From the IMG/VR virus record IMGVR_UViG_3300011268_000916, positions 63-64,062 of that record: a stretch of DNA of 64,000 nucleotides. One strand, written 5' to 3'. The stretch's first letter is position 1; every line of letters begins with the position of its first letter. The position numbers and the translations under genes are program-made. This document shows, piece after piece, positions 1-64,000 of the stretch. The notes beneath the pieces were generated by a model, which was not told where the DNA came from, made no database searches, and saw only the letters and a list, made by a program, of their open reading frames with translations. Source of the DNA: a virus.

Positions 1-23
1 ATCTGAAAACTCTCAACTTTACC

Positions 24-197
24 ATGTCCCTGCAAGATCGCTGCTACGCACTCGCTGAACAAATTGCTGCTGAAATCAATGGTGATTTGTATTATGTTCC
101 GCAAGAAGATGTGGATGCACTGATGGCTGATCTGACTGTTGACAATTTGGAGGAAAAAGCTAACGAATTGGCCGAGTTGGCACACTGGTTCAACTGA
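24..197 (+). CDS. Small acidic hypothetical protein (57 aa, MSLQDRCYALAEQIAAEING...LAHWFN)
   Basis: Translated by hand and below the ORF-track cutoff. ATG at 24 after a C/A/T-rich leader, TGA at 195-197, same strand and style as the neighbouring small genes. Confidence 0.75.
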   Translation: MSLQDRCYALAEQIAAEINGDLYYVPQEDVDALMADLTVDNLEEKANELAELAHWFN

Positions 198-244
198 TAA
201 GGCCACCTGATCAGTCCCATAAGGAAAGATGATCAGCCAGACCG

Positions 245-273
245 TTGCCTTCCCCCTGGTTTTGGTCTATTCT
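245..273 (+). promoter_or_regulatory. sigma70-type (early) promoter TTGCCT-N17-TATTCT
   Basis: -35-like TTGCCT at 245-250, 17-nt spacer, -10-like TATTCT at 268-273, in the gap before the ATG at 328. Confidence 0.6.
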
Positions 274-327
274 ATGTTCATCGGGGGGAGGGAAACGACC
301 CCCACACCAACCAACGCTACTCAAACC

Positions 328-645
328 ATGCGTAAGATCGAACAGCAAATGAACACCGCCATCACCCGTGAGGTTGATTGGAAGAAAGACAATACCGAAG
401 TTGTGAACATCGACGGTATTTCCTATGTGTATCTGTACGGTCACAAGATTGCTGAAATTGGTGACACCTGGATGCGTATCTTTGACGGTGGACATCAAAC
501 CAACACCACCAAATCGCGTCTGAATGCTCTTCTCTCTGCACATGGAATCGGTGGTGAAGGTGTATTCCAAAAGAACTATGATTGGAAGTTTCGTATGGCC
601 GATGGCACTGTAGTTCCCTTCTTCTCTGGTATGCGTCTCAACTGA
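328..645 (+). CDS. Hypothetical phage protein (105 aa, MRKIEQQMNTAI...)
   Basis: The ORF track starts it at 229, but that start runs through the promoter. ATG 328 follows a typical A/C-rich leader (caaaccATG). It resembles small cyanomyovirus early proteins (from memory). Confidence 0.75.
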   Translation: MRKIEQQMNTAITREVDWKKDNTEVVNIDGISYVYLYGHKIAEIGDTWMRIFDGGHQTNTTKSRLNALLSAHGIGGEGVFQKNYDWKFRMADGTVVPFFSGMRLN

Positions 646-674
646 AAGTGTTCAAGTTCATTATCTCTCAACTC

Positions 675-815
675 ATGCACAAATCCACACTCGATCTATT
701 CTCAAACCACGAAGATGAACGTAACGAGATAGATGATGCGTTCGATTCTGCACTTGAAGAAAGAGCCGCAGAACTCGAAATCACTGTTGACTATTACATC
801 GCCGAATTTCTTTGA
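675..815 (+). CDS. Small acidic hypothetical protein (46 aa, MHKSTLDLF...ITVDYYIAEFL)
   Basis: In-frame ATG at 675 within track ORF 582..815, which avoids overlap with the upstream gene. The C-terminal EERAAELEITVDYYIAEF motif is typical of cyanomyovirus small ORFs (from memory). Confidence 0.7.
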   Translation: MHKSTLDLFSNHEDERNEIDDAFDSALEERAAELEITVDYYIAEFL

Positions 816-817
816 TC

Positions 818-1003
818 ATGAAAATCTCCACCAATTCCACCCCCGCTGATACTTTCTACTTCAACTTTGACCTGCGTGATACAATGACAAAACTCAAAGA
901 TGAGAACACTGCTATCCTAGAGATCTCACTGTTTCGCTATTACATTGCCCTGTACGATGGTTGTATTCAATGGGGTAAAGTAGACGAAGACGGTTATCTC
1001 TAA
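818..1003 (+). CDS. Hypothetical protein (61 aa)
   Basis: Track ORF 812..1003; ATG at 818 directly follows the upstream stop. Confidence 0.6.
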   Translation: MKISTNSTPADTFYFNFDLRDTMTKLKDENTAILEISLFRYYIALYDGCIQWGKVDEDGYL

Positions 1004-1106
1004 ATGATACAAAGTGGAGGGAGTGCGCCACTCTAAAGGGTTGGAAATCTCCGACCGATAAAGACACTCAACAAACACACATTCACTAACAACGAACAAA
1101 CACATT

Positions 1107-1277
1107 ATGTCTAAGCAAGTGATGATCTCCATGCTGCGTCAAGGTAACAACGGGGAACAGATTCTTTCTATTCTTGATGCTATTGCCAGTGACAATGTTT
1201 CGTCCTATGATGTCATCGAATCTCCCATGATTGAGTCCATCCTAGGTGTACCCACTCTGCAAGAGATTGACTTCTGA
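1107..1277 (+). CDS. Small hypothetical protein (56 aa, MSKQVMISMLRQGNNGEQILSILDAI...)
   Basis: Translated by hand and missing from the track. It follows a long G-poor leader, and the N-terminus resembles a conserved cyanomyovirus small-protein family (from memory). Confidence 0.75.
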   Translation: MSKQVMISMLRQGNNGEQILSILDAIASDNVSSYDVIESPMIESILGVPTLQEIDF

Positions 1278-1289
1278 TTTATACTTAAC

Positions 1290-1469
1290 ATGATCACACC
1301 AGTTAATCCTTCCAAACAAAACATGACTGAAAAAACTATCACCAAAACGGAGTTAATCATTGTCGGTATGTTTATAGCATTCTTGGGAGGATTGCTGACC
1401 TTTGTTACACTTAGGGATAGTTGCTTCAATCACTCCTATGCGATGAACTTTCCACAACAATGTAAGTGA
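1290..1469 (+). CDS. Small single-pass membrane protein (59 aa; alternative start 1323)
   Basis: Translated by hand. Hydrophobic stretch LIIVGMFIAFLGGLLTFVTL, then two Cys; TGA at 1467-1469. Confidence 0.65.
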   Translation: MITPVNPSKQNMTEKTITKTELIIVGMFIAFLGGLLTFVTLRDSCFNHSYAMNFPQQCK

Positions 1470-1522
1470 TTCCGTAAAGTTTTCCACAATTTGCTGCTTA
1501 ACTGTGGAAATTGTGGAAAACT
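1448..1522. repeat. Cluster of DnaA-box-like 9-mers including a 15-bp perfect inverted repeat
   Basis: TTTTCCACA at 1480-1488 (+) and 1512-1520 (-); one-mismatch copies at 1448-1456 (+) and 1503-1511 (-). AGTTTTCCACAATTT (1478-1492) pairs perfectly with 1508-1522. Confidence 0.75.
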
Positions 1523-1558
1523 AATAAATGGCTAAAAAAACATGCTTGAGTGATTTAT

Positions 1559-1636
1559 AGAGAGAGAAAGTGCTTGAGAGAAAATGTCTCTGGGCGATGC
1601 AAGTTAAGCCCGCAGGCTATCACACTTTCTCTCTCT
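1559..1636. repeat. 14-bp perfect inverted repeat enclosing two small hairpins (candidate structured RNA or operator)
   Basis: AGAGAGAGAAAGTG (1559-1572) and CACTTTCTCTCTCT (1623-1636); inner stems 1577-1581/1587-1591 and 1592-1595/1608-1611. Confidence 0.6.
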
Positions 1637-1686
1637 TGGCAACCCCCAAAATCCTCCAAAGTTCCTAAATACTGACAGATGGGGGC

Positions 1687-1715
1687 TTGACTTAATCTCT
1701 CATCCTCAGTATAAT
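1687..1715 (+). promoter_or_regulatory. Near-consensus sigma70 promoter TTGACT-N17-TATAAT
   Basis: TTGACT at 1687-1692, TATAAT at 1710-1715, about 40 nt upstream of ATG 1756. Confidence 0.85.
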
Positions 1716-1755
1716 GACACTGTTCCAAGTTCAAACACAAAGTAGCTCTAAGTTA

Positions 1756-1914
1756 ATGGCCAAGCCTAAGGATAACCGAGACCTCTATAAGCTAGCTTAT
1801 GAGGACAACTATTACGAGAGGACTGACAACTACTTCAAAGGCAAGTCTAAGCCCAAGAAGAAGAAATCAGTCAAGAAAAGTTATAAGGATTACGACAGAT
1901 ACGACAACTATTGA
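1756..1914 (+). CDS. Small Lys/Tyr/Asp-rich hypothetical protein (52 aa)
   Basis: In-frame ATG at 1756 downstream of the promoter (the track start at 1714 lies inside the -10 box). Contains a KGKSKPKKKKSVKK basic patch. Confidence 0.7.
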   Translation: MAKPKDNRDLYKLAYEDNYYERTDNYFKGKSKPKKKKSVKKSYKDYDRYDNY

Positions 1915-1970
1915 TAAGATCTGCCAGACCCCTCTGGCATCCTCTCTAACACACTTTCACTCACTCGCTT

Positions 1971-2123
1971 ATGGAATGGGATGTAGATTTAGATTTTGAG
2001 TATGATCCTGGGGAATACGAATGCCCCAGACGATTATACTCAGAACAGGTAGAAAAATTCCTATTTGCTACCGCTTGCCAAACACCTGCCCCCGTGGTAT
2101 TATTACAAGGTAATCAGGAATGA
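1971..2123 (+). CDS. Small hypothetical protein (50 aa, MEWDVDLDFEYDPGEY...)
   Basis: Translated by hand. C/A/T-rich leader; the stop overlaps the next ATG (ATGA at 2120-2123). Confidence 0.55.
   Translation: MEWDVDLDFEYDPGEYECPRRLYSEQVEKFLFATACQTPAPVVLLQGNQE
2075..2103 (+). promoter_or_regulatory. sigma70-type promoter TTGCCA-N17-TATTAT with extended -10 (TGn)
   Basis: TTGCCA at 2075-2080, TG at 2095-2096, TATTAT at 2098-2103, just upstream of ORF 2120. Confidence 0.65.
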
Positions 2124-2344
2124 ACATGATCAACGCCGCAACCGCTAGCAAACTCGATCTGCTGGTCGCTGATGTGCAAGGGCAAATCAAGTACACTGTG
2201 CTTAAGCCTTCGCGTCGTGGTGTGAAAGCTCTCACGGGTCAGCGTGCATGGGCAAATGCAGCTCCTAAGGGGGCATTCCTCCATGGTGCTATTGCTGATG
2301 CCTCGGCAGTTACTAACAACAACACCTGCAGCAAGGCCGCATAA
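2120..2344 (+). CDS. Small basic Ala-rich hypothetical protein (74 aa)
   Basis: Track ORF with a promoter directly upstream; last gene of the GC-richer block. Confidence 0.7.
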   Translation: MNMINAATASKLDLLVADVQGQIKYTVLKPSRRGVKALTGQRAWANAAPKGAFLHGAIADASAVTNNNTCSKAA

Positions 2345-2569
2345 ATGTAGCAAACAGCACTGAGATCGCAGTCGTGGCGGGGGTTTTCGGGGTCGGTGGG
2401 GGCGCCCTCTATATAAAAAAAGGGTCCTTTGCTAATCTATAACGGTCCCTAACGACCTATCGATATATTCCGAAATGAAAAAATTTTTCGCCACAAAATT
2501 TCTTCCCAGGGTGATTCTGTTTTACCACGAAATTACCTATATAATCATCGTACTAATTGAGATCACAAA

Positions 2570-2896
2570 ATGGAGTTTTCCACAGCCAAAAAAATCCTCG
2601 TAGGTATTGCAACGGTAGGACTGTTTAGTTTTCCACAGCCTTCCCAAGCACAGTATTACGAAGAAGTATGCACAAAGTCTCGGACAGTACCCGTGTGGAA
2701 GGAACCTGTGTTGACATCTTATGGATGGGTGCCTGGTCGGTATGAAATGGAAACATTTGTAGAAGAAGTACCATGTCGTAGAAGATCTCGTATATATACA
2801 CCAGTACCAGTTGTTCCAGTATATCCACAACCAGCATGTACTAGTTTTGGATGGAGGAACAGTGGTGGTAAATACTGGTTTAATTTAGGATGTTAG
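2570..2896 (+). CDS. Hypothetical exported protein with a Sec-type signal peptide (108 aa)
   Basis: KK, then hydrophobic ILVGIATVGLFSF, then a PSQA cleavage-like site. The mature part has 4 Cys. Confidence 0.65.
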   Translation: MEFSTAKKILVGIATVGLFSFPQPSQAQYYEEVCTKSRTVPVWKEPVLTSYGWVPGRYEMETFVEEVPCRRRSRIYTPVPVVPVYPQPACTSFGWRNSGGKYWFNLGC

Positions 2897-2898
2897 AT

Positions 2899-3063
2899 AT
2901 GTCAAATACCTACACAACACATGTACAATATGATGAGACATCAGATGACTATTACATTACCCTACCAGAGGAGCTTCTAGAAAGCCTCAACTGGGAGATT
3001 GGTGATGATTTAGAGTGGGAAGAAGATGAAGAGAATGGTGGTTTTATTGTTCGTAAAGCATGA
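2899..3063 (+). CDS. AbrB/MazE/SpoVT-like (swapped-hairpin) small DNA-binding protein (54 aa)
   Basis: Translated by hand and missing from the track: MSNTYTTHVQYDETSDDYYITLPEELLESLNWEIGDDLEWEEDEENGGFIVRKA. It matches the [IL]P..[IL]...L.W..GD.L pattern; the stop overlaps ATG 3060. Confidence 0.7.
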   Translation: MSNTYTTHVQYDETSDDYYITLPEELLESLNWEIGDDLEWEEDEENGGFIVRKA

Positions 3064-3749
3064 GAATCTATTCACGATCTGAAATTGAAAAGATTACAGA
3101 GATAAACTATGCCCATGAACTAACCGTACAGGAAGTTCTAGGGCATAGGTTTGTTACAATAGACAATTTTTTAAAAAATCCGAAAGATTTCACGGAGTTT
3201 CTCGATACATTTCCCGCATACAGTAACGATGATTACCGTATAGATGGTTGCCCTGGTTGGAAACAGGAAATACCAAGAGTGTTCATGAGAGCAATTACGG
3301 AATATCTCTCATCAACATTCGATATCGGCGCGAACACCCTTGATATTTCCTGGTCTACTAACATATACTCAGGCAGAATGCCTAGTCGTGAGAGTAATTA
3401 TCTCCCACATGTAGATCATTGTCCGTTAGTGTTTAATCTTTGGATGAATGAAGAGTGTAGTGGTGGCACTGATTTCTGGGCAATGGGCGGCGCGTTAACC
3501 CGAGATGAAAGTGATTCAGAGTTAAGACAATATTATCAGTATCTTCGTACTCTACCTGTGATGGAAGATTGGAAAGTTTTTGATGGAGATGAAAATTTTC
3601 AGAAGGTCTTTACAGCCGAAATGAAATATAATAGACTTGTCATCTATGATGGTAATATGTGGCACTCACCTCATATTGATTCAAATTCTTATATAGATAG
3701 TTTTAGATATTCGTTGATTGGTTTTACGGAAGATAACTATGAACAGTGA
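3060..3749 (+). CDS. 2OG-Fe(II) oxygenase superfamily protein (DUF6445-like)
   Basis: HxD (YLPHVD), distal His (YNRLVIYDGNMWHSP) and the 2OG-binding Arg (FRYSLIGF). Such genes are common in cyanomyoviruses. Confidence 0.75.
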   Translation: MRIYSRSEIEKITEINYAHELTVQEVLGHRFVTIDNFLKNPKDFTEFLDTFPAYSNDDYRIDGCPGWKQEIPRVFMRAITEYLSSTFDIGANTLDISWSTNIYSGRMPSRESNYLPHVDHCPLVFNLWMNEECSGGTDFWAMGGALTRDESDSELRQYYQYLRTLPVMEDWKVFDGDENFQKVFTAEMKYNRLVIYDGNMWHSPHIDSNSYIDSFRYSLIGFTEDNYEQ

Positions 3750-4053
3750 AAATTTAAACGAAGTTAAATCTCTTTCGTCATTATTCAGTATAACTCCTGA
3801 GATGGCTGAAGTGCATCGTCAACTTGTTGAAGTCACAAGACGTATTGAACGTATTGAACAACGTCTTCCTAGTTCTTGGATTCCACAATATCGAATTAGA
3901 AATGATTCTGAGTACACTCCTCTTGGCGGTGTACTTGATAAGATCTTTGAACAGATTGATGACATCTATGACAAGATGGAAGAATCATTTCAAGTTGATG
4001 CCCCAGATTATCAGAAACAACTAGATAAGTTAAATAAGGATAATGGCAATTAA
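3739..4053 (+). CDS. Hypothetical coiled-coil protein (104 aa)
   Basis: In-frame ATG at 3739 in track ORF 3718..4053, overlapping both neighbours in operon fashion. Confidence 0.7.
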   Translation: MNSENLNEVKSLSSLFSITPEMAEVHRQLVEVTRRIERIEQRLPSSWIPQYRIRNDSEYTPLGGVLDKIFEQIDDIYDKMEESFQVDAPDYQKQLDKLNKDNGN

Positions 4054-6466
4054 AGTTTATGCAGAAACTGGATGTTATAATCCAGGAGTATCAATACTTA
4101 ATTCAAATACAAATGAAACTAATACCTACTCTAGTAGTATCTTACGTTATCCATCATCTGTTAGTGGCAATAACTGGTGGATAAATGGTTATACTCAAGC
4201 ACAGTTAGAAACATTATATACTCCTGTTGATCTTGATACCTGCGTTACTCAGGGTCAGGATTATTTTTATTGCATTATTGATACCACTGGAGCTCAGGTT
4301 CAAAGTGCAATGTCTGGTATAGGATTAACTCAAACTAGAGTTGCTGTTCCTACATGTGGAATACCACAGGATATACCAGAAAATTTAATTGCAACTCAGT
4401 GCAAATCTACTCCCACTGCTATTCCATTTATAGGTGGGACTTCAACTGGAACTGGAGGAAGTACTTCAACAAGTAGTGCTTCTGGAGGTACTGGAGGAAC
4501 TGCAGTTTATGGAAGTATATCCCATGGATCTTATGTAAAATCATCTGTCATTACATGTTCTACACAAGCAATTAATTCTGAGACAGGAACTGTTGGTGGA
4601 GAAGTGAATCCAGAATTCTATGTTGCAGATACTAACTGCAAACATATTCTAATTCAGTACAATAGTGGATCTAGAAAATTAACATCAGGGGAATCTTTGA
4701 CATTTACCGTTAATGAGGTCACGAAAGTAACAACTTCTGGAACGTGGGTTGGGAAAGGATGGACTCCAACATTTAATAGAACTTATGGTAATGTAACATA
4801 TACATTTACAGCAGAAGTTGTTAGAAATATGACAGACATTAATATGGCACATGTAAAAGTCGGAACAACTAATGCCAGATTTCAAGCAGAGATGACAATC
4901 ACTGGTCCAAATAATTTGTCATTCAAAGTTAAAGCCGGTAGAAATATACAGACTAGGGCCGCAATTTATGGTCGATGGGAATTTGATCAAAAGAAGGTTT
5001 ATTGGCTAAAGCAAACTACAAAACCAATTAATAAATCCAGTGATGTTACCATTGAAAAAACAAACTATGAAATTGAAGGTGGGTCTGGCCTTAGCAATTC
5101 TACTATTAAAGCAATAGATGAAGCAACAAAAAGAAATTCTGTTCAGGCTTCTGGAGAAACATCATCACAGGCCTCTATAGATTCAGTATCAGTATTGTTA
5201 AAATCGGAAAATTATCCAAAACAAACAATAGAACAATTAAGTAATACAGTAAACTCATCAGAAAAAAAATTTAATAATGTATCTACAGTTCAAACCGCAA
5301 CACAATCAGACATTAATCAATCAATTCAACAATTACAATCTCAAGGAATTAATGTAGGTTCATCATCAAATTTAACATCAACTATATCTACGATAGATGA
5401 CCAACAATTAAATTTAGATAGTGATATTCAAACTACATCACCGTCAAATATTAATCAATCAATTCAACAATTACAATCCGACGGCACTATTTCTTCAAGT
5501 TCATCTCAAGAGTTAAGAGGATTAATTAATAATTCAAGTTTAAGTACAGGACAAACTGTTAAAAAATCTGGACAAGAATTACAAAGTCAAGATGTTCCAA
5601 AATATATTTTTTCAAATTTAAATCAGGCTCTTGAGAAATCAAATAGTGGTAAATCAAAAAATTCATATAATATAGATTCAAATAAAGATGTTACTAAAGC
5701 TATCAAAGATAGTCTAAGTGTTAATACATCAACAATTAAATATGAACACTATGTTAAAGGAGTTGAAACTGATTCTGCCAAAAAATTAGTACACACAAAT
5801 CCTGTTAGTGGTGGAAAAAATTCTATTGATTCTAAAAAATCTTTAGCTCTTATGGGAGTAAAAGTAGATGTAACTCAATCAAATTTATCCATTGCAAAAG
5901 AATCTAATTTTCAACAAAAAAGTGGAATACAAAGTTCAACATTTCAAAGTATATCACAAGCTAATACACCAACAGCAAAGGCAACTGCTGACATATTGAC
6001 AAATGTACACTCATCAGCTAATACTGCAATTAGTGATATTAATTCTCAAAATGAAAGTAATCCTTATAATGGTGGCCCAGGGCCCTCTAATAATAAAGTA
6101 AAAGAGTATGGTCCAGTAAAAAGTTTTGATCTTCTTCCAAAGTCAACTTCTACTGAAAAAATACAACCTTATCGATATGATGCAGATGAAAGAATGGATA
6201 AAACTTTTAGTTTTTCTCTGCAAATTAATATGTTTGCCACTCCTTGTGGTCCATGTTATACTGTAACCACTACCACATCAAGCGGTAGTGGAACTGGTGG
6301 AACTGGTGGAACTTCCACCTCTACATCAGAAACATGTACACCTAGATCTTCTACAATATCATCTATAACTCTTCCATTTCAAAAAACATTCATAAATAAT
6401 TTGACACCAGAGGCCAATAGATGGTCTAGGATAACTAGAAATTATCAAGACGATTATCAATTATAA
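4043..6466 (+). CDS. Hypothetical, probably structural protein with a long Ser/Gln/Asn-rich central region (807 aa)
   Basis: Long ORF directly upstream of PAAR, with Gly/Thr/Ser linkers and a 29-bp exact internal repeat (5312-5340 = 5450-5478). Confidence 0.7.
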   Translation: MAIKVYAETGCYNPGVSILNSNTNETNTYSSSILRYPSSVSGNNWWINGYTQAQLETLYTPVDLDTCVTQGQDYFYCIIDTTGAQVQSAMSGIGLTQTRVAVPTCGIPQDIPENLIATQCKSTPTAIPFIGGTSTGTGGSTSTSSASGGTGGTAVYGSISHGSYVKSSVITCSTQAINSETGTVGGEVNPEFYVADTNCKHILIQYNSGSRKLTSGESLTFTVNEVTKVTTSGTWVGKGWTPTFNRTYGNVTYTFTAEVVRNMTDINMAHVKVGTTNARFQAEMTITGPNNLSFKVKAGRNIQTRAAIYGRWEFDQKKVYWLKQTTKPINKSSDVTIEKTNYEIEGGSGLSNSTIKAIDEATKRNSVQASGETSSQASIDSVSVLLKSENYPKQTIEQLSNTVNSSEKKFNNVSTVQTATQSDINQSIQQLQSQGINVGSSSNLTSTISTIDDQQLNLDSDIQTTSPSNINQSIQQLQSDGTISSSSSQELRGLINNSSLSTGQTVKKSGQELQSQDVPKYIFSNLNQALEKSNSGKSKNSYNIDSNKDVTKAIKDSLSVNTSTIKYEHYVKGVETDSAKKLVHTNPVSGGKNSIDSKKSLALMGVKVDVTQSNLSIAKESNFQQKSGIQSSTFQSISQANTPTAKATADILTNVHSSANTAISDINSQNESNPYNGGPGPSNNKVKEYGPVKSFDLLPKSTSTEKIQPYRYDADERMDKTFSFSLQINMFATPCGPCYTVTTTTSSGSGTGGTGGTSTSTSETCTPRSSTISSITLPFQKTFINNLTPEANRWSRITRNYQDDYQL

Positions 6467-6469
6467 AAT

Positions 6470-6952
6470 ATGGCAGCTTGTCGTCCAGCAGGGTTAGTAT
6501 CAGGAATGTGTACAGGGCATGGTATTTGTTTACCTCCTGCAATTCATGCAACTGGTCCACCCTGTATGCCTCCAAGGCCTTTAGCAACTAAAAATGCTAC
6601 TTGCTTTTGGCCTCCATTGGTAACAGCACCACTAGTACCATATCCAAGCACAGTATTGGTTAATGGAATTATTCCATTAAGAATGGGCGATGTGTTAATT
6701 CCACATCCAAGTCCATGCACAAATATTGTTTTGGTTCCTTCTCCTCCAGGACCACCAATTCCAACTCCATGTAGTTGCAGTATTTTAACTGCAGAAGATA
6801 TGGGGGGAGTTGGACATATTAGAACGGTAAAAGCCTTGACAAAATCAGTGTTTGTTGAAGGTAGAAATATGGCAGCAGTCGGTGATCCTTTGGGCCCGCC
6901 ATGTTTAAGTTACATTGGAACAGGATCAGTAAACGTTTATGTAGGATTGTAA
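6470..6952 (+). CDS. PAAR-domain spike-tip protein (gp5.4-like)
   Basis: VLVNG..PLRMGD...H and VFVEGRNMAAVGD..C...GS.NV PAAR-type motifs; located before gp25 as in cyanomyoviruses. Confidence 0.8.
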   Translation: MAACRPAGLVSGMCTGHGICLPPAIHATGPPCMPPRPLATKNATCFWPPLVTAPLVPYPSTVLVNGIIPLRMGDVLIPHPSPCTNIVLVPSPPGPPIPTPCSCSILTAEDMGGVGHIRTVKALTKSVFVEGRNMAAVGDPLGPPCLSYIGTGSVNVYVGL

Positions 6953-6954
6953 TT

Positions 6955-7098
6955 ATGGCAAAAGCAAAAATTGGTCTCGTAAAAACAAATTATACACCAG
7001 GTAAACCCAAAAAGACTCGTCAAGGACGGAGTATTAATACTCATTTGGGATCTTCTTCACGAAATGGACGTAAAAAGCGTTATCGTGGTCAAGGATGA
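6955..7098 (+). CDS. Small very basic protein (47 aa, MAKAKIG...RKKRYRGQG)
   Basis: ATG at 6955 directly after the PAAR stop. The KKTRQG...KRYRGQG pattern is familiar from cyanomyoviruses at this position. Confidence 0.75.
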   Translation: MAKAKIGLVKTNYTPGKPKKTRQGRSINTHLGSSSRNGRKKRYRGQG

Positions 7099-7547
7099 AC
7101 GAAATTGAAACTCATATTGATGAATGGATTGGAAAAATTTCTAAATTCCGACCAGAATTAGGAAATTTTTCTGTCTGTCCCTTTGCTTCTAAAGCAAAAT
7201 ATAAGATTATTGAGTGTCAAGCAGAAGACATTGTACCCATTTCTGGGTATGATGTCGTTTTTTATGTTGTTGAAGACTACTTTGATCTGCAAAGTGTTCA
7301 ATTTTGGACCAATTTTTACAATAAAACTCATCAAAAGTATATATTTTTAGAAGATCACGCAACTTCTAATAGTTTTATAAACGGAGTGCAGACAAACAAT
7401 GGTAAATATAACTTAATTTTGATGCAAGATAGAGAAAAATTAAGAAAACATCGTCAAATTTTAAGAGATGCTGGGTATTATTCTCATTGGAATGATGAAA
7501 TGATGAGAGAAATTCTCGGTGAAGACATCAATTTGTTTGATAAATAG
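7095..7547 (+). CDS. Hypothetical protein, possibly DUF1415-like (CPFA motif)
   Basis: Track ORF with ATGA coupling to the upstream gene. The SVCPFA motif is the only basis for the family guess. Confidence 0.6.
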   Translation: MNEIETHIDEWIGKISKFRPELGNFSVCPFASKAKYKIIECQAEDIVPISGYDVVFYVVEDYFDLQSVQFWTNFYNKTHQKYIFLEDHATSNSFINGVQTNNGKYNLILMQDREKLRKHRQILRDAGYYSHWNDEMMREILGEDINLFDK

Positions 7548-7601
7548 CGTTAGGGAGATAGCAACCTCCTTAAAAGTTCTGTGAAAACAGTCTTTTAGGA
7601 G
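7540..7601 (+). promoter_or_regulatory. T4-type late promoter core (ATAAATA) followed by a two-hairpin leader and SD
   Basis: ATAAATA at 7540-7546 in the stop-codon/intergenic position; stems 7550-7557/7566-7573 and 7572-7582/7587-7596 (GAAA loop); AGGAG at 7597-7601. Confidence 0.6.
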
Positions 7602-7608
7602 AATTTTT

Positions 7609-7800
7609 ATGGCAATTCACCCAAATCCAGATAGAGATGTTGATTTTATGATCAAAGAGCATGGTACATCATGTCTAATCACTGATTATGGAAGCGAAAA
7701 ACATCTCAAAAAACAAAAATATAGTATTCCAAACGATAGATATTCTAAATGGTGTGGTGGAAAAGATGGATTTGATGATTATGTCGAGAGGTGGCACTAA
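7609..7800 (+). CDS. Conserved cyanomyovirus hypothetical protein preceding gp25 (63 aa)
   Basis: Good SD. The LITDYG...CGG..GFDD motif is recalled from genes at this position in T4-like cyanophages. Confidence 0.75.
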   Translation: MAIHPNPDRDVDFMIKEHGTSCLITDYGSEKHLKKQKYSIPNDRYSKWCGGKDGFDDYVERWH

Positions 7801-7820
7801 CAAACTAACACAATAGGTAA

Positions 7821-8231
7821 ATGGAATATAAATACGAAATAACTCCAGAAGAATCTAGATCCTTTAAGGACATTAGTTTGTCATTGGCTAGAAATCCTCT
7901 TACTGGAGACATAAATATTTTAAAAGATGATACATCAATTAAGAATGCAGTTAAAAACATCATTCTTACTAAACCTGGTGAAAAACTATATGAACCTTTT
8001 TTTGGGTCTAAAGTAACTGATTTATTATTTGAACCTATTGATTTTATAATTTTAGATGAAATTAAAACTGAAATATACCGAGTCCTAACTCTGTATGAAC
8101 CAAGAATAGAAATTGAAGAAGTTTCTTTATCAGAGACTGAACAAGATTATCAACTTGATTGTACAATACAATTCAAAATTGTAGGTGAATTAGAAACAAA
8201 AGAACTTTCGTTTTTATTAGAGCCACGATAA
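7821..8231 (+). CDS. gp25: Baseplate wedge subunit gp25 (GPW/gp25 family)
   Basis: FKDISLS...IKNAVKNIILTKPGEK...FGS and YEPRIE motifs; immediately precedes gp6. Confidence 0.92.
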   Translation: MEYKYEITPEESRSFKDISLSLARNPLTGDINILKDDTSIKNAVKNIILTKPGEKLYEPFFGSKVTDLLFEPIDFIILDEIKTEIYRVLTLYEPRIEIEEVSLSETEQDYQLDCTIQFKIVGELETKELSFLLEPR

Positions 8232-10310
8232 ATGCCATCAGATCTAACTACCTTAGATTTCTACGAAATAAGGGAATCTATAAAGTCATACCTAAAAACA
8301 AGACAGGAATTTACAGACTACAATTTTGAAGGTTCCACTTTATCTTACTTAATTGATGTATTAGCATATAATACTCAATATTCAGCTTTCTATGGAAATT
8401 TAGCTGCAAACGAATTATTCCTAGAAACTGCGACAATTAGAGACAATATAATTAAAATTGCTAAACTATTAAATTATACCCCAAGATCAGTTCAAGCCTC
8501 TGTAATTAGAGTTAGTATAGCTTTTCAAACTTTGAGGGGTCCAGATGGAGACTATCCATCTACTATAACGTTAAAAAAAGGACCAGTTTTATCATCATCT
8601 CTACAAAATCAAACTGGTTATATTTTTAATGCTTTAAATGATATTACAACAACTGTAAACCAAACTAATGGTAGAGGTCAGTTTGTTGGGATTATGTTAT
8701 ATGAAGGAACCATACTAAATTATTCTTATAATGTAGACTCTAATCAAAGTCAAAAATTTGTAATTCCAAACTCTAATGTTGATACTAGAACTCTATCTGT
8801 AATCGTCAGACCAAGTTCTCAATCAACACAAAAAGACAGATATAGAATGGCAGATTCTTTGACTTCTGTTGGTCCAAATCAAAAAATATTCTTCTTACAG
8901 GAAGTTGAAGATACTAGATATGAAGTATTTTTTGGTGACGGTAAATCTGGAAGAAAGTTAATTGATGGAGAAGTAATTGATTTAGAATATTTAATTACAA
9001 GTGGCGAAGAAGCTAATGGATGTCAAAAAGTAACATTCTTAGGAACTGTAATAGATTCTTATGGTAGGCAAGTTCAACAGTCGCCAATCTTAAAAGTTTT
9101 AAATAGAGCTCAAAGTGGATCTCAAAGAGAAAGTATTGAATCGATTAAGTTTAATGCTCCAAAGTTTTATGCCACTCAGTCAAGAGCTGTAACATCAAAG
9201 GATTATGAAACTTTAACTAGGATAGTATATCCACAGACTGAAATTATAAATGTAGTTGGTGGTGAAAATTTAAGACCACCCCAGTATGGGAAAGTTTTTG
9301 TAACTATTCAAAATAAAAATAAAACATTATTGAATGCTTTAACTAAGAGAAGAATAGTTAGAGATTTGAAAAAATATTCAGTGGCTTCTATTGAAATTGT
9401 AGTTTTAGATGCTAGAAGATATTATGTTGATCCTAAGGTTACAATCAGATTTAATTCTGCAGTAAGTACAAAAAATCAACAACAAATTTATAACTCAGTA
9501 ACTAATTCTCTTAGAAATTTTGCTGCTCAAAATTTCAATAAATTTGGGGGAACTTTAAATTATAGTAAAATAGTTAAATTTATTGATGACTCTGATCCTG
9601 CTATAACTTCAACCAATTTATCTATCAGACTTAGACAACATATTGTTTCTAACAAAGGAAAGGATCAAACCTATTGTTTTGATTTTGGAGTTCCATTAAG
9701 AGATCCTCTGGATTGTTTATCTCCAAATTTGAAATCTAGATCATTTAGAATAACAGGATTTCCACAAATCTTACAATTAGATGATGACAACAAAGGAAAT
9801 ATTAGACTTTTTTATATTCAAAATGGAGCTAAAGTGTTTGTTAATGAAAAGATTGGATTTATTGATTATTCAACTGGCAAACTCTGTATTGGTCCAATAA
9901 ATATAAGTGAACCAACAGAAATTCCAATTTCTGTTATACCAAAAGACCCAACAGTGACTTTCCCATATGATTCTATTCCAGAAGTAGGATTCCCCAATGT
10001 AATTGATATCTTTGATTCAAGTGTCGGCGGGGGTACTGATTCTAATTCTGATTGGACTCCGCCTCCATTATTAGGAGACATTGGTTCAGGCGCCGGAACG
10101 GGTGATGGCGGTGCAGGAGCAGGTACTGGCGCTGGAACAGGTACTGGAGGAACCTCAGATGGTTCTGGCGGTCCTGGAGGGTCAAATACTGGTTCTGATG
10201 ATACTGGCGGTGGAACCAATCCAAATGATATTATCCCAGATTCATTCTTTGATAATCCTATATCATATGAAGACTTTACTGGATCACCTCAAGACAACTG
10301 TTTTAGTTAA
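8232..10310 (+). CDS. gp6: Baseplate wedge subunit gp6
   Basis: LDFYEIRESIKSYL...FTDYNFEGS.LS.LIDVLAYNT..NELFLETA and AP.FYA.QSRAVT..DY motifs. Confidence 0.93.
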   Translation: MPSDLTTLDFYEIRESIKSYLKTRQEFTDYNFEGSTLSYLIDVLAYNTQYSAFYGNLAANELFLETATIRDNIIKIAKLLNYTPRSVQASVIRVSIAFQTLRGPDGDYPSTITLKKGPVLSSSLQNQTGYIFNALNDITTTVNQTNGRGQFVGIMLYEGTILNYSYNVDSNQSQKFVIPNSNVDTRTLSVIVRPSSQSTQKDRYRMADSLTSVGPNQKIFFLQEVEDTRYEVFFGDGKSGRKLIDGEVIDLEYLITSGEEANGCQKVTFLGTVIDSYGRQVQQSPILKVLNRAQSGSQRESIESIKFNAPKFYATQSRAVTSKDYETLTRIVYPQTEIINVVGGENLRPPQYGKVFVTIQNKNKTLLNALTKRRIVRDLKKYSVASIEIVVLDARRYYVDPKVTIRFNSAVSTKNQQQIYNSVTNSLRNFAAQNFNKFGGTLNYSKIVKFIDDSDPAITSTNLSIRLRQHIVSNKGKDQTYCFDFGVPLRDPLDCLSPNLKSRSFRITGFPQILQLDDDNKGNIRLFYIQNGAKVFVNEKIGFIDYSTGKLCIGPINISEPTEIPISVIPKDPTVTFPYDSIPEVGFPNVIDIFDSSVGGGTDSNSDWTPPPLLGDIGSGAGTGDGGAGAGTGAGTGTGGTSDGSGGPGGSNTGSDDTGGGTNPNDIIPDSFFDNPISYEDFTGSPQDNCFS

Positions 10311-10335
10311 TAACGTATAAAATCTCAAAAAGGAT

Positions 10336-13300
10336 ATGGAAGAAAAACTTGTAACTTCATCTAATGTTGAATCTCTGCTGCCAGATTTTATAAGAGAAGA
10401 TTCTCCACAATTTACAAACTTACTCAAGTATTATTACGAAAGTCTTGAGAGATCGTCGTATCCATTAGATGTCATTTATAATTTAACAAATTATTATGAC
10501 TTGGATTCTTATACTCCAGACAAATTAATTTCTAAAACAACATTAATTAAAAATACAGAAAAAATTGACGATGAAATAGTAGTAAGTTCTACTAGAGGAT
10601 TCCCTGAAGAAAATGGATCTGTATTAATTGATAATGAGATTATTCTGTATAACTACAGAACTCTATCTCCTCAAATTAAATTTATTCCAAATATTACTCC
10701 AGAAAGAGTAAAATCTAGATTTGTTGTTCTTGATGAAATTACAAACCAGTTTGATGGGTTACAAACAATTTTTGACCTAAAATTACTAGGCAAAAAAGTA
10801 TATACTCCTTCATGCAATCATATTCTTATTAATTTGGGAGATAGTTATCTAACTCCTGGTGTTGACTATGTAACTAATAATGAAGATAGTAATGTTCCTA
10901 TTGGATCTGTGCAGTTTTTGACAGCTCCAAATGAATCTACATCGTCAACTCCAAATTTATGTATTATAGAATTTTTACAAGGATATGTTACTGAAACTGT
11001 AAAAATTCTTGATACTGTATCCACAACTTCACCCAAAAAAGTATTTGATTTAAAATTTGAAGGATCTCCATATCAACCAATATCGGATGGATATTTGTTG
11101 GTGTTTAAAAATGGAGATCTTCTGAGCTTAAATAGTGAATATTCTTTAACAGATACTAGAATTATTTTTAAAAATAATATTGTTTCTTCTGACGATCTTT
11201 TCTTCCTATCGATAGAATCACAAGTACCAAGAATAGGAACTGGAGCATCAGCTTATTCTATTATTGATGAAAATGGACAACTAGACTCTATTGTTGTAGA
11301 AAATAATGGAAGTGGATATGAATATGATGAAACACCAAAAGTAGAAATTTATGCTGAAACTGGAGATCTAGCAACAGCATATCCATTGATTAATGGAATT
11401 AGAAGAATTCTAGTAGTAGAACCTGGATATGGTTATGATAAAGATAATCCTCCATCTCTTTCTTTCAATTTAACTAATGTAGGCAACATTAAAACATCTG
11501 TTACTATAAAAAATGAATCCATTGAAAAAGTGACGGTACTTAACTCTGGATTCAATGTAGATATTGAACCAAAAGTTACAGTCGTTGATCCAAAAATGCC
11601 TGTATTTGGAGCTGTTATTATTGAAGAATCTGGTGGTGCAGGAACTGGATATATTATTACTGGAGTTGAAATTTTAGATGGTGGATTTGGACTAACAAAT
11701 GGACCTAAACTATATGTTGATGCACCACCATTTGGCGAAGAGAAAAAAGTTGATAGACCCCAAACTGCAACTATTGTTCCAATCATAGAAAATGGTCAAG
11801 TTGTTGATGTTGATATTATTAATGGCGGTTTAGGATTTGATTCTGAAAATCCTCCAAGAGTTAAAGCTATTAATTATAGAAATGCAGAAGTTTTGGATGT
11901 AAAAGTTACAGATGGATCTATAACTGGAATTTCTCTACTCTCTGGTGGTCATGGATATTTAGAAGCTCCTACTGTATACATTGTAGATAACAGATATGAT
12001 GCTGAGGGTGTATATATTGGTGGAGTTGGTGCAAAAGCAAGAGCAATCTTATTTAATAATTCAATTACTGACATTATTATTGAGGACTTTGGTTCTGGAT
12101 ATTCAGATTCTAATCCACCAATTGTTTATATTTCATCACCAAAAAATGCTCAAGTAGTAGCTGAAATTGGAAAGGGTCAAATAACTGGATTTGAAGTTGT
12201 AGAAAGAGGTTCTGGATACTTAAAATCATCCTTCATGAATTGTTCCAGAGGAACTTCTGGTCTTAAAGGATTTGATAAAGATGAAAATACCATCTATGTA
12301 AATACTCTCCCAGAATGTCATCCTGCAGGATCGATAGTATATAATCAAAATTCGGAATATTTAAAGTACTTCCTAAGAAGAATAAAGAATCAATTTCTTC
12401 CAGAATTTCCTGATATTGATTTTGAACAGTATGATATTAGAAATTTAATTAAGAAGATTAAAAATTTCTATGCTATAAAAGGAACTAAATCTTCTATTGA
12501 ATCATTCTTTCAAACTATATTTGATGATGTTGTAGATGTATCATACCCCAAAGATCAAATTGTAAGATCTTCAGATGCATTATGGTCTACAGATACTATA
12601 ATGAGAGTAGAACTCTTAAAGGGGAATATTGAAGATGTACTGGGAAATATCATAATACAAAATGCTAGTGATGTAGATCCTGAAGTCACATATTCATCTT
12701 CTATTGTTGATGCATATACCATCCTACAGACATCGAAAAAAACTTTATATGAACTAGTTTTAGACACAAATTCATATGAAGGTGAGTTTAAAGTATCTTA
12801 TACAACGAAACTTTCGGAAAGTATTGATAGAGTCGATACAACTATTACAGTTGATTCGACTGTTGGTTGGCCAGAGACTAATGGATACTTCTATGTCAGT
12901 AATGAACTAGTAACTTATAAATCTAAGAGTCTAAATCAATTTTTTGAATGTACTAGAGCTGCAAATGGTGTATCTAGATTTGCAACTGGTGGAACTAAAG
13001 TATCTACTAATTTTTATGTTTACTATAATCAGGGACAACCTGATGAAGTAGTAATGAAAATTCTCGGAATTTCAAAAACAGAATCTACTGTTGTTGATAA
13101 TCCAGCCAGTAACTATTTGGAAGGTGATATCCTTAGTCTTTCGGATCTCGGTACTGATAATATTACAAACGTTTCTGGTAGAAACTATCCACTCGTTAAC
13201 AGTTGGATTTTCAATGTTAAAAAAATTCAAGAAGTTGTTTCAATTGAAGTAAAACAAAAAGCAGGAAAATATGTAGGCGAAGTTCTTTTAGTCAAGAATC

Positions 13301-16300
13301 ATAATTTAATAAGAGGTCAGAGTATTGAAATTTTTGGAGCTTCTCCAGCAGTATATAATGGATCATTTACAGTAGAAAATCTTTCTGCAACTAATGCAAA
13401 AACTTTCGACTATAATTTAAACATTACAGAAGATGAGTATAATTCTTTAGTATCAACATATCCATCAGCTGTAGGTGATATTTACTTATCAATTCCCCTA
13501 GAAAAAGGAAAGTCTGATTTTAGACCTATCGAAAGAATTATTTCAGAGTCAACTACTGATGTTCAAAATTGTTATTTAACGGATGATTATGTCTACATTG
13601 CATCATCTGGAATACCATCTTATCCGATTGGATTGACTGGCGGGGAAAGAGGATTTTTAGGTAATTCATTGCTTCCAGGTAATCAAAGATATCTAAAAAG
13701 ATTTCCAAAGCAAACTCAAGTTGTATCTGAGAAAAGAGTAACAGAATATGGACAGTTGGGGTTATTCTTAAATGGTGTTCCCCTTTACAATTATAAGTCG
13801 GATAAAAGGATTAGATTTGGTGGTATATCACAAGTAAATGTTTTAAATTCTGGTAGAGATTATGATGTTGAATTTGATCCTGAGATTAATGTTTATAAAA
13901 CAATTCAAACAATCACAGGTTTACAACAAATTAAAAATCCAGATGGAGTATCTTTAAAACCAATAGTTAATGGCAGTCTCAGAGAAATTGTAGTTTTAAA
14001 TGGTGGATCTGGATATACTGAACCTCCAATCTTAACAGTATCTGGTGGTGGTGGATCCGGCGCGTTTGCTACAGCTGTTTTATCTGGAGGAAGAATCTCT
14101 AGAGTTGTTGTAGACTCTCCTGGATCTGGTTATTTCCAAAAACCAGTGATCAACATTGTAGGTGGTGGAGGAGGATCTGGTGCTGTTTTAGATGCTGTAG
14201 TTAGAGGTCCAATTAGTTCAATCAGGATTGATAATCCTGGACAAGGATTCCAAGAAAATCCAGAGATTGAAATTACTACTGGATCTGGTGGTAGAGCTCA
14301 GGCTATCATTCTTAATGGAAGAGTTAGAAGTATTGGCGTTCTATCTGCAGGATCAAATTATACTACACCACCTTTGGTAGTGATTACAGATAGTAAGGGA
14401 AAAAATGCTTCAGCAAAAGCAATAATTTATACTTCAGGTGTTAATAAAGGATCAATAGAAAGAATTGATGTATTAAATGGTGGATCTGGATATAATAAAG
14501 ACACTGTAAAGGTAGAAATTATACCTATTGGTACTGGTGCCTCATTTAGTTCAGAAATTTTTAAATGGACATTTAATATTAATACTCAACTAGAAGGTAA
14601 ATTTGATCCTAAGGATGGATATGTTTTTATTGGAAAAAATAATCAATTTGGTTCTGAGTATGCTCACACAAAGAATCCAAGATTCTTAAGATATCTATTG
14701 GGAGATAATGTTTCATATGATGAAACATCAAATACTGTAACTGAACTTCCAATACAACAAGTAACTAGACACTCTCCTATTATTGGATGGGCATTTGATG
14801 GAAATCCTATTTATGGTCCATATGGATTTGCGAATCCATCTACAAACCCAGGATCAGCAAATCCAAATTATATTCCAATGAAGAGTGGATGGAAGTTAAA
14901 AAATAATAGATTAAATGGACCATCTACTACTACATATCCATTAGGTTCTTTTGTTGAAGATTATGAATATAGTTTAACCACTGGAGTAACTTTAGATAGA
15001 TATAATGGAAGATTCTGCAAAACTCCAGAGTTTCCAGAAGGAGTTTATGCATACTTTGTAACTATTACTGGTACAGTAAATTCTGTTGCAGAATTCCCAT
15101 ATGTAGTAGGAAATGAATTTTATTCTGTACCAGATCAATTTAATTTCCAAGCAAATTCATTACAATCTAATTTACCGAAGAACGTAATTAGATATAGAAC
15201 TCCATATGAATCTACAGATATTGATGTAGTTAGAAAATCTTCTGATATCAATTCTTCTCTATCAACAGAAGACAATTCATTTAATTTTATATTAGAAGAT
15301 TCTCAAACAATTACTGGATATGACGGAGATGGAAATCCAATTTACACTACTTTAGAAGGTTATGACATCAATGATGATACTTTCATCACTGATGACGAAT
15401 TAAATCCTATTGAATTTATTGAAGAGTCTGATATTGAAATTTATAATTATTTCCCAACTACAGAGGGAGATGCTAAAGTTGATATTAGAATTTCTAATGT
15501 AAATAAATTTGAAACTTCTATCTTAGAAGGATTTACCATTGAAAATGGAGGTCAAAATTTTAAGGTTAATGACACTCTACTTTTTGATACTAGTGAAAGT
15601 GGTGGTAATTTACCATCAGCTAAAGTTGCATCAGTTACTGGAGAAAATGTTAGCGAACTAACTTTTGTATTTGAAGATAAAAAACCATATGCTAAGATAA
15701 CAACAACTACCGATCATGGATTAACATATAATGATAGATTTAAAGTTGAAACTAGACCAGAATCTGAAAGTCAGATAGAATATCAACCAAATCCATATAA
15801 AGTTAAAGTAGTTAATGGTATTGAAAGAATAGATGTAATTAATTTTGGTGCTGATTATGATCCAGAAACTCAAATTAACTATAGATTCTTCAACAGAGTT
15901 CTAGATAATATTAAAGATGTTGAATTGAATTCAATTGTTGATGTTGGTGGATCTCTCAAATTTATAGAAGTTGAAAATTCTGGATCTATGGATCTTGATG
16001 TTTCTGAAGTAAAACTTTCTCTTGATCCTCCAACTAATGTAACAAAAACTCTTTTCTATAACAAGAGAATTAAAAATGATAGAACGGCTGCGTTAGAATT
16101 GCCAACTGGATCACTAGAGAATCTTGAAAAGGATCAAATTATTTCAAATGATATCATATTAGATAATAATGAAATACAGTCAGTAACATCTGCAAATATC
16201 AGTGGAAATGATTATAAAGTTACAATTACAACAGTAGATAATAATTTAGTTTCATCGGGTAAAAAAGTTTTAGTATCTGGATTTAATAATTACACATCTT

Positions 16301-19300
16301 TAAATGGACTTAAAACTGTAACTGACATAACTGGAAATTCATTTAGTTATACCGTAACCCAAGCTGGACTGCCATCAACTATTGATGTAGTTTCAAAAGA
16401 CTGGGATCAGATTTCATCATCTCAGAGTGGAGCTCATACATTAGCTATCAAACAGGATGGATCTCTCTGGGCTTGGGGTCAAAATAATTTTGGTCAATTG
16501 GGAACTGGAAATAGAACCAGAAGAAAAGTTCCATTCAAGGTTAACTCTAGTCAGTGGACTGCAATTTCTGCTAATGGTAACAAATCATTTGCTATTAAGT
16601 CCGATGGAACTCTTTGGGCTTGGGGTCAGAATAGTTTTGGCGAACTAGGAATTAATTCTACAGATTCATATAAAACATCTCCTGTTCAAATTGGAACATC
16701 AACTTGGACTAAAGTATCATCAGGCGTTGATCATGCTCTTGCTATTAAGTCAGATGGAACTCTTTGGGCTTGGGGTAGAAATAATTACGGTCAATTGGGA
16801 ATTGGATCAACAACAACTTATTCATATCCAGTTCAAGTTAGCACAAACACTAATTGGACCCAAGTTCATGCAGGCAATTCTATTAGTGCAGCAATTAATT
16901 CTTCTGGTGAACTATTTGTTTGGGGAGATTCTAGAAATAGTTGCCTTGGATTAGGTAAAATTGCTTCCATCAGTATTTTGAATCCTGGCAGATCTGGAAC
17001 ATTTACTCCAGAGTCAACTGTTAATTTTGAATTATCTGGTGCTAGTGGTAAGGTAGTATCTTGGAACCCAACAACTAGATCATTAATTCTCAAAAACTTT
17101 ACATATACAAATGTTCCAACTAGAAATGAAAAACTCTATATTGGATCTGATGTATTAACAAGTACAAATTATGGAAGATTAAGATCTATTGTAATTCATG
17201 AGTTAGATGATTTTGGTTCTTCCTTAGAATTTACAAGAACTGTAGGTACTGGAGTATTTTCAACTGGAGAAACTATAACTTCATCTAGAGGAGTTACAGC
17301 TACAGTGGTTTCTTATGATTCCTCAACTAAAAAAATGAAAATCTCCAATAGGTCTGGAGAGTTTATTAGAAATGATATTGTAACAGGAAATAGTTCTGGT
17401 GCAAAACAAATATTCAATCGTTATACACCTCAATCTGGAACTAGAATTTTAGTTCCAACTCTTATCAATACTTCGACATGGACAAAGGCATCATCTTCTA
17501 ATAGATCTACGTTTGCTATTAAGTCTGATGGAACTCTTTGGGCTTGGGGAGATAACTTCTTTGGTAATCTTGGAACGAATGATTTACTCGACAAAAATAT
17601 TCCAACTCAGATAGGAACTGACACTACTTGGTTAGATGTTTCAGCTGGATCATATCACGTTTTGGGTATTAATGATTCGGCTCTGTATGCTTGGGGTAGG
17701 TCGTCAAGTTATGAATTAGGAAACGGAACTTTAGATACTAAGCTAACTCCAGTAGAAATAACAGGAATTACTGATATTGGAACAATAGAAGCTGGAAACG
17801 CTTCCAGTTTTGTCATTAAAGATATGAGTGGAACTGATGCTCCGTTATTAGTATTTGGTAATGCAACTCAAGGTAGATTAGGAAATAATAAGATTAAGGG
17901 TCTTGTATCTACTCCAACTGAGGTTCAGTCAATTTCTGTAATTTTAAACCCAGAATCTACAATTATAGAGAGTTCAATCTTTGCAATTAATAGTTCTGAC
18001 AGTATCATTGAGGTATCTAATATTGTAAATTCTTCAGGTGAATATCCAAACAATAGTCAGTATCTTGATGATGATATTATTGAAGTTGTTAAGGATAATG
18101 ATGAATTAATAATTGATCAAAAAATCACTCAAGTTTTAACAAATAATGTACTTCCATTCTCATCTTCAATAAGATTAAATAATCTAGATAATGTAGAAAT
18201 TGGAAAACTAATTAGAGTTGTTTCGGAAGAAAAATCCTTTAATGCAACTATTACAGATATCAATTCTGTGTTGACTCTGACTGAAGTTCCAAGTTCAACT
18301 GAAATTTATGCTGGTAATAAGATTAATTTCACAGTTAACAGTGTAGAAAGAGAATTTTTAGTAACTGGCGTTTCTAAAAAAGGATCTTTGACAATATCAG
18401 TTTCAGAGTATACTGGAAATGATACTAATATTGTTACAGCTACTGTTTCTTCTACAACTGGAATTTCTGTTGGTGATGAACTTTATATTTTTGGAGCAAC
18501 GGCAGATACAAATCTAAATGGAACCTGGAACATTATTGCAGTACCAAATTCAACAACATTTAAATTTGGAATCAATTCTCCATTAGCAACTGGATCATAT
18601 TTAAGTGGACTTGGAACTGCTATTAAATCAATATCTGGAACAACGACATTAAATGTTTCTCTTGATATGCCTGTAAGTGAATATGTGAATAATGCAACAA
18701 TCAATGGAGATCTTGATGTAGAGGTTGAAGTAACTATTCCATCATATCCTCTATTTGATGAAGACATGATCGTTATTTCTGATATTGATTCTCAGTCAAA
18801 TTCAATTTTTGTAAGAACATTAATCACTGATAAAGTCAAAACTACATCTAATCCAATATCCTTGAGTGATGTATCTATTAGTATGTACAGTGTAACTTTA
18901 GATTCTCAAAATGAATATGATTTTGGAAACTATAAAAGCACATTTTTTGTTGAAAATGATTTCTCAAATGAACAGTCTGTAAAATACATTGCATCAAATA
19001 CATCAACACCTATTAATGGATTAATATCAGGTAATATCTATTACATTAAAAATGTTACAAGATATAGTTTCTCTCTAGCTGCAGAAGTTGATGATGTAGA
19101 GACTATAACAGTTACTACAATTCCATCAACATCAACTCATAGATTTAGATCTGTTATTAGAAGAAAAATTGAAAATTCTTCTTACGCTCAAAATAAAATT
19201 AATTATACCACAACATCTATTGATAGAAATGAAAATCTATATGCCTTTGGTTCAACGTTTGATTCTCAGGGAACAAAATGTATAACATTCCATAAATTCG

Positions 19301-22300
19301 ATAACTCAGGTGAATTGAAGTTTGAAAGTTATTTATTAATTCCAGAATCTGATAGAGGCGCTGGCATTACACAAGAAACATTTGAAATTACAGCTTCTAA
19401 ATCATTCATCAAAGATAATGATTTATATCTACTTGTAGAAACTGTATATAGACAAATTTCTTCCGAGTTGGTAAAAGATTTAATCATTATTAAATATGAT
19501 ATTTCATCAGAGCAACCACTAAAACTATCAACTAGTGTTTTATTATCTAGTGGATCTTATGAAGTATCTCCTATTGGAATGTTTGTAGAAGATTTTGAAA
19601 ATAGAGAAATTAATATTATTTCAAATATATTAAATTACCCAGGATCTGAAAACAAAGAATCTATTTTACTTCTAAAGGTAACGGAAGATCAACCAACAAA
19701 CATCAATACTTTAAGTTTTACTTCGACAAACACATCAGTAAGAGTAAACAACGCATTAACAAATTCAAATACCATATTCTTATCAAATACTTTCTATGAA
19801 AATCAACCAGTGGTATATACATCATTCTTGCCGATTGGTGGATTAGAATCAAATACTGTTTACTATATAATTAGCGTTGATAACGAGAAATTTAAACTGT
19901 CAAAAACTCCATCTGGAACTCCAGTACAGTTAACTTCTTTGGGTGATAATTTATTGAATGCACATACGATTTCTCCTGTTCTTATTCCATCATATGATAT
20001 TTCTCTACAGAGAAGAATTTCTTTTGATAATGAATTACCTATAGATGATATTGGATACCAACAAATCAGTGTTTCTGCAAAATCTTTTGATGTAAATGAA
20101 TCTAATTTCGTCATCTCATCCACATCTAATAACAAACCATATTTAATTAAAATAAACAAATCTACTTTTAGTGTAGATTGGATCAAAGAAGTATCTGGAA
20201 TTACATCTTTATTGAATAAACATTTCATTAAATTTAATCAATTTAATGAAATATATTTTGCTTTCAACGAACAAATAGTTAGACTTGATATTGATGGAGA
20301 CATTATTAGAGAAGTAACAATTCCATCTTATACATCAGATCATGAAGTGTCTTCTTTATTCTTTGACTATTTTGACAATGTAATTGTCATTTTAAATGAT
20401 GACAGTGGAGTTAACAGTAAAGTAGTTGTGAATTATTTTGATTATAAACTTGACTATTTAAAAACACAAACCATATCAGAATCCAATGTAAATATTTCAG
20501 TTTCATCTTCTGTTTTGGATTTATATAACAGTGTATATTTGACCATCACAGAATCTACAAATAATTACTATTCATACATTTATAGGACATACAAAGAACT
20601 TCAGAATAATACTTCAAATAATATTACGATGTCTAATTCGACATCATTAATAACTGAAGCTGAACTTGAAGATTTTACAACTTCATTCACAAATAATTCT
20701 AATATCATCGGTCGTCAAGGCACACAGTTTAGTAATTTCTCTATTACTGATATTAATATCTTTGAAACTGATTGCCCTAAATCCTATCAAGTATCTTCTA
20801 CTTTTGCAGATATTTTCTCAGAAAAAGTATCTACTAAAGGATCAAAACCTGCGTTTGATATCACTTTAAACAAAAAATATTATATCGAAAAAGATTCTAT
20901 CGAATTTATTTCACCAGTAGTAACTTACCAATTAAATAAAACTGTAAACTATCCTGTAGGATCTACAGTTTTATTTACAGATAATGAAAATCTATCAAAT
21001 ACTTATTCTGGTGTAATTTTAGATAAAGGAATACAAACCTTAACAGTTACAGAATTTTCTTCATCTAATTCAGATCTTATAGAAAATATTCTTGATAATT
21101 CAAATGTTAAACTTAGAAATCAAAATCCATTCTACAATTCTAAGATTAACAATACATTTGTAAATTTTGAAAAAATAGAGGCTAAATTAGAGATTTCAAA
21201 TATTACTGCAGATTCTGTATTTTTACCAGGAGATACTGTTGAATTTTTAACTCCTTCTACTGGAAATACATTTGTTTACAGAGGAAAAGCAACAATACTT
21301 TCTTATAACGAAACAACAAATATAATTTCATTTAAAAATGTATTTGATGATGGAATTTCAGAAGCTACACGAGTTAGAATTACTAAGACTATAGGTGGAG
21401 AAAATACAGTAACAGCTTTTGCTGAGTTCCTTTATGCTACTGACTGGGATTATATTGATAAATTTGAATTTGAAATTCCATCAGAATATGAAGATGATTA
21501 TATTTTTGAATCTGATAATATTACAAATGGATCTATAGTTTCTATAAAGGTGGTTAATTCTGGTACTGACTATACTGTTGCTCCTAGCGTAATCGTTCAA
21601 AATCAACCTGGAGTAAATGGTAGTGGTTTAATAGCAATAGCAGTTCTCAATGGAAATGGAGGAGTTGATAGAATTCTAGTAGAAAATGGTGGTGCTAAAT
21701 TTACTAAAACACCAAACATTATTCTTTTAGGTGGAGACGGACAGGGAGCCACAGCAAAAGTTACAAGAATGAGATTTGTTAGTGAAGTTTATACTATACA
21801 AGTGATAGACAGAGAACAGAATTTAGATTTGACAAATTCTACAATTTATGATGAAGTTGAACTAGGAGATGTTATTACTCAAACTTCAACTTCTGCATCT
21901 GGAATTGTAGTCTCTAAAAATAGAGATCATGTAAGGGTTAGATTGTCAAATCAAAGTAGATTTGACACTTCTTCAGTTTCTATATCTGGAGTTAGAACAG
22001 AATCTACTTATTCTGCCTCAGGTGTTGGTATAACTTCAGTATCACCTTGCGTATTTTTCAGTGGTGAATCGACCACTATGAAATCTGTATTAGATGAATA
22101 TGATGTTAATTACACAAATCAATTCTATCCAGAACTAACTGTAAATTCTAATAATAATATTTCTATTTCCAGACTATATGGTGTAAGTAAGATAAACTTA
22201 ATTACACGATTGTTTGAATATGTTTATCAAATACCTGGTGAAAATCTAGTACATGAAGACAAAATCTTTATTAAGACTACGGATGACCATAACTTAAGAG

Positions 22301-25300
22301 AAAATTCTTTAGCAACTCTGGTCCTTCCATCTACATACTCTCAGATTAATTTAGTAGATCAAATTATTTCAGAAAATGAATTTATCTTTAGACTATACAA
22401 TATTGACTTGAATAACTTACCACATAATGTATTCAATCCTTCTACATCCGAACTATATTACAAAGCCCCATCATTTAATATGGTGTATGGCCATACCTAT
22501 AGATTTGACGTATCAGATCCTAGCAATACTGGAACTTTATTTAATTTCTCTAGAGATGATAGTAACAGAGTTGTATACACCTTTAACAATGTTGTAAGAA
22601 ATAATATTGTTCCTGGTCAATCTGGATCATATGTTGATTTTGTGGTTGAATCTAACGCTGGACAACTATCCTATTATTTCAATGAAGCTAATTCTGATGG
22701 TAATAATTTTGTACTACCAGATTCTACTATATCTCTAAGAGAAACTCCCTATAATGGAACCTTTAGAGTCTATAGAGTGCTGAATGATACTCAATTATTA
22801 TACCCATTACCATACAAACCAGAATGTGATGCTTATGTTTTACTTGGTAATGAAAATACTACAAAATATCTATCATACTCTGAAACTTCTTCTGGATCTA
22901 TATCAGAAATTTCTATATTTAATAATGGGGGATATTTTAAAGTTCTTCCGAGAGTATCTGGAATTTTATGTCCTAGAAAAATTGAAAAGATTGAAATTTT
23001 AAACGGAGGAACAGAGTACGAACCTGGAATCTATAGGGATGTTCCTATTTTGGGTGATGGCGTAGGTGGATTAGTTGATATTACAGTTACTCCAGAAGTA
23101 ATAACAAACGAACTTGACGAAGAAATAATTACAGGTAGAATTACGCAAGCAGTAGTTACAAACCCTGGCGAAGGATATACTGAAGCCACTATTAATATTG
23201 TTGATATCCCAGGAATTCTCGGATCAGCTTCAAATGGATCTGGTGGACAACTTGAAGTTGTTATCCCAGCACCTGGTACTGGAAGTAGCATTCTTCCATA
23301 TAGCGAAAAGGTTGGAAGTATTAGAAAACTTTCCAATCTAAATGTTGGTTTTGACTATACTCATGATTATACTCTAAAACCACAAATTAAGTTTCCAATA
23401 TCACTACAATTAGTAAATGCTAAAGTCATTTCAGAAGTTATAATTGATGATCCTGGATTTGGATACACATCTACTCCTATCGTTCTTATTGAAGGTGGCG
23501 GTGGATCTGGTGCTGCTGCTGTTGCAACAGTTAGAAATAATAGAGTATCTGGCATTGAACTTGTTAGTGCTGGTTCTGGTTATTTCTCTGAACCAAATAT
23601 TATTATTCAATCAAAAATTCCATACGTAGTTAACTTAGATCTCAATTTAATTCAGTTTAAAGTTCCTCATGGAATTCCTAACGGATCTACAATTAAATTA
23701 AGAGCTGAAGTAGTAGATGGAAACAATAATGTAATAATGCCAATTATTAATTATCCTGGCGGTATGGATAATTTAATAGATGATGATAATAGTTTAACTG
23801 GATCATACCAAACTACAATTTCTTTAGCTGCTATTGTAGGTGAAAGTAATGGATTACTTCCAAATCAACTTAGAATTGCTATTAATAAAAACGAAGCTCT
23901 ACTAAACAATTATTTGACCTTTGTTACTACTGGATCACCAACACAATCCCTATTGACAGAAGTTTTTGGAGCAAAAGCAACAGCAACTCTAAAATCATCT
24001 CAATTCTTAGGTAATGAGATTATCAATCAACTTGAACCTCAAATTGTAAATGGCGTAGAACAAGAAGTAACTACATGTGTTGCAAAAGTTCTTCCAAATT
24101 CTGGTTGGATTTCTGGACCTAATATTTTAAGAGTAAATGTTTTAGAAGGTGAATTTGGAATAGGTAAAAAAGTAGTAGGTTTATCATCAGAGTCATCTGG
24201 TATTGTTAATAAAGTTATTTCTGCTAGTGGATTTGGTGAAATTGGATCTACGTCTAGAATCGATGGGAAGTTTTATGAAGAAACTGGTAAGTTGAGTTCT
24301 ATTTCTCAAAGATTGCAAAGTGAGTATTATCAAAATTTTGCATACCTTATAAAAACTACAACTCCATCAGAAGACTGGAGAAATCTTGTATTAGATAATT
24401 TACATCCAATTGGATTCTCATTATTCTCTGAATATTCATATGAAACTAATAGTTCTCTACCAAGACTTAAAGCATCAACATCATTCAGTAGAGATATTTC
24501 TGTTGACGCTGCTCAGAGAAGAGGATCTAGAATTTTTTCGCCAGGGTACATTGAAGATGTTCTTAATCTAAATGAAGTTTCTGTAGTCGGTAAAAAACTC
24601 ATTACTTCTGAAAATATTATCACATCGTTTGTAGAAAAGATTGTAGATATTTCTGATAAATTTGATGGAGAAACAACTACTTTTGATCTACAAGTTAGAA
24701 GACTTATTACTAATCTAGATGGTAGTACTACAGAAGTATTGGATGTTGTTAGAAGTAATGAAAGATTCTTGATGATATTCCTGAACAATATTCTACAATC
24801 TCCAGATTCTTATGTTTTCCAAAATGGACAAATTACATTTGATGAAGCTCCATCTGCTAGATTAGTATCAAAGAGTAGAAATGTTAAATTTACTAATCTA
24901 TATCCACCAGTAGGAAAGTTTACTCAAGATGAAAAGTTATACGTCGTAAGAGTAAAAGAATTTAATATTGATGGATTAAATATCTGGCAACAAACAATAG
25001 TAATTGAATCTTCTACTAATCCAAATATTGAAATTGGAGATACTGTAGAACAAAATAATATCAATGGAGTTATCACTGAAATTGGAGTTGTATTTGAAAA
25101 TAATATCTATACTGTAACTTTAGTTGTTGTATTCACTACAACTGATTCTACAATTATAACAGATGATGAGGATATTACAGTATTTTATGACAATGAAGAT
25201 CTAACAGGAACAGATTTTGATGTTACTTATGTAAGTACAAATCAAATAGCTGATCTAAGACCATTTAAATTTGATATTCTTGAGGGATCTGAAGTTGTTA

Positions 25301-28300
25301 ATGATAAAGTTGATATCTTCTCATATCAAAATGTTCAAGAAGAAGGTGAGTATTCTGTAAATATATTTGCATATAAAATTAACGATAATTTAAATCAACT
25401 GTCTGAGGACAATCAAGTAATTATAAGATTATATAATTTTGAGTCTAATCAATATGAATTAGATGAAACTTCAAATTACATTACATTATCTAATGATATT
25501 GTCGGACCTTTCATTCTATCAAGCAACGCAAGTACAGTTTCTCCATCTGATAGTAAGACAGATTTAGCTTATGATGTAAATGAAACTAATCTGTCAGTTA
25601 GATCGATCTTTACATTTGATAGTTTCTTAAACTATAACCAATCAACACCATCTTTAGTAGAATTGAATGTTGGCGATGTTTTAACATCAACAGTTAATAG
25701 AGAAGTTGCAACCGTAGTTTCTGTAAATGAAGTTACAAAAGAAGTTGAAGTTGCTATAAAATCAAATATTACTGATCCATTCATTGATGAAAATGAAACA
25801 CTTCAATCTAGAACAACTCAAGGTGAAATTGTAGAAGGTAATCTAACAAACTTTGTTTACTTTACAACTCCAAATGCAAAATATAAAGTAACTAAGATTA
25901 GATTCAAGAGTGATGATGATAATACATTTACTGATGACAATACTCCTTTACCAGTAGTTCTTACAAATGATCTGTTAGTTTCTAAAACTTATGGAACAGC
26001 TAATAATACAGATTCCTCTACTATTTTCCTTGCCATAAATGATCTGGTAGTAGGTGAAAAGAGCAGAACTTCATGTAAGATTACTGAAATAACTAGAATT
26101 AATAACATCAATGAAGTTGAAATTAGTCCTGGTACTTTATTCACTGGATATATCTTTAACAGAGTTAATAATCCAGATAATCCAAACGTATCACTAACTG
26201 ATGTATCAAAATCATATATTGTTCCATTTAATAAGTTAGAATCTTATGGAGATTTATATTATAAGGAAATAGAATCTTCTAGACTTTTATTAGATGATTA
26301 TCTCTATAATGAATCTATTGGAGATAGATTCAAGTCAATTCAACTCGAAGTTGAATATGGCGATTCTGATGAATTTAATGTAGACGATACATTAGAAATA
26401 GTCAGAGTTTCTGTTGATGTTGAAGAATCAGCTGGTAGATTTAAAGACGCTAGAAACTTAATCGTTGCAAACAAACAGGAAATCATTGATAGATCTCTTG
26501 CTGAGATTGCTATTCAACATCCAGACTTTAATTTCCCAGATGATCCAGCTGATTATGAAAGATTCAGATATTATGATTCTTATAGACTAATTCAACAAAA
26601 TAAAAAGGAAATCACTGAAAGAGCATTAGCTGAAATTGCTGTTGATTATCCAGATTTTGTATTCCCTGGTGCTCCAGTATCATCAACTCAGTACAGATTC
26701 TTTGATGCTTATAGATTAATCCAACAGAATAGACAAGAAATTATTGACTCTTCCTATGAAGAATCAATCGTTGGAGATACTAATGGAGTTAAGTGTAAGA
26801 GAGATATTGGATTCTTAGTAGATGCAGTATCATTGGATCTATTTGCTGGTGGAAATTATTACTCAAGGGAGTTTGTAAAACAATATTTCAGTGGAACTAC
26901 AACATTATTAACCAATGGACTTGCTGGTGAAATTACAAATTCAATAACGGCATTTAATAATGCTCGTGATAACATGAAGTTAGCGATTCAAAATCTTTTA
27001 ACTATCACTGACCCCACTGTAACACCAGATCCAAGCCCAGGAGTTCAAGGTGATTGCACTGATGTTTCAAATGCCATTGATAATCTTGTTGAAATTGTAA
27101 CCGTTGTATTGACTGCAGAAGATTTAGGAGAACTTCCATCAGTTAATAATGGAATGTTTATTGATGGTTCAAGTAAGTGTCTACGTGATATTGGTTATTT
27201 TGTAGATGCTATTTCACTAGACGTATTTACTGGTGGTAATGCATATTCTCGTAAGTTTACACTTCAATATTTTGATACTGCAGGTAGACCAACATCATCC
27301 TTAGCCGGTGAAGAAACTGAGTCTATCACATCATTTAATATGGCTCGTGATATGATGAAAAAGGCAATAACAAATCAGTTGTATGTTAAAGATTTAACTC
27401 TTCCATATGGTCCTGCTGAATTCGGTGGGACTGGTGGTGATGTAGAGTATAATTATTCTGGAAATGAAAATACATGTACTGATGTACAATCAAATATAAA
27501 CACTCTATGTTCTATCGTAACTACTTGCTTATCTAACAAAACTACTGATTCTCTGCCTACTGAAAATCTAGGATCATTTACAGAAAATGGAACAATTTGT
27601 GCAAGAGATATTGGTTACATTGTGGATTCTGTTGCAAGTGATCTATTCAGAGGATCAAATGTTAATGTTATCGAGTCTGCTAATTCTTACTTCGACAATA
27701 ATGGAAATATAATTTATATTATAGGCGAAGAGTCTGAAACAATAACAGCCTTTAATAAGGCTCGTGACATGATGAAGTTAGCCATCAATAACCAATTGTA
27801 TGCAAAAGACTTTACATTAATTGAAGACCCAGAGACATCAAGTAACAATGATCCAGAATCATGCGCCAATGTTCAAAGTACAATTGATACTTTAGTATCG
27901 ATTGTCACAACTACAATTATAGGTGAAGATCAAAATCTATTACCAAATCCTAACCCAGGAAGATCTTTTGTTGCTGGAGAAACTATCACCATTTCTAATG
28001 GAACTAACACTTATGAAAGTACAATATTAAGTTCTGATAATGTAAATTATATTATTTCCTTAGAAAATGTATATGAAAATGATCTAATAGTTGAAGAAAC
28101 TGAATTACTAGATTTTACTGGATACACTGTTTCTACAAATAGACAAAGTTCTATAGTAAACATTGTAGCTCCAGTAAAAGATCTCGATGTAACTAGAACA
28201 ACTGTAAAATCAAAAACATATGATATTACAACTAAGTTCACTTTAACTACTGTAACTGGACTTTCCGTTGGATTGACAGCTACTCAAGGATCTATCGTTG

Positions 28301-31300
28301 GTAAAGTTGTTGATATTATTGGAAATGATATTTACATCAATCATTTTTCATATGATACTGAAAATCATTATGTGACTGGAAATATAGTATTTAATACCAC
28401 ACCTGCAATTACCAGATCTGTTACTGCTAACTCAGCGAATAGAGAAACGATTCACTATATTTCTACATCAGAAATTGTCCCTCAAATTAATAAGTATCAA
28501 CCTACTCCAGGCACTATTCATTCGTATACTCCTTGGAACGATCTTTATGATGTTCTTGATAATAATAAATCATTTATTGTTGATTATGTTTATGAGTTAA
28601 TAACCACTCAATTTGCATACTTATCTGATAAGAATACAATAACCATTGGACGTTGTAAAAATGACCTTGCGTTAATGTTAAACGCAATTACAAACGATAT
28701 TAAACTTGGTGGAAACTATAATACAGTTCTTGCAACTAGATTCTATTTTGATTCTAACAACGAGGTAAACTTCTTGAAAGGTGAAGTTGAAGAATCTATC
28801 TGGGCATATTCAAGACTAAAAGATTTCATCAAACTATCCTCTAGGAATTTTGAAGTAGTACAGACTTGTAATCTAGTTAATAGTCAAAACTACATTACAG
28901 TTTCTGATTCAACTGGAATTGTTAGAGGTATGCTAGTGACTACAGATCAATTTGACGTAGATATCTATGTCAAGTCTGTTAGTGGAAATAATGTATATTT
29001 GATGACAGAATCTTTTGCTGATTACACATTAGTTGGAAACTATTCTGCACAAGAGGTAACATTTAATTTTGATAAGTTTAAAGTTAATTCTCAGTTTGTA
29101 TCTGTTCTTTATAATATTCCTATACAATATTCTTCAGATGTAATTAGTTCTACTACTTTAGATCAAAATATTTCAGACCTTGTTGATGTATTATTAAATG
29201 CAATAAATCCAGATTCACTAAGATTCTATAAGGATGCTGTTATTGAATTGTCAGAAACATATGAAGATGTTATCGATGATGTATATGATGATCTTAAGTT
29301 ACAGTTTAATAACTTAACTATTCCAAATGATAATTTAAACAAGTGTCAAAGAGACATGAAGATTGTTTCTGAAGCTATATTTGATGATTTGAAGTTTGGT
29401 GGTAATGTTAATACAATTAGAGCATCAGAGTTCTATGTTAATGGCGGTTCTCTTTCTCATGTGGAAACTGAACTTATTGAAACCGCATATGCTTTCTTCA
29501 AGTTAGAGACATCTTATAAAGAAATTATTGATAATAGTACAAACTATACTACTCAAGAAAAGACTGATATTCAAGAAAGAATTACAGAGTTGTTCCAATT
29601 ATTGATTAGTAAGATTACAAATGATGCTACTGGAACTATTCAGGATGCTTCTGCTCAAATTGCAAGAAATGAGAAGTTTATTGTTGATGAAGCTTTCTTA
29701 ATTACACTAGATGCAACTCCATCCGCATCATTCACTCAGTCTGAAATAACTCAGTTGTATTCATATGCTTATTCAGTAATTAAAGCTACTATTAAAAATT
29801 TACTTCTAGGAAGCAATGAGTATGTATTAGATGCATTAACCGATTTAGGTGAGACTTCTCCTTTCTATAGTAATTCATCTAAAAAATCTTTTGTTCAAGA
29901 TTTCTTCTCTGAAGTTATAAATTTAGCAAAACTATCAACGGTTAATTTCTATATTAACTCTTCAGAAGACCCATATGTGGTCCAAGAAAGTGTTCTTACA
30001 TACAAAACAGACTCTAGCATCAGCGTTGACCCCGCAGGGTGGCCATACTGTCAATCAGTACAAAATGCATTAGATACTTTTGGTACTATAATCAATAATT
30101 ATTGGACCGATCTATCTTTACCAAATGTGAGTGTTGTTGAATTTACATATTCTCCTAAGAGATTGTATCCTCAAAATTATGTACAACGTCCTATCATCAG
30201 TTCTATTTCTGAAAATGATTTATGTATCTTGAAATCATCTACTCTAACTAAGACTGCGTTTGTAAATGCAATTGATTCTGGGGTAACTAAAATTTATGAT
30301 TTACAAAAACGATTTGATCTTAATGATGAAGATGGTACTATTGAAAAATCTAATCTTGTTGGCAGTTTTGTAAATGGATCAATCTCAGTAACATTAAAAG
30401 ATATAAATGATGATGGATCAGTAAATGTTTCTATTACTGGAAATGGATCTAATATTTCTGTTGGTCAAACTTTCACTCAAGATAACGATTTCTATTCGGT
30501 AATAGAATCCATTTATAACGTTTACATTCTTAAGAATGTAAATGGAAATTTCTATAAAAATAACTATATCTTTGGAATAGATTCTGGTTCAACATCAAAT
30601 TCTTATATTAGTTCATTTGAAAGAAATACAGCTGTTATAGAAAAATCAGTTGGAGATAGACTGATCTTTGATAGTACATCTGTGGTAGGATCATTTACTT
30701 TATATGATTACGTTTATGTAAAAAATACTACATACGAATCTAGCGTGGTTTACGCTTATCAAGGATTTAATGGTCAGAGAACTCAATTCCCTCTGGTTGT
30801 AATATCTCCAACAGGAGATATTCAAGATTACTTCCCATCAGTAGAAGATTCTCCAATAATTGTATCTATTAATGGAGTCATTCAAGAATTTGATAAGGAC
30901 TATACAACGGCGTCTAATTTTATAACTTTTGCTACTCCTCCAACTAAGGACGATGAATTTCTAGCTGTTTACTATGGTAAGTGGAGAAAGATTGACGACA
31001 TCTCTCCACAATTTGATGGCATCACTCAAAGTTTTGGTATGGAAATTGGAGGATTACCATTTGCTATTTCAGTTTTTGGTAATGCAACAAATATTATTGT
31101 TGATAGAAACTGTTTATTTACAATAAACGGAGTAGTTCAAGTTCCTCAAGAAGGATTTACTGTAGATGGTTCTAGAATTAGATTTTCTTCTGCTCCAAAA
31201 CCAGGATCTAGTTTTGTTGGTTATGTATACGTCGGTTCAGCTATTGACGTTGACTCTATTGAAGTTATTCCTCAAATTGAACCAACTGATATTATTAGAT

Positions 31301-34300
31301 TAAATAAAGAGGATACAAATAGGACTGTTGCAACAGTCGATAACTTAACTTCAGTTACAACATTTGAATATTCTGGAGATAGAATTGGAAGAACTGCTTC
31401 TGCAACTGCAACTATAAGAACAGGAAAGATAAATGGAGCCTCTTTAACATCTGGTGGTTCTGGTTATATTAGAAGACCAAGAATTACAATTAATTCATCC
31501 AGTGGTGATGAAGCAAGATTGACAGCTCAACTTGGAGTATCAAATGTAGAAGTCATTAACGCTGGATCTGGATATCTAAAACCATCTGTACAAGTAATTT
31601 CAAATACTGGAACTGGATTTACTGGAGAAATTTTATTTGAACCAGATTCAAATAATACTCAGAAGATCTCAGCTATTAAAGTTATTAATAGTGGATTTGG
31701 ATATTCATCATCAGATGAAGTTTCTATATCTAATGTTGGAAATCCAGAAATCCCAGTAGAATTTAAAGTTGTAGTAAATCAAGCTGGTGGTATTGAAAAT
31801 ATCTATCCAGTATTGATTGGTATTATCGAAATTAATGAAGGTGACTGGGATGGAGCTTTATTTGATGAATATACAGAAAACGACTTTAAGTTTAGAATTC
31901 GTGGAGCCACAAGTAAATCAGAAGCTGTATTTGTAAGTGGTGGAGAATCTGAAGCTAAGATTTTTGTCAAAGATCTAACAGGTTCATTTATCCCTGGAGA
32001 AAACATTAATATAGTTTCATTTACAAATAATGTTTCTTTAGGAAAACTAACCTCTGTAGAGTCCTTCTACTTAAACGTTGGTGGAAGCGGTTACAATCCT
32101 CTGAGATTAAAAGTTACTTATACTGGCGAGGGGACGATTCCTGCAGGAGGATTCGTAGAAGTCGGAACTCAAATTCAATATCAATTCGATACATTCTCCA
32201 AACTAAGTGATAGTGATTTTGTTATTAATATTGATAAGTCTTATTCTTATGTTGAAGATAGAGATTTCTATATTGGAGAAAAAATCGATGTATATGCAAG
32301 ATCTAATGGAGTCAAAACTGGAACTGTCAAACATTTTGTAGTTGAATCGTGGAATCCAACTACGTTAAAACTTACAGTATCAAAACCAACACCAATAAAA
32401 GTAGATATTGTTTTAGATCAAAATGGTTCGGTAACTAATGCTATTGTTATTAATAAAGGAAACAATTACTATAATGTATTAGATTACGCAGTAACTCTTG
32501 AGGGACAAACAGAAACTGAATATGACGAGGCTTCATTTGAATTGTCAATAGGATCTATAACAGATATTATTGTTACTCCATATACAATTGGTAATACATC
32601 TTATGATGGATTTGGTAGAGACTACTCTACTTCTGACACTGTTGTAATACAACCAATTGATGAATTTGGTGGAGTCGAAAATGTTGTTGGATCTGGATCT
32701 GGAGCAACAATAAAATTAAATGTTAATGCATTTGGTGGAGAAATAGAATCTATTACAATACCAGAGAACTTAAGAGGATCTCAATATTATACAACTCCTG
32801 TGATTATTACTAAAGGTGGTGGTGGATATGGTGTTAAAGTATTAGCATCTATCGAAAACAATCTAGTTTCTGATGTAGAGTTTGTTTCTAGGGGTGTTGG
32901 ATTTGAATCTGTACCAGAAATTATTTTCGCTCAAAAAGTACTTCTAACTAAGGAAAGTAAGATTAGATCATATTTAACATCTAAGAGTGATAAATTAGCC
33001 GGATTAGTTAAGAATGTAACTGAAGATGATACTCAGATTTTTGTTTCAAGTACTGGTGGATTTACTTCTAGTGGAACTTTAATTCTTGGTAAAGAAGTTA
33101 TTACTTATAGCGGCAAAACATCAAATAGTTTTACTGGAATTACAAGAGGTATTAACTTTAACTATGATCAAAAACTTAGATTGTCTTCTGGATTCTGGAA
33201 CTTCTCAATTAATGACATCTTACCAATCATCAGAATTAATTCTGAAGAGAGTGGAAGTATAACCACAAATGTTAGAGTATATTCTTTTGAACCACAAAGT
33301 CAAGATGAAGTAATTCCACCATACCTATTCATTAAGTATGTTATTGATTCACTGGCATTTATTGATGCTGGTACTGCTCGTAGTGAGGGCACTCCATCGT
33401 ATGTTGGAGGACTATTTAATACATCATCGAATGGAAATTATATTATTAATGCCCAATCATTACATTTAAATAATGTTGATGGATTAGCTGTAGAAGACAT
33501 AGTTGAACAAACTATAGTTGTAGATCAAAACACAACTATAGTCGTAAGTGGATCAATTGTTAGAATTATTAAAGCTTCTAATAGAATAGTAGTAGAATTA
33601 GATGATGATAATACTGAATTTATTATTGGACAAGTTATCATTAACCCCAATGAACCAGATAAGACAAAAACTAGATCTATCACAACTCCTTCTGGAGGGG
33701 TTGCTGTAGAAAAAATGGGCATTAATAGATTTGATACTGATAAAATATCTGATGGTGTCACAGATACAGATCTCGATTTAATTAAAGATAAGACTTTTGT
33801 TATTTGTCAATCTGATTCTTCTACATGTAATGCTCTATATCCACAACTCAAAGGATATTCTCTATTAGATCCATCAATTGTTGAGGAATCAGGTTTCTTA
33901 ATCACTGATTCCATCTATCCAAGAAATCTAACTATAGGGGGCGAACAACCATATGGTTATATATCAACTGTAGAACAAGGTCCAAATAATAAAGGATTGA
34001 CATACAATGGCGTTAACAATACAGGTAGTGATTATAATGGAGAGATTGCATTAGATGGTGGATATCCATTCTCACTATATGGTGTTGAAGAAATCGATCA
34101 ACTAGGAAATACAATTGCTATCGGTGATGCACTTAGAGATGGAAATGGAAACATTGTTACTGTAGAAGATATCTCTGCGGTTAATACAGGAGAATTCCAT
34201 CAATCTCAAGTAACAATAAGAATAAACAAACCAACAACCTACGGTGAGTTGTTGATTGGACGTAAAGTAGTTGGTGCTGATAGTGGATTCTCTGGAATTA

Positions 34301-34503
34301 TTGAGTCTGTAAATATCCCAACAGGACAAAATTATATCGAACTTGTTCTTGTAGATCTTCTTTACGATGATCCATACTACGTGTTTACTATTCAATATCA
34401 ACAAGGTGAGATCATAAATATTTACAATGGTAATACTTTGATAGTTGAAGATAAGTATACAATTCAATCTTATGAGTTCAATAGCGTATTATTAAGTCAA
34501 TAA
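10336..34503 (+). CDS. gp7: Giant gp7-like baseplate wedge initiator / structural protein (8055 aa)
   Basis: Lies between gp6 and gp8. N-terminal LPDFIRED..F..LLKYYYESLE, the IK.FY..KGT..SI..FF..IF core and the LQS.YYQNFAY.IK..W...V....HP.GF segment are gp7-type. It also carries YHYH, RCC1, Gly-rich beta repeats and phycobiliprotein-like modules. Confidence 0.82.
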   Translation: MEEKLVTSSNVESLLPDFIREDSPQFTNLLKYYYESLERSSYPLDVIYNLTNYYDLDSYTPDKLISKTTLIKNTEKIDDEIVVSSTRGFPEENGSVLIDNEIILYNYRTLSPQIKFIPNITPERVKSRFVVLDEITNQFDGLQTIFDLKLLGKKVYTPSCNHILINLGDSYLTPGVDYVTNNEDSNVPIGSVQFLTAPNESTSSTPNLCIIEFLQGYVTETVKILDTVSTTSPKKVFDLKFEGSPYQPISDGYLLVFKNGDLLSLNSEYSLTDTRIIFKNNIVSSDDLFFLSIESQVPRIGTGASAYSIIDENGQLDSIVVENNGSGYEYDETPKVEIYAETGDLATAYPLINGIRRILVVEPGYGYDKDNPPSLSFNLTNVGNIKTSVTIKNESIEKVTVLNSGFNVDIEPKVTVVDPKMPVFGAVIIEESGGAGTGYIITGVEILDGGFGLTNGPKLYVDAPPFGEEKKVDRPQTATIVPIIENGQVVDVDIINGGLGFDSENPPRVKAINYRNAEVLDVKVTDGSITGISLLSGGHGYLEAPTVYIVDNRYDAEGVYIGGVGAKARAILFNNSITDIIIEDFGSGYSDSNPPIVYISSPKNAQVVAEIGKGQITGFEVVERGSGYLKSSFMNCSRGTSGLKGFDKDENTIYVNTLPECHPAGSIVYNQNSEYLKYFLRRIKNQFLPEFPDIDFEQYDIRNLIKKIKNFYAIKGTKSSIESFFQTIFDDVVDVSYPKDQIVRSSDALWSTDTIMRVELLKGNIEDVLGNIIIQNASDVDPEVTYSSSIVDAYTILQTSKKTLYELVLDTNSYEGEFKVSYTTKLSESIDRVDTTITVDSTVGWPETNGYFYVSNELVTYKSKSLNQFFECTRAANGVSRFATGGTKVSTNFYVYYNQGQPDEVVMKILGISKTESTVVDNPASNYLEGDILSLSDLGTDNITNVSGRNYPLVNSWIFNVKKIQEVVSIEVKQKAGKYVGEVLLVKNHNLIRGQSIEIFGASPAVYNGSFTVENLSATNAKTFDYNLNITEDEYNSLVSTYPSAVGDIYLSIPLEKGKSDFRPIERIISESTTDVQNCYLTDDYVYIASSGIPSYPIGLTGGERGFLGNSLLPGNQRYLKRFPKQTQVVSEKRVTEYGQLGLFLNGVPLYNYKSDKRIRFGGISQVNVLNSGRDYDVEFDPEINVYKTIQTITGLQQIKNPDGVSLKPIVNGSLREIVVLNGGSGYTEPPILTVSGGGGSGAFATAVLSGGRISRVVVDSPGSGYFQKPVINIVGGGGGSGAVLDAVVRGPISSIRIDNPGQGFQENPEIEITTGSGGRAQAIILNGRVRSIGVLSAGSNYTTPPLVVITDSKGKNASAKAIIYTSGVNKGSIERIDVLNGGSGYNKDTVKVEIIPIGTGASFSSEIFKWTFNINTQLEGKFDPKDGYVFIGKNNQFGSEYAHTKNPRFLRYLLGDNVSYDETSNTVTELPIQQVTRHSPIIGWAFDGNPIYGPYGFANPSTNPGSANPNYIPMKSGWKLKNNRLNGPSTTTYPLGSFVEDYEYSLTTGVTLDRYNGRFCKTPEFPEGVYAYFVTITGTVNSVAEFPYVVGNEFYSVPDQFNFQANSLQSNLPKNVIRYRTPYESTDIDVVRKSSDINSSLSTEDNSFNFILEDSQTITGYDGDGNPIYTTLEGYDINDDTFITDDELNPIEFIEESDIEIYNYFPTTEGDAKVDIRISNVNKFETSILEGFTIENGGQNFKVNDTLLFDTSESGGNLPSAKVASVTGENVSELTFVFEDKKPYAKITTTTDHGLTYNDRFKVETRPESESQIEYQPNPYKVKVVNGIERIDVINFGADYDPETQINYRFFNRVLDNIKDVELNSIVDVGGSLKFIEVENSGSMDLDVSEVKLSLDPPTNVTKTLFYNKRIKNDRTAALELPTGSLENLEKDQIISNDIILDNNEIQSVTSANISGNDYKVTITTVDNNLVSSGKKVLVSGFNNYTSLNGLKTVTDITGNSFSYTVTQAGLPSTIDVVSKDWDQISSSQSGAHTLAIKQDGSLWAWGQNNFGQLGTGNRTRRKVPFKVNSSQWTAISANGNKSFAIKSDGTLWAWGQNSFGELGINSTDSYKTSPVQIGTSTWTKVSSGVDHALAIKSDGTLWAWGRNNYGQLGIGSTTTYSYPVQVSTNTNWTQVHAGNSISAAINSSGELFVWGDSRNSCLGLGKIASISILNPGRSGTFTPESTVNFELSGASGKVVSWNPTTRSLILKNFTYTNVPTRNEKLYIGSDVLTSTNYGRLRSIVIHELDDFGSSLEFTRTVGTGVFSTGETITSSRGVTATVVSYDSSTKKMKISNRSGEFIRNDIVTGNSSGAKQIFNRYTPQSGTRILVPTLINTSTWTKASSSNRSTFAIKSDGTLWAWGDNFFGNLGTNDLLDKNIPTQIGTDTTWLDVSAGSYHVLGINDSALYAWGRSSSYELGNGTLDTKLTPVEITGITDIGTIEAGNASSFVIKDMSGTDAPLLVFGNATQGRLGNNKIKGLVSTPTEVQSISVILNPESTIIESSIFAINSSDSIIEVSNIVNSSGEYPNNSQYLDDDIIEVVKDNDELIIDQKITQVLTNNVLPFSSSIRLNNLDNVEIGKLIRVVSEEKSFNATITDINSVLTLTEVPSSTEIYAGNKINFTVNSVEREFLVTGVSKKGSLTISVSEYTGNDTNIVTATVSSTTGISVGDELYIFGATADTNLNGTWNIIAVPNSTTFKFGINSPLATGSYLSGLGTAIKSISGTTTLNVSLDMPVSEYVNNATINGDLDVEVEVTIPSYPLFDEDMIVISDIDSQSNSIFVRTLITDKVKTTSNPISLSDVSISMYSVTLDSQNEYDFGNYKSTFFVENDFSNEQSVKYIASNTSTPINGLISGNIYYIKNVTRYSFSLAAEVDDVETITVTTIPSTSTHRFRSVIRRKIENSSYAQNKINYTTTSIDRNENLYAFGSTFDSQGTKCITFHKFDNSGELKFESYLLIPESDRGAGITQETFEITASKSFIKDNDLYLLVETVYRQISSELVKDLIIIKYDISSEQPLKLSTSVLLSSGSYEVSPIGMFVEDFENREINIISNILNYPGSENKESILLLKVTEDQPTNINTLSFTSTNTSVRVNNALTNSNTIFLSNTFYENQPVVYTSFLPIGGLESNTVYYIISVDNEKFKLSKTPSGTPVQLTSLGDNLLNAHTISPVLIPSYDISLQRRISFDNELPIDDIGYQQISVSAKSFDVNESNFVISSTSNNKPYLIKINKSTFSVDWIKEVSGITSLLNKHFIKFNQFNEIYFAFNEQIVRLDIDGDIIREVTIPSYTSDHEVSSLFFDYFDNVIVILNDDSGVNSKVVVNYFDYKLDYLKTQTISESNVNISVSSSVLDLYNSVYLTITESTNNYYSYIYRTYKELQNNTSNNITMSNSTSLITEAELEDFTTSFTNNSNIIGRQGTQFSNFSITDINIFETDCPKSYQVSSTFADIFSEKVSTKGSKPAFDITLNKKYYIEKDSIEFISPVVTYQLNKTVNYPVGSTVLFTDNENLSNTYSGVILDKGIQTLTVTEFSSSNSDLIENILDNSNVKLRNQNPFYNSKINNTFVNFEKIEAKLEISNITADSVFLPGDTVEFLTPSTGNTFVYRGKATILSYNETTNIISFKNVFDDGISEATRVRITKTIGGENTVTAFAEFLYATDWDYIDKFEFEIPSEYEDDYIFESDNITNGSIVSIKVVNSGTDYTVAPSVIVQNQPGVNGSGLIAIAVLNGNGGVDRILVENGGAKFTKTPNIILLGGDGQGATAKVTRMRFVSEVYTIQVIDREQNLDLTNSTIYDEVELGDVITQTSTSASGIVVSKNRDHVRVRLSNQSRFDTSSVSISGVRTESTYSASGVGITSVSPCVFFSGESTTMKSVLDEYDVNYTNQFYPELTVNSNNNISISRLYGVSKINLITRLFEYVYQIPGENLVHEDKIFIKTTDDHNLRENSLATLVLPSTYSQINLVDQIISENEFIFRLYNIDLNNLPHNVFNPSTSELYYKAPSFNMVYGHTYRFDVSDPSNTGTLFNFSRDDSNRVVYTFNNVVRNNIVPGQSGSYVDFVVESNAGQLSYYFNEANSDGNNFVLPDSTISLRETPYNGTFRVYRVLNDTQLLYPLPYKPECDAYVLLGNENTTKYLSYSETSSGSISEISIFNNGGYFKVLPRVSGILCPRKIEKIEILNGGTEYEPGIYRDVPILGDGVGGLVDITVTPEVITNELDEEIITGRITQAVVTNPGEGYTEATINIVDIPGILGSASNGSGGQLEVVIPAPGTGSSILPYSEKVGSIRKLSNLNVGFDYTHDYTLKPQIKFPISLQLVNAKVISEVIIDDPGFGYTSTPIVLIEGGGGSGAAAVATVRNNRVSGIELVSAGSGYFSEPNIIIQSKIPYVVNLDLNLIQFKVPHGIPNGSTIKLRAEVVDGNNNVIMPIINYPGGMDNLIDDDNSLTGSYQTTISLAAIVGESNGLLPNQLRIAINKNEALLNNYLTFVTTGSPTQSLLTEVFGAKATATLKSSQFLGNEIINQLEPQIVNGVEQEVTTCVAKVLPNSGWISGPNILRVNVLEGEFGIGKKVVGLSSESSGIVNKVISASGFGEIGSTSRIDGKFYEETGKLSSISQRLQSEYYQNFAYLIKTTTPSEDWRNLVLDNLHPIGFSLFSEYSYETNSSLPRLKASTSFSRDISVDAAQRRGSRIFSPGYIEDVLNLNEVSVVGKKLITSENIITSFVEKIVDISDKFDGETTTFDLQVRRLITNLDGSTTEVLDVVRSNERFLMIFLNNILQSPDSYVFQNGQITFDEAPSARLVSKSRNVKFTNLYPPVGKFTQDEKLYVVRVKEFNIDGLNIWQQTIVIESSTNPNIEIGDTVEQNNINGVITEIGVVFENNIYTVTLVVVFTTTDSTIITDDEDITVFYDNEDLTGTDFDVTYVSTNQIADLRPFKFDILEGSEVVNDKVDIFSYQNVQEEGEYSVNIFAYKINDNLNQLSEDNQVIIRLYNFESNQYELDETSNYITLSNDIVGPFILSSNASTVSPSDSKTDLAYDVNETNLSVRSIFTFDSFLNYNQSTPSLVELNVGDVLTSTVNREVATVVSVNEVTKEVEVAIKSNITDPFIDENETLQSRTTQGEIVEGNLTNFVYFTTPNAKYKVTKIRFKSDDDNTFTDDNTPLPVVLTNDLLVSKTYGTANNTDSSTIFLAINDLVVGEKSRTSCKITEITRINNINEVEISPGTLFTGYIFNRVNNPDNPNVSLTDVSKSYIVPFNKLESYGDLYYKEIESSRLLLDDYLYNESIGDRFKSIQLEVEYGDSDEFNVDDTLEIVRVSVDVEESAGRFKDARNLIVANKQEIIDRSLAEIAIQHPDFNFPDDPADYERFRYYDSYRLIQQNKKEITERALAEIAVDYPDFVFPGAPVSSTQYRFFDAYRLIQQNRQEIIDSSYEESIVGDTNGVKCKRDIGFLVDAVSLDLFAGGNYYSREFVKQYFSGTTTLLTNGLAGEITNSITAFNNARDNMKLAIQNLLTITDPTVTPDPSPGVQGDCTDVSNAIDNLVEIVTVVLTAEDLGELPSVNNGMFIDGSSKCLRDIGYFVDAISLDVFTGGNAYSRKFTLQYFDTAGRPTSSLAGEETESITSFNMARDMMKKAITNQLYVKDLTLPYGPAEFGGTGGDVEYNYSGNENTCTDVQSNINTLCSIVTTCLSNKTTDSLPTENLGSFTENGTICARDIGYIVDSVASDLFRGSNVNVIESANSYFDNNGNIIYIIGEESETITAFNKARDMMKLAINNQLYAKDFTLIEDPETSSNNDPESCANVQSTIDTLVSIVTTTIIGEDQNLLPNPNPGRSFVAGETITISNGTNTYESTILSSDNVNYIISLENVYENDLIVEETELLDFTGYTVSTNRQSSIVNIVAPVKDLDVTRTTVKSKTYDITTKFTLTTVTGLSVGLTATQGSIVGKVVDIIGNDIYINHFSYDTENHYVTGNIVFNTTPAITRSVTANSANRETIHYISTSEIVPQINKYQPTPGTIHSYTPWNDLYDVLDNNKSFIVDYVYELITTQFAYLSDKNTITIGRCKNDLALMLNAITNDIKLGGNYNTVLATRFYFDSNNEVNFLKGEVEESIWAYSRLKDFIKLSSRNFEVVQTCNLVNSQNYITVSDSTGIVRGMLVTTDQFDVDIYVKSVSGNNVYLMTESFADYTLVGNYSAQEVTFNFDKFKVNSQFVSVLYNIPIQYSSDVISSTTLDQNISDLVDVLLNAINPDSLRFYKDAVIELSETYEDVIDDVYDDLKLQFNNLTIPNDNLNKCQRDMKIVSEAIFDDLKFGGNVNTIRASEFYVNGGSLSHVETELIETAYAFFKLETSYKEIIDNSTNYTTQEKTDIQERITELFQLLISKITNDATGTIQDASAQIARNEKFIVDEAFLITLDATPSASFTQSEITQLYSYAYSVIKATIKNLLLGSNEYVLDALTDLGETSPFYSNSSKKSFVQDFFSEVINLAKLSTVNFYINSSEDPYVVQESVLTYKTDSSISVDPAGWPYCQSVQNALDTFGTIINNYWTDLSLPNVSVVEFTYSPKRLYPQNYVQRPIISSISENDLCILKSSTLTKTAFVNAIDSGVTKIYDLQKRFDLNDEDGTIEKSNLVGSFVNGSISVTLKDINDDGSVNVSITGNGSNISVGQTFTQDNDFYSVIESIYNVYILKNVNGNFYKNNYIFGIDSGSTSNSYISSFERNTAVIEKSVGDRLIFDSTSVVGSFTLYDYVYVKNTTYESSVVYAYQGFNGQRTQFPLVVISPTGDIQDYFPSVEDSPIIVSINGVIQEFDKDYTTASNFITFATPPTKDDEFLAVYYGKWRKIDDISPQFDGITQSFGMEIGGLPFAISVFGNATNIIVDRNCLFTINGVVQVPQEGFTVDGSRIRFSSAPKPGSSFVGYVYVGSAIDVDSIEVIPQIEPTDIIRLNKEDTNRTVATVDNLTSVTTFEYSGDRIGRTASATATIRTGKINGASLTSGGSGYIRRPRITINSSSGDEARLTAQLGVSNVEVINAGSGYLKPSVQVISNTGTGFTGEILFEPDSNNTQKISAIKVINSGFGYSSSDEVSISNVGNPEIPVEFKVVVNQAGGIENIYPVLIGIIEINEGDWDGALFDEYTENDFKFRIRGATSKSEAVFVSGGESEAKIFVKDLTGSFIPGENINIVSFTNNVSLGKLTSVESFYLNVGGSGYNPLRLKVTYTGEGTIPAGGFVEVGTQIQYQFDTFSKLSDSDFVINIDKSYSYVEDRDFYIGEKIDVYARSNGVKTGTVKHFVVESWNPTTLKLTVSKPTPIKVDIVLDQNGSVTNAIVINKGNNYYNVLDYAVTLEGQTETEYDEASFELSIGSITDIIVTPYTIGNTSYDGFGRDYSTSDTVVIQPIDEFGGVENVVGSGSGATIKLNVNAFGGEIESITIPENLRGSQYYTTPVIITKGGGGYGVKVLASIENNLVSDVEFVSRGVGFESVPEIIFAQKVLLTKESKIRSYLTSKSDKLAGLVKNVTEDDTQIFVSSTGGFTSSGTLILGKEVITYSGKTSNSFTGITRGINFNYDQKLRLSSGFWNFSINDILPIIRINSEESGSITTNVRVYSFEPQSQDEVIPPYLFIKYVIDSLAFIDAGTARSEGTPSYVGGLFNTSSNGNYIINAQSLHLNNVDGLAVEDIVEQTIVVDQNTTIVVSGSIVRIIKASNRIVVELDDDNTEFIIGQVIINPNEPDKTKTRSITTPSGGVAVEKMGINRFDTDKISDGVTDTDLDLIKDKTFVICQSDSSTCNALYPQLKGYSLLDPSIVEESGFLITDSIYPRNLTIGGEQPYGYISTVEQGPNNKGLTYNGVNNTGSDYNGEIALDGGYPFSLYGVEEIDQLGNTIAIGDALRDGNGNIVTVEDISAVNTGEFHQSQVTIRINKPTTYGELLIGRKVVGADSGFSGIIESVNIPTGQNYIELVLVDLLYDDPYYVFTIQYQQGEIINIYNGNTLIVEDKYTIQSYEFNSVLLSQ
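16402..17928 (+). repeat. Seven RCC1-type repeats (beta-propeller) within gp7, split by an insertion
   Basis: Repeated AIKSDGTLWAWG.N..G.LG motifs: four copies at 16402-16956 and three at ~17443-17928. Confidence 0.85.
26437..30110 (+). repeat. Phycobiliprotein-like (globin-fold) helical repeats within gp7
   Basis: CKRDIGF (Cys codon 26794), CLRDIGY (27178), CARDIGY (27598), CKNDLAL (28654), CQRDMKI (29344); R..A..LI..N...I...A...I...PD segments; second conserved Cys at 27055, 27475, 27862 and 30049. Confidence 0.65.
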
Positions 34504-34506
34504 ATA
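34500..34506 (+). promoter_or_regulatory. T4-type late promoter core ATAAATA upstream of gp8
   Basis: Overlaps the gp7 stop codon, about 22 nt before ATG 34529. The motif is short and AT-rich, so the call rests on position. Confidence 0.55.
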
Positions 34507-34528
34507 AAATAAAGGATTTCTATAAAAA

Positions 34529-36046
34529 ATGACCGCTTTAATTACTGATCAGTTTAGGATCTTTTTGTCAAAACAATTCATATCATCTTTTGATACTCAA
34601 CAAACAACTCCAGATTCTTTATACGTTTTTGTGGGAAGACCACAAGCTTGGGAAGATTCTACTGGTGGAGACTCATCTCCACCAGATCCAATAGATAGTT
34701 TTGAACAGTATTCAGATATCTATGATGATATGGTTGCTATGAAGAGAATTTTGCCCACAGATATTTTACCTGTGGTAAGGAGAATTAATTGGATTCCACC
34801 AGAACAAACTACGGGTGGATTGGGATTTACATATGACATGTATAGACATGATTATTCGATTTATAATCCTGCTGCTAGTGGAGCTACATCTTTATACGAT
34901 GCAGACTTCTATGTAGTTAATAGTCAATATCAAGTTTTCAAATGTATTTACAATGGAACTTCTCCATCAGATCCTAATGGAAAGCCCTCAACAATTGAAC
35001 CAACTGGAACATCCAATGCAATCATCACTACGTCTGATGGATATAGATGGAAGTATATGTATACTTTGACGGTTGACCAAATTATTAGATTCTTATCTAA
35101 AGATTATCTACCTGTAATTCAAGATACTACAGTTTCCACCAATACAAGTAATGGTGAGATTGATACTATTCTGATTGTAAATTCTGGAAGTGGTTATAAC
35201 AATGGAGTTTATGAAAACATAGCTATCAATGGTGATGGTAAAGGTGGAAGAGTAACTATTGTAATTGATGGCGGTAAAGTCTCTCAAGTTAATGTATTGA
35301 ATGGAGGAAGTGAATATTCCTTCGGTCAAATAGATATTGATGGAATAACTGGTATTGGTTCTGGTACTGGAGCTCAGGTTAATGTTATTATCCCACCTCA
35401 AGGTGGACATGGAAAAGATACGTTAACTGAATTGGGAGCTTTTAGAATTCTTATTAATACCAAATTTTCATATGATGAAGGTCTTGGTGACTTCCCAACA
35501 GATAATGATTTTAGAAGAATTGGATTAATTATCAATCCATTAGTAAGAGGAACTAATACTACTGCAACTTCTTTGACTTATAGTTTAACAAAAGCTATTG
35601 CATTTCCATTGAGTTTTACAGGATCTTTTACTCCAGATGCTACTATTCAACAAACAAGAACAGTTGGAGCAACATCTGTAGTTTCTAGAGGAGTTGTTGT
35701 TTCTTGGAATCCAATTACAAAAGTTCTAAAGTATTTTCAAAACAGAGTCAAGGGTATTTTCCCAGAAGGAACTGGACCTTTGAATGAGTTTGTTGGATCA
35801 GAAAACGTATCTATCCCAGGAGGAACTACATCAGTTTCACCAGATGTAGCATTCCCCGAAATTGACAACACTAGTACTAGAACTGTAGATGGTAAAAACT
35901 ATAATCTAGGACAGAATTTTACTCAGGGTTATGCTCAACCAGAGATAGAAAAAAACTCTGGAAAAATTATCTATATAGATAATAGAAGACCAATTGTTAG
36001 ATTCCCTGACCAGGTTGAAGACATCAAAATCATTATCGAGTTCTAA
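34529..36046 (+). CDS. gp8: Baseplate wedge subunit gp8
   Basis: ITDQFRI...LYVFVGRPQAW, MKRI....VVRRINW, YDMYRHDY, DGYRWKYMYT and SG.IIYIDNRRPI.R...Q.EDIKIIIEF motifs. Confidence 0.93.
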   Translation: MTALITDQFRIFLSKQFISSFDTQQTTPDSLYVFVGRPQAWEDSTGGDSSPPDPIDSFEQYSDIYDDMVAMKRILPTDILPVVRRINWIPPEQTTGGLGFTYDMYRHDYSIYNPAASGATSLYDADFYVVNSQYQVFKCIYNGTSPSDPNGKPSTIEPTGTSNAIITTSDGYRWKYMYTLTVDQIIRFLSKDYLPVIQDTTVSTNTSNGEIDTILIVNSGSGYNNGVYENIAINGDGKGGRVTIVIDGGKVSQVNVLNGGSEYSFGQIDIDGITGIGSGTGAQVNVIIPPQGGHGKDTLTELGAFRILINTKFSYDEGLGDFPTDNDFRRIGLIINPLVRGTNTTATSLTYSLTKAIAFPLSFTGSFTPDATIQQTRTVGATSVVSRGVVVSWNPITKVLKYFQNRVKGIFPEGTGPLNEFVGSENVSIPGGTTSVSPDVAFPEIDNTSTRTVDGKNYNLGQNFTQGYAQPEIEKNSGKIIYIDNRRPIVRFPDQVEDIKIIIEF

Positions 36047-36070
36047 TTACAAAATTAAGCAAGGAAAGAC

Positions 36071-39000
36071 ATGGCACAAAATACTAATCTGAACGTAGCT
36101 CCATATAATGATGATTTTTCAAAAGATAAGAATTTTCATAAGGTTCTCTTTAGACCTGGATATCCAGTACAGGCTAGAGAACTAACAACACTCCAATCAA
36201 TTCTACAAAATCAAATTGAAAATATAGGTCAACATTTCTTCAAAGATGGAGGAATGATTATTCCTGGTCAATTGAGTTATGACTTACAATGTCATGCTAT
36301 TTTGGTACAATCAACTTTCCTTGGTGCAGCAGTAGAGTCATATAGAAATCAATTAGATGAAATAGAACTTTATGGTATTAAATCTGGAGTTTCTGCCAGA
36401 GTTCAGTTTAGTATTTCTGCAAAAGAATCAACGAAGAAGTTTATTACTTTATATGTAAAGTATATTGCTTCTGGTCAAGACAATGTAACTAGAAGATTTG
36501 ATGATAATGAAGAGTTATATGCTAACGTTGACATTACAATTGGAGGGAGACTTGTTGAAGCTGGATCTCCAATCCTCAAGTTAATTCCAAAAAATGCTAA
36601 GTACGTTGGATCTTGTGCTTATATTAATAATGGAGTTTATTTTATCAGAGGATTCTTTGTCGATGTAGCAACTCAAAGAGTTCTTCTAGATCAATATTCC
36701 AATGAACCATCATACAAAATTGGATTTGATATTTCAGAATCTATTATCACCCCAGAAGATGATGAATCTTTAAATGATAATGCTTTTGGATCAAGTAATT
36801 ATAATGCTCCAGGAGCTCATAGATTCAGACTAAGATGTACTCTTACTAAGAGACTTTTAGATGATCCTGGAGATAAAAATTTCTTAGAACTTTTAAGATT
36901 AGAAGAAGGTAAAGTTCTCAGACTTAATAAAAAAGAACCATATTCAGAATTAGAAAGATCAATCGCCAGAAGAACTTACGATACTCATGGCGATTACATG
37001 ACCAAACCATTTGGTATTATGGTCAAGGAATCTTTAAATGATGGTCTTAATAACGGTGTATTTGAAGAAGGAGATACAACAGCTCAAGGAAATTCTCCTG
37101 GTGATGACTTATATACAGTAGAGATTAGCCCAGGTAGAGCATATGTTCAGGGCTATGAAATTTCTACTGATGCTCCAACATACTTAGATTTACAAAAACC
37201 TAGAGAAGTAGAAAAATTAACAAACCAAATTCTTCCATATGAACAAGGAGATTACTTCTTAGTTAAGAATTTAAGGGGACTTCCTTTTGTAAGTAATTCT
37301 GGTGTTCTTGCAAATCATTATCAAACTATTGAATTTTATGATTCATACTATGAAGATACCTTTGCTGAAGGTAGAAACATGGTTGGTATGGCCAGATGTA
37401 TTGGTATTGATAGATTAGGTAATAATCAATTTAAGTTATATGTTGGTGACGTACAACTATTCACTCTGATCAAACTTCAAACTGCAATTGATACAAACAA
37501 TGAAATTAGACCACTGTTAAGGCAGGGAGATGAAATCATTGGTGACTCAAGTAAAGCAAAAGGTATCCTTGCGTATGATCCAGATGAAAATATATTAAGA
37601 GTTTATCAAGTTGCTGGACAATTTATAAAAGGCGAAAAATTAAGAAGAGATGGTCAACTAATTACATTTAGAGATGATGCTGAAAATTATAAGAGAGCTC
37701 AAAATGTAACAGTACAAGGAGTATACAATTATGACTTCAGTGATATCAAGAGACTTAATGGTACTTATGTTTCAGCTGATCAACAATTAGTAGAAGAATT
37801 TTATTGTGATACTTTCCTTTCTGACTCCTTTGCTTTACCTTCAGATAAAATTCAATTTGTAAAGGAGCAGGAAGTAGTAACTCCTAGAACTATTACTGTA
37901 AACTGCGTTCAAGCTGAGGTAGTTACTACCAAATTGCCTGCTACTAGAGTAACTCTACAAAGAGAAACTGTCCTTTTAGCTAGTCAAGATAGTAAGAGAT
38001 ATAAACCTAATTCTTTTGTCAGAAACACTCAGAATTATTCTGTAACTAGAACTGTAACTCCAAGTACAGGAAACGTAACCAGATCATGTGATTTTGTTGC
38101 CGGTAGTTCCACACTTGCAGTCATTAGTGGCGGATTAACTGGAATTGAAGTTGGTAATAAAGTAACTGGTAATGGAATAAGTAATGGAACATTTGTAATT
38201 TCAAAGGCTACTGTTGGTGGAGTTGATACTGTCGATCTCAACCAGGCTGTTTTTGCATCTGGAAATAATGTATCTGTAACTTTTAGAGAAGCAAAGTGTA
38301 CTGTTAGCAGCGCTACATCTCTAGCAGTGGGTCAGAGAATTATTGGTAGCGGAATTCCTTCCAATACTTTTATTAGATCTATTAGTGGAACCACATTATT
38401 CTTGACAGATGCTCCTACATCTAATGCTGCTGTTACTGCAACATTTATTCTTCCAACTAAGTTTGCTAAAATTATTCAAAAGAAAACAGAAAAAGTTAAT
38501 ATTGCAATTTTAGAAGACGAAAATAATACCAATAAGAAAGGTAAAAAAGTTAAGAAACCAGTCTATAAATTCTTTACGAAATTAGTTCTAGAATATTGCA
38601 ACTATCTAGGACAAACTTTATCAGTTCCCGAATCTGGAAGTTTTAATGTTAATGACATTCTTTATAACATTCCTAAGATGTCCAATAACATTGCGACAAA
38701 TGGAAGTTTGACTAATAAAAATTATACTATCGTTAAAGGTGCATATGGAGCTAATCAGAGAATAAGAGCAGATTTTGACTATCAATTCTTTACTGAAAAT
38801 AAAACATCTGATGATATTAGTACATCAAAAGACACTATCAGATTGTTTGCACATGGATTAAAAACAGGAGATATTCTTGAATATCAATTCTTAAGTGGTA
38901 AGTATGTTGGTACTAGAGCAAGTACAAACAGCGGTAACAATTACTTAGTATCTGGAACCCAATACTATGTTATTAAAGTTGACAATAACTTTATCAAACT

Positions 39001-42000
39001 TGCTATAAACTTAACTAATGCTAACGCTAAGAAAGCGATTGATATTACAGAACAAACATATCAAGGCAGTGGTGCAAGTTATCATGCATTTAAAAAGATT
39101 AACTCCCCTTCATTTAAGACTGATGTAATTAGTCATGCATCATTTAATATTGATGATCAGGTATTTGGACCAGACTTTAGAGGAGAAATTGTAGGTCGCC
39201 CTAACGATACAGTTAAGAAAATTAAAGTATTTAATGGAGTACTAAGACCAGGACAAACTATTAAAACCATTAGAGACCATGATAGAGTTTTCCTAACTGC
39301 TCAGTTACTTTCTTCGGCTGGTAGTTCAACAAGTTCTACTACCATGAAAATTACTAGTGTAGAAGATCTGTTTGAAAATGATGTCACTTCTATTTCACCA
39401 AGTAGCCCAGAATTGATTAGAATTGGCAAGGAACAGTTTAAAGTTACTGGAGCTGATTGGAGTGTTCTTACTACACAGTCACCAGGATCTAGTAGAACAT
39501 TAAATCCATGGGTTCAAGGTGAACCTGTAGAACTCAATCTATCAAATGGAACCGATAAAGTAGAAGTATCTAGGTTATTTTATAACCCAGGATTCTACAA
39601 TTCTGTTGTTACTATGAGTGGTGGTGTTTACCTACCAAGAACTCTTTTCAATAGAAATGCAGAGGCTTCTGTTCCTTTACTCTTTAAGAACTTTGAAGCC
39701 GAGACTTATACTTCAACTACATCTGGATCTTATAAAAAGTTCCAATTCGTAGAGATTCTTGGAGAATCTAAAGTAACTCAGATCTCAGATACTGCTGTAG
39801 CAAGATATGCAAGTGAATTAAAGTATTTTGGTGGAAATACAAATGTAACCAAAACTGGTTATGGAACCCAAGGAAAATTCACTATTGAAGTTAACAATCC
39901 ATCTGGAATTCTTTATGGAATGTTAATTACTGATTCTAATGGATCCATACCAGCAAATACTTTTGTTGAAACAGTAGTAGGTAATACTGTTACTATATCT
40001 AAGGCTCTTCTAACAACTATGGGAAGTTCTTCTTCTCAGATAGATCTAACATTTAGTTCTTATTATCAAAAAATTATTGCAAAGAAAGTTGGGTTCTCTG
40101 TAACTGGTTTAACTGGAAGTACAGGATTTACAACACCAGGGACTAGAATTAATACTATAACTGGATTGCCAACTGGTACTGGAAATACAGAATATTGGTC
40201 TAGAGGTGAAACCGTTGTCCTTAGAAAAGTTTATACTGACTCACAAGGCAATAAGCAAGCAATCTTCATGTTTGCAAGAATTGAAGATGAGGCTGGAGAC
40301 TATGAAGATTATGTAGGTTCTACTTTCCTCGTTCTTGAAGATTTCTACAGACCTGAAGGGGAATTTAGATATGCTAAGTCAGCAAAAGCAGCAACATTCA
40401 CTTCAGGAGATACTGTAATAACTCTTGCTGGTGTAAGTGATTTAGATACAGGAGATTATGTTATTGGATCTGGTATTCCTAGTGGAACTACTATTGTTTC
40501 GATTGATACTGGAGCTTTAACTATTACTTTATCGAATGCTGTTACATCTTCTCAAACTGGTACTGTATTAAGATTTGAAGATACTTTTAATAATGGATAT
40601 GATTATGTAGACAATGCATATCAAACTTCTAGAGATCTTACTTTTAGATCCTCATATAAGTTACCACCAACTGCAGGACAGGAAAATGTTACTGATGCAA
40701 GTTGGGAAATCTTTAGACCTATTGATGCCGATTGTTTTAGATTAGCTTTAGCTTCAACTTCAGGTGGAACTCCACTTGGTTGGATTAATGCGGTTTCAGT
40801 TCAATACAATAATGTCGAAGAAAATAAAAATGACATGACTGTATTTAGGGCTATTAATGCTACTAATAAAGTCAGTCATAGAGGCCCTGGTACTATTCCT
40901 GGTCAACATAATGGTCAATTTGTTGGTGCAGAAATTAGAAGAATGGATGCAACTGCAAAAGTTGTTACTGTAACTATTGATGATAATAGTTTGCCAGCAG
41001 AAACTGAAGTTGAAGCTACAATTGAAGGACAAAGAATCACTGGTGAAGTTACTGCAACTGGAAATAGGAATGGTAGATGTTTTGTTACATTTACAGGAAA
41101 TAAAGAATTTGAAGTTAGTGATGACGATAATAACAACCTATTTACTCTCAAAGTTAAGAGAGGAGGAACAGTCATTAAGGAAATTCCTGACTGTGCTTCA
41201 TATGAATCTTCAGAGGTTGTAGTTGGAACAAGAACCCAATTCTTAAAAGATTTAAGACCAGGTGATTATATCTTTAAAGGTAATCAAGCAATTCAGGTTA
41301 AGAGACTTGTAGCTAGTGCTGCTAATCAAGGTATTCTAACTGAAATTGATATTGTTGAAGATGGTGATGGATATGATCCACGTAGATGGACCAACATCGC
41401 TGATTATAGAGCTGGTAGATGTGGACAAAACGGAATGCCAGTTAACATTTCATTATTGCAAACTGATCCTGGTATGGGTGGCAGCACTAATGATATTTTT
41501 GGATTCTTCGGCGGTGGAACAAGCAAGGCAAAACAAGGTAATGCTGTTCTAATCGTTGGGTCTGATGGTAAATTAAATGAAGTTAGAATCACAGATAAGG
41601 GTGAAGGATATACATGCCCTCCAACATTAAAACTTCCACCACCAAGAGAAACTGATGGTATCCAAGCGGTTGCATTAGCATATGCTAAAGAAGACGCACT
41701 TAAGAATACCATTGAAGGTAATTTCAGATTCTTAGTAGAACCAAATTTAACTGACAAGTTAGGAAAAGAAAGACAAAGTATTGCAGCTAGATTGCCTTTT
41801 GGTACATACACTAAAGTATTCAGATTTAGACCAAAATTCTTTGGTAGAGACAATGGAGATCTATTTACTGAGTTAGCAAGATCACCAATTAGAAATACAT
41901 ATGATGAAACATTTAGTATCAGAAAGACCTACGATTCTGCAGTTGAAGAATCTGAAGAATTCCCAGGCAGAAAGAAAGTTACTTTAACTGCTCCTACTGG

Positions 42001-45000
42001 ATCTCAGTTTGAAACATTTACAACTGATAACTACATGGCAGTTTTGGTTGATAAGATTGGTGTAAGTAATGAATATCCATTACTCAATTTGATTACATCT
42101 TCTGAAATTGATAATAGATCTCCTATTATTACATTCACTTCCGATAGAACAAAACTAACCGTTGATAGAATTCCACCTGGCCTAGGTGGAAATAAAACGG
42201 TTGCTGTTTATTATACAAATGGAAGTCCAGATGTTCTTTCAGATTCATTCTATCTAAATGATGCAAATTCAAGATCAGTTTATACTGACATTGATGAGGA
42301 TATTTATCCAGGTATGATTGTAACCGCCGAAGGCGGCGAATCTGTTCTTAACTCTGGAACAACAATTAAAAAAGTAAGCTCAGTTACAGTAACTCTGTAT
42401 GAACTAGAAATCACTGGTGGCGCTGTAAAGTCAGATGGTAATCTTAAGTTTACTCCTGGTCAACAATATACTCTTGACGGAGAAAACTCAGATGGTTCAT
42501 GTAAAGTTATTGCACTTACAAATAAAGTTAGTGGAACATCATATATCATTGTAGAGTTGGTAAGAGATTCATCAAAGCCAACTACAAGTATGTCCTTAAT
42601 TGACAATGATGGAACTGCTCAAAATATTACCAGTGTTAGTGAAGTAGAAGGTCAAAGATTTAAAATTACATTGAGCAATCCAGCTAAACAAACACTCAAT
42701 CAAAAACTTAATGCAACTCCTAACAATGTAACTGATATCCGAGTTCAAACTACAATTGCATTAAATAATGCATCTAAGAAGCTGAAGACTTCTGAAAAGA
42801 TGAGATGTTTAATTGTAAATAATACATTTAAGACTCAGAAAGAAGCTAACAAGTTTGGACTAGTTGTGAATGAAACTTCATCATACTTTGGAACTAGAGT
42901 TGAAGATGATGTTATTTCATTGGGTGTTCCAGATGCTTATAAAGTACATGCTGTTTATGAAAGTAGAGATAATAACCCACCAATCCCACCGTATGTCATT
43001 TTAGTTGATTCTAGAGATTATGAAGTTGGTTCTCTAATCAAAGGCAAATCATCATTAGCTCAAGGTCGAGTAATTGAGGTTAGTGGAAACAAAGTTTCAT
43101 TTGTATATTTGACAGACAACAGATTTGCATATGGTGAAATAATTACTGGAATTTCATCTGTTGATGGATTGAAAACTGATGGTAAAATTTCTACTACAAA
43201 AAACCCAGTATCTGTATGGAATGGTCCTAAGGACATAACTTCTAATTATGTCCTAGATAATGGACAAAGAGGCCAATTCTATGATATTTCTAGAATTGTA
43301 AGAAAACCAGGACAAGTAGTTCCAACTAGACAGATAATGGTCATCTTCGATCATTTTGAAATTTCTGGAGCTGGTGAATTTACAACTTCAAATTCATATC
43401 TCGATATTGACTATAAAGATATCCAAGATTTTCAAAACATTAGACTTAGAGACGTTATTGATTTTAGACCATATGTTTCTAGGGCTACAACAAATCCAGG
43501 TACTTTATCCTTACCATATAATGTTGATAAGAAATCTTTAGACTTTAGAAACAGAGATTTCACTACTGGATCATCTATTGTTATGGATATTCCAAAAGTA
43601 GGAACTAACTTTAGATGCAGTTATGACTACTATCTATCAAGAATTGATAAATTATTCTTAGATCCAAATGGACAATTCTTAATCAAGAAAGGTAAGTCTT
43701 CTCAATTCCCACTTTCTCCAGATAATGTAGATAATGGAATGTTGTTAGCTACAATTCAATTAGATCCATATGGATTTAATGTTCTTGATGATGTAGAAAC
43801 AACAGTTGAAGAACATAGAAGATTCACATTTAAAGATATTGGAGCAATAGAAAAGAGACTCTCTAGAGTTGAATATTATACATCGTTAAGTCTTCTAGAA
43901 ATTGCAACTAAAAATATGAAGGTTGTGGATGCAGATGGATTTGATAGATTTAAAAATGGATTTGTAGTTGATGATTTTACATCTCATGATGTATCAGATC
44001 TACAACATCCAGATTATAACTGTTCTCTCGATTTTGTAAGACAGGAGATGAGAGCATCTCACTATACTACTAACGTAGCTCTTGCTTTCAATGCAAACTC
44101 TTCAAGTCACTTTAAACAAGATGGAGATTTAATTACTCTACCATATACTAATGTTGTTTATTGTCAACAACAATTTGCGTCTAGACTTGAAAACGTAAAC
44201 CCATTTGCTGTTATTGGTTGGGTTGGAGTAGTTGTTCTATATCCAGAATCTGATGATTGGGTTGATATTAAGAGAGAGCCAAATAAAATTACTAAAAAGG
44301 AAGGAAACTTTAATGCAGTATCCAAGGCTCTGAAGGTCAATAGAAATGGATTTGCTCCACTACAATGGGGAGCTTGGGAAACACAATGGACTGGATCAAA
44401 AACAACTACAGCAGTTGAGAGAGAAACTTCATTCAGAAACTTTGTTCCTGGTAAAGGTCGTCCAATTAATCAAATTTCAACAACTCAAACATTAGCGAAT
44501 CAAACAAGAACTGCTATTAGAACTAGAGTTGTACCTAAGATTGATACTGTTAATCTTGGTGATAAGGTGTTGAGTACAACTTCAATACCTTTCATGAGAT
44601 CCAGAAATATTACATTTGTTGGAACTAAACTAAAACCAAGACAAAGAATTTATATTTTCTTTGATGGTAAGGATGTTACAAATCAATGCACACCTAAGAT
44701 CATTGAAGTTATTAAGAATACAAACGAAAACAAAAAATCTAATAATGTTCCTTTCATTATTGGAGAAGATGTTGTAGGTAGAACTAGTGGATGCAGATTT
44801 AAAGTTCTTGCTCCAAATTCTGTATTCCCAGACAATCCTTACATTGGATTAACTTCTGGAAGTGACTTTACTAAATTACCAGGTTCTTATTCAGGAAATC
44901 TAGGGTATCTAAACATTGATATTGATTCTGCTTCTAAAAAGGCATTAGGAACTTACAAAGGTAATATTATTGTTGGAGAACAGTTAGTTGGTCAGAAATC

Positions 45001-48000
45001 AAGAGCTAATGCTGTTGTTAGAGATAGAAGATTCATTACTGATCCAAATGGACATGTAAGAGGAACATTCTTTATACCAGATCCAAATAAAAAGGGCAAC
45101 TTACAGTTTGCAACTGGAACAAGAACTTTTAGATTGACTTCTTCTCCAACTAATAGTCTTGTACCTTCAGATGTAGAAACTTCAGCACAGACTAACTTCA
45201 CTGCAAGTGGTATCTTAGAAAGAAGACAAAGACAAATTCTTCAAATTAGAAATGCAAGAATTGTTAGAGATACAGTTACTGATAGAAGAACAATTATTAC
45301 TTCTACTAGAACTGAGAAGAGACAAATTGGATGGTATGACCCAATTGCTGAGTCTTTCGTTGTTTCCTTAGAAGGTGGTATGTACATCACTAAAGTTGAT
45401 GTATACTTCTATTCTAAAGATGATAAAATTCCTGTTTCAATGCAGTTGAGAACTATGGAAAATGGTTATCCAACGACTACCATTCTTCCACAATCAGAAG
45501 TTATTTTGAATCCATCTCAGGTTAAACTATCTGCTGATGCGAGTGTTCCAACATCATTTGAATTTGAAAACCCAATTTATCTAAATGAAAATCAGGAATA
45601 TTGTTTCGTCTTACTATCAACCGCAACGACATATAGAGTACACATCTCTAGAATGGGAGATCTAGATTATCAGGGAAGAGGCATTACAGCTCAACCATAC
45701 AACGGTGTTCTATTTAAATCGCAGAACGCAACAACATGGACTGCTGACCAATATGAGGATATGAAGTTCATTCTTTATAGAGCTAAGTTTGACATTTCTC
45801 AAACTGGAGAAATTGTATTTAATAATGCACCATTAACAATTTTCAATGAAGGAGTTGAGAATCTAGTTCCAGACCCAATTCAAACATTTGATCAAAGAAA
45901 AGAGATGGAATTGTTTGGTGGATCTGTAGGACAGAATCCAAACAACTATACAATCGGTGCTGAGATTGTTGAATTTGTAATGAGTAATGATGGACAAACT
46001 CTCTTATCAACTGGAGCTAAAGGTACGGTTTATAGTTATGATAATGGGGTAGTTGATAATGAAGACTTATCCCCCACTTCTGGAAAACGTAAACTAACAG
46101 TTTCTGATTTGACTGGTAATTTCCAAGTAGGAGTTTTAGCTGGTAAAGTAACAAGAAGAATTACAAGTAGTAAAGCAAAATGCACTATTAAGTTAGATGC
46201 ATCATTCACAAGTACTATATTTACAGTAGGTTCCTTGATTTTCGGTAAGACAAGTAAGTCTTTAGGTATCCTTGAAAGAACTTATATTGAATCTGGATTC
46301 CAATATCTTGTATTGAAGAATGTTTGGCATTCTGGTTCTCAACCTTATACTCAAGGTGAATTAATCGAAGTAAGAACTGATATTATCAACGTTGGATCTA
46401 ATTTTGAAGCTTCAATTGTTAATGTAACCAACTATGTTGGATATCCAACTCCTAATGGAGATTTTGATACTGAATCAAGTTATGGAGATTCAAGAACTCT
46501 ATATGTAATTTCTGAACCAATTTACGATCCAGAACTAAGAAGAATTAGAGTATATCATTCAAACCATGCAATGCATGGAACAAATAATACGGTTGTTCTT
46601 TCTGGAGTTATTTCTGAAATATCACCAACTCAGTTAGCAGAAGACATTCTTGTTACTGCTGGTAAGGATTCTCAGGGCAATAACATTTCATTTGACATTA
46701 AAGTTTCTGATGCAAGAACATTCCATAAGTTTGTAAATGGAAGACCTATTAGTTCTTCAAACCCAGGATACATTAAGATTGATGATGAAATTCTAGCATA
46801 TCAATCAATTAGTGATGATGGTAAGACAATTACAATTAAGTCTGGTGGTAGAGGTATTCAGGGAACTCCAATACATGAACATGATGTTGAAGATGACGTT
46901 CTATGTTATAACTTTGATGGTGTGCCTCTAATTGATATCAATAAGACACATACTGAAATTGCAAATCCAACTATCGATTACTATGAAATTAAGATTAATG
47001 GCGTTGCGTTTGATGGAATTAAGGGTGGTGGAGAAAGTGTCTATTCTACTCAGAACGTTCAATTTGATGCATTGACTCCTCAGATACAATATATCACTGT
47101 ACCAGGAACAGATATTGATGCAACTCTCAATACTATTAGTGCTTCCAGTATTTCATCAACAACTCAGACATCATTTGTTAACACTGGAGATTATGTAAAT
47201 GTAATCCTAAATGAAACAAATTACTTTGATAATCCAAGAATGATCGCATCTAAGATCAACGAATTGACTAAGTTAGGAGGAGCTCCTTCTCTAAATCTTA
47301 AGATGACTTTAAGTAGTGAATTGGATAACTTATCTCCACAAATTGATTTGGATAGATCCAGTTTAATTTGTACTCAAAGTATCATTAATACTCCTAGAGA
47401 AATTAATCCTGTTACTGGATTATATCAGGTTGGTACTGGTCTATATGAAGATTTTGCAGAAACTCAACCAACTGGTGATAGAAATGAGGCTGTGTATATT
47501 TCTAAGTTAACTAAACTAGAAAGTCCATCTCAGGTTCTAAAAGTTATGCTTAATGCCTGGAGAAAACCAGGCACTAGAATTAAGTGTTTATATAAAGTTA
47601 TTCCAGTTGGAAGTAAACTTGAATCGAAAGATGTTGGTTGGAGTTACTTCAATGCAGGCAGAGGCGCTCAAGCTGAAGTAGATGTTGATGGTGATAGAGT
47701 AGGAAGAATAAATGTAACAAACAGTGGAGAAAATTATAACTCCAGAGTTAGTATCACGTTCTTCGGTGGTCTATCAACTGCATCTACATCAAGACATGCA
47801 AAGGCAGAAGCTGTTGTAAATGATGGTAGAATTACTGCAATTAGAGTAACAGATCCTGGTAGAGGATATATCGCACCTCCTTCAATTTATATTAGTCCAG
47901 ATCCTACAGAAGGCGGTAAACCAGACAAGGACATTCCAGAGGATGATTATGAAAACTTTAGAGAGTATGAATATACTGCAGAGGGCTTGAATTTTGATCG

Positions 48001-48088
48001 ATTCCAGGTTAAAATAATCATGCAGAGCGATAACCAAGCTGCTGTTCCTCTCATCAAAGAGTTTAGAAGTATTGCTATGGCAGGATAA
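36071..48088 (+). CDS. vrlC: VrlC-like / DUF4815 virion structural protein (4005 aa)
   Basis: N-terminal TNLNVAPY.DDF....FHKVLFRPG.PVQARELT.LQSILQNQIE and C-terminal DP.A.SF...Q.EDMKF.LYRA.F segments; follows gp8 as in cyanomyoviruses. Confidence 0.85.
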   Translation: MAQNTNLNVAPYNDDFSKDKNFHKVLFRPGYPVQARELTTLQSILQNQIENIGQHFFKDGGMIIPGQLSYDLQCHAILVQSTFLGAAVESYRNQLDEIELYGIKSGVSARVQFSISAKESTKKFITLYVKYIASGQDNVTRRFDDNEELYANVDITIGGRLVEAGSPILKLIPKNAKYVGSCAYINNGVYFIRGFFVDVATQRVLLDQYSNEPSYKIGFDISESIITPEDDESLNDNAFGSSNYNAPGAHRFRLRCTLTKRLLDDPGDKNFLELLRLEEGKVLRLNKKEPYSELERSIARRTYDTHGDYMTKPFGIMVKESLNDGLNNGVFEEGDTTAQGNSPGDDLYTVEISPGRAYVQGYEISTDAPTYLDLQKPREVEKLTNQILPYEQGDYFLVKNLRGLPFVSNSGVLANHYQTIEFYDSYYEDTFAEGRNMVGMARCIGIDRLGNNQFKLYVGDVQLFTLIKLQTAIDTNNEIRPLLRQGDEIIGDSSKAKGILAYDPDENILRVYQVAGQFIKGEKLRRDGQLITFRDDAENYKRAQNVTVQGVYNYDFSDIKRLNGTYVSADQQLVEEFYCDTFLSDSFALPSDKIQFVKEQEVVTPRTITVNCVQAEVVTTKLPATRVTLQRETVLLASQDSKRYKPNSFVRNTQNYSVTRTVTPSTGNVTRSCDFVAGSSTLAVISGGLTGIEVGNKVTGNGISNGTFVISKATVGGVDTVDLNQAVFASGNNVSVTFREAKCTVSSATSLAVGQRIIGSGIPSNTFIRSISGTTLFLTDAPTSNAAVTATFILPTKFAKIIQKKTEKVNIAILEDENNTNKKGKKVKKPVYKFFTKLVLEYCNYLGQTLSVPESGSFNVNDILYNIPKMSNNIATNGSLTNKNYTIVKGAYGANQRIRADFDYQFFTENKTSDDISTSKDTIRLFAHGLKTGDILEYQFLSGKYVGTRASTNSGNNYLVSGTQYYVIKVDNNFIKLAINLTNANAKKAIDITEQTYQGSGASYHAFKKINSPSFKTDVISHASFNIDDQVFGPDFRGEIVGRPNDTVKKIKVFNGVLRPGQTIKTIRDHDRVFLTAQLLSSAGSSTSSTTMKITSVEDLFENDVTSISPSSPELIRIGKEQFKVTGADWSVLTTQSPGSSRTLNPWVQGEPVELNLSNGTDKVEVSRLFYNPGFYNSVVTMSGGVYLPRTLFNRNAEASVPLLFKNFEAETYTSTTSGSYKKFQFVEILGESKVTQISDTAVARYASELKYFGGNTNVTKTGYGTQGKFTIEVNNPSGILYGMLITDSNGSIPANTFVETVVGNTVTISKALLTTMGSSSSQIDLTFSSYYQKIIAKKVGFSVTGLTGSTGFTTPGTRINTITGLPTGTGNTEYWSRGETVVLRKVYTDSQGNKQAIFMFARIEDEAGDYEDYVGSTFLVLEDFYRPEGEFRYAKSAKAATFTSGDTVITLAGVSDLDTGDYVIGSGIPSGTTIVSIDTGALTITLSNAVTSSQTGTVLRFEDTFNNGYDYVDNAYQTSRDLTFRSSYKLPPTAGQENVTDASWEIFRPIDADCFRLALASTSGGTPLGWINAVSVQYNNVEENKNDMTVFRAINATNKVSHRGPGTIPGQHNGQFVGAEIRRMDATAKVVTVTIDDNSLPAETEVEATIEGQRITGEVTATGNRNGRCFVTFTGNKEFEVSDDDNNNLFTLKVKRGGTVIKEIPDCASYESSEVVVGTRTQFLKDLRPGDYIFKGNQAIQVKRLVASAANQGILTEIDIVEDGDGYDPRRWTNIADYRAGRCGQNGMPVNISLLQTDPGMGGSTNDIFGFFGGGTSKAKQGNAVLIVGSDGKLNEVRITDKGEGYTCPPTLKLPPPRETDGIQAVALAYAKEDALKNTIEGNFRFLVEPNLTDKLGKERQSIAARLPFGTYTKVFRFRPKFFGRDNGDLFTELARSPIRNTYDETFSIRKTYDSAVEESEEFPGRKKVTLTAPTGSQFETFTTDNYMAVLVDKIGVSNEYPLLNLITSSEIDNRSPIITFTSDRTKLTVDRIPPGLGGNKTVAVYYTNGSPDVLSDSFYLNDANSRSVYTDIDEDIYPGMIVTAEGGESVLNSGTTIKKVSSVTVTLYELEITGGAVKSDGNLKFTPGQQYTLDGENSDGSCKVIALTNKVSGTSYIIVELVRDSSKPTTSMSLIDNDGTAQNITSVSEVEGQRFKITLSNPAKQTLNQKLNATPNNVTDIRVQTTIALNNASKKLKTSEKMRCLIVNNTFKTQKEANKFGLVVNETSSYFGTRVEDDVISLGVPDAYKVHAVYESRDNNPPIPPYVILVDSRDYEVGSLIKGKSSLAQGRVIEVSGNKVSFVYLTDNRFAYGEIITGISSVDGLKTDGKISTTKNPVSVWNGPKDITSNYVLDNGQRGQFYDISRIVRKPGQVVPTRQIMVIFDHFEISGAGEFTTSNSYLDIDYKDIQDFQNIRLRDVIDFRPYVSRATTNPGTLSLPYNVDKKSLDFRNRDFTTGSSIVMDIPKVGTNFRCSYDYYLSRIDKLFLDPNGQFLIKKGKSSQFPLSPDNVDNGMLLATIQLDPYGFNVLDDVETTVEEHRRFTFKDIGAIEKRLSRVEYYTSLSLLEIATKNMKVVDADGFDRFKNGFVVDDFTSHDVSDLQHPDYNCSLDFVRQEMRASHYTTNVALAFNANSSSHFKQDGDLITLPYTNVVYCQQQFASRLENVNPFAVIGWVGVVVLYPESDDWVDIKREPNKITKKEGNFNAVSKALKVNRNGFAPLQWGAWETQWTGSKTTTAVERETSFRNFVPGKGRPINQISTTQTLANQTRTAIRTRVVPKIDTVNLGDKVLSTTSIPFMRSRNITFVGTKLKPRQRIYIFFDGKDVTNQCTPKIIEVIKNTNENKKSNNVPFIIGEDVVGRTSGCRFKVLAPNSVFPDNPYIGLTSGSDFTKLPGSYSGNLGYLNIDIDSASKKALGTYKGNIIVGEQLVGQKSRANAVVRDRRFITDPNGHVRGTFFIPDPNKKGNLQFATGTRTFRLTSSPTNSLVPSDVETSAQTNFTASGILERRQRQILQIRNARIVRDTVTDRRTIITSTRTEKRQIGWYDPIAESFVVSLEGGMYITKVDVYFYSKDDKIPVSMQLRTMENGYPTTTILPQSEVILNPSQVKLSADASVPTSFEFENPIYLNENQEYCFVLLSTATTYRVHISRMGDLDYQGRGITAQPYNGVLFKSQNATTWTADQYEDMKFILYRAKFDISQTGEIVFNNAPLTIFNEGVENLVPDPIQTFDQRKEMELFGGSVGQNPNNYTIGAEIVEFVMSNDGQTLLSTGAKGTVYSYDNGVVDNEDLSPTSGKRKLTVSDLTGNFQVGVLAGKVTRRITSSKAKCTIKLDASFTSTIFTVGSLIFGKTSKSLGILERTYIESGFQYLVLKNVWHSGSQPYTQGELIEVRTDIINVGSNFEASIVNVTNYVGYPTPNGDFDTESSYGDSRTLYVISEPIYDPELRRIRVYHSNHAMHGTNNTVVLSGVISEISPTQLAEDILVTAGKDSQGNNISFDIKVSDARTFHKFVNGRPISSSNPGYIKIDDEILAYQSISDDGKTITIKSGGRGIQGTPIHEHDVEDDVLCYNFDGVPLIDINKTHTEIANPTIDYYEIKINGVAFDGIKGGGESVYSTQNVQFDALTPQIQYITVPGTDIDATLNTISASSISSTTQTSFVNTGDYVNVILNETNYFDNPRMIASKINELTKLGGAPSLNLKMTLSSELDNLSPQIDLDRSSLICTQSIINTPREINPVTGLYQVGTGLYEDFAETQPTGDRNEAVYISKLTKLESPSQVLKVMLNAWRKPGTRIKCLYKVIPVGSKLESKDVGWSYFNAGRGAQAEVDVDGDRVGRINVTNSGENYNSRVSITFFGGLSTASTSRHAKAEAVVNDGRITAIRVTDPGRGYIAPPSIYISPDPTEGGKPDKDIPEDDYENFREYEYTAEGLNFDRFQVKIIMQSDNQAAVPLIKEFRSIAMAG

Positions 48089-48089
48089 T

Positions 48090-48317
48090 ATGGATAAAGT
48101 ACCAGTGAAGGATGAGACTGGATTGTGTAGAGATCCGTACTCTAAAGCTATTATAAATACAAACGAACAAGCATATGAGGATTATATGTCCTCATATGTT
48201 AAAAGAAAAGAGAATAGAAGACGAGTTGAACAACTTCAAGATGATGTTGATTCTTTGAAGTCTGATATTTCTGATATTAAAAATCTGTTAACAAAATTTT
48301 TGGAGAACAAATCATGA
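48090..48317 (+). CDS. Conserved small protein following VrlC (75 aa, C-terminal coiled coil)
   Basis: ATG at 48090 just after the VrlC stop; L.RD..S.AIIN motif and a heptad-like L.DDV..LK.DI..IK.LL. Confidence 0.8.
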   Translation: MDKVPVKDETGLCRDPYSKAIINTNEQAYEDYMSSYVKRKENRRRVEQLQDDVDSLKSDISDIKNLLTKFLENKS

Positions 48318-48535
48318 CTATTGAAAAATCTTCCCCCGAAGAACTTCTATCTCAATTTAGAGAAAGGTATTCTGCAATTCTTGCAGAAAATGAACAAATG
48401 AAAAAGAAGCTTCAAGAAAACGAGGCTGTTGCTCTCAAACTCCTAGGAGCAATTGAAACACTAAGTTATCTAAATGATGAACCAGTTGAACCAGAAACTA
48501 CTGAAGAATCAACGGAAGAAACTGTTGAAGAATGA
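48314..48535 (+). CDS. Small coiled-coil protein with an acidic tail (73 aa)
   Basis: ATGA coupling to the upstream gene; heptad-like pattern then a Glu/Thr-rich tail. Confidence 0.75.
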   Translation: MTIEKSSPEELLSQFRERYSAILAENEQMKKKLQENEAVALKLLGAIETLSYLNDEPVEPETTEESTEETVEE

Positions 48536-48537
48536 TT

Positions 48538-48545
48538 TATAAATA
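48538..48545 (+). promoter_or_regulatory. Perfect T4 late promoter TATAAATA
   Basis: Exact T4 gp55-type consensus in an intergenic position. Confidence 0.6.
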
Positions 48546-48555
48546 GATAATTATC

Positions 48556-48584
48556 AAATGGGGGCAAAATGCCCCTATTTTTTT
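48556..48584 (+). terminator. Rho-independent terminator
   Basis: Stem AAATGGGGGC-AAAAT-GCCCCTATTT (one G-U pair) running into a T tract that ends at 48584. Confidence 0.75.
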
Positions 48585-48586
48585 GC

Positions 48587-48593
48587 ATAAATA
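48587..48593 (+). promoter_or_regulatory. Late promoter core ATAAATA for the fibre gene
   Basis: Directly after the terminator, about 37 nt before ATG 48631. Confidence 0.6.
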
Positions 48594-48630
48594 GAGAAGA
48601 AAGAGACCTTATAACTAGAGTTATCTAATA

Positions 48631-51600
48631 ATGGCTAATAGGATTCAATTACGAAGGGGTACATCTACTGAATGGATTCAGTTTAATCCAGTTTTAGCAG
48701 AAGCTGAATTTGGTGTTGAAATTGATACAGGAAGATTTAAGATCGGCGATGGCGCAACTCCATGGCAAACCTTAAAATACGAAAGACCCCTAGAAAGCAC
48801 AGACGCAACTCCAAATACATTAATCCTAAGAGATAGTAACTCTAGTGTTAAGGTAAAAAATATCACACTATCTTTAGGTGGTAAATTATTTGGAACTGCA
48901 ACTACAGCAGATAAGTTTACTACTGCTAGACTTATTGGTGCTGCATCCAGTTCTGACTTAACTGGTTCTGCATCTTTTGATGGAAGTTCTAACTTAGACA
49001 TTAACTTCCAATTAAAGACAATTTTTACTGGAGACACTGGACTTTCATATACCAAATTCAACGTTGATAGTAAGGGAAGAATAACTTCTGCACAGAACCC
49101 AACAACTTTATCTGGATATGGTATTCTTGACGCACAACCTCTAAATGGTATTCTTAGTTCAATATCAACTATTGGTACTGGACTTGGATTTTTAGCTAAA
49201 GTAGAAACAAGTACTGCAAATATATCAAATACAGTTGTAAGAAGTTTAGAAGTTACATCTGGACAACTTACAATAACAAATGCTGCTGGTACTGCGGCAA
49301 ATCCTATACTTGGATTAGCGAATACTACTGTAACATCTGGTTCGTATAACACTGAAAGTTTAACTTCTGCATCTGGAGATGCAACTGTAAATACGGTTAA
49401 ATTTACAGCTGATCAATATGGAAGATTTACATCAGCAACTACAATTCCTATTGCAACAGCATCAGAAACTCAAAAAGGACTTGCTTCTTTCAATTCGGAA
49501 GATTTCGATGTTTCTGCATCAGGTGTGGTTACTATTGCTTCTCAGGGTGTAGATAATGATCAATTGCAGAATCCAAAAATTGTTATAGGTACTACTGATT
49601 ATGTTCTTGGTACAACTTATACTGGTTTCACTACTATTAGTGATCTTACAGTTGATACTGATACTTTATATGTAGATAAAGTAAACCATAGACTTGGCAT
49701 TGGTACTACTACTCCAGGTAATTTTAAAGTTGATATTTCAGGTACTGGTAGAATCAGTGGTGTGTTATCATCAACTCAGTCTGGCCAGAGACCAATCTGG
49801 TCTTCGTTTGGAGTTGCAAGCACTGCTGAATCTGGATCTTCACCATTCTCAGTCCTTAGTACTAGAAAGGTAACAAACTTAAACGTTGACTTCCTTGATG
49901 ATCTAACATCTTTAGATTTTCTAAGAAGAACAGATGATTTTAATAATGCAAATAACGAAGGAAATCAATATATTGCAACTAACTTCTGGATTGATGCAAC
50001 TAATGTAACTGTTCAAGATCCTATCATAGACATTGGTGGCGGTGCAAAAGGAATATCTTTAACTTCAAATGACAGTAAGGATAGAGGTCTAACTCTTCAA
50101 TATTATAGTGGATCATCAAAAAGAGCCTTCGTTGGATGGGATAATTCCAGCGGAGGTTTTGCTTTAGTTAGAGATGTTACAGTATCTGGAGAGGTAATTC
50201 AAGGTTCATCTATATACGCTAATTTAGACGTTGGCGCAACTACACTTAGAAATGGATCTTTCACCATTAAGACGAGTGGAACAGGTGCAGGCACCTTGGC
50301 GGCTACTGGAGAAATAACTACCTTTACTGTAGCACATGCAACTGGAAATACTTCTATTTCTGGAACTCTTGGTGTTACTGGAGATGTATCAATAAACACC
50401 AATAAATTTAATATTACTGCGTCTTCAGGTAACACTTCTATTGCTGGAACATTAACCGTAACAGATAATGTAACTCTAAACAAAAATGTAACTATTGTAG
50501 GATCAGATACTGACTCATCAGAATTCTTTAAGATTCAAAATGGATCTGCAGTCGATAAGTTTGTTGTAGATTCTTCCTCTGGTAATACTGACATCGAAGG
50601 AATATTAGATGTTTTAGGAAATGTAAATATCAATACTAACAAGTTTAATATTATTGCTTCCTCAGGTAACACTTCTATTGCTGGAACTCTTGGTGTTACT
50701 GGAGCAACTACTCTATCTTCAACTCTAGATGTAACTGGCAATGTATTCGTAAACAGCAATAAGTTTATGATTACTGCATCAACAGGTAACACTTCTATTG
50801 CTGGAACTCTTGGTGTTACTGGTGCAACTACTTTATCTTCGACTCTTGGTGTTACTGGAAACACAACTTTAACTGGATCATTAACTGCTAATGGAAATGT
50901 AACCCTAGGAGATGCATCTGCAGATACTTTAACTGTCAATGCAACTTCTACATTTAATGCACCTGTAACTCTTGCATCAAGTCAAAATCTAACAGTAGGT
51001 GGAGATCTAACTGTAACTGGAAATGTTACAGTTAATGGAACTACAACTACAGTAAATTCAACAACTATTACGGTTGATGATAAAAATATTGAATTGGGAT
51101 CAGTCGCATCTCCAACAGATGTTACAGCTGATGGCGGCGGAATAACACTTAAAGGCACCACAGATAAAACTATTAATTGGATTGATTCTACAGATGCTTG
51201 GACTTCATCTGAACATTGGAATCTCGCAAATGGAAAAGAATATAGAATCAATGGAACTGCAGTAATTGATTCATCAAGAAATATTTTAAATATTATCAAT
51301 CACACGATGAGTGGTAATATTACAGTAAACACAAATAAATTTACCGTCGAAGGATCTTCTGGTAATACTTCTGTTGCAGGTACTTTAGGTGTTACTGGAG
51401 CAACTACTCTATCTTCAACTTTAATTGTCACTGGTAATACCACTTTACAGGGCACTCTAGGAGTAACTAATCTAGCAACGTTTAACAATGGAGTAACCAT
51501 TGCAGGATCTACTAGTGCTGCATCAGAATACTTTAGAATTACTGATGGTGCTGTTACTCCAGTAACCAAGTTTTTAGTAGATTCATCTTCTGGTAATACT

Positions 51601-54600
51601 ACGATTGAAGGTACTTTAGGTGTTACTGGAAACGTAAATATTAACACTAATAAATTTCAAATTACTGCATCTTCTGGCAATACTTCTATCGCAGGTACTC
51701 TATCCGTAACAGACAATGTAACTCTAAACAAAAATGTAACTATTGTAGGATCAGATACTTCTGCAACTGAACTATTCAAAATTCAAAATGGATCTGCAGT
51801 CGATAAGTTTGTTGTAGATTCTTCCTCTGGTAATACAACAATTTCTGGTACTCTAGGTGTAACTGGGAACTCAACATTAAGTGGTACATTAGGAGTAACT
51901 GGAGCAACAACTTTATCTTCAACTTTAGTTGTAACTGATAACTCAACATTCAATAAGAATGTAACAATCGTTGGATCTGATAGTGCTTCTGCAGAATTCT
52001 TTAAGATTCAAAATGGATCTGCAGTCGATAAGTTTGTTGTAGATTCATCTTCTGGTAATACTACGATTGAAGGTACTTTAGGTGTTACTGGAAACGTAAA
52101 TATTAATACTAACAAGTTTAATATAATCGCTTCTACAGGTAATACTTCTATCGCAGGTACTTTAGGTGTTACTGGAGATGTTTCAGTCAATACAAATAAA
52201 TTTAATATTACTGCATCTTCAGGTAACACTACAATTGCAGGTACTCTAGCTGTTACTAATTTAGCAACATTTAACAATGGAGTCGTCGTTTCAGGATCTT
52301 CATCTCCTGCAACGGAATACTTCAGAGTAAATGATGGGACTTCTACTAAATTTGAAATTGATAGTGCAACTGGCAACACAACTATTGCTGGAACTCTTGG
52401 TGTTACTGGTGCAACTACTTTATCTTCGACTCTTGGAGTTACTGGAAACTTTGCAGTTAACACTAATAAATTTACTGTCAATGCAACCAGCGGAAATACT
52501 TTAGTTGCTGGTACATTAGATGTTACCAATGATCTTGCAATTGCCACAAACAAGTTTAACGTTGCATCTGCAACTGGTAATACAACTATTGCAGGAACTC
52601 TTAGTGTTACTGGTCTTACAACTTTAAATAACGGACTTACACTTGTTGGATCTAATACTACTCAAACAGAATTTTTCAAAACACAAAATGGCAGTGGCGT
52701 TGATACATTTGTTGTTGACACTTTCTCTGGATCTGGACACTTTGCAGGAACTCTAGGTGTTACTGGTGCCGTAGTTCTTTCATCAACTTTAGGTGTTACT
52801 GGTGTAACTACACTAACTGGTCTTTTAAATGCTAACGGTGGTATTGCAGTTGATACAAACGCATTTACAGTTGCTGATGGAACGGGTAATACTGCAATTG
52901 GAGGTACTCTAGCAGTAACGGGCAACACAACTCTTACAGGAGACCTCGCAGTTAATGGCGCAGACATTACCACAACTGCAACTGGAACAGCGACACTATT
53001 CAATACAAACGCAACCACATTGAATATTGGTGGTGCATCAACAACAGTTTCAATTGGTGCTTTAACTGGAACAACAACAATCAATAATGCAAACACAGTT
53101 GTTACTGGAGATCTTGCTGTTCAGGGTGGAGATATTACATCCAGTTCGACAACGTTTAACCTATTAAACTCTCTAACAACTTTAAACATTGGCACTTCTA
53201 CAGGTACAATTAATATTGGATCTGGTTCATCAACTGCAACTTTCAATAATAACGTTACTGTTTCTGGCAACTTAACAGTTAATGGAACTACAACTACTAT
53301 TAATTCAACAACTATTAGTGTTGATGATAAGAATATTGAGTTGGGTTCTGTTGCAACTCCAACTGATGTTACAGCTGATGGCGGTGGTATCACACTTAAG
53401 GGCGCTACAGATAAGACTTTCAACTGGATTAACTCCACTGCATCTTGGACTTCTTCAGAAAACCTAGAACTTGCATCTGGCAAAGCATTTAGAATCAATG
53501 GAGCTTCTGTACTAAATGCAACTACTTTAGGTTCTGGTGTTACTGCATCTTCATTAACTTCTGTTGGTACTTTAACTGGACTGACAGTTAGTGGAGCTAC
53601 TACAATTAATAATATTACAGTTGCAAGCGGAACTTCCACAATTGCAACTACATCAACTAATGATCTAACATTAACTCCTGGTGGTAAAACTGTAACAAGT
53701 AAGAATTTTGATGTTAATGCAACTCTAACAGTTGTTGGCCAACTGAACGCTGATAACCTCAGACTAGATGGTAACGTACTAAGTTCAACAAACACAAATG
53801 GTAATATTACTCTCACACCAAATGGCGCTGGTATAGTTGAAACTCTTGCTGATGTGAACTTCGGTTCAAGCGGAGATCTATCAACTCTAACAGTTGTTGG
53901 TCAACTAAATGCTGATAACCTGAGACTTGATGGAAATACAATTAGTTCTACAAATGCAAATGGTAACATCACATTAACTCCAAATGGAACTGGAGTTGTT
54001 GAAACTGTAAATGATGTCAACTTTGGTACTTCAGGTGATAACTCAACTCTAACTGTAATTGGACAATTAAATGCTGATAACTTAAGAGTTGATGGTAATA
54101 CTATTAGTTCTACTAATACGAATGGATCAGTAACTGTTACTTCAAATGGAACAGGAACTGTTGTTCTTGGTAATGTAACTGGCGGTACTGCAATCACATA
54201 TGATAGTACAGTTGCATATGATAGTTCAATATCACCTTCTAACGCACCTGTTATTATTCATAAAGATGTTGCAGCAAGAGGTAAATTTGTAATTGACGGT
54301 GATTTATACGTTAAAGGTGCTTTTGCACAAGCTTCTGGTGCTGAAATCACAGCAACTTATATTAGTTTGAATGGTGGTTCTGCTATTAATGGTAGAGAAG
54401 TAACCTTTACAAGTACTGGAATTGCAACTCCCTTTAACTTAGATGCAACTACGGCTTCTAATGGAGGAACTTTCAATCCATCATACGGTTGTAAGTATTT
54501 AATTTCAGTACAAAGAAATTCAGATAATGCCAGAATGATGTTAGAAATGTTAGCTTCTTGGGATGGTGTCGTTGAATATAGTACAAGTTCTGGTGAAATT

Positions 54601-54765
54601 CATACTACTCAATATGCACTAATTGATCCAAACAACTTAGCATATACATTCGATGTTATTTGGGTCAACACTGGAACTAGTGGTATGAGAGCTACATTAA
54701 GAATTAGTAATGTACCTAACGCGGAATCAGTGACCGTTAGAATAGGCAAGATGATGTTAATCTAA
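48631..54765 (+). CDS. Tail fibre protein with an Mtd_N-type N-terminus (2044 aa)
   Basis: IQLRRGT..EW...NPVLAE.E.G.E.DT.RFKIGDG N-terminus; many NTNKF....SGNT.IAGTLGVTG repeats; triple NADNLR.DGN repeat near the C-terminus. Confidence 0.85.
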   Translation: MANRIQLRRGTSTEWIQFNPVLAEAEFGVEIDTGRFKIGDGATPWQTLKYERPLESTDATPNTLILRDSNSSVKVKNITLSLGGKLFGTATTADKFTTARLIGAASSSDLTGSASFDGSSNLDINFQLKTIFTGDTGLSYTKFNVDSKGRITSAQNPTTLSGYGILDAQPLNGILSSISTIGTGLGFLAKVETSTANISNTVVRSLEVTSGQLTITNAAGTAANPILGLANTTVTSGSYNTESLTSASGDATVNTVKFTADQYGRFTSATTIPIATASETQKGLASFNSEDFDVSASGVVTIASQGVDNDQLQNPKIVIGTTDYVLGTTYTGFTTISDLTVDTDTLYVDKVNHRLGIGTTTPGNFKVDISGTGRISGVLSSTQSGQRPIWSSFGVASTAESGSSPFSVLSTRKVTNLNVDFLDDLTSLDFLRRTDDFNNANNEGNQYIATNFWIDATNVTVQDPIIDIGGGAKGISLTSNDSKDRGLTLQYYSGSSKRAFVGWDNSSGGFALVRDVTVSGEVIQGSSIYANLDVGATTLRNGSFTIKTSGTGAGTLAATGEITTFTVAHATGNTSISGTLGVTGDVSINTNKFNITASSGNTSIAGTLTVTDNVTLNKNVTIVGSDTDSSEFFKIQNGSAVDKFVVDSSSGNTDIEGILDVLGNVNINTNKFNIIASSGNTSIAGTLGVTGATTLSSTLDVTGNVFVNSNKFMITASTGNTSIAGTLGVTGATTLSSTLGVTGNTTLTGSLTANGNVTLGDASADTLTVNATSTFNAPVTLASSQNLTVGGDLTVTGNVTVNGTTTTVNSTTITVDDKNIELGSVASPTDVTADGGGITLKGTTDKTINWIDSTDAWTSSEHWNLANGKEYRINGTAVIDSSRNILNIINHTMSGNITVNTNKFTVEGSSGNTSVAGTLGVTGATTLSSTLIVTGNTTLQGTLGVTNLATFNNGVTIAGSTSAASEYFRITDGAVTPVTKFLVDSSSGNTTIEGTLGVTGNVNINTNKFQITASSGNTSIAGTLSVTDNVTLNKNVTIVGSDTSATELFKIQNGSAVDKFVVDSSSGNTTISGTLGVTGNSTLSGTLGVTGATTLSSTLVVTDNSTFNKNVTIVGSDSASAEFFKIQNGSAVDKFVVDSSSGNTTIEGTLGVTGNVNINTNKFNIIASTGNTSIAGTLGVTGDVSVNTNKFNITASSGNTTIAGTLAVTNLATFNNGVVVSGSSSPATEYFRVNDGTSTKFEIDSATGNTTIAGTLGVTGATTLSSTLGVTGNFAVNTNKFTVNATSGNTLVAGTLDVTNDLAIATNKFNVASATGNTTIAGTLSVTGLTTLNNGLTLVGSNTTQTEFFKTQNGSGVDTFVVDTFSGSGHFAGTLGVTGAVVLSSTLGVTGVTTLTGLLNANGGIAVDTNAFTVADGTGNTAIGGTLAVTGNTTLTGDLAVNGADITTTATGTATLFNTNATTLNIGGASTTVSIGALTGTTTINNANTVVTGDLAVQGGDITSSSTTFNLLNSLTTLNIGTSTGTINIGSGSSTATFNNNVTVSGNLTVNGTTTTINSTTISVDDKNIELGSVATPTDVTADGGGITLKGATDKTFNWINSTASWTSSENLELASGKAFRINGASVLNATTLGSGVTASSLTSVGTLTGLTVSGATTINNITVASGTSTIATTSTNDLTLTPGGKTVTSKNFDVNATLTVVGQLNADNLRLDGNVLSSTNTNGNITLTPNGAGIVETLADVNFGSSGDLSTLTVVGQLNADNLRLDGNTISSTNANGNITLTPNGTGVVETVNDVNFGTSGDNSTLTVIGQLNADNLRVDGNTISSTNTNGSVTVTSNGTGTVVLGNVTGGTAITYDSTVAYDSSISPSNAPVIIHKDVAARGKFVIDGDLYVKGAFAQASGAEITATYISLNGGSAINGREVTFTSTGIATPFNLDATTASNGGTFNPSYGCKYLISVQRNSDNARMMLEMLASWDGVVEYSTSSGEIHTTQYALIDPNNLAYTFDVIWVNTGTSGMRATLRISNVPNAESVTVRIGKMMLI

Positions 54766-54793
54766 AAAACTTAAAGGGGGATAGGGAACTCTT

Positions 54794-57700
54794 ATGGCAG
54801 TACAAAATTTTAAGGTTAGAAATAGTATTGATATTCTTGGTAATAGTTTAAATACTACTTCTACAACATTCAATTTAGTAGATTCTACGGTAACCACGTT
54901 AAACATTGGTGGCGCAGCAACAAATATCAATATTGGCGCTACCACAGGTACACTTACAATAGACAATCCAACTGTTGTTGGTGCAGCTGCAACGCAAAAT
55001 TTATTCAATACAGTTGCAACAACATTAAACATTGGTGGTGCAGCAACTTCGTTAAATCTTGGTTCTACTACTGGAACAATAACGATTAATAATCCAACAA
55101 TTGTTGGATCTCAGACAACACAAAATGTTTACAATACGGTTGCGACTATTGTTAATGCATTTGGCGCCGCAACTACATTATCTGTTGGTAACTCTGCTGG
55201 AACTATGACCCTGAGACCAGGGACAGTAGTTGGATCAAATACAACTCAGACTCTTTATAATACTGTAGCTACTACGGTCAATGCATTTGGCGTTGCAGAA
55301 ACAATATTAATCGGTGCGAACAATGCAGGTACTACAACTATTAGAACTGCAACTACCGCAGTGCAAAATGCTCTGACAGTTGGTTCTACTGCTACTGTAA
55401 CAACTTCAACAACATCTCCTATTATTCAAGGTTCAACTGCTAACTCAGGCACGTTAACCATTAGATCAACATCAAGCGCCACCAAACCCACCGGCGGCGT
55501 CCTATTTACCGATGCTATAGCAAGTACGTCAACTACTACTGGAACGGTCGTAGTGACTGGTGGCGTCGGTATAAGCGGTAATCTGAACGTAGGTGGCGAC
55601 ATCACTGCAGATGGAGATATTTTCATCAAAGCAAAAGATGGTTCTGGTGGAACTATTACTCTTGGTCAAGGTGCTGATGATGCTTTAAATATTCAGGCTG
55701 ACATTAGTAGTAATTTACTTCCAGATGGTGCAGCACAAGATATCGGATCATCTACTAAAAAATGGAGAGATATTTTCATTAGCAGAAATGCTGATCTTAC
55801 TACTCTTCTAGTTTCTGGCAATTCTACTTTAACTGGAGATCTTACAGTTAATGGAAATACAACTATAGGAAACGCATCTGGGGACACATTAACTGTCACT
55901 GCAACTCCCACTATCAGTGCAGCAACTCAAATCAATAATACTCTTGCAGTTACTGGTGCAGTCACTCTTAGTGGTGCATCACCAACCATAACAAATGCAA
56001 CTGCAGGTTCTACTGCTTCTATCTTTAACACCACTGTACCAACAATCAATATTGGTGGTGCAGCAACTTCTATTACAATTGGTGCCACTGGTGTTGGATC
56101 TGGTACTACAACGGTTAGAAACAACTTCACTGTTAGTGGTACAACCAACGTTCAAGATTTAAATGTTAATGGAATTTTAAATCTTGCTAGTCAACCATCA
56201 TGGACTGCAAAGGTCATTAACCTTTATGATGTATCTCCTTCTACTGATGCAGCTGCAGATGCAGGTGGAGTTGTTCTAAAAGGTACTACTAATCATAGTA
56301 TCTTATGGTACGACGCAACTGATGCATGGACTTCCACAGAACATTTTGATCTTGCAACTGGTAAACAGTATAGAATTAATGGAACTTCAGTTCTCACATC
56401 AACTACTCTTGGTAGTGGAGTTACGTCTTCCAGTTTAACATCTCTGGGAACTCTAACATCATTAACTTCATCTGGAGTGGTTAGTATTACTAATAATACT
56501 ACAAGGACTATTCCAACAGGAGCAACAATTCCAACTCTTGCTGGTGCATTACAAGTTACTGGTGGTGCTCATATTGGAGAGAATTTTATAGTAAATGGTG
56601 ATCTCAAAGTTTATGGTGCTGCTGTTTATCAAGGTGGCATTGATTATCAAGGTACTCAAACATATTCTGGTAAGATTAGACAAACTAATACTACAGATGC
56701 AACTTCATCTACTGACCAAAATGCATCAATTTCAACTGATGGTGGTGTTGCCATTGCTAAGAAATTATTTGTTGGTGGCACATCAACATTTACAGGTGCA
56801 ATAACAGCAACAGGTGGAGTTTCTGGAAATGCTTCTACTGCAACTGCTTTACAAACAGCAAGAACTATTAATGGAGCTTCATTTGATGGAACTTCTAATA
56901 TCTCATTTAGCACTACTGCAGTATCTGAAGGAACTAACCTCTATTATACCGATGAAAGAGTTGATGATAGAGTAGGTTTATTAATATCTGGTGGAACTGG
57001 AATTACAGCTTCTTATGATGACAACAACAATTTACTTGGATTATCAGTTGACTTTACAGAATTCAGTACAACTAATGTTACAGAGGGCACAAATCTATAC
57101 TATACCAATGAACGTGTAGATGATAGGGTTGACGCACTTATTACAGCTGGTACTGGAATTCAAAAACTTTATGATGATACTCTGAACACTTATACTCTCG
57201 CACTTGATTTTACTGAGTTCAACACATCAAATATTACTGAAAATACTAATCTTTATTTTACAACATCTAGAGCAAGAACATCAATCAGTGTATCTGGATC
57301 TTTGTCTTATGACAGTGCAACTGGCGTCATTTCTTATACAACACCAACAACATCTGGAATTACAGAAGGTACTAACCTTTACTACACTGATGAAAGAGTA
57401 GATGACAGAGTTAATGATTTAATTATTGCAGGAACTGGTATTCAAAAAACATATGATGACACTCTGAATACTTACACTCTTGCACTTGATTTTACTGAGT
57501 TTAATACATCAAATATCACAGAGAATACTAATCTTTACTATACTACTACAAGAGCAAATACTGATATTGATGCTAGAGTGACAAAGACTTTTGTTGAAAA
57601 TTTAGCAATATCCTACACGTCTCTTAGTGACAAACCAACTGATAATTTTGCAGCTGCTCCATACACAACAAATCATGTAACTGCAAATTCAAATCAGTAT

Positions 57701-58285
57701 ATATCTGGGGATGTAGTATATTACAATGGAAACATTTATAAAGCAAAAGCAACAAACGATTCTATTCTTCCAACAAATACTACTTATTGGGATGACTTGG
57801 GTGCTGGTACTAGAATTCAATTGGATTATCTTGACCTGCAAAATAAACCAACTTTATTCAGTGGGTCATATGATGATCTGACTAACAAACCAACTTTATT
57901 CAGTGGGTCATATGATGATCTGACTAACAAACCAACAATTCCTACATCTGGCGTTGATTTTGATCCTGTAGGAACTGATAATTCAACTGATGTAACTTTA
58001 TCTGGAACATATGATTATATAACAATTACGGGTCAAGTAATTACTGTTGGTCAAGTTGATGCGACCACTGATATTTCTGGATTGTCTACAGTTGCAACTA
58101 GTGGGGATTATGATGATCTAACAAATAAACCAACTGCTTTTACTGCTGATAGACTCTCAAATACTGCTGCACCAGCTTCTGCTACATCAACAGGGACAGC
58201 TGGTGAAATTAGATATGATTCTGATTATGTTTACATTTGTATTGCTACTGATACTTGGAAGAGAGCTGCATTATCAACTTGGTGA
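54794..58285 (+). CDS. Second fibre / structural protein (1163 aa)
   Basis: Thr-rich TLNIGGAAT repeats, NLYYTDERVDDRV repeats, YDDLTNKPT repeats, and a C-terminal P.S.T.TG.AGEIRYD..Y.YIC.AT.TWKR motif typical of phage fibre-associated proteins. Confidence 0.8.
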   Translation: MAVQNFKVRNSIDILGNSLNTTSTTFNLVDSTVTTLNIGGAATNINIGATTGTLTIDNPTVVGAAATQNLFNTVATTLNIGGAATSLNLGSTTGTITINNPTIVGSQTTQNVYNTVATIVNAFGAATTLSVGNSAGTMTLRPGTVVGSNTTQTLYNTVATTVNAFGVAETILIGANNAGTTTIRTATTAVQNALTVGSTATVTTSTTSPIIQGSTANSGTLTIRSTSSATKPTGGVLFTDAIASTSTTTGTVVVTGGVGISGNLNVGGDITADGDIFIKAKDGSGGTITLGQGADDALNIQADISSNLLPDGAAQDIGSSTKKWRDIFISRNADLTTLLVSGNSTLTGDLTVNGNTTIGNASGDTLTVTATPTISAATQINNTLAVTGAVTLSGASPTITNATAGSTASIFNTTVPTINIGGAATSITIGATGVGSGTTTVRNNFTVSGTTNVQDLNVNGILNLASQPSWTAKVINLYDVSPSTDAAADAGGVVLKGTTNHSILWYDATDAWTSTEHFDLATGKQYRINGTSVLTSTTLGSGVTSSSLTSLGTLTSLTSSGVVSITNNTTRTIPTGATIPTLAGALQVTGGAHIGENFIVNGDLKVYGAAVYQGGIDYQGTQTYSGKIRQTNTTDATSSTDQNASISTDGGVAIAKKLFVGGTSTFTGAITATGGVSGNASTATALQTARTINGASFDGTSNISFSTTAVSEGTNLYYTDERVDDRVGLLISGGTGITASYDDNNNLLGLSVDFTEFSTTNVTEGTNLYYTNERVDDRVDALITAGTGIQKLYDDTLNTYTLALDFTEFNTSNITENTNLYFTTSRARTSISVSGSLSYDSATGVISYTTPTTSGITEGTNLYYTDERVDDRVNDLIIAGTGIQKTYDDTLNTYTLALDFTEFNTSNITENTNLYYTTTRANTDIDARVTKTFVENLAISYTSLSDKPTDNFAAAPYTTNHVTANSNQYISGDVVYYNGNIYKAKATNDSILPTNTTYWDDLGAGTRIQLDYLDLQNKPTLFSGSYDDLTNKPTLFSGSYDDLTNKPTIPTSGVDFDPVGTDNSTDVTLSGTYDYITITGQVITVGQVDATTDISGLSTVATSGDYDDLTNKPTAFTADRLSNTAAPASATSTGTAGEIRYDSDYVYICIATDTWKRAALSTW
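57845..57936 (+). repeat. Exact 42-bp tandem duplication (KPTLFSGSYDDLTN x2)
   Basis: 57845-57886 is identical to 57887-57928, followed by a partial third copy. Confidence 0.95.
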
Positions 58286-58304
58286 TAATAACTAGGAGGT
58301 AAAA

Positions 58305-59105
58305 ATGGCAACCGTAACATCAAAACAACAATTAAAAGATTATTGCCTTAGACGATTAGGAGCTCCTGTCATCGAAGTTAATGTAGCTTCTGCTCAGGTT
58401 GATGATGCTGTCGATTATACTATCGAAAAATTTGCTCAATTTGGTTATGATGGTGTGACTAGAATGTACTTAAAACATGAGGTCACAGAATCAGAAATTA
58501 CTAGAGCTTTATCCGATGGAACTGAAGTAACTTCACCTGATGGAACTTCACATTATGAAGGTGGTGGATATATTGAAGTTCCAGATTCAGTAGTAGGTAT
58601 TAATGGAATCTTTGATTTTGGGGACAAAAATGCAATGAGTTTCTTTGATATCAGATATCAAATTAGATTAAATGATTTGTATGATTTCACATCTACATCA
58701 TTCACTCATTACTACATCATCATGCAGCAATTATCACAGATTGATTTCTTACTAGTTGGTAAAAAACCAGTAAGATTTACTCAATCTCAGAATAGATTAT
58801 ACATTGATATGGATTGGAGAAATGATATTGCTGCTGGAAAATTTTTAATTATTGATTGTTTTAAGGCATTAGATCCTGATGATTTCACTAAAATTTACAA
58901 CCATCTATGGGTTAAAGATTACTGTACTCAAATGATTAAAAAGTACTGGGGACAGAACATGATCAAGTATGAAGGTGTTCAGTTACCAGGTGGAGTTACT
59001 TTAAATGGACCAAAAATTTATGATGATGCTGTAAATGAATTAGAAAAATTAGATAAACAATTAAGAGATCAATACGAATTACCACCATTAGACATGATCG
59101 GGTAA
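58305..59105 (+). CDS. gp13: Neck protein gp13
   Basis: LKDYCLRRLGAPVIEVNV...QVDD and WG.N.IKY.GVQLPGGVTLNG..IY.DA motifs; strong SD AGGAGGT at 58294-58300. Confidence 0.93.
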   Translation: MATVTSKQQLKDYCLRRLGAPVIEVNVASAQVDDAVDYTIEKFAQFGYDGVTRMYLKHEVTESEITRALSDGTEVTSPDGTSHYEGGGYIEVPDSVVGINGIFDFGDKNAMSFFDIRYQIRLNDLYDFTSTSFTHYYIIMQQLSQIDFLLVGKKPVRFTQSQNRLYIDMDWRNDIAAGKFLIIDCFKALDPDDFTKIYNHLWVKDYCTQMIKKYWGQNMIKYEGVQLPGGVTLNGPKIYDDAVNELEKLDKQLRDQYELPPLDMIG

Positions 59106-59110
59106 CTAAC

Positions 59111-60007
59111 ATGGCAAGAAATCCTTACTTTACTCAAGGCACAACTTTGGAAAGAGGTCTATATGAAGACCTTGTTATAGAACAAATAAAAATTTATGGT
59201 CAGGATGTAAAGTATGTTCCTAGAGCTCTAGTAGATGAAGATACTTTATTCCGTGAGGATAGTATGTCTGAATTTACTGGAGCATATGAAGTAGAGATGT
59301 ATGTTGCGAACATAGATGGATTTCAGGGAGATGGAGATTTATACTCAAAATTTGGAATTAGAGTAACTGATCAAGTTACATTTATAGTTGCAAGAAAAAG
59401 ATTTGAAGAGGAAGTTGATGATAACACTGAATTAATAGTTGAAGGTAGGCCTAATGAGGGAGATTTAATCTACTTCCCACTAACTCAAAAATTATTTGAA
59501 ATCAAATATGTTGAATATAAAAAACCATTCTACCAATTACAAAATCCATTAGGAGCTTTTGTATATGAACTTAAATGTGAACTGTTTGAATACTCACATG
59601 AAGACTTTGAAACTGGTGATCCTGCAATTGATGAAGTTGAGACTGAATATGGTGTGATCTCAAGTTATATTTTACTGCCAGGAGGAACTGGAAACTTTAC
59701 AGTTGGAGAAACAATCAGTAATAATGAGACTCCATCAGTAACTGCAGAAGTAGCTGCATGGAATCCAGCAACTAGAGAGTTAAAGATATCTAGAAAATCT
59801 GGAGATTTAAGTGCATCTGATGTATTAACTGGTGGTACGAGCGGAGCTATTTGGACAGTATCTGCAAATTATTCTACTCAATCGTTTGAAACTGAAGAGA
59901 TAGATTGGGCAATGAATAAATACTTTGAGGATCAAGGAAATCTTATTCTTGACTTTTCAGAAAACAATCCATTTGGTGAATATGGAGATATGGGAGGATC
60001 GTTCTAA
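59111..60007 (+). CDS. gp14: Neck / head-closure protein gp14
   Basis: NPYF.QG...E..L.EDL..EQIKIYG.D..Y.PR, RPNEGDLIYFP and DFSE.NPFG motifs. Confidence 0.93.
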   Translation: MARNPYFTQGTTLERGLYEDLVIEQIKIYGQDVKYVPRALVDEDTLFREDSMSEFTGAYEVEMYVANIDGFQGDGDLYSKFGIRVTDQVTFIVARKRFEEEVDDNTELIVEGRPNEGDLIYFPLTQKLFEIKYVEYKKPFYQLQNPLGAFVYELKCELFEYSHEDFETGDPAIDEVETEYGVISSYILLPGGTGNFTVGETISNNETPSVTAEVAAWNPATRELKISRKSGDLSASDVLTGGTSGAIWTVSANYSTQSFETEEIDWAMNKYFEDQGNLILDFSENNPFGEYGDMGGSF

Positions 60008-60810
60008 TGTTAGGCACTTATGTATATCACGAAATTATAAGAAAAACAATTATTGGTTTTGGAACTCTGTTTAATAACATTGAACTGAGAAGATCTGCCG
60101 AAGATGGAACCATCCAGAGTATGAAAGTTCCTCTTGCTTATGGACCAAAACAAAAGTTTTTATCGAGACTTAGAGAACAACCAAATCTCAATCAAAAAAT
60201 TCAAATCACTTTACCAAGAATTTCTTTTGAGGTAAATGGTTTTTCATATGATCCTTCAAGAAAAGTATCTCCCATTCAAACTATAAAATCTGTAGATCCA
60301 ACAGACAATACAAAAACTAAGAAACAGTTCATGCCTGTTCCTTATAATGTTGAATTTGAATTATCTATTATTGCAAAAAATAATGATGATGGTATTCAAA
60401 TCCTTGAACAAATTTTACCCTATTTTCAACCATCTTTTAATATTAGTATTAACTTAATTAATGAAATGGGTGAAGTTAAAGATGTGCCTGTAGTTTTAAA
60501 CTCCATTTCATATGAAGATGATTATGAAGGAGATTTTGAAAAGAGAAGGTCTATAATTTACAACCTAACATTTACAGCAAAGACTTATCTATATGGTCCA
60601 ATCACAGATCAGAAAGTTATCAAAAAAGTACAAGCAGATACTTATACTACTGTAGATACAGTAAATGCTCCTAGACAAATTAGATATACTGCAACACCAG
60701 ATCCATTAGATGCAGACCCAGATGATGATTTTGGATTTAATGAAATATTTGCAGAATTTACTGATAATAAAAAGTGGGATCCTGAAACTGGAACAGATGA
60801 AGATCTATGA
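60007..60810 (+). CDS. gp15: Tail sheath stabiliser / terminator gp15
   Basis: YHEIIRKTIIGFGTLFNNI, VPLAYGPKQKFL.RL, LPRISFE and EQILPYFQP motifs. Confidence 0.94.
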   Translation: MLGTYVYHEIIRKTIIGFGTLFNNIELRRSAEDGTIQSMKVPLAYGPKQKFLSRLREQPNLNQKIQITLPRISFEVNGFSYDPSRKVSPIQTIKSVDPTDNTKTKKQFMPVPYNVEFELSIIAKNNDDGIQILEQILPYFQPSFNISINLINEMGEVKDVPVVLNSISYEDDYEGDFEKRRSIIYNLTFTAKTYLYGPITDQKVIKKVQADTYTTVDTVNAPRQIRYTATPDPLDADPDDDFGFNEIFAEFTDNKKWDPETGTDEDL

Positions 60811-61223
60811 GTACATTTGATAAATTAGATGAGGTTTTTGATATGCCTTCTGAGATAATAAAAACTGAAGACACTGTAGAGGAAACTACAGTTGATCCAA
60901 AAACAAAACAAGATATAACAAAAGATTATGATTATACTAGAGGTCAATTATATGATCTAATTGAAAAGGGTCAAGAGGCTATTCAGGGTGCGTTAGAAGT
61001 TGCACAAAACACTGATCATCCTAGAGCCTATGAAGTTGCAATTCAAGGTATTAAAAATGTCGCTGACATTACCGATAAGTTAATTGATCTTCAAAAGAAA
61101 ATGAAAGATATTGATGAGAAACCAAGAAAGGGACCAACTAGTGTAACTAATGCACTATTTGTAGGATCTACTGCAGAACTTCAGAAGTTAATTAAACAAC
61201 AAAAAACTTCTGAAGATAAATAA
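60807..61223 (+). CDS. gp16: Terminase small subunit gp16
   Basis: DYDY.R..LY.LIEKGQEA...ALEVA....HPRAYEV and TNALFVGSTAELQK motifs. Confidence 0.92.
   Translation: MSTFDKLDEVFDMPSEIIKTEDTVEETTVDPKTKQDITKDYDYTRGQLYDLIEKGQEAIQGALEVAQNTDHPRAYEVAIQGIKNVADITDKLIDLQKKMKDIDEKPRKGPTSVTNALFVGSTAELQKLIKQQKTSEDK
61216..61222 (+). promoter_or_regulatory. Late promoter core ATAAATA
   Basis: Overlaps the gp16 stop, 33 nt before ATG 61256. Confidence 0.5.
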
Positions 61224-61255
61224 AATATAGGAAAAAATTATTTTCGGAGTTTAAT

Positions 61256-61807
61256 ATGTCCGTTTTAAAAATTGTACAGAATGTTGCTGCAATATCTTGC
61301 ACTGGTGGACTTGCATCCCAATCAACAGCATCCATTGTAAATACTGGCGTATATCGTTTTTGTGCAGATGCTAAAGATAACATTCATGTTGCTTGGGGTG
61401 GCAATCCAACAGCAGTTGCAGGAAATGATTTTCATGTTCCAGCAAACTCATCAGAATTGGTAAAATGTGCCATGCCTAAGAGAGGCAAAATTACATCAAT
61501 TACAAAAGGTGCAACTGATACTATTATCACTATGGATCAGGATGGAAGAAAACCATCACATCCATTTAGAGTTGGTGACTATGTAACATGTACTGGATCT
61601 TCTGTAACTGATTACAATACTGGAATTGCACACTTGGATGTTACTGCTGTAACTGATACTTCGATTACAGTTTCTTTAAATTCATCTACATATTCAGACT
61701 TTACTGGAACTGCAACTCTATCAAATTCAATCAAGTTTTCAGTAAAACCTGATGGTAATGGTGCTGCAGTTGGACACATCACTGAAGTTCAGATCGTTGG
61801 TGGTTGA
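61256..61807 (+). CDS. Hypothetical, probably virion protein (183 aa)
   Basis: Beta-rich Thr/Ser/Val composition, behind a late-promoter core, between gp16 and gp17. Confidence 0.7.
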   Translation: MSVLKIVQNVAAISCTGGLASQSTASIVNTGVYRFCADAKDNIHVAWGGNPTAVAGNDFHVPANSSELVKCAMPKRGKITSITKGATDTIITMDQDGRKPSHPFRVGDYVTCTGSSVTDYNTGIAHLDVTAVTDTSITVSLNSSTYSDFTGTATLSNSIKFSVKPDGNGAAVGHITEVQIVGG

Positions 61808-61809
61808 TC

Positions 61810-62799
61810 ATGAAGAAGAGAGTACCTACCGAACAAGAAATTGCTAAGAAACATGGTGTTTCAGTTGATTATGTGATTCGTCAAGCTGAGGTTGGATCCA
61901 CAGTCGAAAGAGAACATGTTACTGATCACAAAGCAGCATATGGTATTGCTCTTCAACATATTGCAGAATTTCCCGATTACTATAAGCATTTACTATCAAT
62001 GGAAAAGCAACTTAAACAGGAATGGGAAAAGAAGAAACCCATCAAAGAAAATGTATCATCTGGTAATGCTCGCAGAGCAAGATTTGGTTCTGTAAAACAG
62101 AGAGTAAGCTCTTCTGAAGTTATTTCAAATACTCAGAAACAAGATAAAGTTGCACAACATTTTGCTGACCATGCTGCTAAAAAGAAGGCTGCTGGAGATG
62201 AGGCACATGCAGCTGCAACTAAAGCAGGCAAGAGTCCTTCCGATGCAGAAACTGCAAGGAATAGAGCACACAGAGAATACGAAAAGGCACAGAAAAAACT
62301 AAGAGAAAATCACATTGCTATTAATAATGGCACTGAGAAAGATGATGAAGGTGCGATGGCACTCGGTCAACTTGATGAGATTGAACTCTACATTAAAATG
62401 CTTCGTGAAACCATCAAGTCTCCAGACTACCAACTCCCTGGTTGGGTTCAAGCAAAGTTAGCACTTGCAACTCACAACCTAAATGCAGCTGCAATGTACC
62501 TTAGAACTAATTACGAAGAAACTGAGACTCTTTCATTTGGAGAATATATTAAAGAAGTTGCCGCATGGCAACGTAAAGAAGGTAAGTCAGAGTCTGGTGG
62601 TCTCAATGAGAAAGGACGTAAATCTTATGAAAGAGAGAATCCTGGTTCTGATCTAAAGGCACCTCAACCTGAAGGTGGGCCACGTAAGAAATCTTTTTGC
62701 GCTAGAATGTCAGGTATGAAAAAGAAACTAACTAGTGCAAAAACTGCAAACGATCCAGATTCACGTATAAATAAATCTCTTCGTGCGTGGAATTGCTGA
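61810..62799 (+). CDS. Modular hypothetical protein: DUF5661-like N-module and DUF6321-like C-module (329 aa)
   Basis: G..VE.EH.....A..IA..H..E.PDYY..L at the N-end and GGL..KGR......GS.LK....R.KSFCARM...R....LR.W.C at the C-end. Family names are recalled from memory and need an HMM check. Confidence 0.7.
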   Translation: MKKRVPTEQEIAKKHGVSVDYVIRQAEVGSTVEREHVTDHKAAYGIALQHIAEFPDYYKHLLSMEKQLKQEWEKKKPIKENVSSGNARRARFGSVKQRVSSSEVISNTQKQDKVAQHFADHAAKKKAAGDEAHAAATKAGKSPSDAETARNRAHREYEKAQKKLRENHIAINNGTEKDDEGAMALGQLDEIELYIKMLRETIKSPDYQLPGWVQAKLALATHNLNAAAMYLRTNYEETETLSFGEYIKEVAAWQRKEGKSESGGLNEKGRKSYERENPGSDLKAPQPEGGPRKKSFCARMSGMKKKLTSAKTANDPDSRINKSLRAWNC

Positions 62800-62820
62800 C
62801 AAAACTATATAATTTGTTAC

Positions 62821-62848
62821 TTGACAAACATTAATTTGCATATATAAT
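62821..62848 (+). promoter_or_regulatory. Consensus sigma70 promoter TTGACA-N16-TATAAT
   Basis: TTGACA at 62821-62826 and TATAAT at 62843-62848, intergenic, 27 nt before ATG 62876. Confidence 0.8.
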
Positions 62849-62875
62849 ATCATTACCGTATCAAGGTAAGACTCA

Positions 62876-63094
62876 ATGGATACCAAAACCTGCCCTAAAT
62901 GTGGGGCCTGCTGGATCGGTGGTCAACACTACTGGGCTGGCACAAATAAAAAAGGTAATGAAACCGAACTTGCAAGTTTAGTGTGTGATAAATTTGGAGA
63001 TGATAGTTGCATTAATCCATCCAAAGGAACAACTAAAGGAGATGGTTGGGAACAAAGGTTAAGTCACTTACAAAGTTTTGTTGATGAATTATAA
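62876..63094 (+). CDS. Small Cys-rich protein (CxxC...C...C), possibly Zn-binding (72 aa)
   Basis: CPKCGACW..GQHYW, VC and CINP motifs; has its own sigma70 promoter. Confidence 0.75.
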   Translation: MDTKTCPKCGACWIGGQHYWAGTNKKGNETELASLVCDKFGDDSCINPSKGTTKGDGWEQRLSHLQSFVDEL

Positions 63095-63097
63095 ATA
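63090..63097 (+). promoter_or_regulatory. Perfect T4 late promoter TATAAATA
   Basis: Overlaps the stop of 62876..63094, 24 nt before ATG 63122. Confidence 0.7.
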
Positions 63098-63121
63098 ATA
63101 AGTTATCAACTGTACAAAAAG

Positions 63122-63238
63122 ATGGCAAAGTCAGCAAACAAGGGTAAAAAAGGTTCTGCCGGGGGACAAAAAAACTCTAAGCAAAATCAAGGTAATGCCA
63201 CTGCTAAAAAAGCAAAGAATGGTGGTAAGAAAAAATGA
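63122..63238 (+). CDS. Very small Lys/Gly/Ala-rich basic peptide (38 aa, MAKSANKGKKGSAGGQKNSKQNQGNATAKKAKNGGKKK)
   Basis: Translated by hand and missing from the track. Late promoter upstream; the stop overlaps the next ATG. Confidence 0.7.
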   Translation: MAKSANKGKKGSAGGQKNSKQNQGNATAKKAKNGGKKK

Positions 63239-63414
63239 TTGACTTGATTGCCTTTGTTATTGTTGGTTATGTCGAGATAAGTCCTGGACAATGCCAATTA
63301 GAATACTTTAGATATAATGAAGTTCATTCGCTTGTAATACCGTGCCACGAGAATGGAATACTCCAGATAGGGAGTGTTGGAATGCTCCAATCCACCAAAT
63401 ACTCAAAGCAATAG
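63235..63414 (+). CDS. Small hypothetical protein with a hydrophobic N-terminus (59 aa, MIDLIAFVIVGYVEISPGQC...)
   Basis: Translated by hand; ATGA coupling to the upstream peptide; overlaps the next ORF by 73 nt. Confidence 0.55.
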   Translation: MIDLIAFVIVGYVEISPGQCQLEYFRYNEVHSLVIPCHENGILQIGSVGMLQSTKYSKQ

Positions 63415-63542
63415 ATAATCACACCCGACTTTATTTAAAAACGGGTGATTATTGGCATCAACAACAAGCATGGATATTGAGAAGGTATGTTAAGGACTTA
63501 AAAGTTTGGATACATAAAGAAGAAGGATGGTGGAATGAATGA
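63342..63542 (+). CDS. Conserved hypothetical protein preceding gp17 (66 aa, GTG start)
   Basis: MPREWNTP.RE.WNAPIH.ILKAIDNH pattern recalled from cyanomyoviruses; the stop overlaps the gp17 ATG. Confidence 0.7.
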   Translation: MPREWNTPDRECWNAPIHQILKAIDNHTRLYLKTGDYWHQQQAWILRRYVKDLKVWIHKEEGWWNE

Positions 63543-64000
63543 ATCCCAATGAAGTTTACTTAGGTAATCCTAAATTAAAAAGGGCTAATGTACCTATTGA
63601 ATTTACTCAAGAACAAGTAAGTGAATATATTAAATGTAAGTCAGATCCAGTCTATTTTGCAAAAAATTATATTCAAATTGTATCTCTTGATGAGGGTTTA
63701 GTTCCCTTTGATATGTATCCTTTTCAAGAAAAATTAATTAATAATTTCCATAACAATAGATTTAATATCTGTAAAATGCCTAGACAGACAGGCAAATCTA
63801 CAACAGTTATTTCATATCTATTGCATTACGCATTATTCAATGATTCTGTTAACATTGGTATTCTTGCAAACAAGGCTGCAACTGCTAGAGAACTATTAGG
63901 TAGGTTGCAACTTGCATATGAGAATCTTCCTATGTGGTTACAACAGGGAGTTCTAGTTTGGAACCGAGGATCAGTAGAATTAGAGAATGGATCTAAGATC
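63539..64000 (+). CDS. gp17: Terminase large subunit gp17 (5' part, truncated by the window end)
   Basis: Translated by hand: MNPNEVYLGNPKLKRAN...DP.YF..NYI.IVSLDEGLVPF..Y.FQ...KMPRQTGKSTTV (Walker A)...ILANKAATARELL. Confidence 0.96.
   Translation, partial: MNPNEVYLGNPKLKRANVPIEFTQEQVSEYIKCKSDPVYFAKNYIQIVSLDEGLVPFDMYPFQEKLINNFHNNRFNICKMPRQTGKSTTVISYLLHYALFNDSVNIGILANKAATARELLGRLQLAYENLPMWLQQGVLVWNRGSVELENGSKI

Follow-up and report, generated by a model that had tools for sequence, protein, structure and literature searches.

Phycobiliproteins (PBPs; PF00502) of cyanobacteria, red algae and cryptophytes are free subunits of about 17 kDa with a globin-like fold, in which N-terminal X-Y helices serve alpha-beta pairing and an Asp13/Arg91 pair makes contacts of the alpha-beta monomer and the (alpha-beta)3 rings. 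A PBP-type globin also lies within a large multidomain protein, the ApcE core-membrane linker, which has a single PBP-like domain and is part of the phycobilisome core. ApcE attaches its bilin without a lyase, at a Cys that sits at a different position. Distant PBP paralogues outside light harvesting, the BBAGs and photoglobins/photocobilins, are found in non-photosynthetic bacteria; BBAG stands for bilin biosynthesis-associated globin. C-X-R-D, the attachment motif of PBPs, is retained by BBAG-1 and BBAG-3, which self-assemble with several bilins (PMC10151467), and the BBAGs are single small proteins with genes beside those for heme oxygenase and a ferredoxin-dependent bilin reductase. On the phage side, the gene order gp6-gp7-gp8 is common to T4 gp7 and to cyanomyovirus giant proteins of the gp7-like or 'short tail fibre' kind. 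Database names for the giant proteins are limited to 'structural protein', 'tail protein' and 'short tail fiber protein', a PBP-like domain goes unmentioned in every product name seen for them (PHROGs, GenBank, RefSeq, BFVD), and we found no published description of such a domain in phage virion proteins. Some cyanophages need light for adsorption (P-HM1, P-HM2 and S-PM2) whereas others adsorb in the dark (P-SSM2 and P-SSP7), and the effect of light on S-PM2 does not rely on photosynthesis by the host (PMC6628666). The role of cyanophage pigment genes such as cpeT has been termed unclear (PMC3037559, PMC11480375). Here, we analyse a 64,000-nt window of a virus (IMG/VR record IMGVR_UViG_3300011268_000916, positions 63 to 64,062), in which an array of diverged PBP-family globins is inserted into a gp7-like baseplate-wedge protein.

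Results

The array is hosted by a giant virion protein of 8055 aa, identified from the ORF list and its translation (10336..34503, plus strand, as are all features below). Upstream lies a gp6-like baseplate wedge gene (8232..10310; phrog_219, E 1.7e-189) and downstream a gp8-like baseplate wedge gene (34529..36046; phrog_438, E 1.2e-192) with 61% identity to gp8 of P-SSM3, P-SSM4 and S-ShM2. The N-terminus of the giant protein has matches to a virion structural family (phrog_701, E 0) and a baseplate-wedge family (phrog_2885, E 4e-128) and, weakly, to PF23786; both N- and C-terminal parts of the protein match the giant gp7-like proteins of cyanomyoviruses. Homologous ORFs are annotated as 'similar to gp7' in S-RIM2 and 'gp7' in P-HM2. 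The giant ORF thus sits where gp7 lies in the baseplate-wedge operon of a T4-like cyanomyovirus, and the label 'baseplate protein' given to it in a sequence-only reading of the window fits both its neighbours and its N-terminal families. Unlike the BBAG genes, it stands amid virion structural genes and not beside heme oxygenase or bilin reductase.

Residues 5364-6602 of the protein comprise two orphan helical hairpins and six modules of about 140-160 aa, all of which are recovered by a family profile. The hairpins (residues 5364-5446, 26425..26673; E about 1e-4 each) match profile positions 3-45 and 4-36, resemble PBP helices A/B with no E-H part after them, and give a weak match to PF00502 positions 34-67. 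Module 1 (residues 5450-5606, 26683..27153; E 4e-50) is of a long type with its own A/B hairpin and has its CKRD Cys 5487 at codon 26794-26796 and a second Cys, 5574, at codon 27055-27057. Two short modules come next: the four-helix module 2 (residues 5599-5746, 27130..27573; E 1e-49), with CLRD Cys 5615 (codon 27178-27180) and second Cys 5714 (codon 27475-27477), and module 3 (residues 5732-5875, 27529..27960; E 4.5e-53), with CARD Cys 5755 (codon 27598-27600) and second Cys 5843 (codon 27862-27864). Modules 4 (residues 6062-6203, 28519..28944; E 3.5e-27) and 5 (residues 6293-6435, 29212..29640; E 9.5e-19) are divergent, with CKND, an Arg-to-Asn change, at Cys 6107 (codon 28654-28656) in the former and CQRD at Cys 6337 (codon 29344-29346) in the latter; a profile of modules 1-3 alone also recovers them (E 6e-12 and 5e-6). 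Module 6 (residues 6430-6602, 29623..30141; E 1.2e-4 over positions 4-152) is degenerate, has no C-x-R-D and keeps only a second-type Cys, 6572 (codon 30049-30051). The motif is thus C-x-R-D in four modules, C-x-N-D in one and lost in one.

Every string on which the sequence-only reading had relied is present in the +1 frame of the ORF. The five C-x-[RN]-D motifs (Cys 5487, 5615, 5755, 6107 and 6337) are the only ones in the whole protein and all fall within the span it had noted, against a chance expectation of 0.22 from the protein's own composition. Its strings around a later Cys (5574, 5714, 5843 and 6572) are likewise there, but YCQSVQ, at Cys 6572, belongs to the degenerate sixth module and not to module 5.

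When a profile of 139 modules was searched against 177,635 PDB sequences, almost only PBPs were found among the best 60 matches listed. The best was C-phycocyanin alpha (E 2.3e-5), in an alignment that runs from helix B to helix E and includes Cys84-Arg86-Asp87. Singly, 38 of the 139 modules match PF00502 (best E 5.9e-6), and any other family is matched by at most two. An hhalign comparison of the modules with ten Synechococcus PBPs (probability 93.6%, E 2e-7, 98 columns) pairs module C/R/D/G/Y with PBP C82/R84/D85/G100/Y117, and overall the profile similarity extends from helix B to helix G. The window's own residues 5300-6650 score 21.7 bits against PF00502, just under the gathering cut-off of 22.2, and its single modules give either no match or E 0.007; because the threshold is missed, the domain is overlooked by automatic annotation. 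Both this sub-threshold match and the phycocyanin-alpha alignments come from the stretch of module 2. Overall identity between modules is about 20-30%, and a long branch of about 2.6 changes per site separates host PBPs from the module clade, which is nested in no host PBP subfamily.

The AF2 model of module 1 has six helices (pLDDT 92.6, pTM 0.89). In a Foldseek search of this model against the PDB, PBP chains made up 49 of the 50 top matches, nearly all with TM 0.57-0.64. A wide search with VIA-align, which is independent of Foldseek, placed PBPs and the ApcE bilin domain at ranks 1-8 (Z 12.1-15.4, rmsd 1.9-3.2 Å), with the latter (4xxi_A, Z 14.5) as second-best structural match, followed by other sensor globins and photocobilins at Z 9-11 (the photocobilin globin domains at about 10). 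The fold is therefore predicted to be globin-like, with PBPs first by both methods (Z up to 15.4, TM about 0.6), as the sequence-only reading had proposed. Taking profiles and predicted fold together, the modules are almost certainly true but distant relatives of PBPs.

A 511-aa model predicts a rigid head-to-tail array (pTM 0.92), in which the orphan hairpins are helical and confidently placed and module 3 is modelled with high confidence. Only four helices are present in each of modules 2 and 3, with those of module 2 at model residues 243-263, 267-274, 291-309 and 346-365. Structural and profile alignments begin at PBP residue about 22-40: the X-Y helices are absent from all modules and helices A/B also from the short ones, so that the pocket may be incomplete. 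The Asp13/Arg91 contacts of PBPs have no counterpart either, the Arg91 equivalent being mostly Asp.

Residues of the chromophore site are strongly conserved. Across 294 modules, the Cys is kept in 99%, the Arg in 98%, the Asp in 99% and the Tyr in 100%; the first Cys aligns with PBP Cys82/84, along with Arg and Asp, and the Gly and Tyr, both near-completely retained, correspond to PBP Gly100 and Tyr117. An intramodule disulfide cannot account for the conservation of this Cys, since 91 of the 294 modules have no other. Two further residues are near-invariant in the modules and absent from PBPs, an Asp at Cys+14 (98%) and an Asn at Cys+20 (89%). About 63% of modules retain a second Cys, located where the G-H loop ends; a low-confidence alignment places it with beta-153/155, the PBP site that T-type lyases serve. 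Hence, the proposal that both bilin-attachment cysteines are present holds for the first almost everywhere and for the second in some modules only.

Of 50,697 records for isolate phages, those with the module were all marine cyanomyoviruses. Three different queries matched 313, 146 and 159 records, all marine cyanophages by record name and, for those listed, with myovirus-sized genomes. No isolate phage of a non-photosynthetic host in this set carried it, a distribution that counts in favour of bound bilin, and it was absent from isolate bacterial genomes. A profile search detected the module in 15 of 16 T4-like cyanophage genomes. It occurs in baseplate and 'tail fibre' proteins and is common to the homologous giant ORFs of S-RIM2, P-HM2, S-RIM14, P-SSM4 and others.

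The light-requiring phages P-HM1, P-HM2 and S-PM2 all have modules and none was detected in P-SSM2 or P-SSP7, a comparison of five phages of which two are near-identical. In phages of several genera, a cpeT gene lies just upstream of, and on the same strand as, the module-rich giant fibre genes: S-RIM44, S-RSM4, S-PM2, Syn1, ACG-2014i and Sf-CH3. The 73-kb contig, with a completeness of about 40%, gave no match to CpeT or Photo_RC, and within the sampled phages a CpeT match was missing in module-bearing S-RIM14, S-ShM2 and B3; in ACG-2014f the Pfam CpeT model found none, but a CpeT-like ORF is present by tblastn and RefSeq annotation. As modules are nearly universal in the clade, co-occurrence with cpeT is uninformative, and since a variable island of metabolic genes ends with cpeT, the adjacency of this gene to fibre genes may be inherited gene order. 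We regard the adjacency and the adsorption pattern as weak supporting hints that the modules bind bilin. The broader suggestion that they give phage bilin-synthesis genes their general purpose is weakened by S-RIM14, S-ShM2 and B3 and by P-SSM2, which has a bilin reductase gene and no detectable module.

Discussion

The PBP fold, with a strongly constrained pigment-attachment motif, extends into the structural proteins of phages as a large hidden branch. Where PBPs are free subunits and ApcE has one such domain, the modules are fused head to tail in virion proteins, six of them here; the X-Y helices and the Asp13/Arg91 pair belong to PBPs alone, and the near-invariant extra Asp and Asn to the modules alone.

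We put at about even the chances that the virion modules hold a putative bilin. The protein would fold in the bilin-rich cytoplasm of an infected cyanobacterium, where the C-x-R-D cysteine could pick up phycoerythrobilin or phycocyanobilin as a thioether. Uptake might proceed by self-assembly, as in ApcE and the globins BBAG-1 and BBAG-3. The second Cys, where present, might be served by a T-type lyase such as phage CpeT, and the baseplate or fibre array would thereby be pigmented. The likeliest use of the array, and the most speculative step, would be as a light-responsive element that helps to gate adsorption, a process that depends on light in several cyanomyoviruses with modules. We consider such a virion photoreceptor, in which bilin-bearing baseplate or fibre globins would shift conformation or charge in light and so switch adsorption on, unlikely on the present evidence. 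If true, it would explain photosynthesis-independent light adsorption, give phage cpeT a virion substrate and mark the first known case of a photoreceptor in a virion. Bilin binding itself is weakened by the replacement of PBP Arg91 together with the modules' own Asp and Asn, which could mean another ligand or a structural role, by the possibly incomplete pocket, and by the fact that S/U- or E/F-type lyases, which serve Cys84, are not known from phages.

Alternatively, phages may have acquired a PBP-family globin in the distant past and amplified it, free of bilin, as a compact helical unit of construction, with modules that lengthen and stiffen baseplate or fibre appendages and conserved residues that serve only folding or inter-module packing. 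This bilin-free exaptation is a tenable but doubtful explanation. Tandem copies reach 32 per protein and differ widely in number, as they do in spacer domains; this, the predicted rigidity of the array, the loss of the X-Y helices (and of A/B in short modules), the degraded motif in modules 4 and 6 of the window and the long branch to host PBPs are all consistent with it. To our knowledge there is also no report of coloured cyanophage particles or bilin-modified virion peptides. However, it fails to predict that the chromophore triad and the Tyr117 equivalent should be the most conserved positions at 20-30% identity, and the lone unpaired Cys of 91 modules is unexpected for an extracellular structural repeat.

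It is improbable that the modules are receptor-binding or adhesion units with a ligand other than bilin (a different tetrapyrrole, a metal or a molecule of the host surface) or a Cys reactive to the host envelope. The extra Asp and Asn, the diversity of ligands bound by related globin folds and the placement of the modules in proteins of the baseplate and 'tail fibre', which take part in recognising the host, would suit such a role, but it is the PBP bilin site to which the shared conserved residues belong, the scores of PBPs are approached by no other family of ligand binders, and we know of no precedent. Mimicry of host proteins, another purpose proposed from the sequence, is, we infer, unlikely too, since phycobilisomes are intracellular and a baseplate part extracellular. 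Most improbable is a role inside the cell before assembly, soaking up bilins or lyases or docking the baseplate to phycobilisomes or thylakoids, with presence in the virion incidental: the modules are kin of phycobilisome subunits and are found together with phage genes whose targets are host pigments, but they lack the PBP assembly surfaces, a metabolic role would be strange for a late-made structural protein, and the Prochlorococcus hosts of P-HM2 and other such module-bearing phages have no phycobilisomes (PMC2984593).

Two questions can now be taken to the bench: by what means certain cyanophages come to adsorb solely in the light although host photosynthesis is not required, and what purpose pigment genes such as cpeT have in cyanophages. 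If a bilin is attached, pigmented, light-responsive virions would exist among the most abundant ocean viruses, with a bearing on diel infection dynamics, and fluorescent-protein work would gain small tandem scaffolds that bind bilin without a lyase.

A protein library with 1.84 billion cluster representatives contains 632 module-bearing proteins, and module copy number varies widely. A point against the bilin reading comes from some metagenomic phages with 20-32 modules: among isolates, those closest to them are a Microcystis phage (47% in gp13) and, at 40%, Flavobacterium phages.

Phycobiliprotein-like modules in a giant baseplate protein

The 8055-aa open reading frame at the gp7 position of the window (10336-34503, + strand) contains, at about residues 5368-6591, a phycobiliprotein (PBP)-like span that the family profile divides into two orphan A/B-type hairpins, five globin-like modules and one degenerate sixth module. 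All of the strings quoted in the sequence-only reading are found in the translation of this giant protein. Its 8055 residues contain five C-x-[RN]-D motifs, all within residues 5487-6340, against 0.22 expected by chance. A profile built on modules 1-3 recovers modules 4 and 5, and module 6 (residues 6430-6602) has lost C-x-R-D and retained the later, second-type Cys at 6572.

Judged by its genes, the window encodes the structural gene block of a T4-like cyanomyovirus; it is part of a 73-kb viral contig in IMG/VR with a completeness estimate of 40%. The giant gene is flanked by a gp6-like (8232-10310) and a gp8-like (34529-36046) wedge gene; gp8 is followed by two further giant structural ORFs of 4005 aa (36071-48088) and 2044 aa (48631-54765), neither of which gave a PBP-like module in module profile searches. 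Neck and sheath-stabiliser genes are also encoded, and the gp8 homologue has 61% identity to its counterparts in P-SSM3, P-SSM4 and S-ShM2. The G+C content is 30-38% across most of the window, with positions 1-4000 at 0.42 versus 0.30-0.38 elsewhere. A PAAR-motif protein (6470-6952; phrog_281, E 1.8e-22), probably the spike-tip protein, is encoded 5' of the wedge genes. The giant protein itself also contains a YHYH domain (14725-15072, residues about 1464-1579; PF14240, E 3.2e-23) and strong RCC1-like beta-propeller repeats (16249-16968 and nearby, residues about 1970-2700; PF25390, E 3.5e-72; PF00415, E 9e-62).

Homology and predicted fold

At the DNA level, megablast of the span gave zero matches among isolate phages. 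As a single sequence, the span scores 21.7 bits against PF00502, below the cut-off of 22.2, and phmmer against the PDB gives E values of 0.26-0.6, with phycocyanin alpha chains as the best matches (E about 0.3). Single-sequence searches thus stay sub-threshold and profiles are required. Relatives of the modules were found in 632 proteins among 1.84 billion representative proteins, a single protein holding as many as 32 modules, and 139 diverse modules drawn from these were aligned. The 60 PDB rows listed for the resulting profile are almost only PBPs (best E 2.3e-5), and the best alignment spans helix B to helix E via Cys84-x-Arg86-Asp87. Taken singly, 38 of the 139 modules match PF00502 and at most two match any other family. 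Aligned by hhalign to ten phycobiliproteins of one Synechococcus genome, the module profile reaches a probability of 93.6% (E 2e-7, 98 columns), and the near-invariant C, R, D, G and Y of the modules correspond to PBP C82, R84, D85, G100 and Y117. In a low-confidence greedy alignment to beta subunits alone, the second Cys falls on the beta-153/155 Cys.

AlphaFold2 predicts six helices for module 1 (pLDDT 92.6, pTM 0.89) from the 139-module alignment. In Foldseek, one of the checks proposed in the sequence-only reading, the module 1 model returned PBP chains as 49 of the 50 best PDB matches, nearly all with a TM of 0.57-0.64 over about 155-165 columns. In a Foldseek-independent search the top ranks (Z 12.1-15.4) are taken by phycoerythrin, the ApcE bilin domain, allophycocyanins and further chains of PBPs, ahead of RsbR-type, sensor and photocobilin globins (Z about 9-11). 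AlphaFold DB clusters yielded globin-type matches only, all weak (E 0.07 or worse). A 511-aa model of residues 5370-5880 (pLDDT 92.4, pTM 0.92) predicts a fixed head-to-tail arrangement, in which modules 2 and 3 would have four helices (E, F', G and H) without an A/B hairpin of their own. Unlike PBPs, every module lacks the X-Y helices. Homology of the modules to phycobiliproteins and a PBP-type fold are well supported, and we regard them as nearly certain; the original observation of PBP-like modules in a baseplate protein is confirmed.

Conservation of the putative bilin site

Among 294 full modules with an overall identity of only about 20-30%, Arg is retained in 98%, Asp in 99% and Tyr in 100%, and the first Cys is kept in 99%. 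Two residues are specific to the modules, an Asp at Cys+14 (98%) and an Asn at Cys+20 (89%). Both bilin-type cysteines are present in 185 of the 294 modules, and only the first of the two in 107. Phycobiliproteins attach their bilin at C-X-R-D, as do the bilin biosynthesis-associated globins BBAG-1 and BBAG-3, which need no lyase for bilin binding (PMC10151467). Bilin attachment at the modules is the likeliest reading, unproven and in our judgement about an even chance; it is favoured because no positions are better conserved than the chromophore residues, and because among isolate phages the family is restricted to those infecting bilin-rich hosts. If bilins are attached, a rough calculation with six gp7 copies per baseplate, the number in T4, gives 30-150 bilins in each particle and an absorbance of only about 0.01-0.03 at 1e12 particles per ml. 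A pigment-free structural role of the modules is a strong rival to it. An intramodule disulfide is ruled out as the reason for the Cys conservation, because 91 of the 294 modules have no other Cys.

Distribution and origin

Among 50,697 records of isolate phages, tblastn with three module-rich queries matched 313, 146 and 159. All are named as cyanophages of Synechococcus or Prochlorococcus, apart from a single 'Marine' record, and each match listed has a myovirus-sized genome of 170-245 kb. A count of 336 records, obtained with residues 2062-2935 of the module-bearing metagenomic protein P0160, was rejected as inflated by an unrelated beta-rich repeat; this repeat also occurs in P-SSM2, where the PBP profile is negative. 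The repeat, which is ~100 aa long and not PBP-like, is present in many copies in a 5195-aa ORF of P-SSM2 (record region 84911-89149), and it also sits between the PBP-like modules of P0160. The module profile is positive in 15 of 16 T4-like cyanophage genomes tested, with no match in P-SSM2 or in the podovirus P-SSP7.

A module-specific degenerate DNA pattern, scanned against one genome per species for 185,579 prokaryote species, matched no isolate genome and 21 contigs, all with true module arrays in giant ORFs. Each of these contigs (32-44% G+C) belongs to a metagenome-assembled genome. The labels of these genomes (Verrucomicrobiales, Rhodobacteraceae, Planctomycetaceae, Euryarchaeota and Flavobacteriales, among others) are implausible, and the contigs are probably phage DNA binned wrongly. 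Proteins with 20-32 modules are encoded on T4-like metagenomic contigs. Two T4-like metagenomic contigs, L005 and L006, encode 4183-4959-aa proteins that carry about 20 PBP-like modules and adjoin other giant ORFs, among them one of 9270 aa. The nearest isolates to the gp13 of L006 are Microcystis phage Mel-JY01 (47%) and Flavobacterium phages (40%), none of which matched the module queries.

The modules group into a single clade in an unrooted tree built without BBAG or RsbR sequences as outgroup. This clade sits on a long branch and outside every subfamily of host PBPs, which lends no support to a recent acquisition of cpc, cpe or apc from a host.

Full-text literature searches found no description of a PBP-like domain in cyanophage or phage tail proteins, and the major comparative-genomics papers do not mention one. 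Module-bearing proteins have generic names in PHROGs, GenBank, RefSeq and BFVD.

Lyase genes and light-dependent adsorption

The role of phage bilin genes is still termed unclear in reviews and recent papers. The T-type lyase gene cpeT is present in 112 phage records. In S-RIM44, S-RSM4 and S-PM2, giant 'short tail fibre' genes rich in modules are directly preceded by cpeT on the same strand; this order and strand are also seen in Syn1, ACG-2014i and Sf-CH3, and coordinates give the same position in several S-CAM and S-RIM phages. As a functional link this adjacency is only suggestive, because cpeT is located at the margin of a variable island of metabolic genes and the clade has a conserved gene order. 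S-RIM14, S-ShM2 and B3 have modules and zero CpeT matches; in ACG-2014f the Pfam CpeT model is negative and tblastn and RefSeq annotation give a CpeT-like ORF; P-SSM2 has a bilin reductase and no detected modules. A constant pairing of the modules with the lyase gene is thus not borne out. Since modules occur in nearly all T4-like cyanophages tested, their co-occurrence with cpeT is uninformative. Complex prediction for a module and the phage CpeT of the same contig scored 0.00, which counts neither for nor against pairing.

Light is needed for adsorption of P-HM1, P-HM2 and S-PM2, in S-PM2 independently of host photosynthesis; for P-SSM2 and P-SSP7, adsorption takes place without light (PMC6628666). 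These few published data are compatible with a light role for the modules; light-gated adsorption through them is a testable speculation that we consider improbable.

In S-RIM44 (record 20965-34263), cpeT is separated from the module-bearing fibre gene (4017 aa) by a tRNA-Leu and a gene for a 2OG-Fe(II) oxygenase. Another gene for a 2OG-Fe(II) oxygenase closely precedes cpeT, with one small ORF between. It is conceivable that these oxygenases modify the fibre protein.
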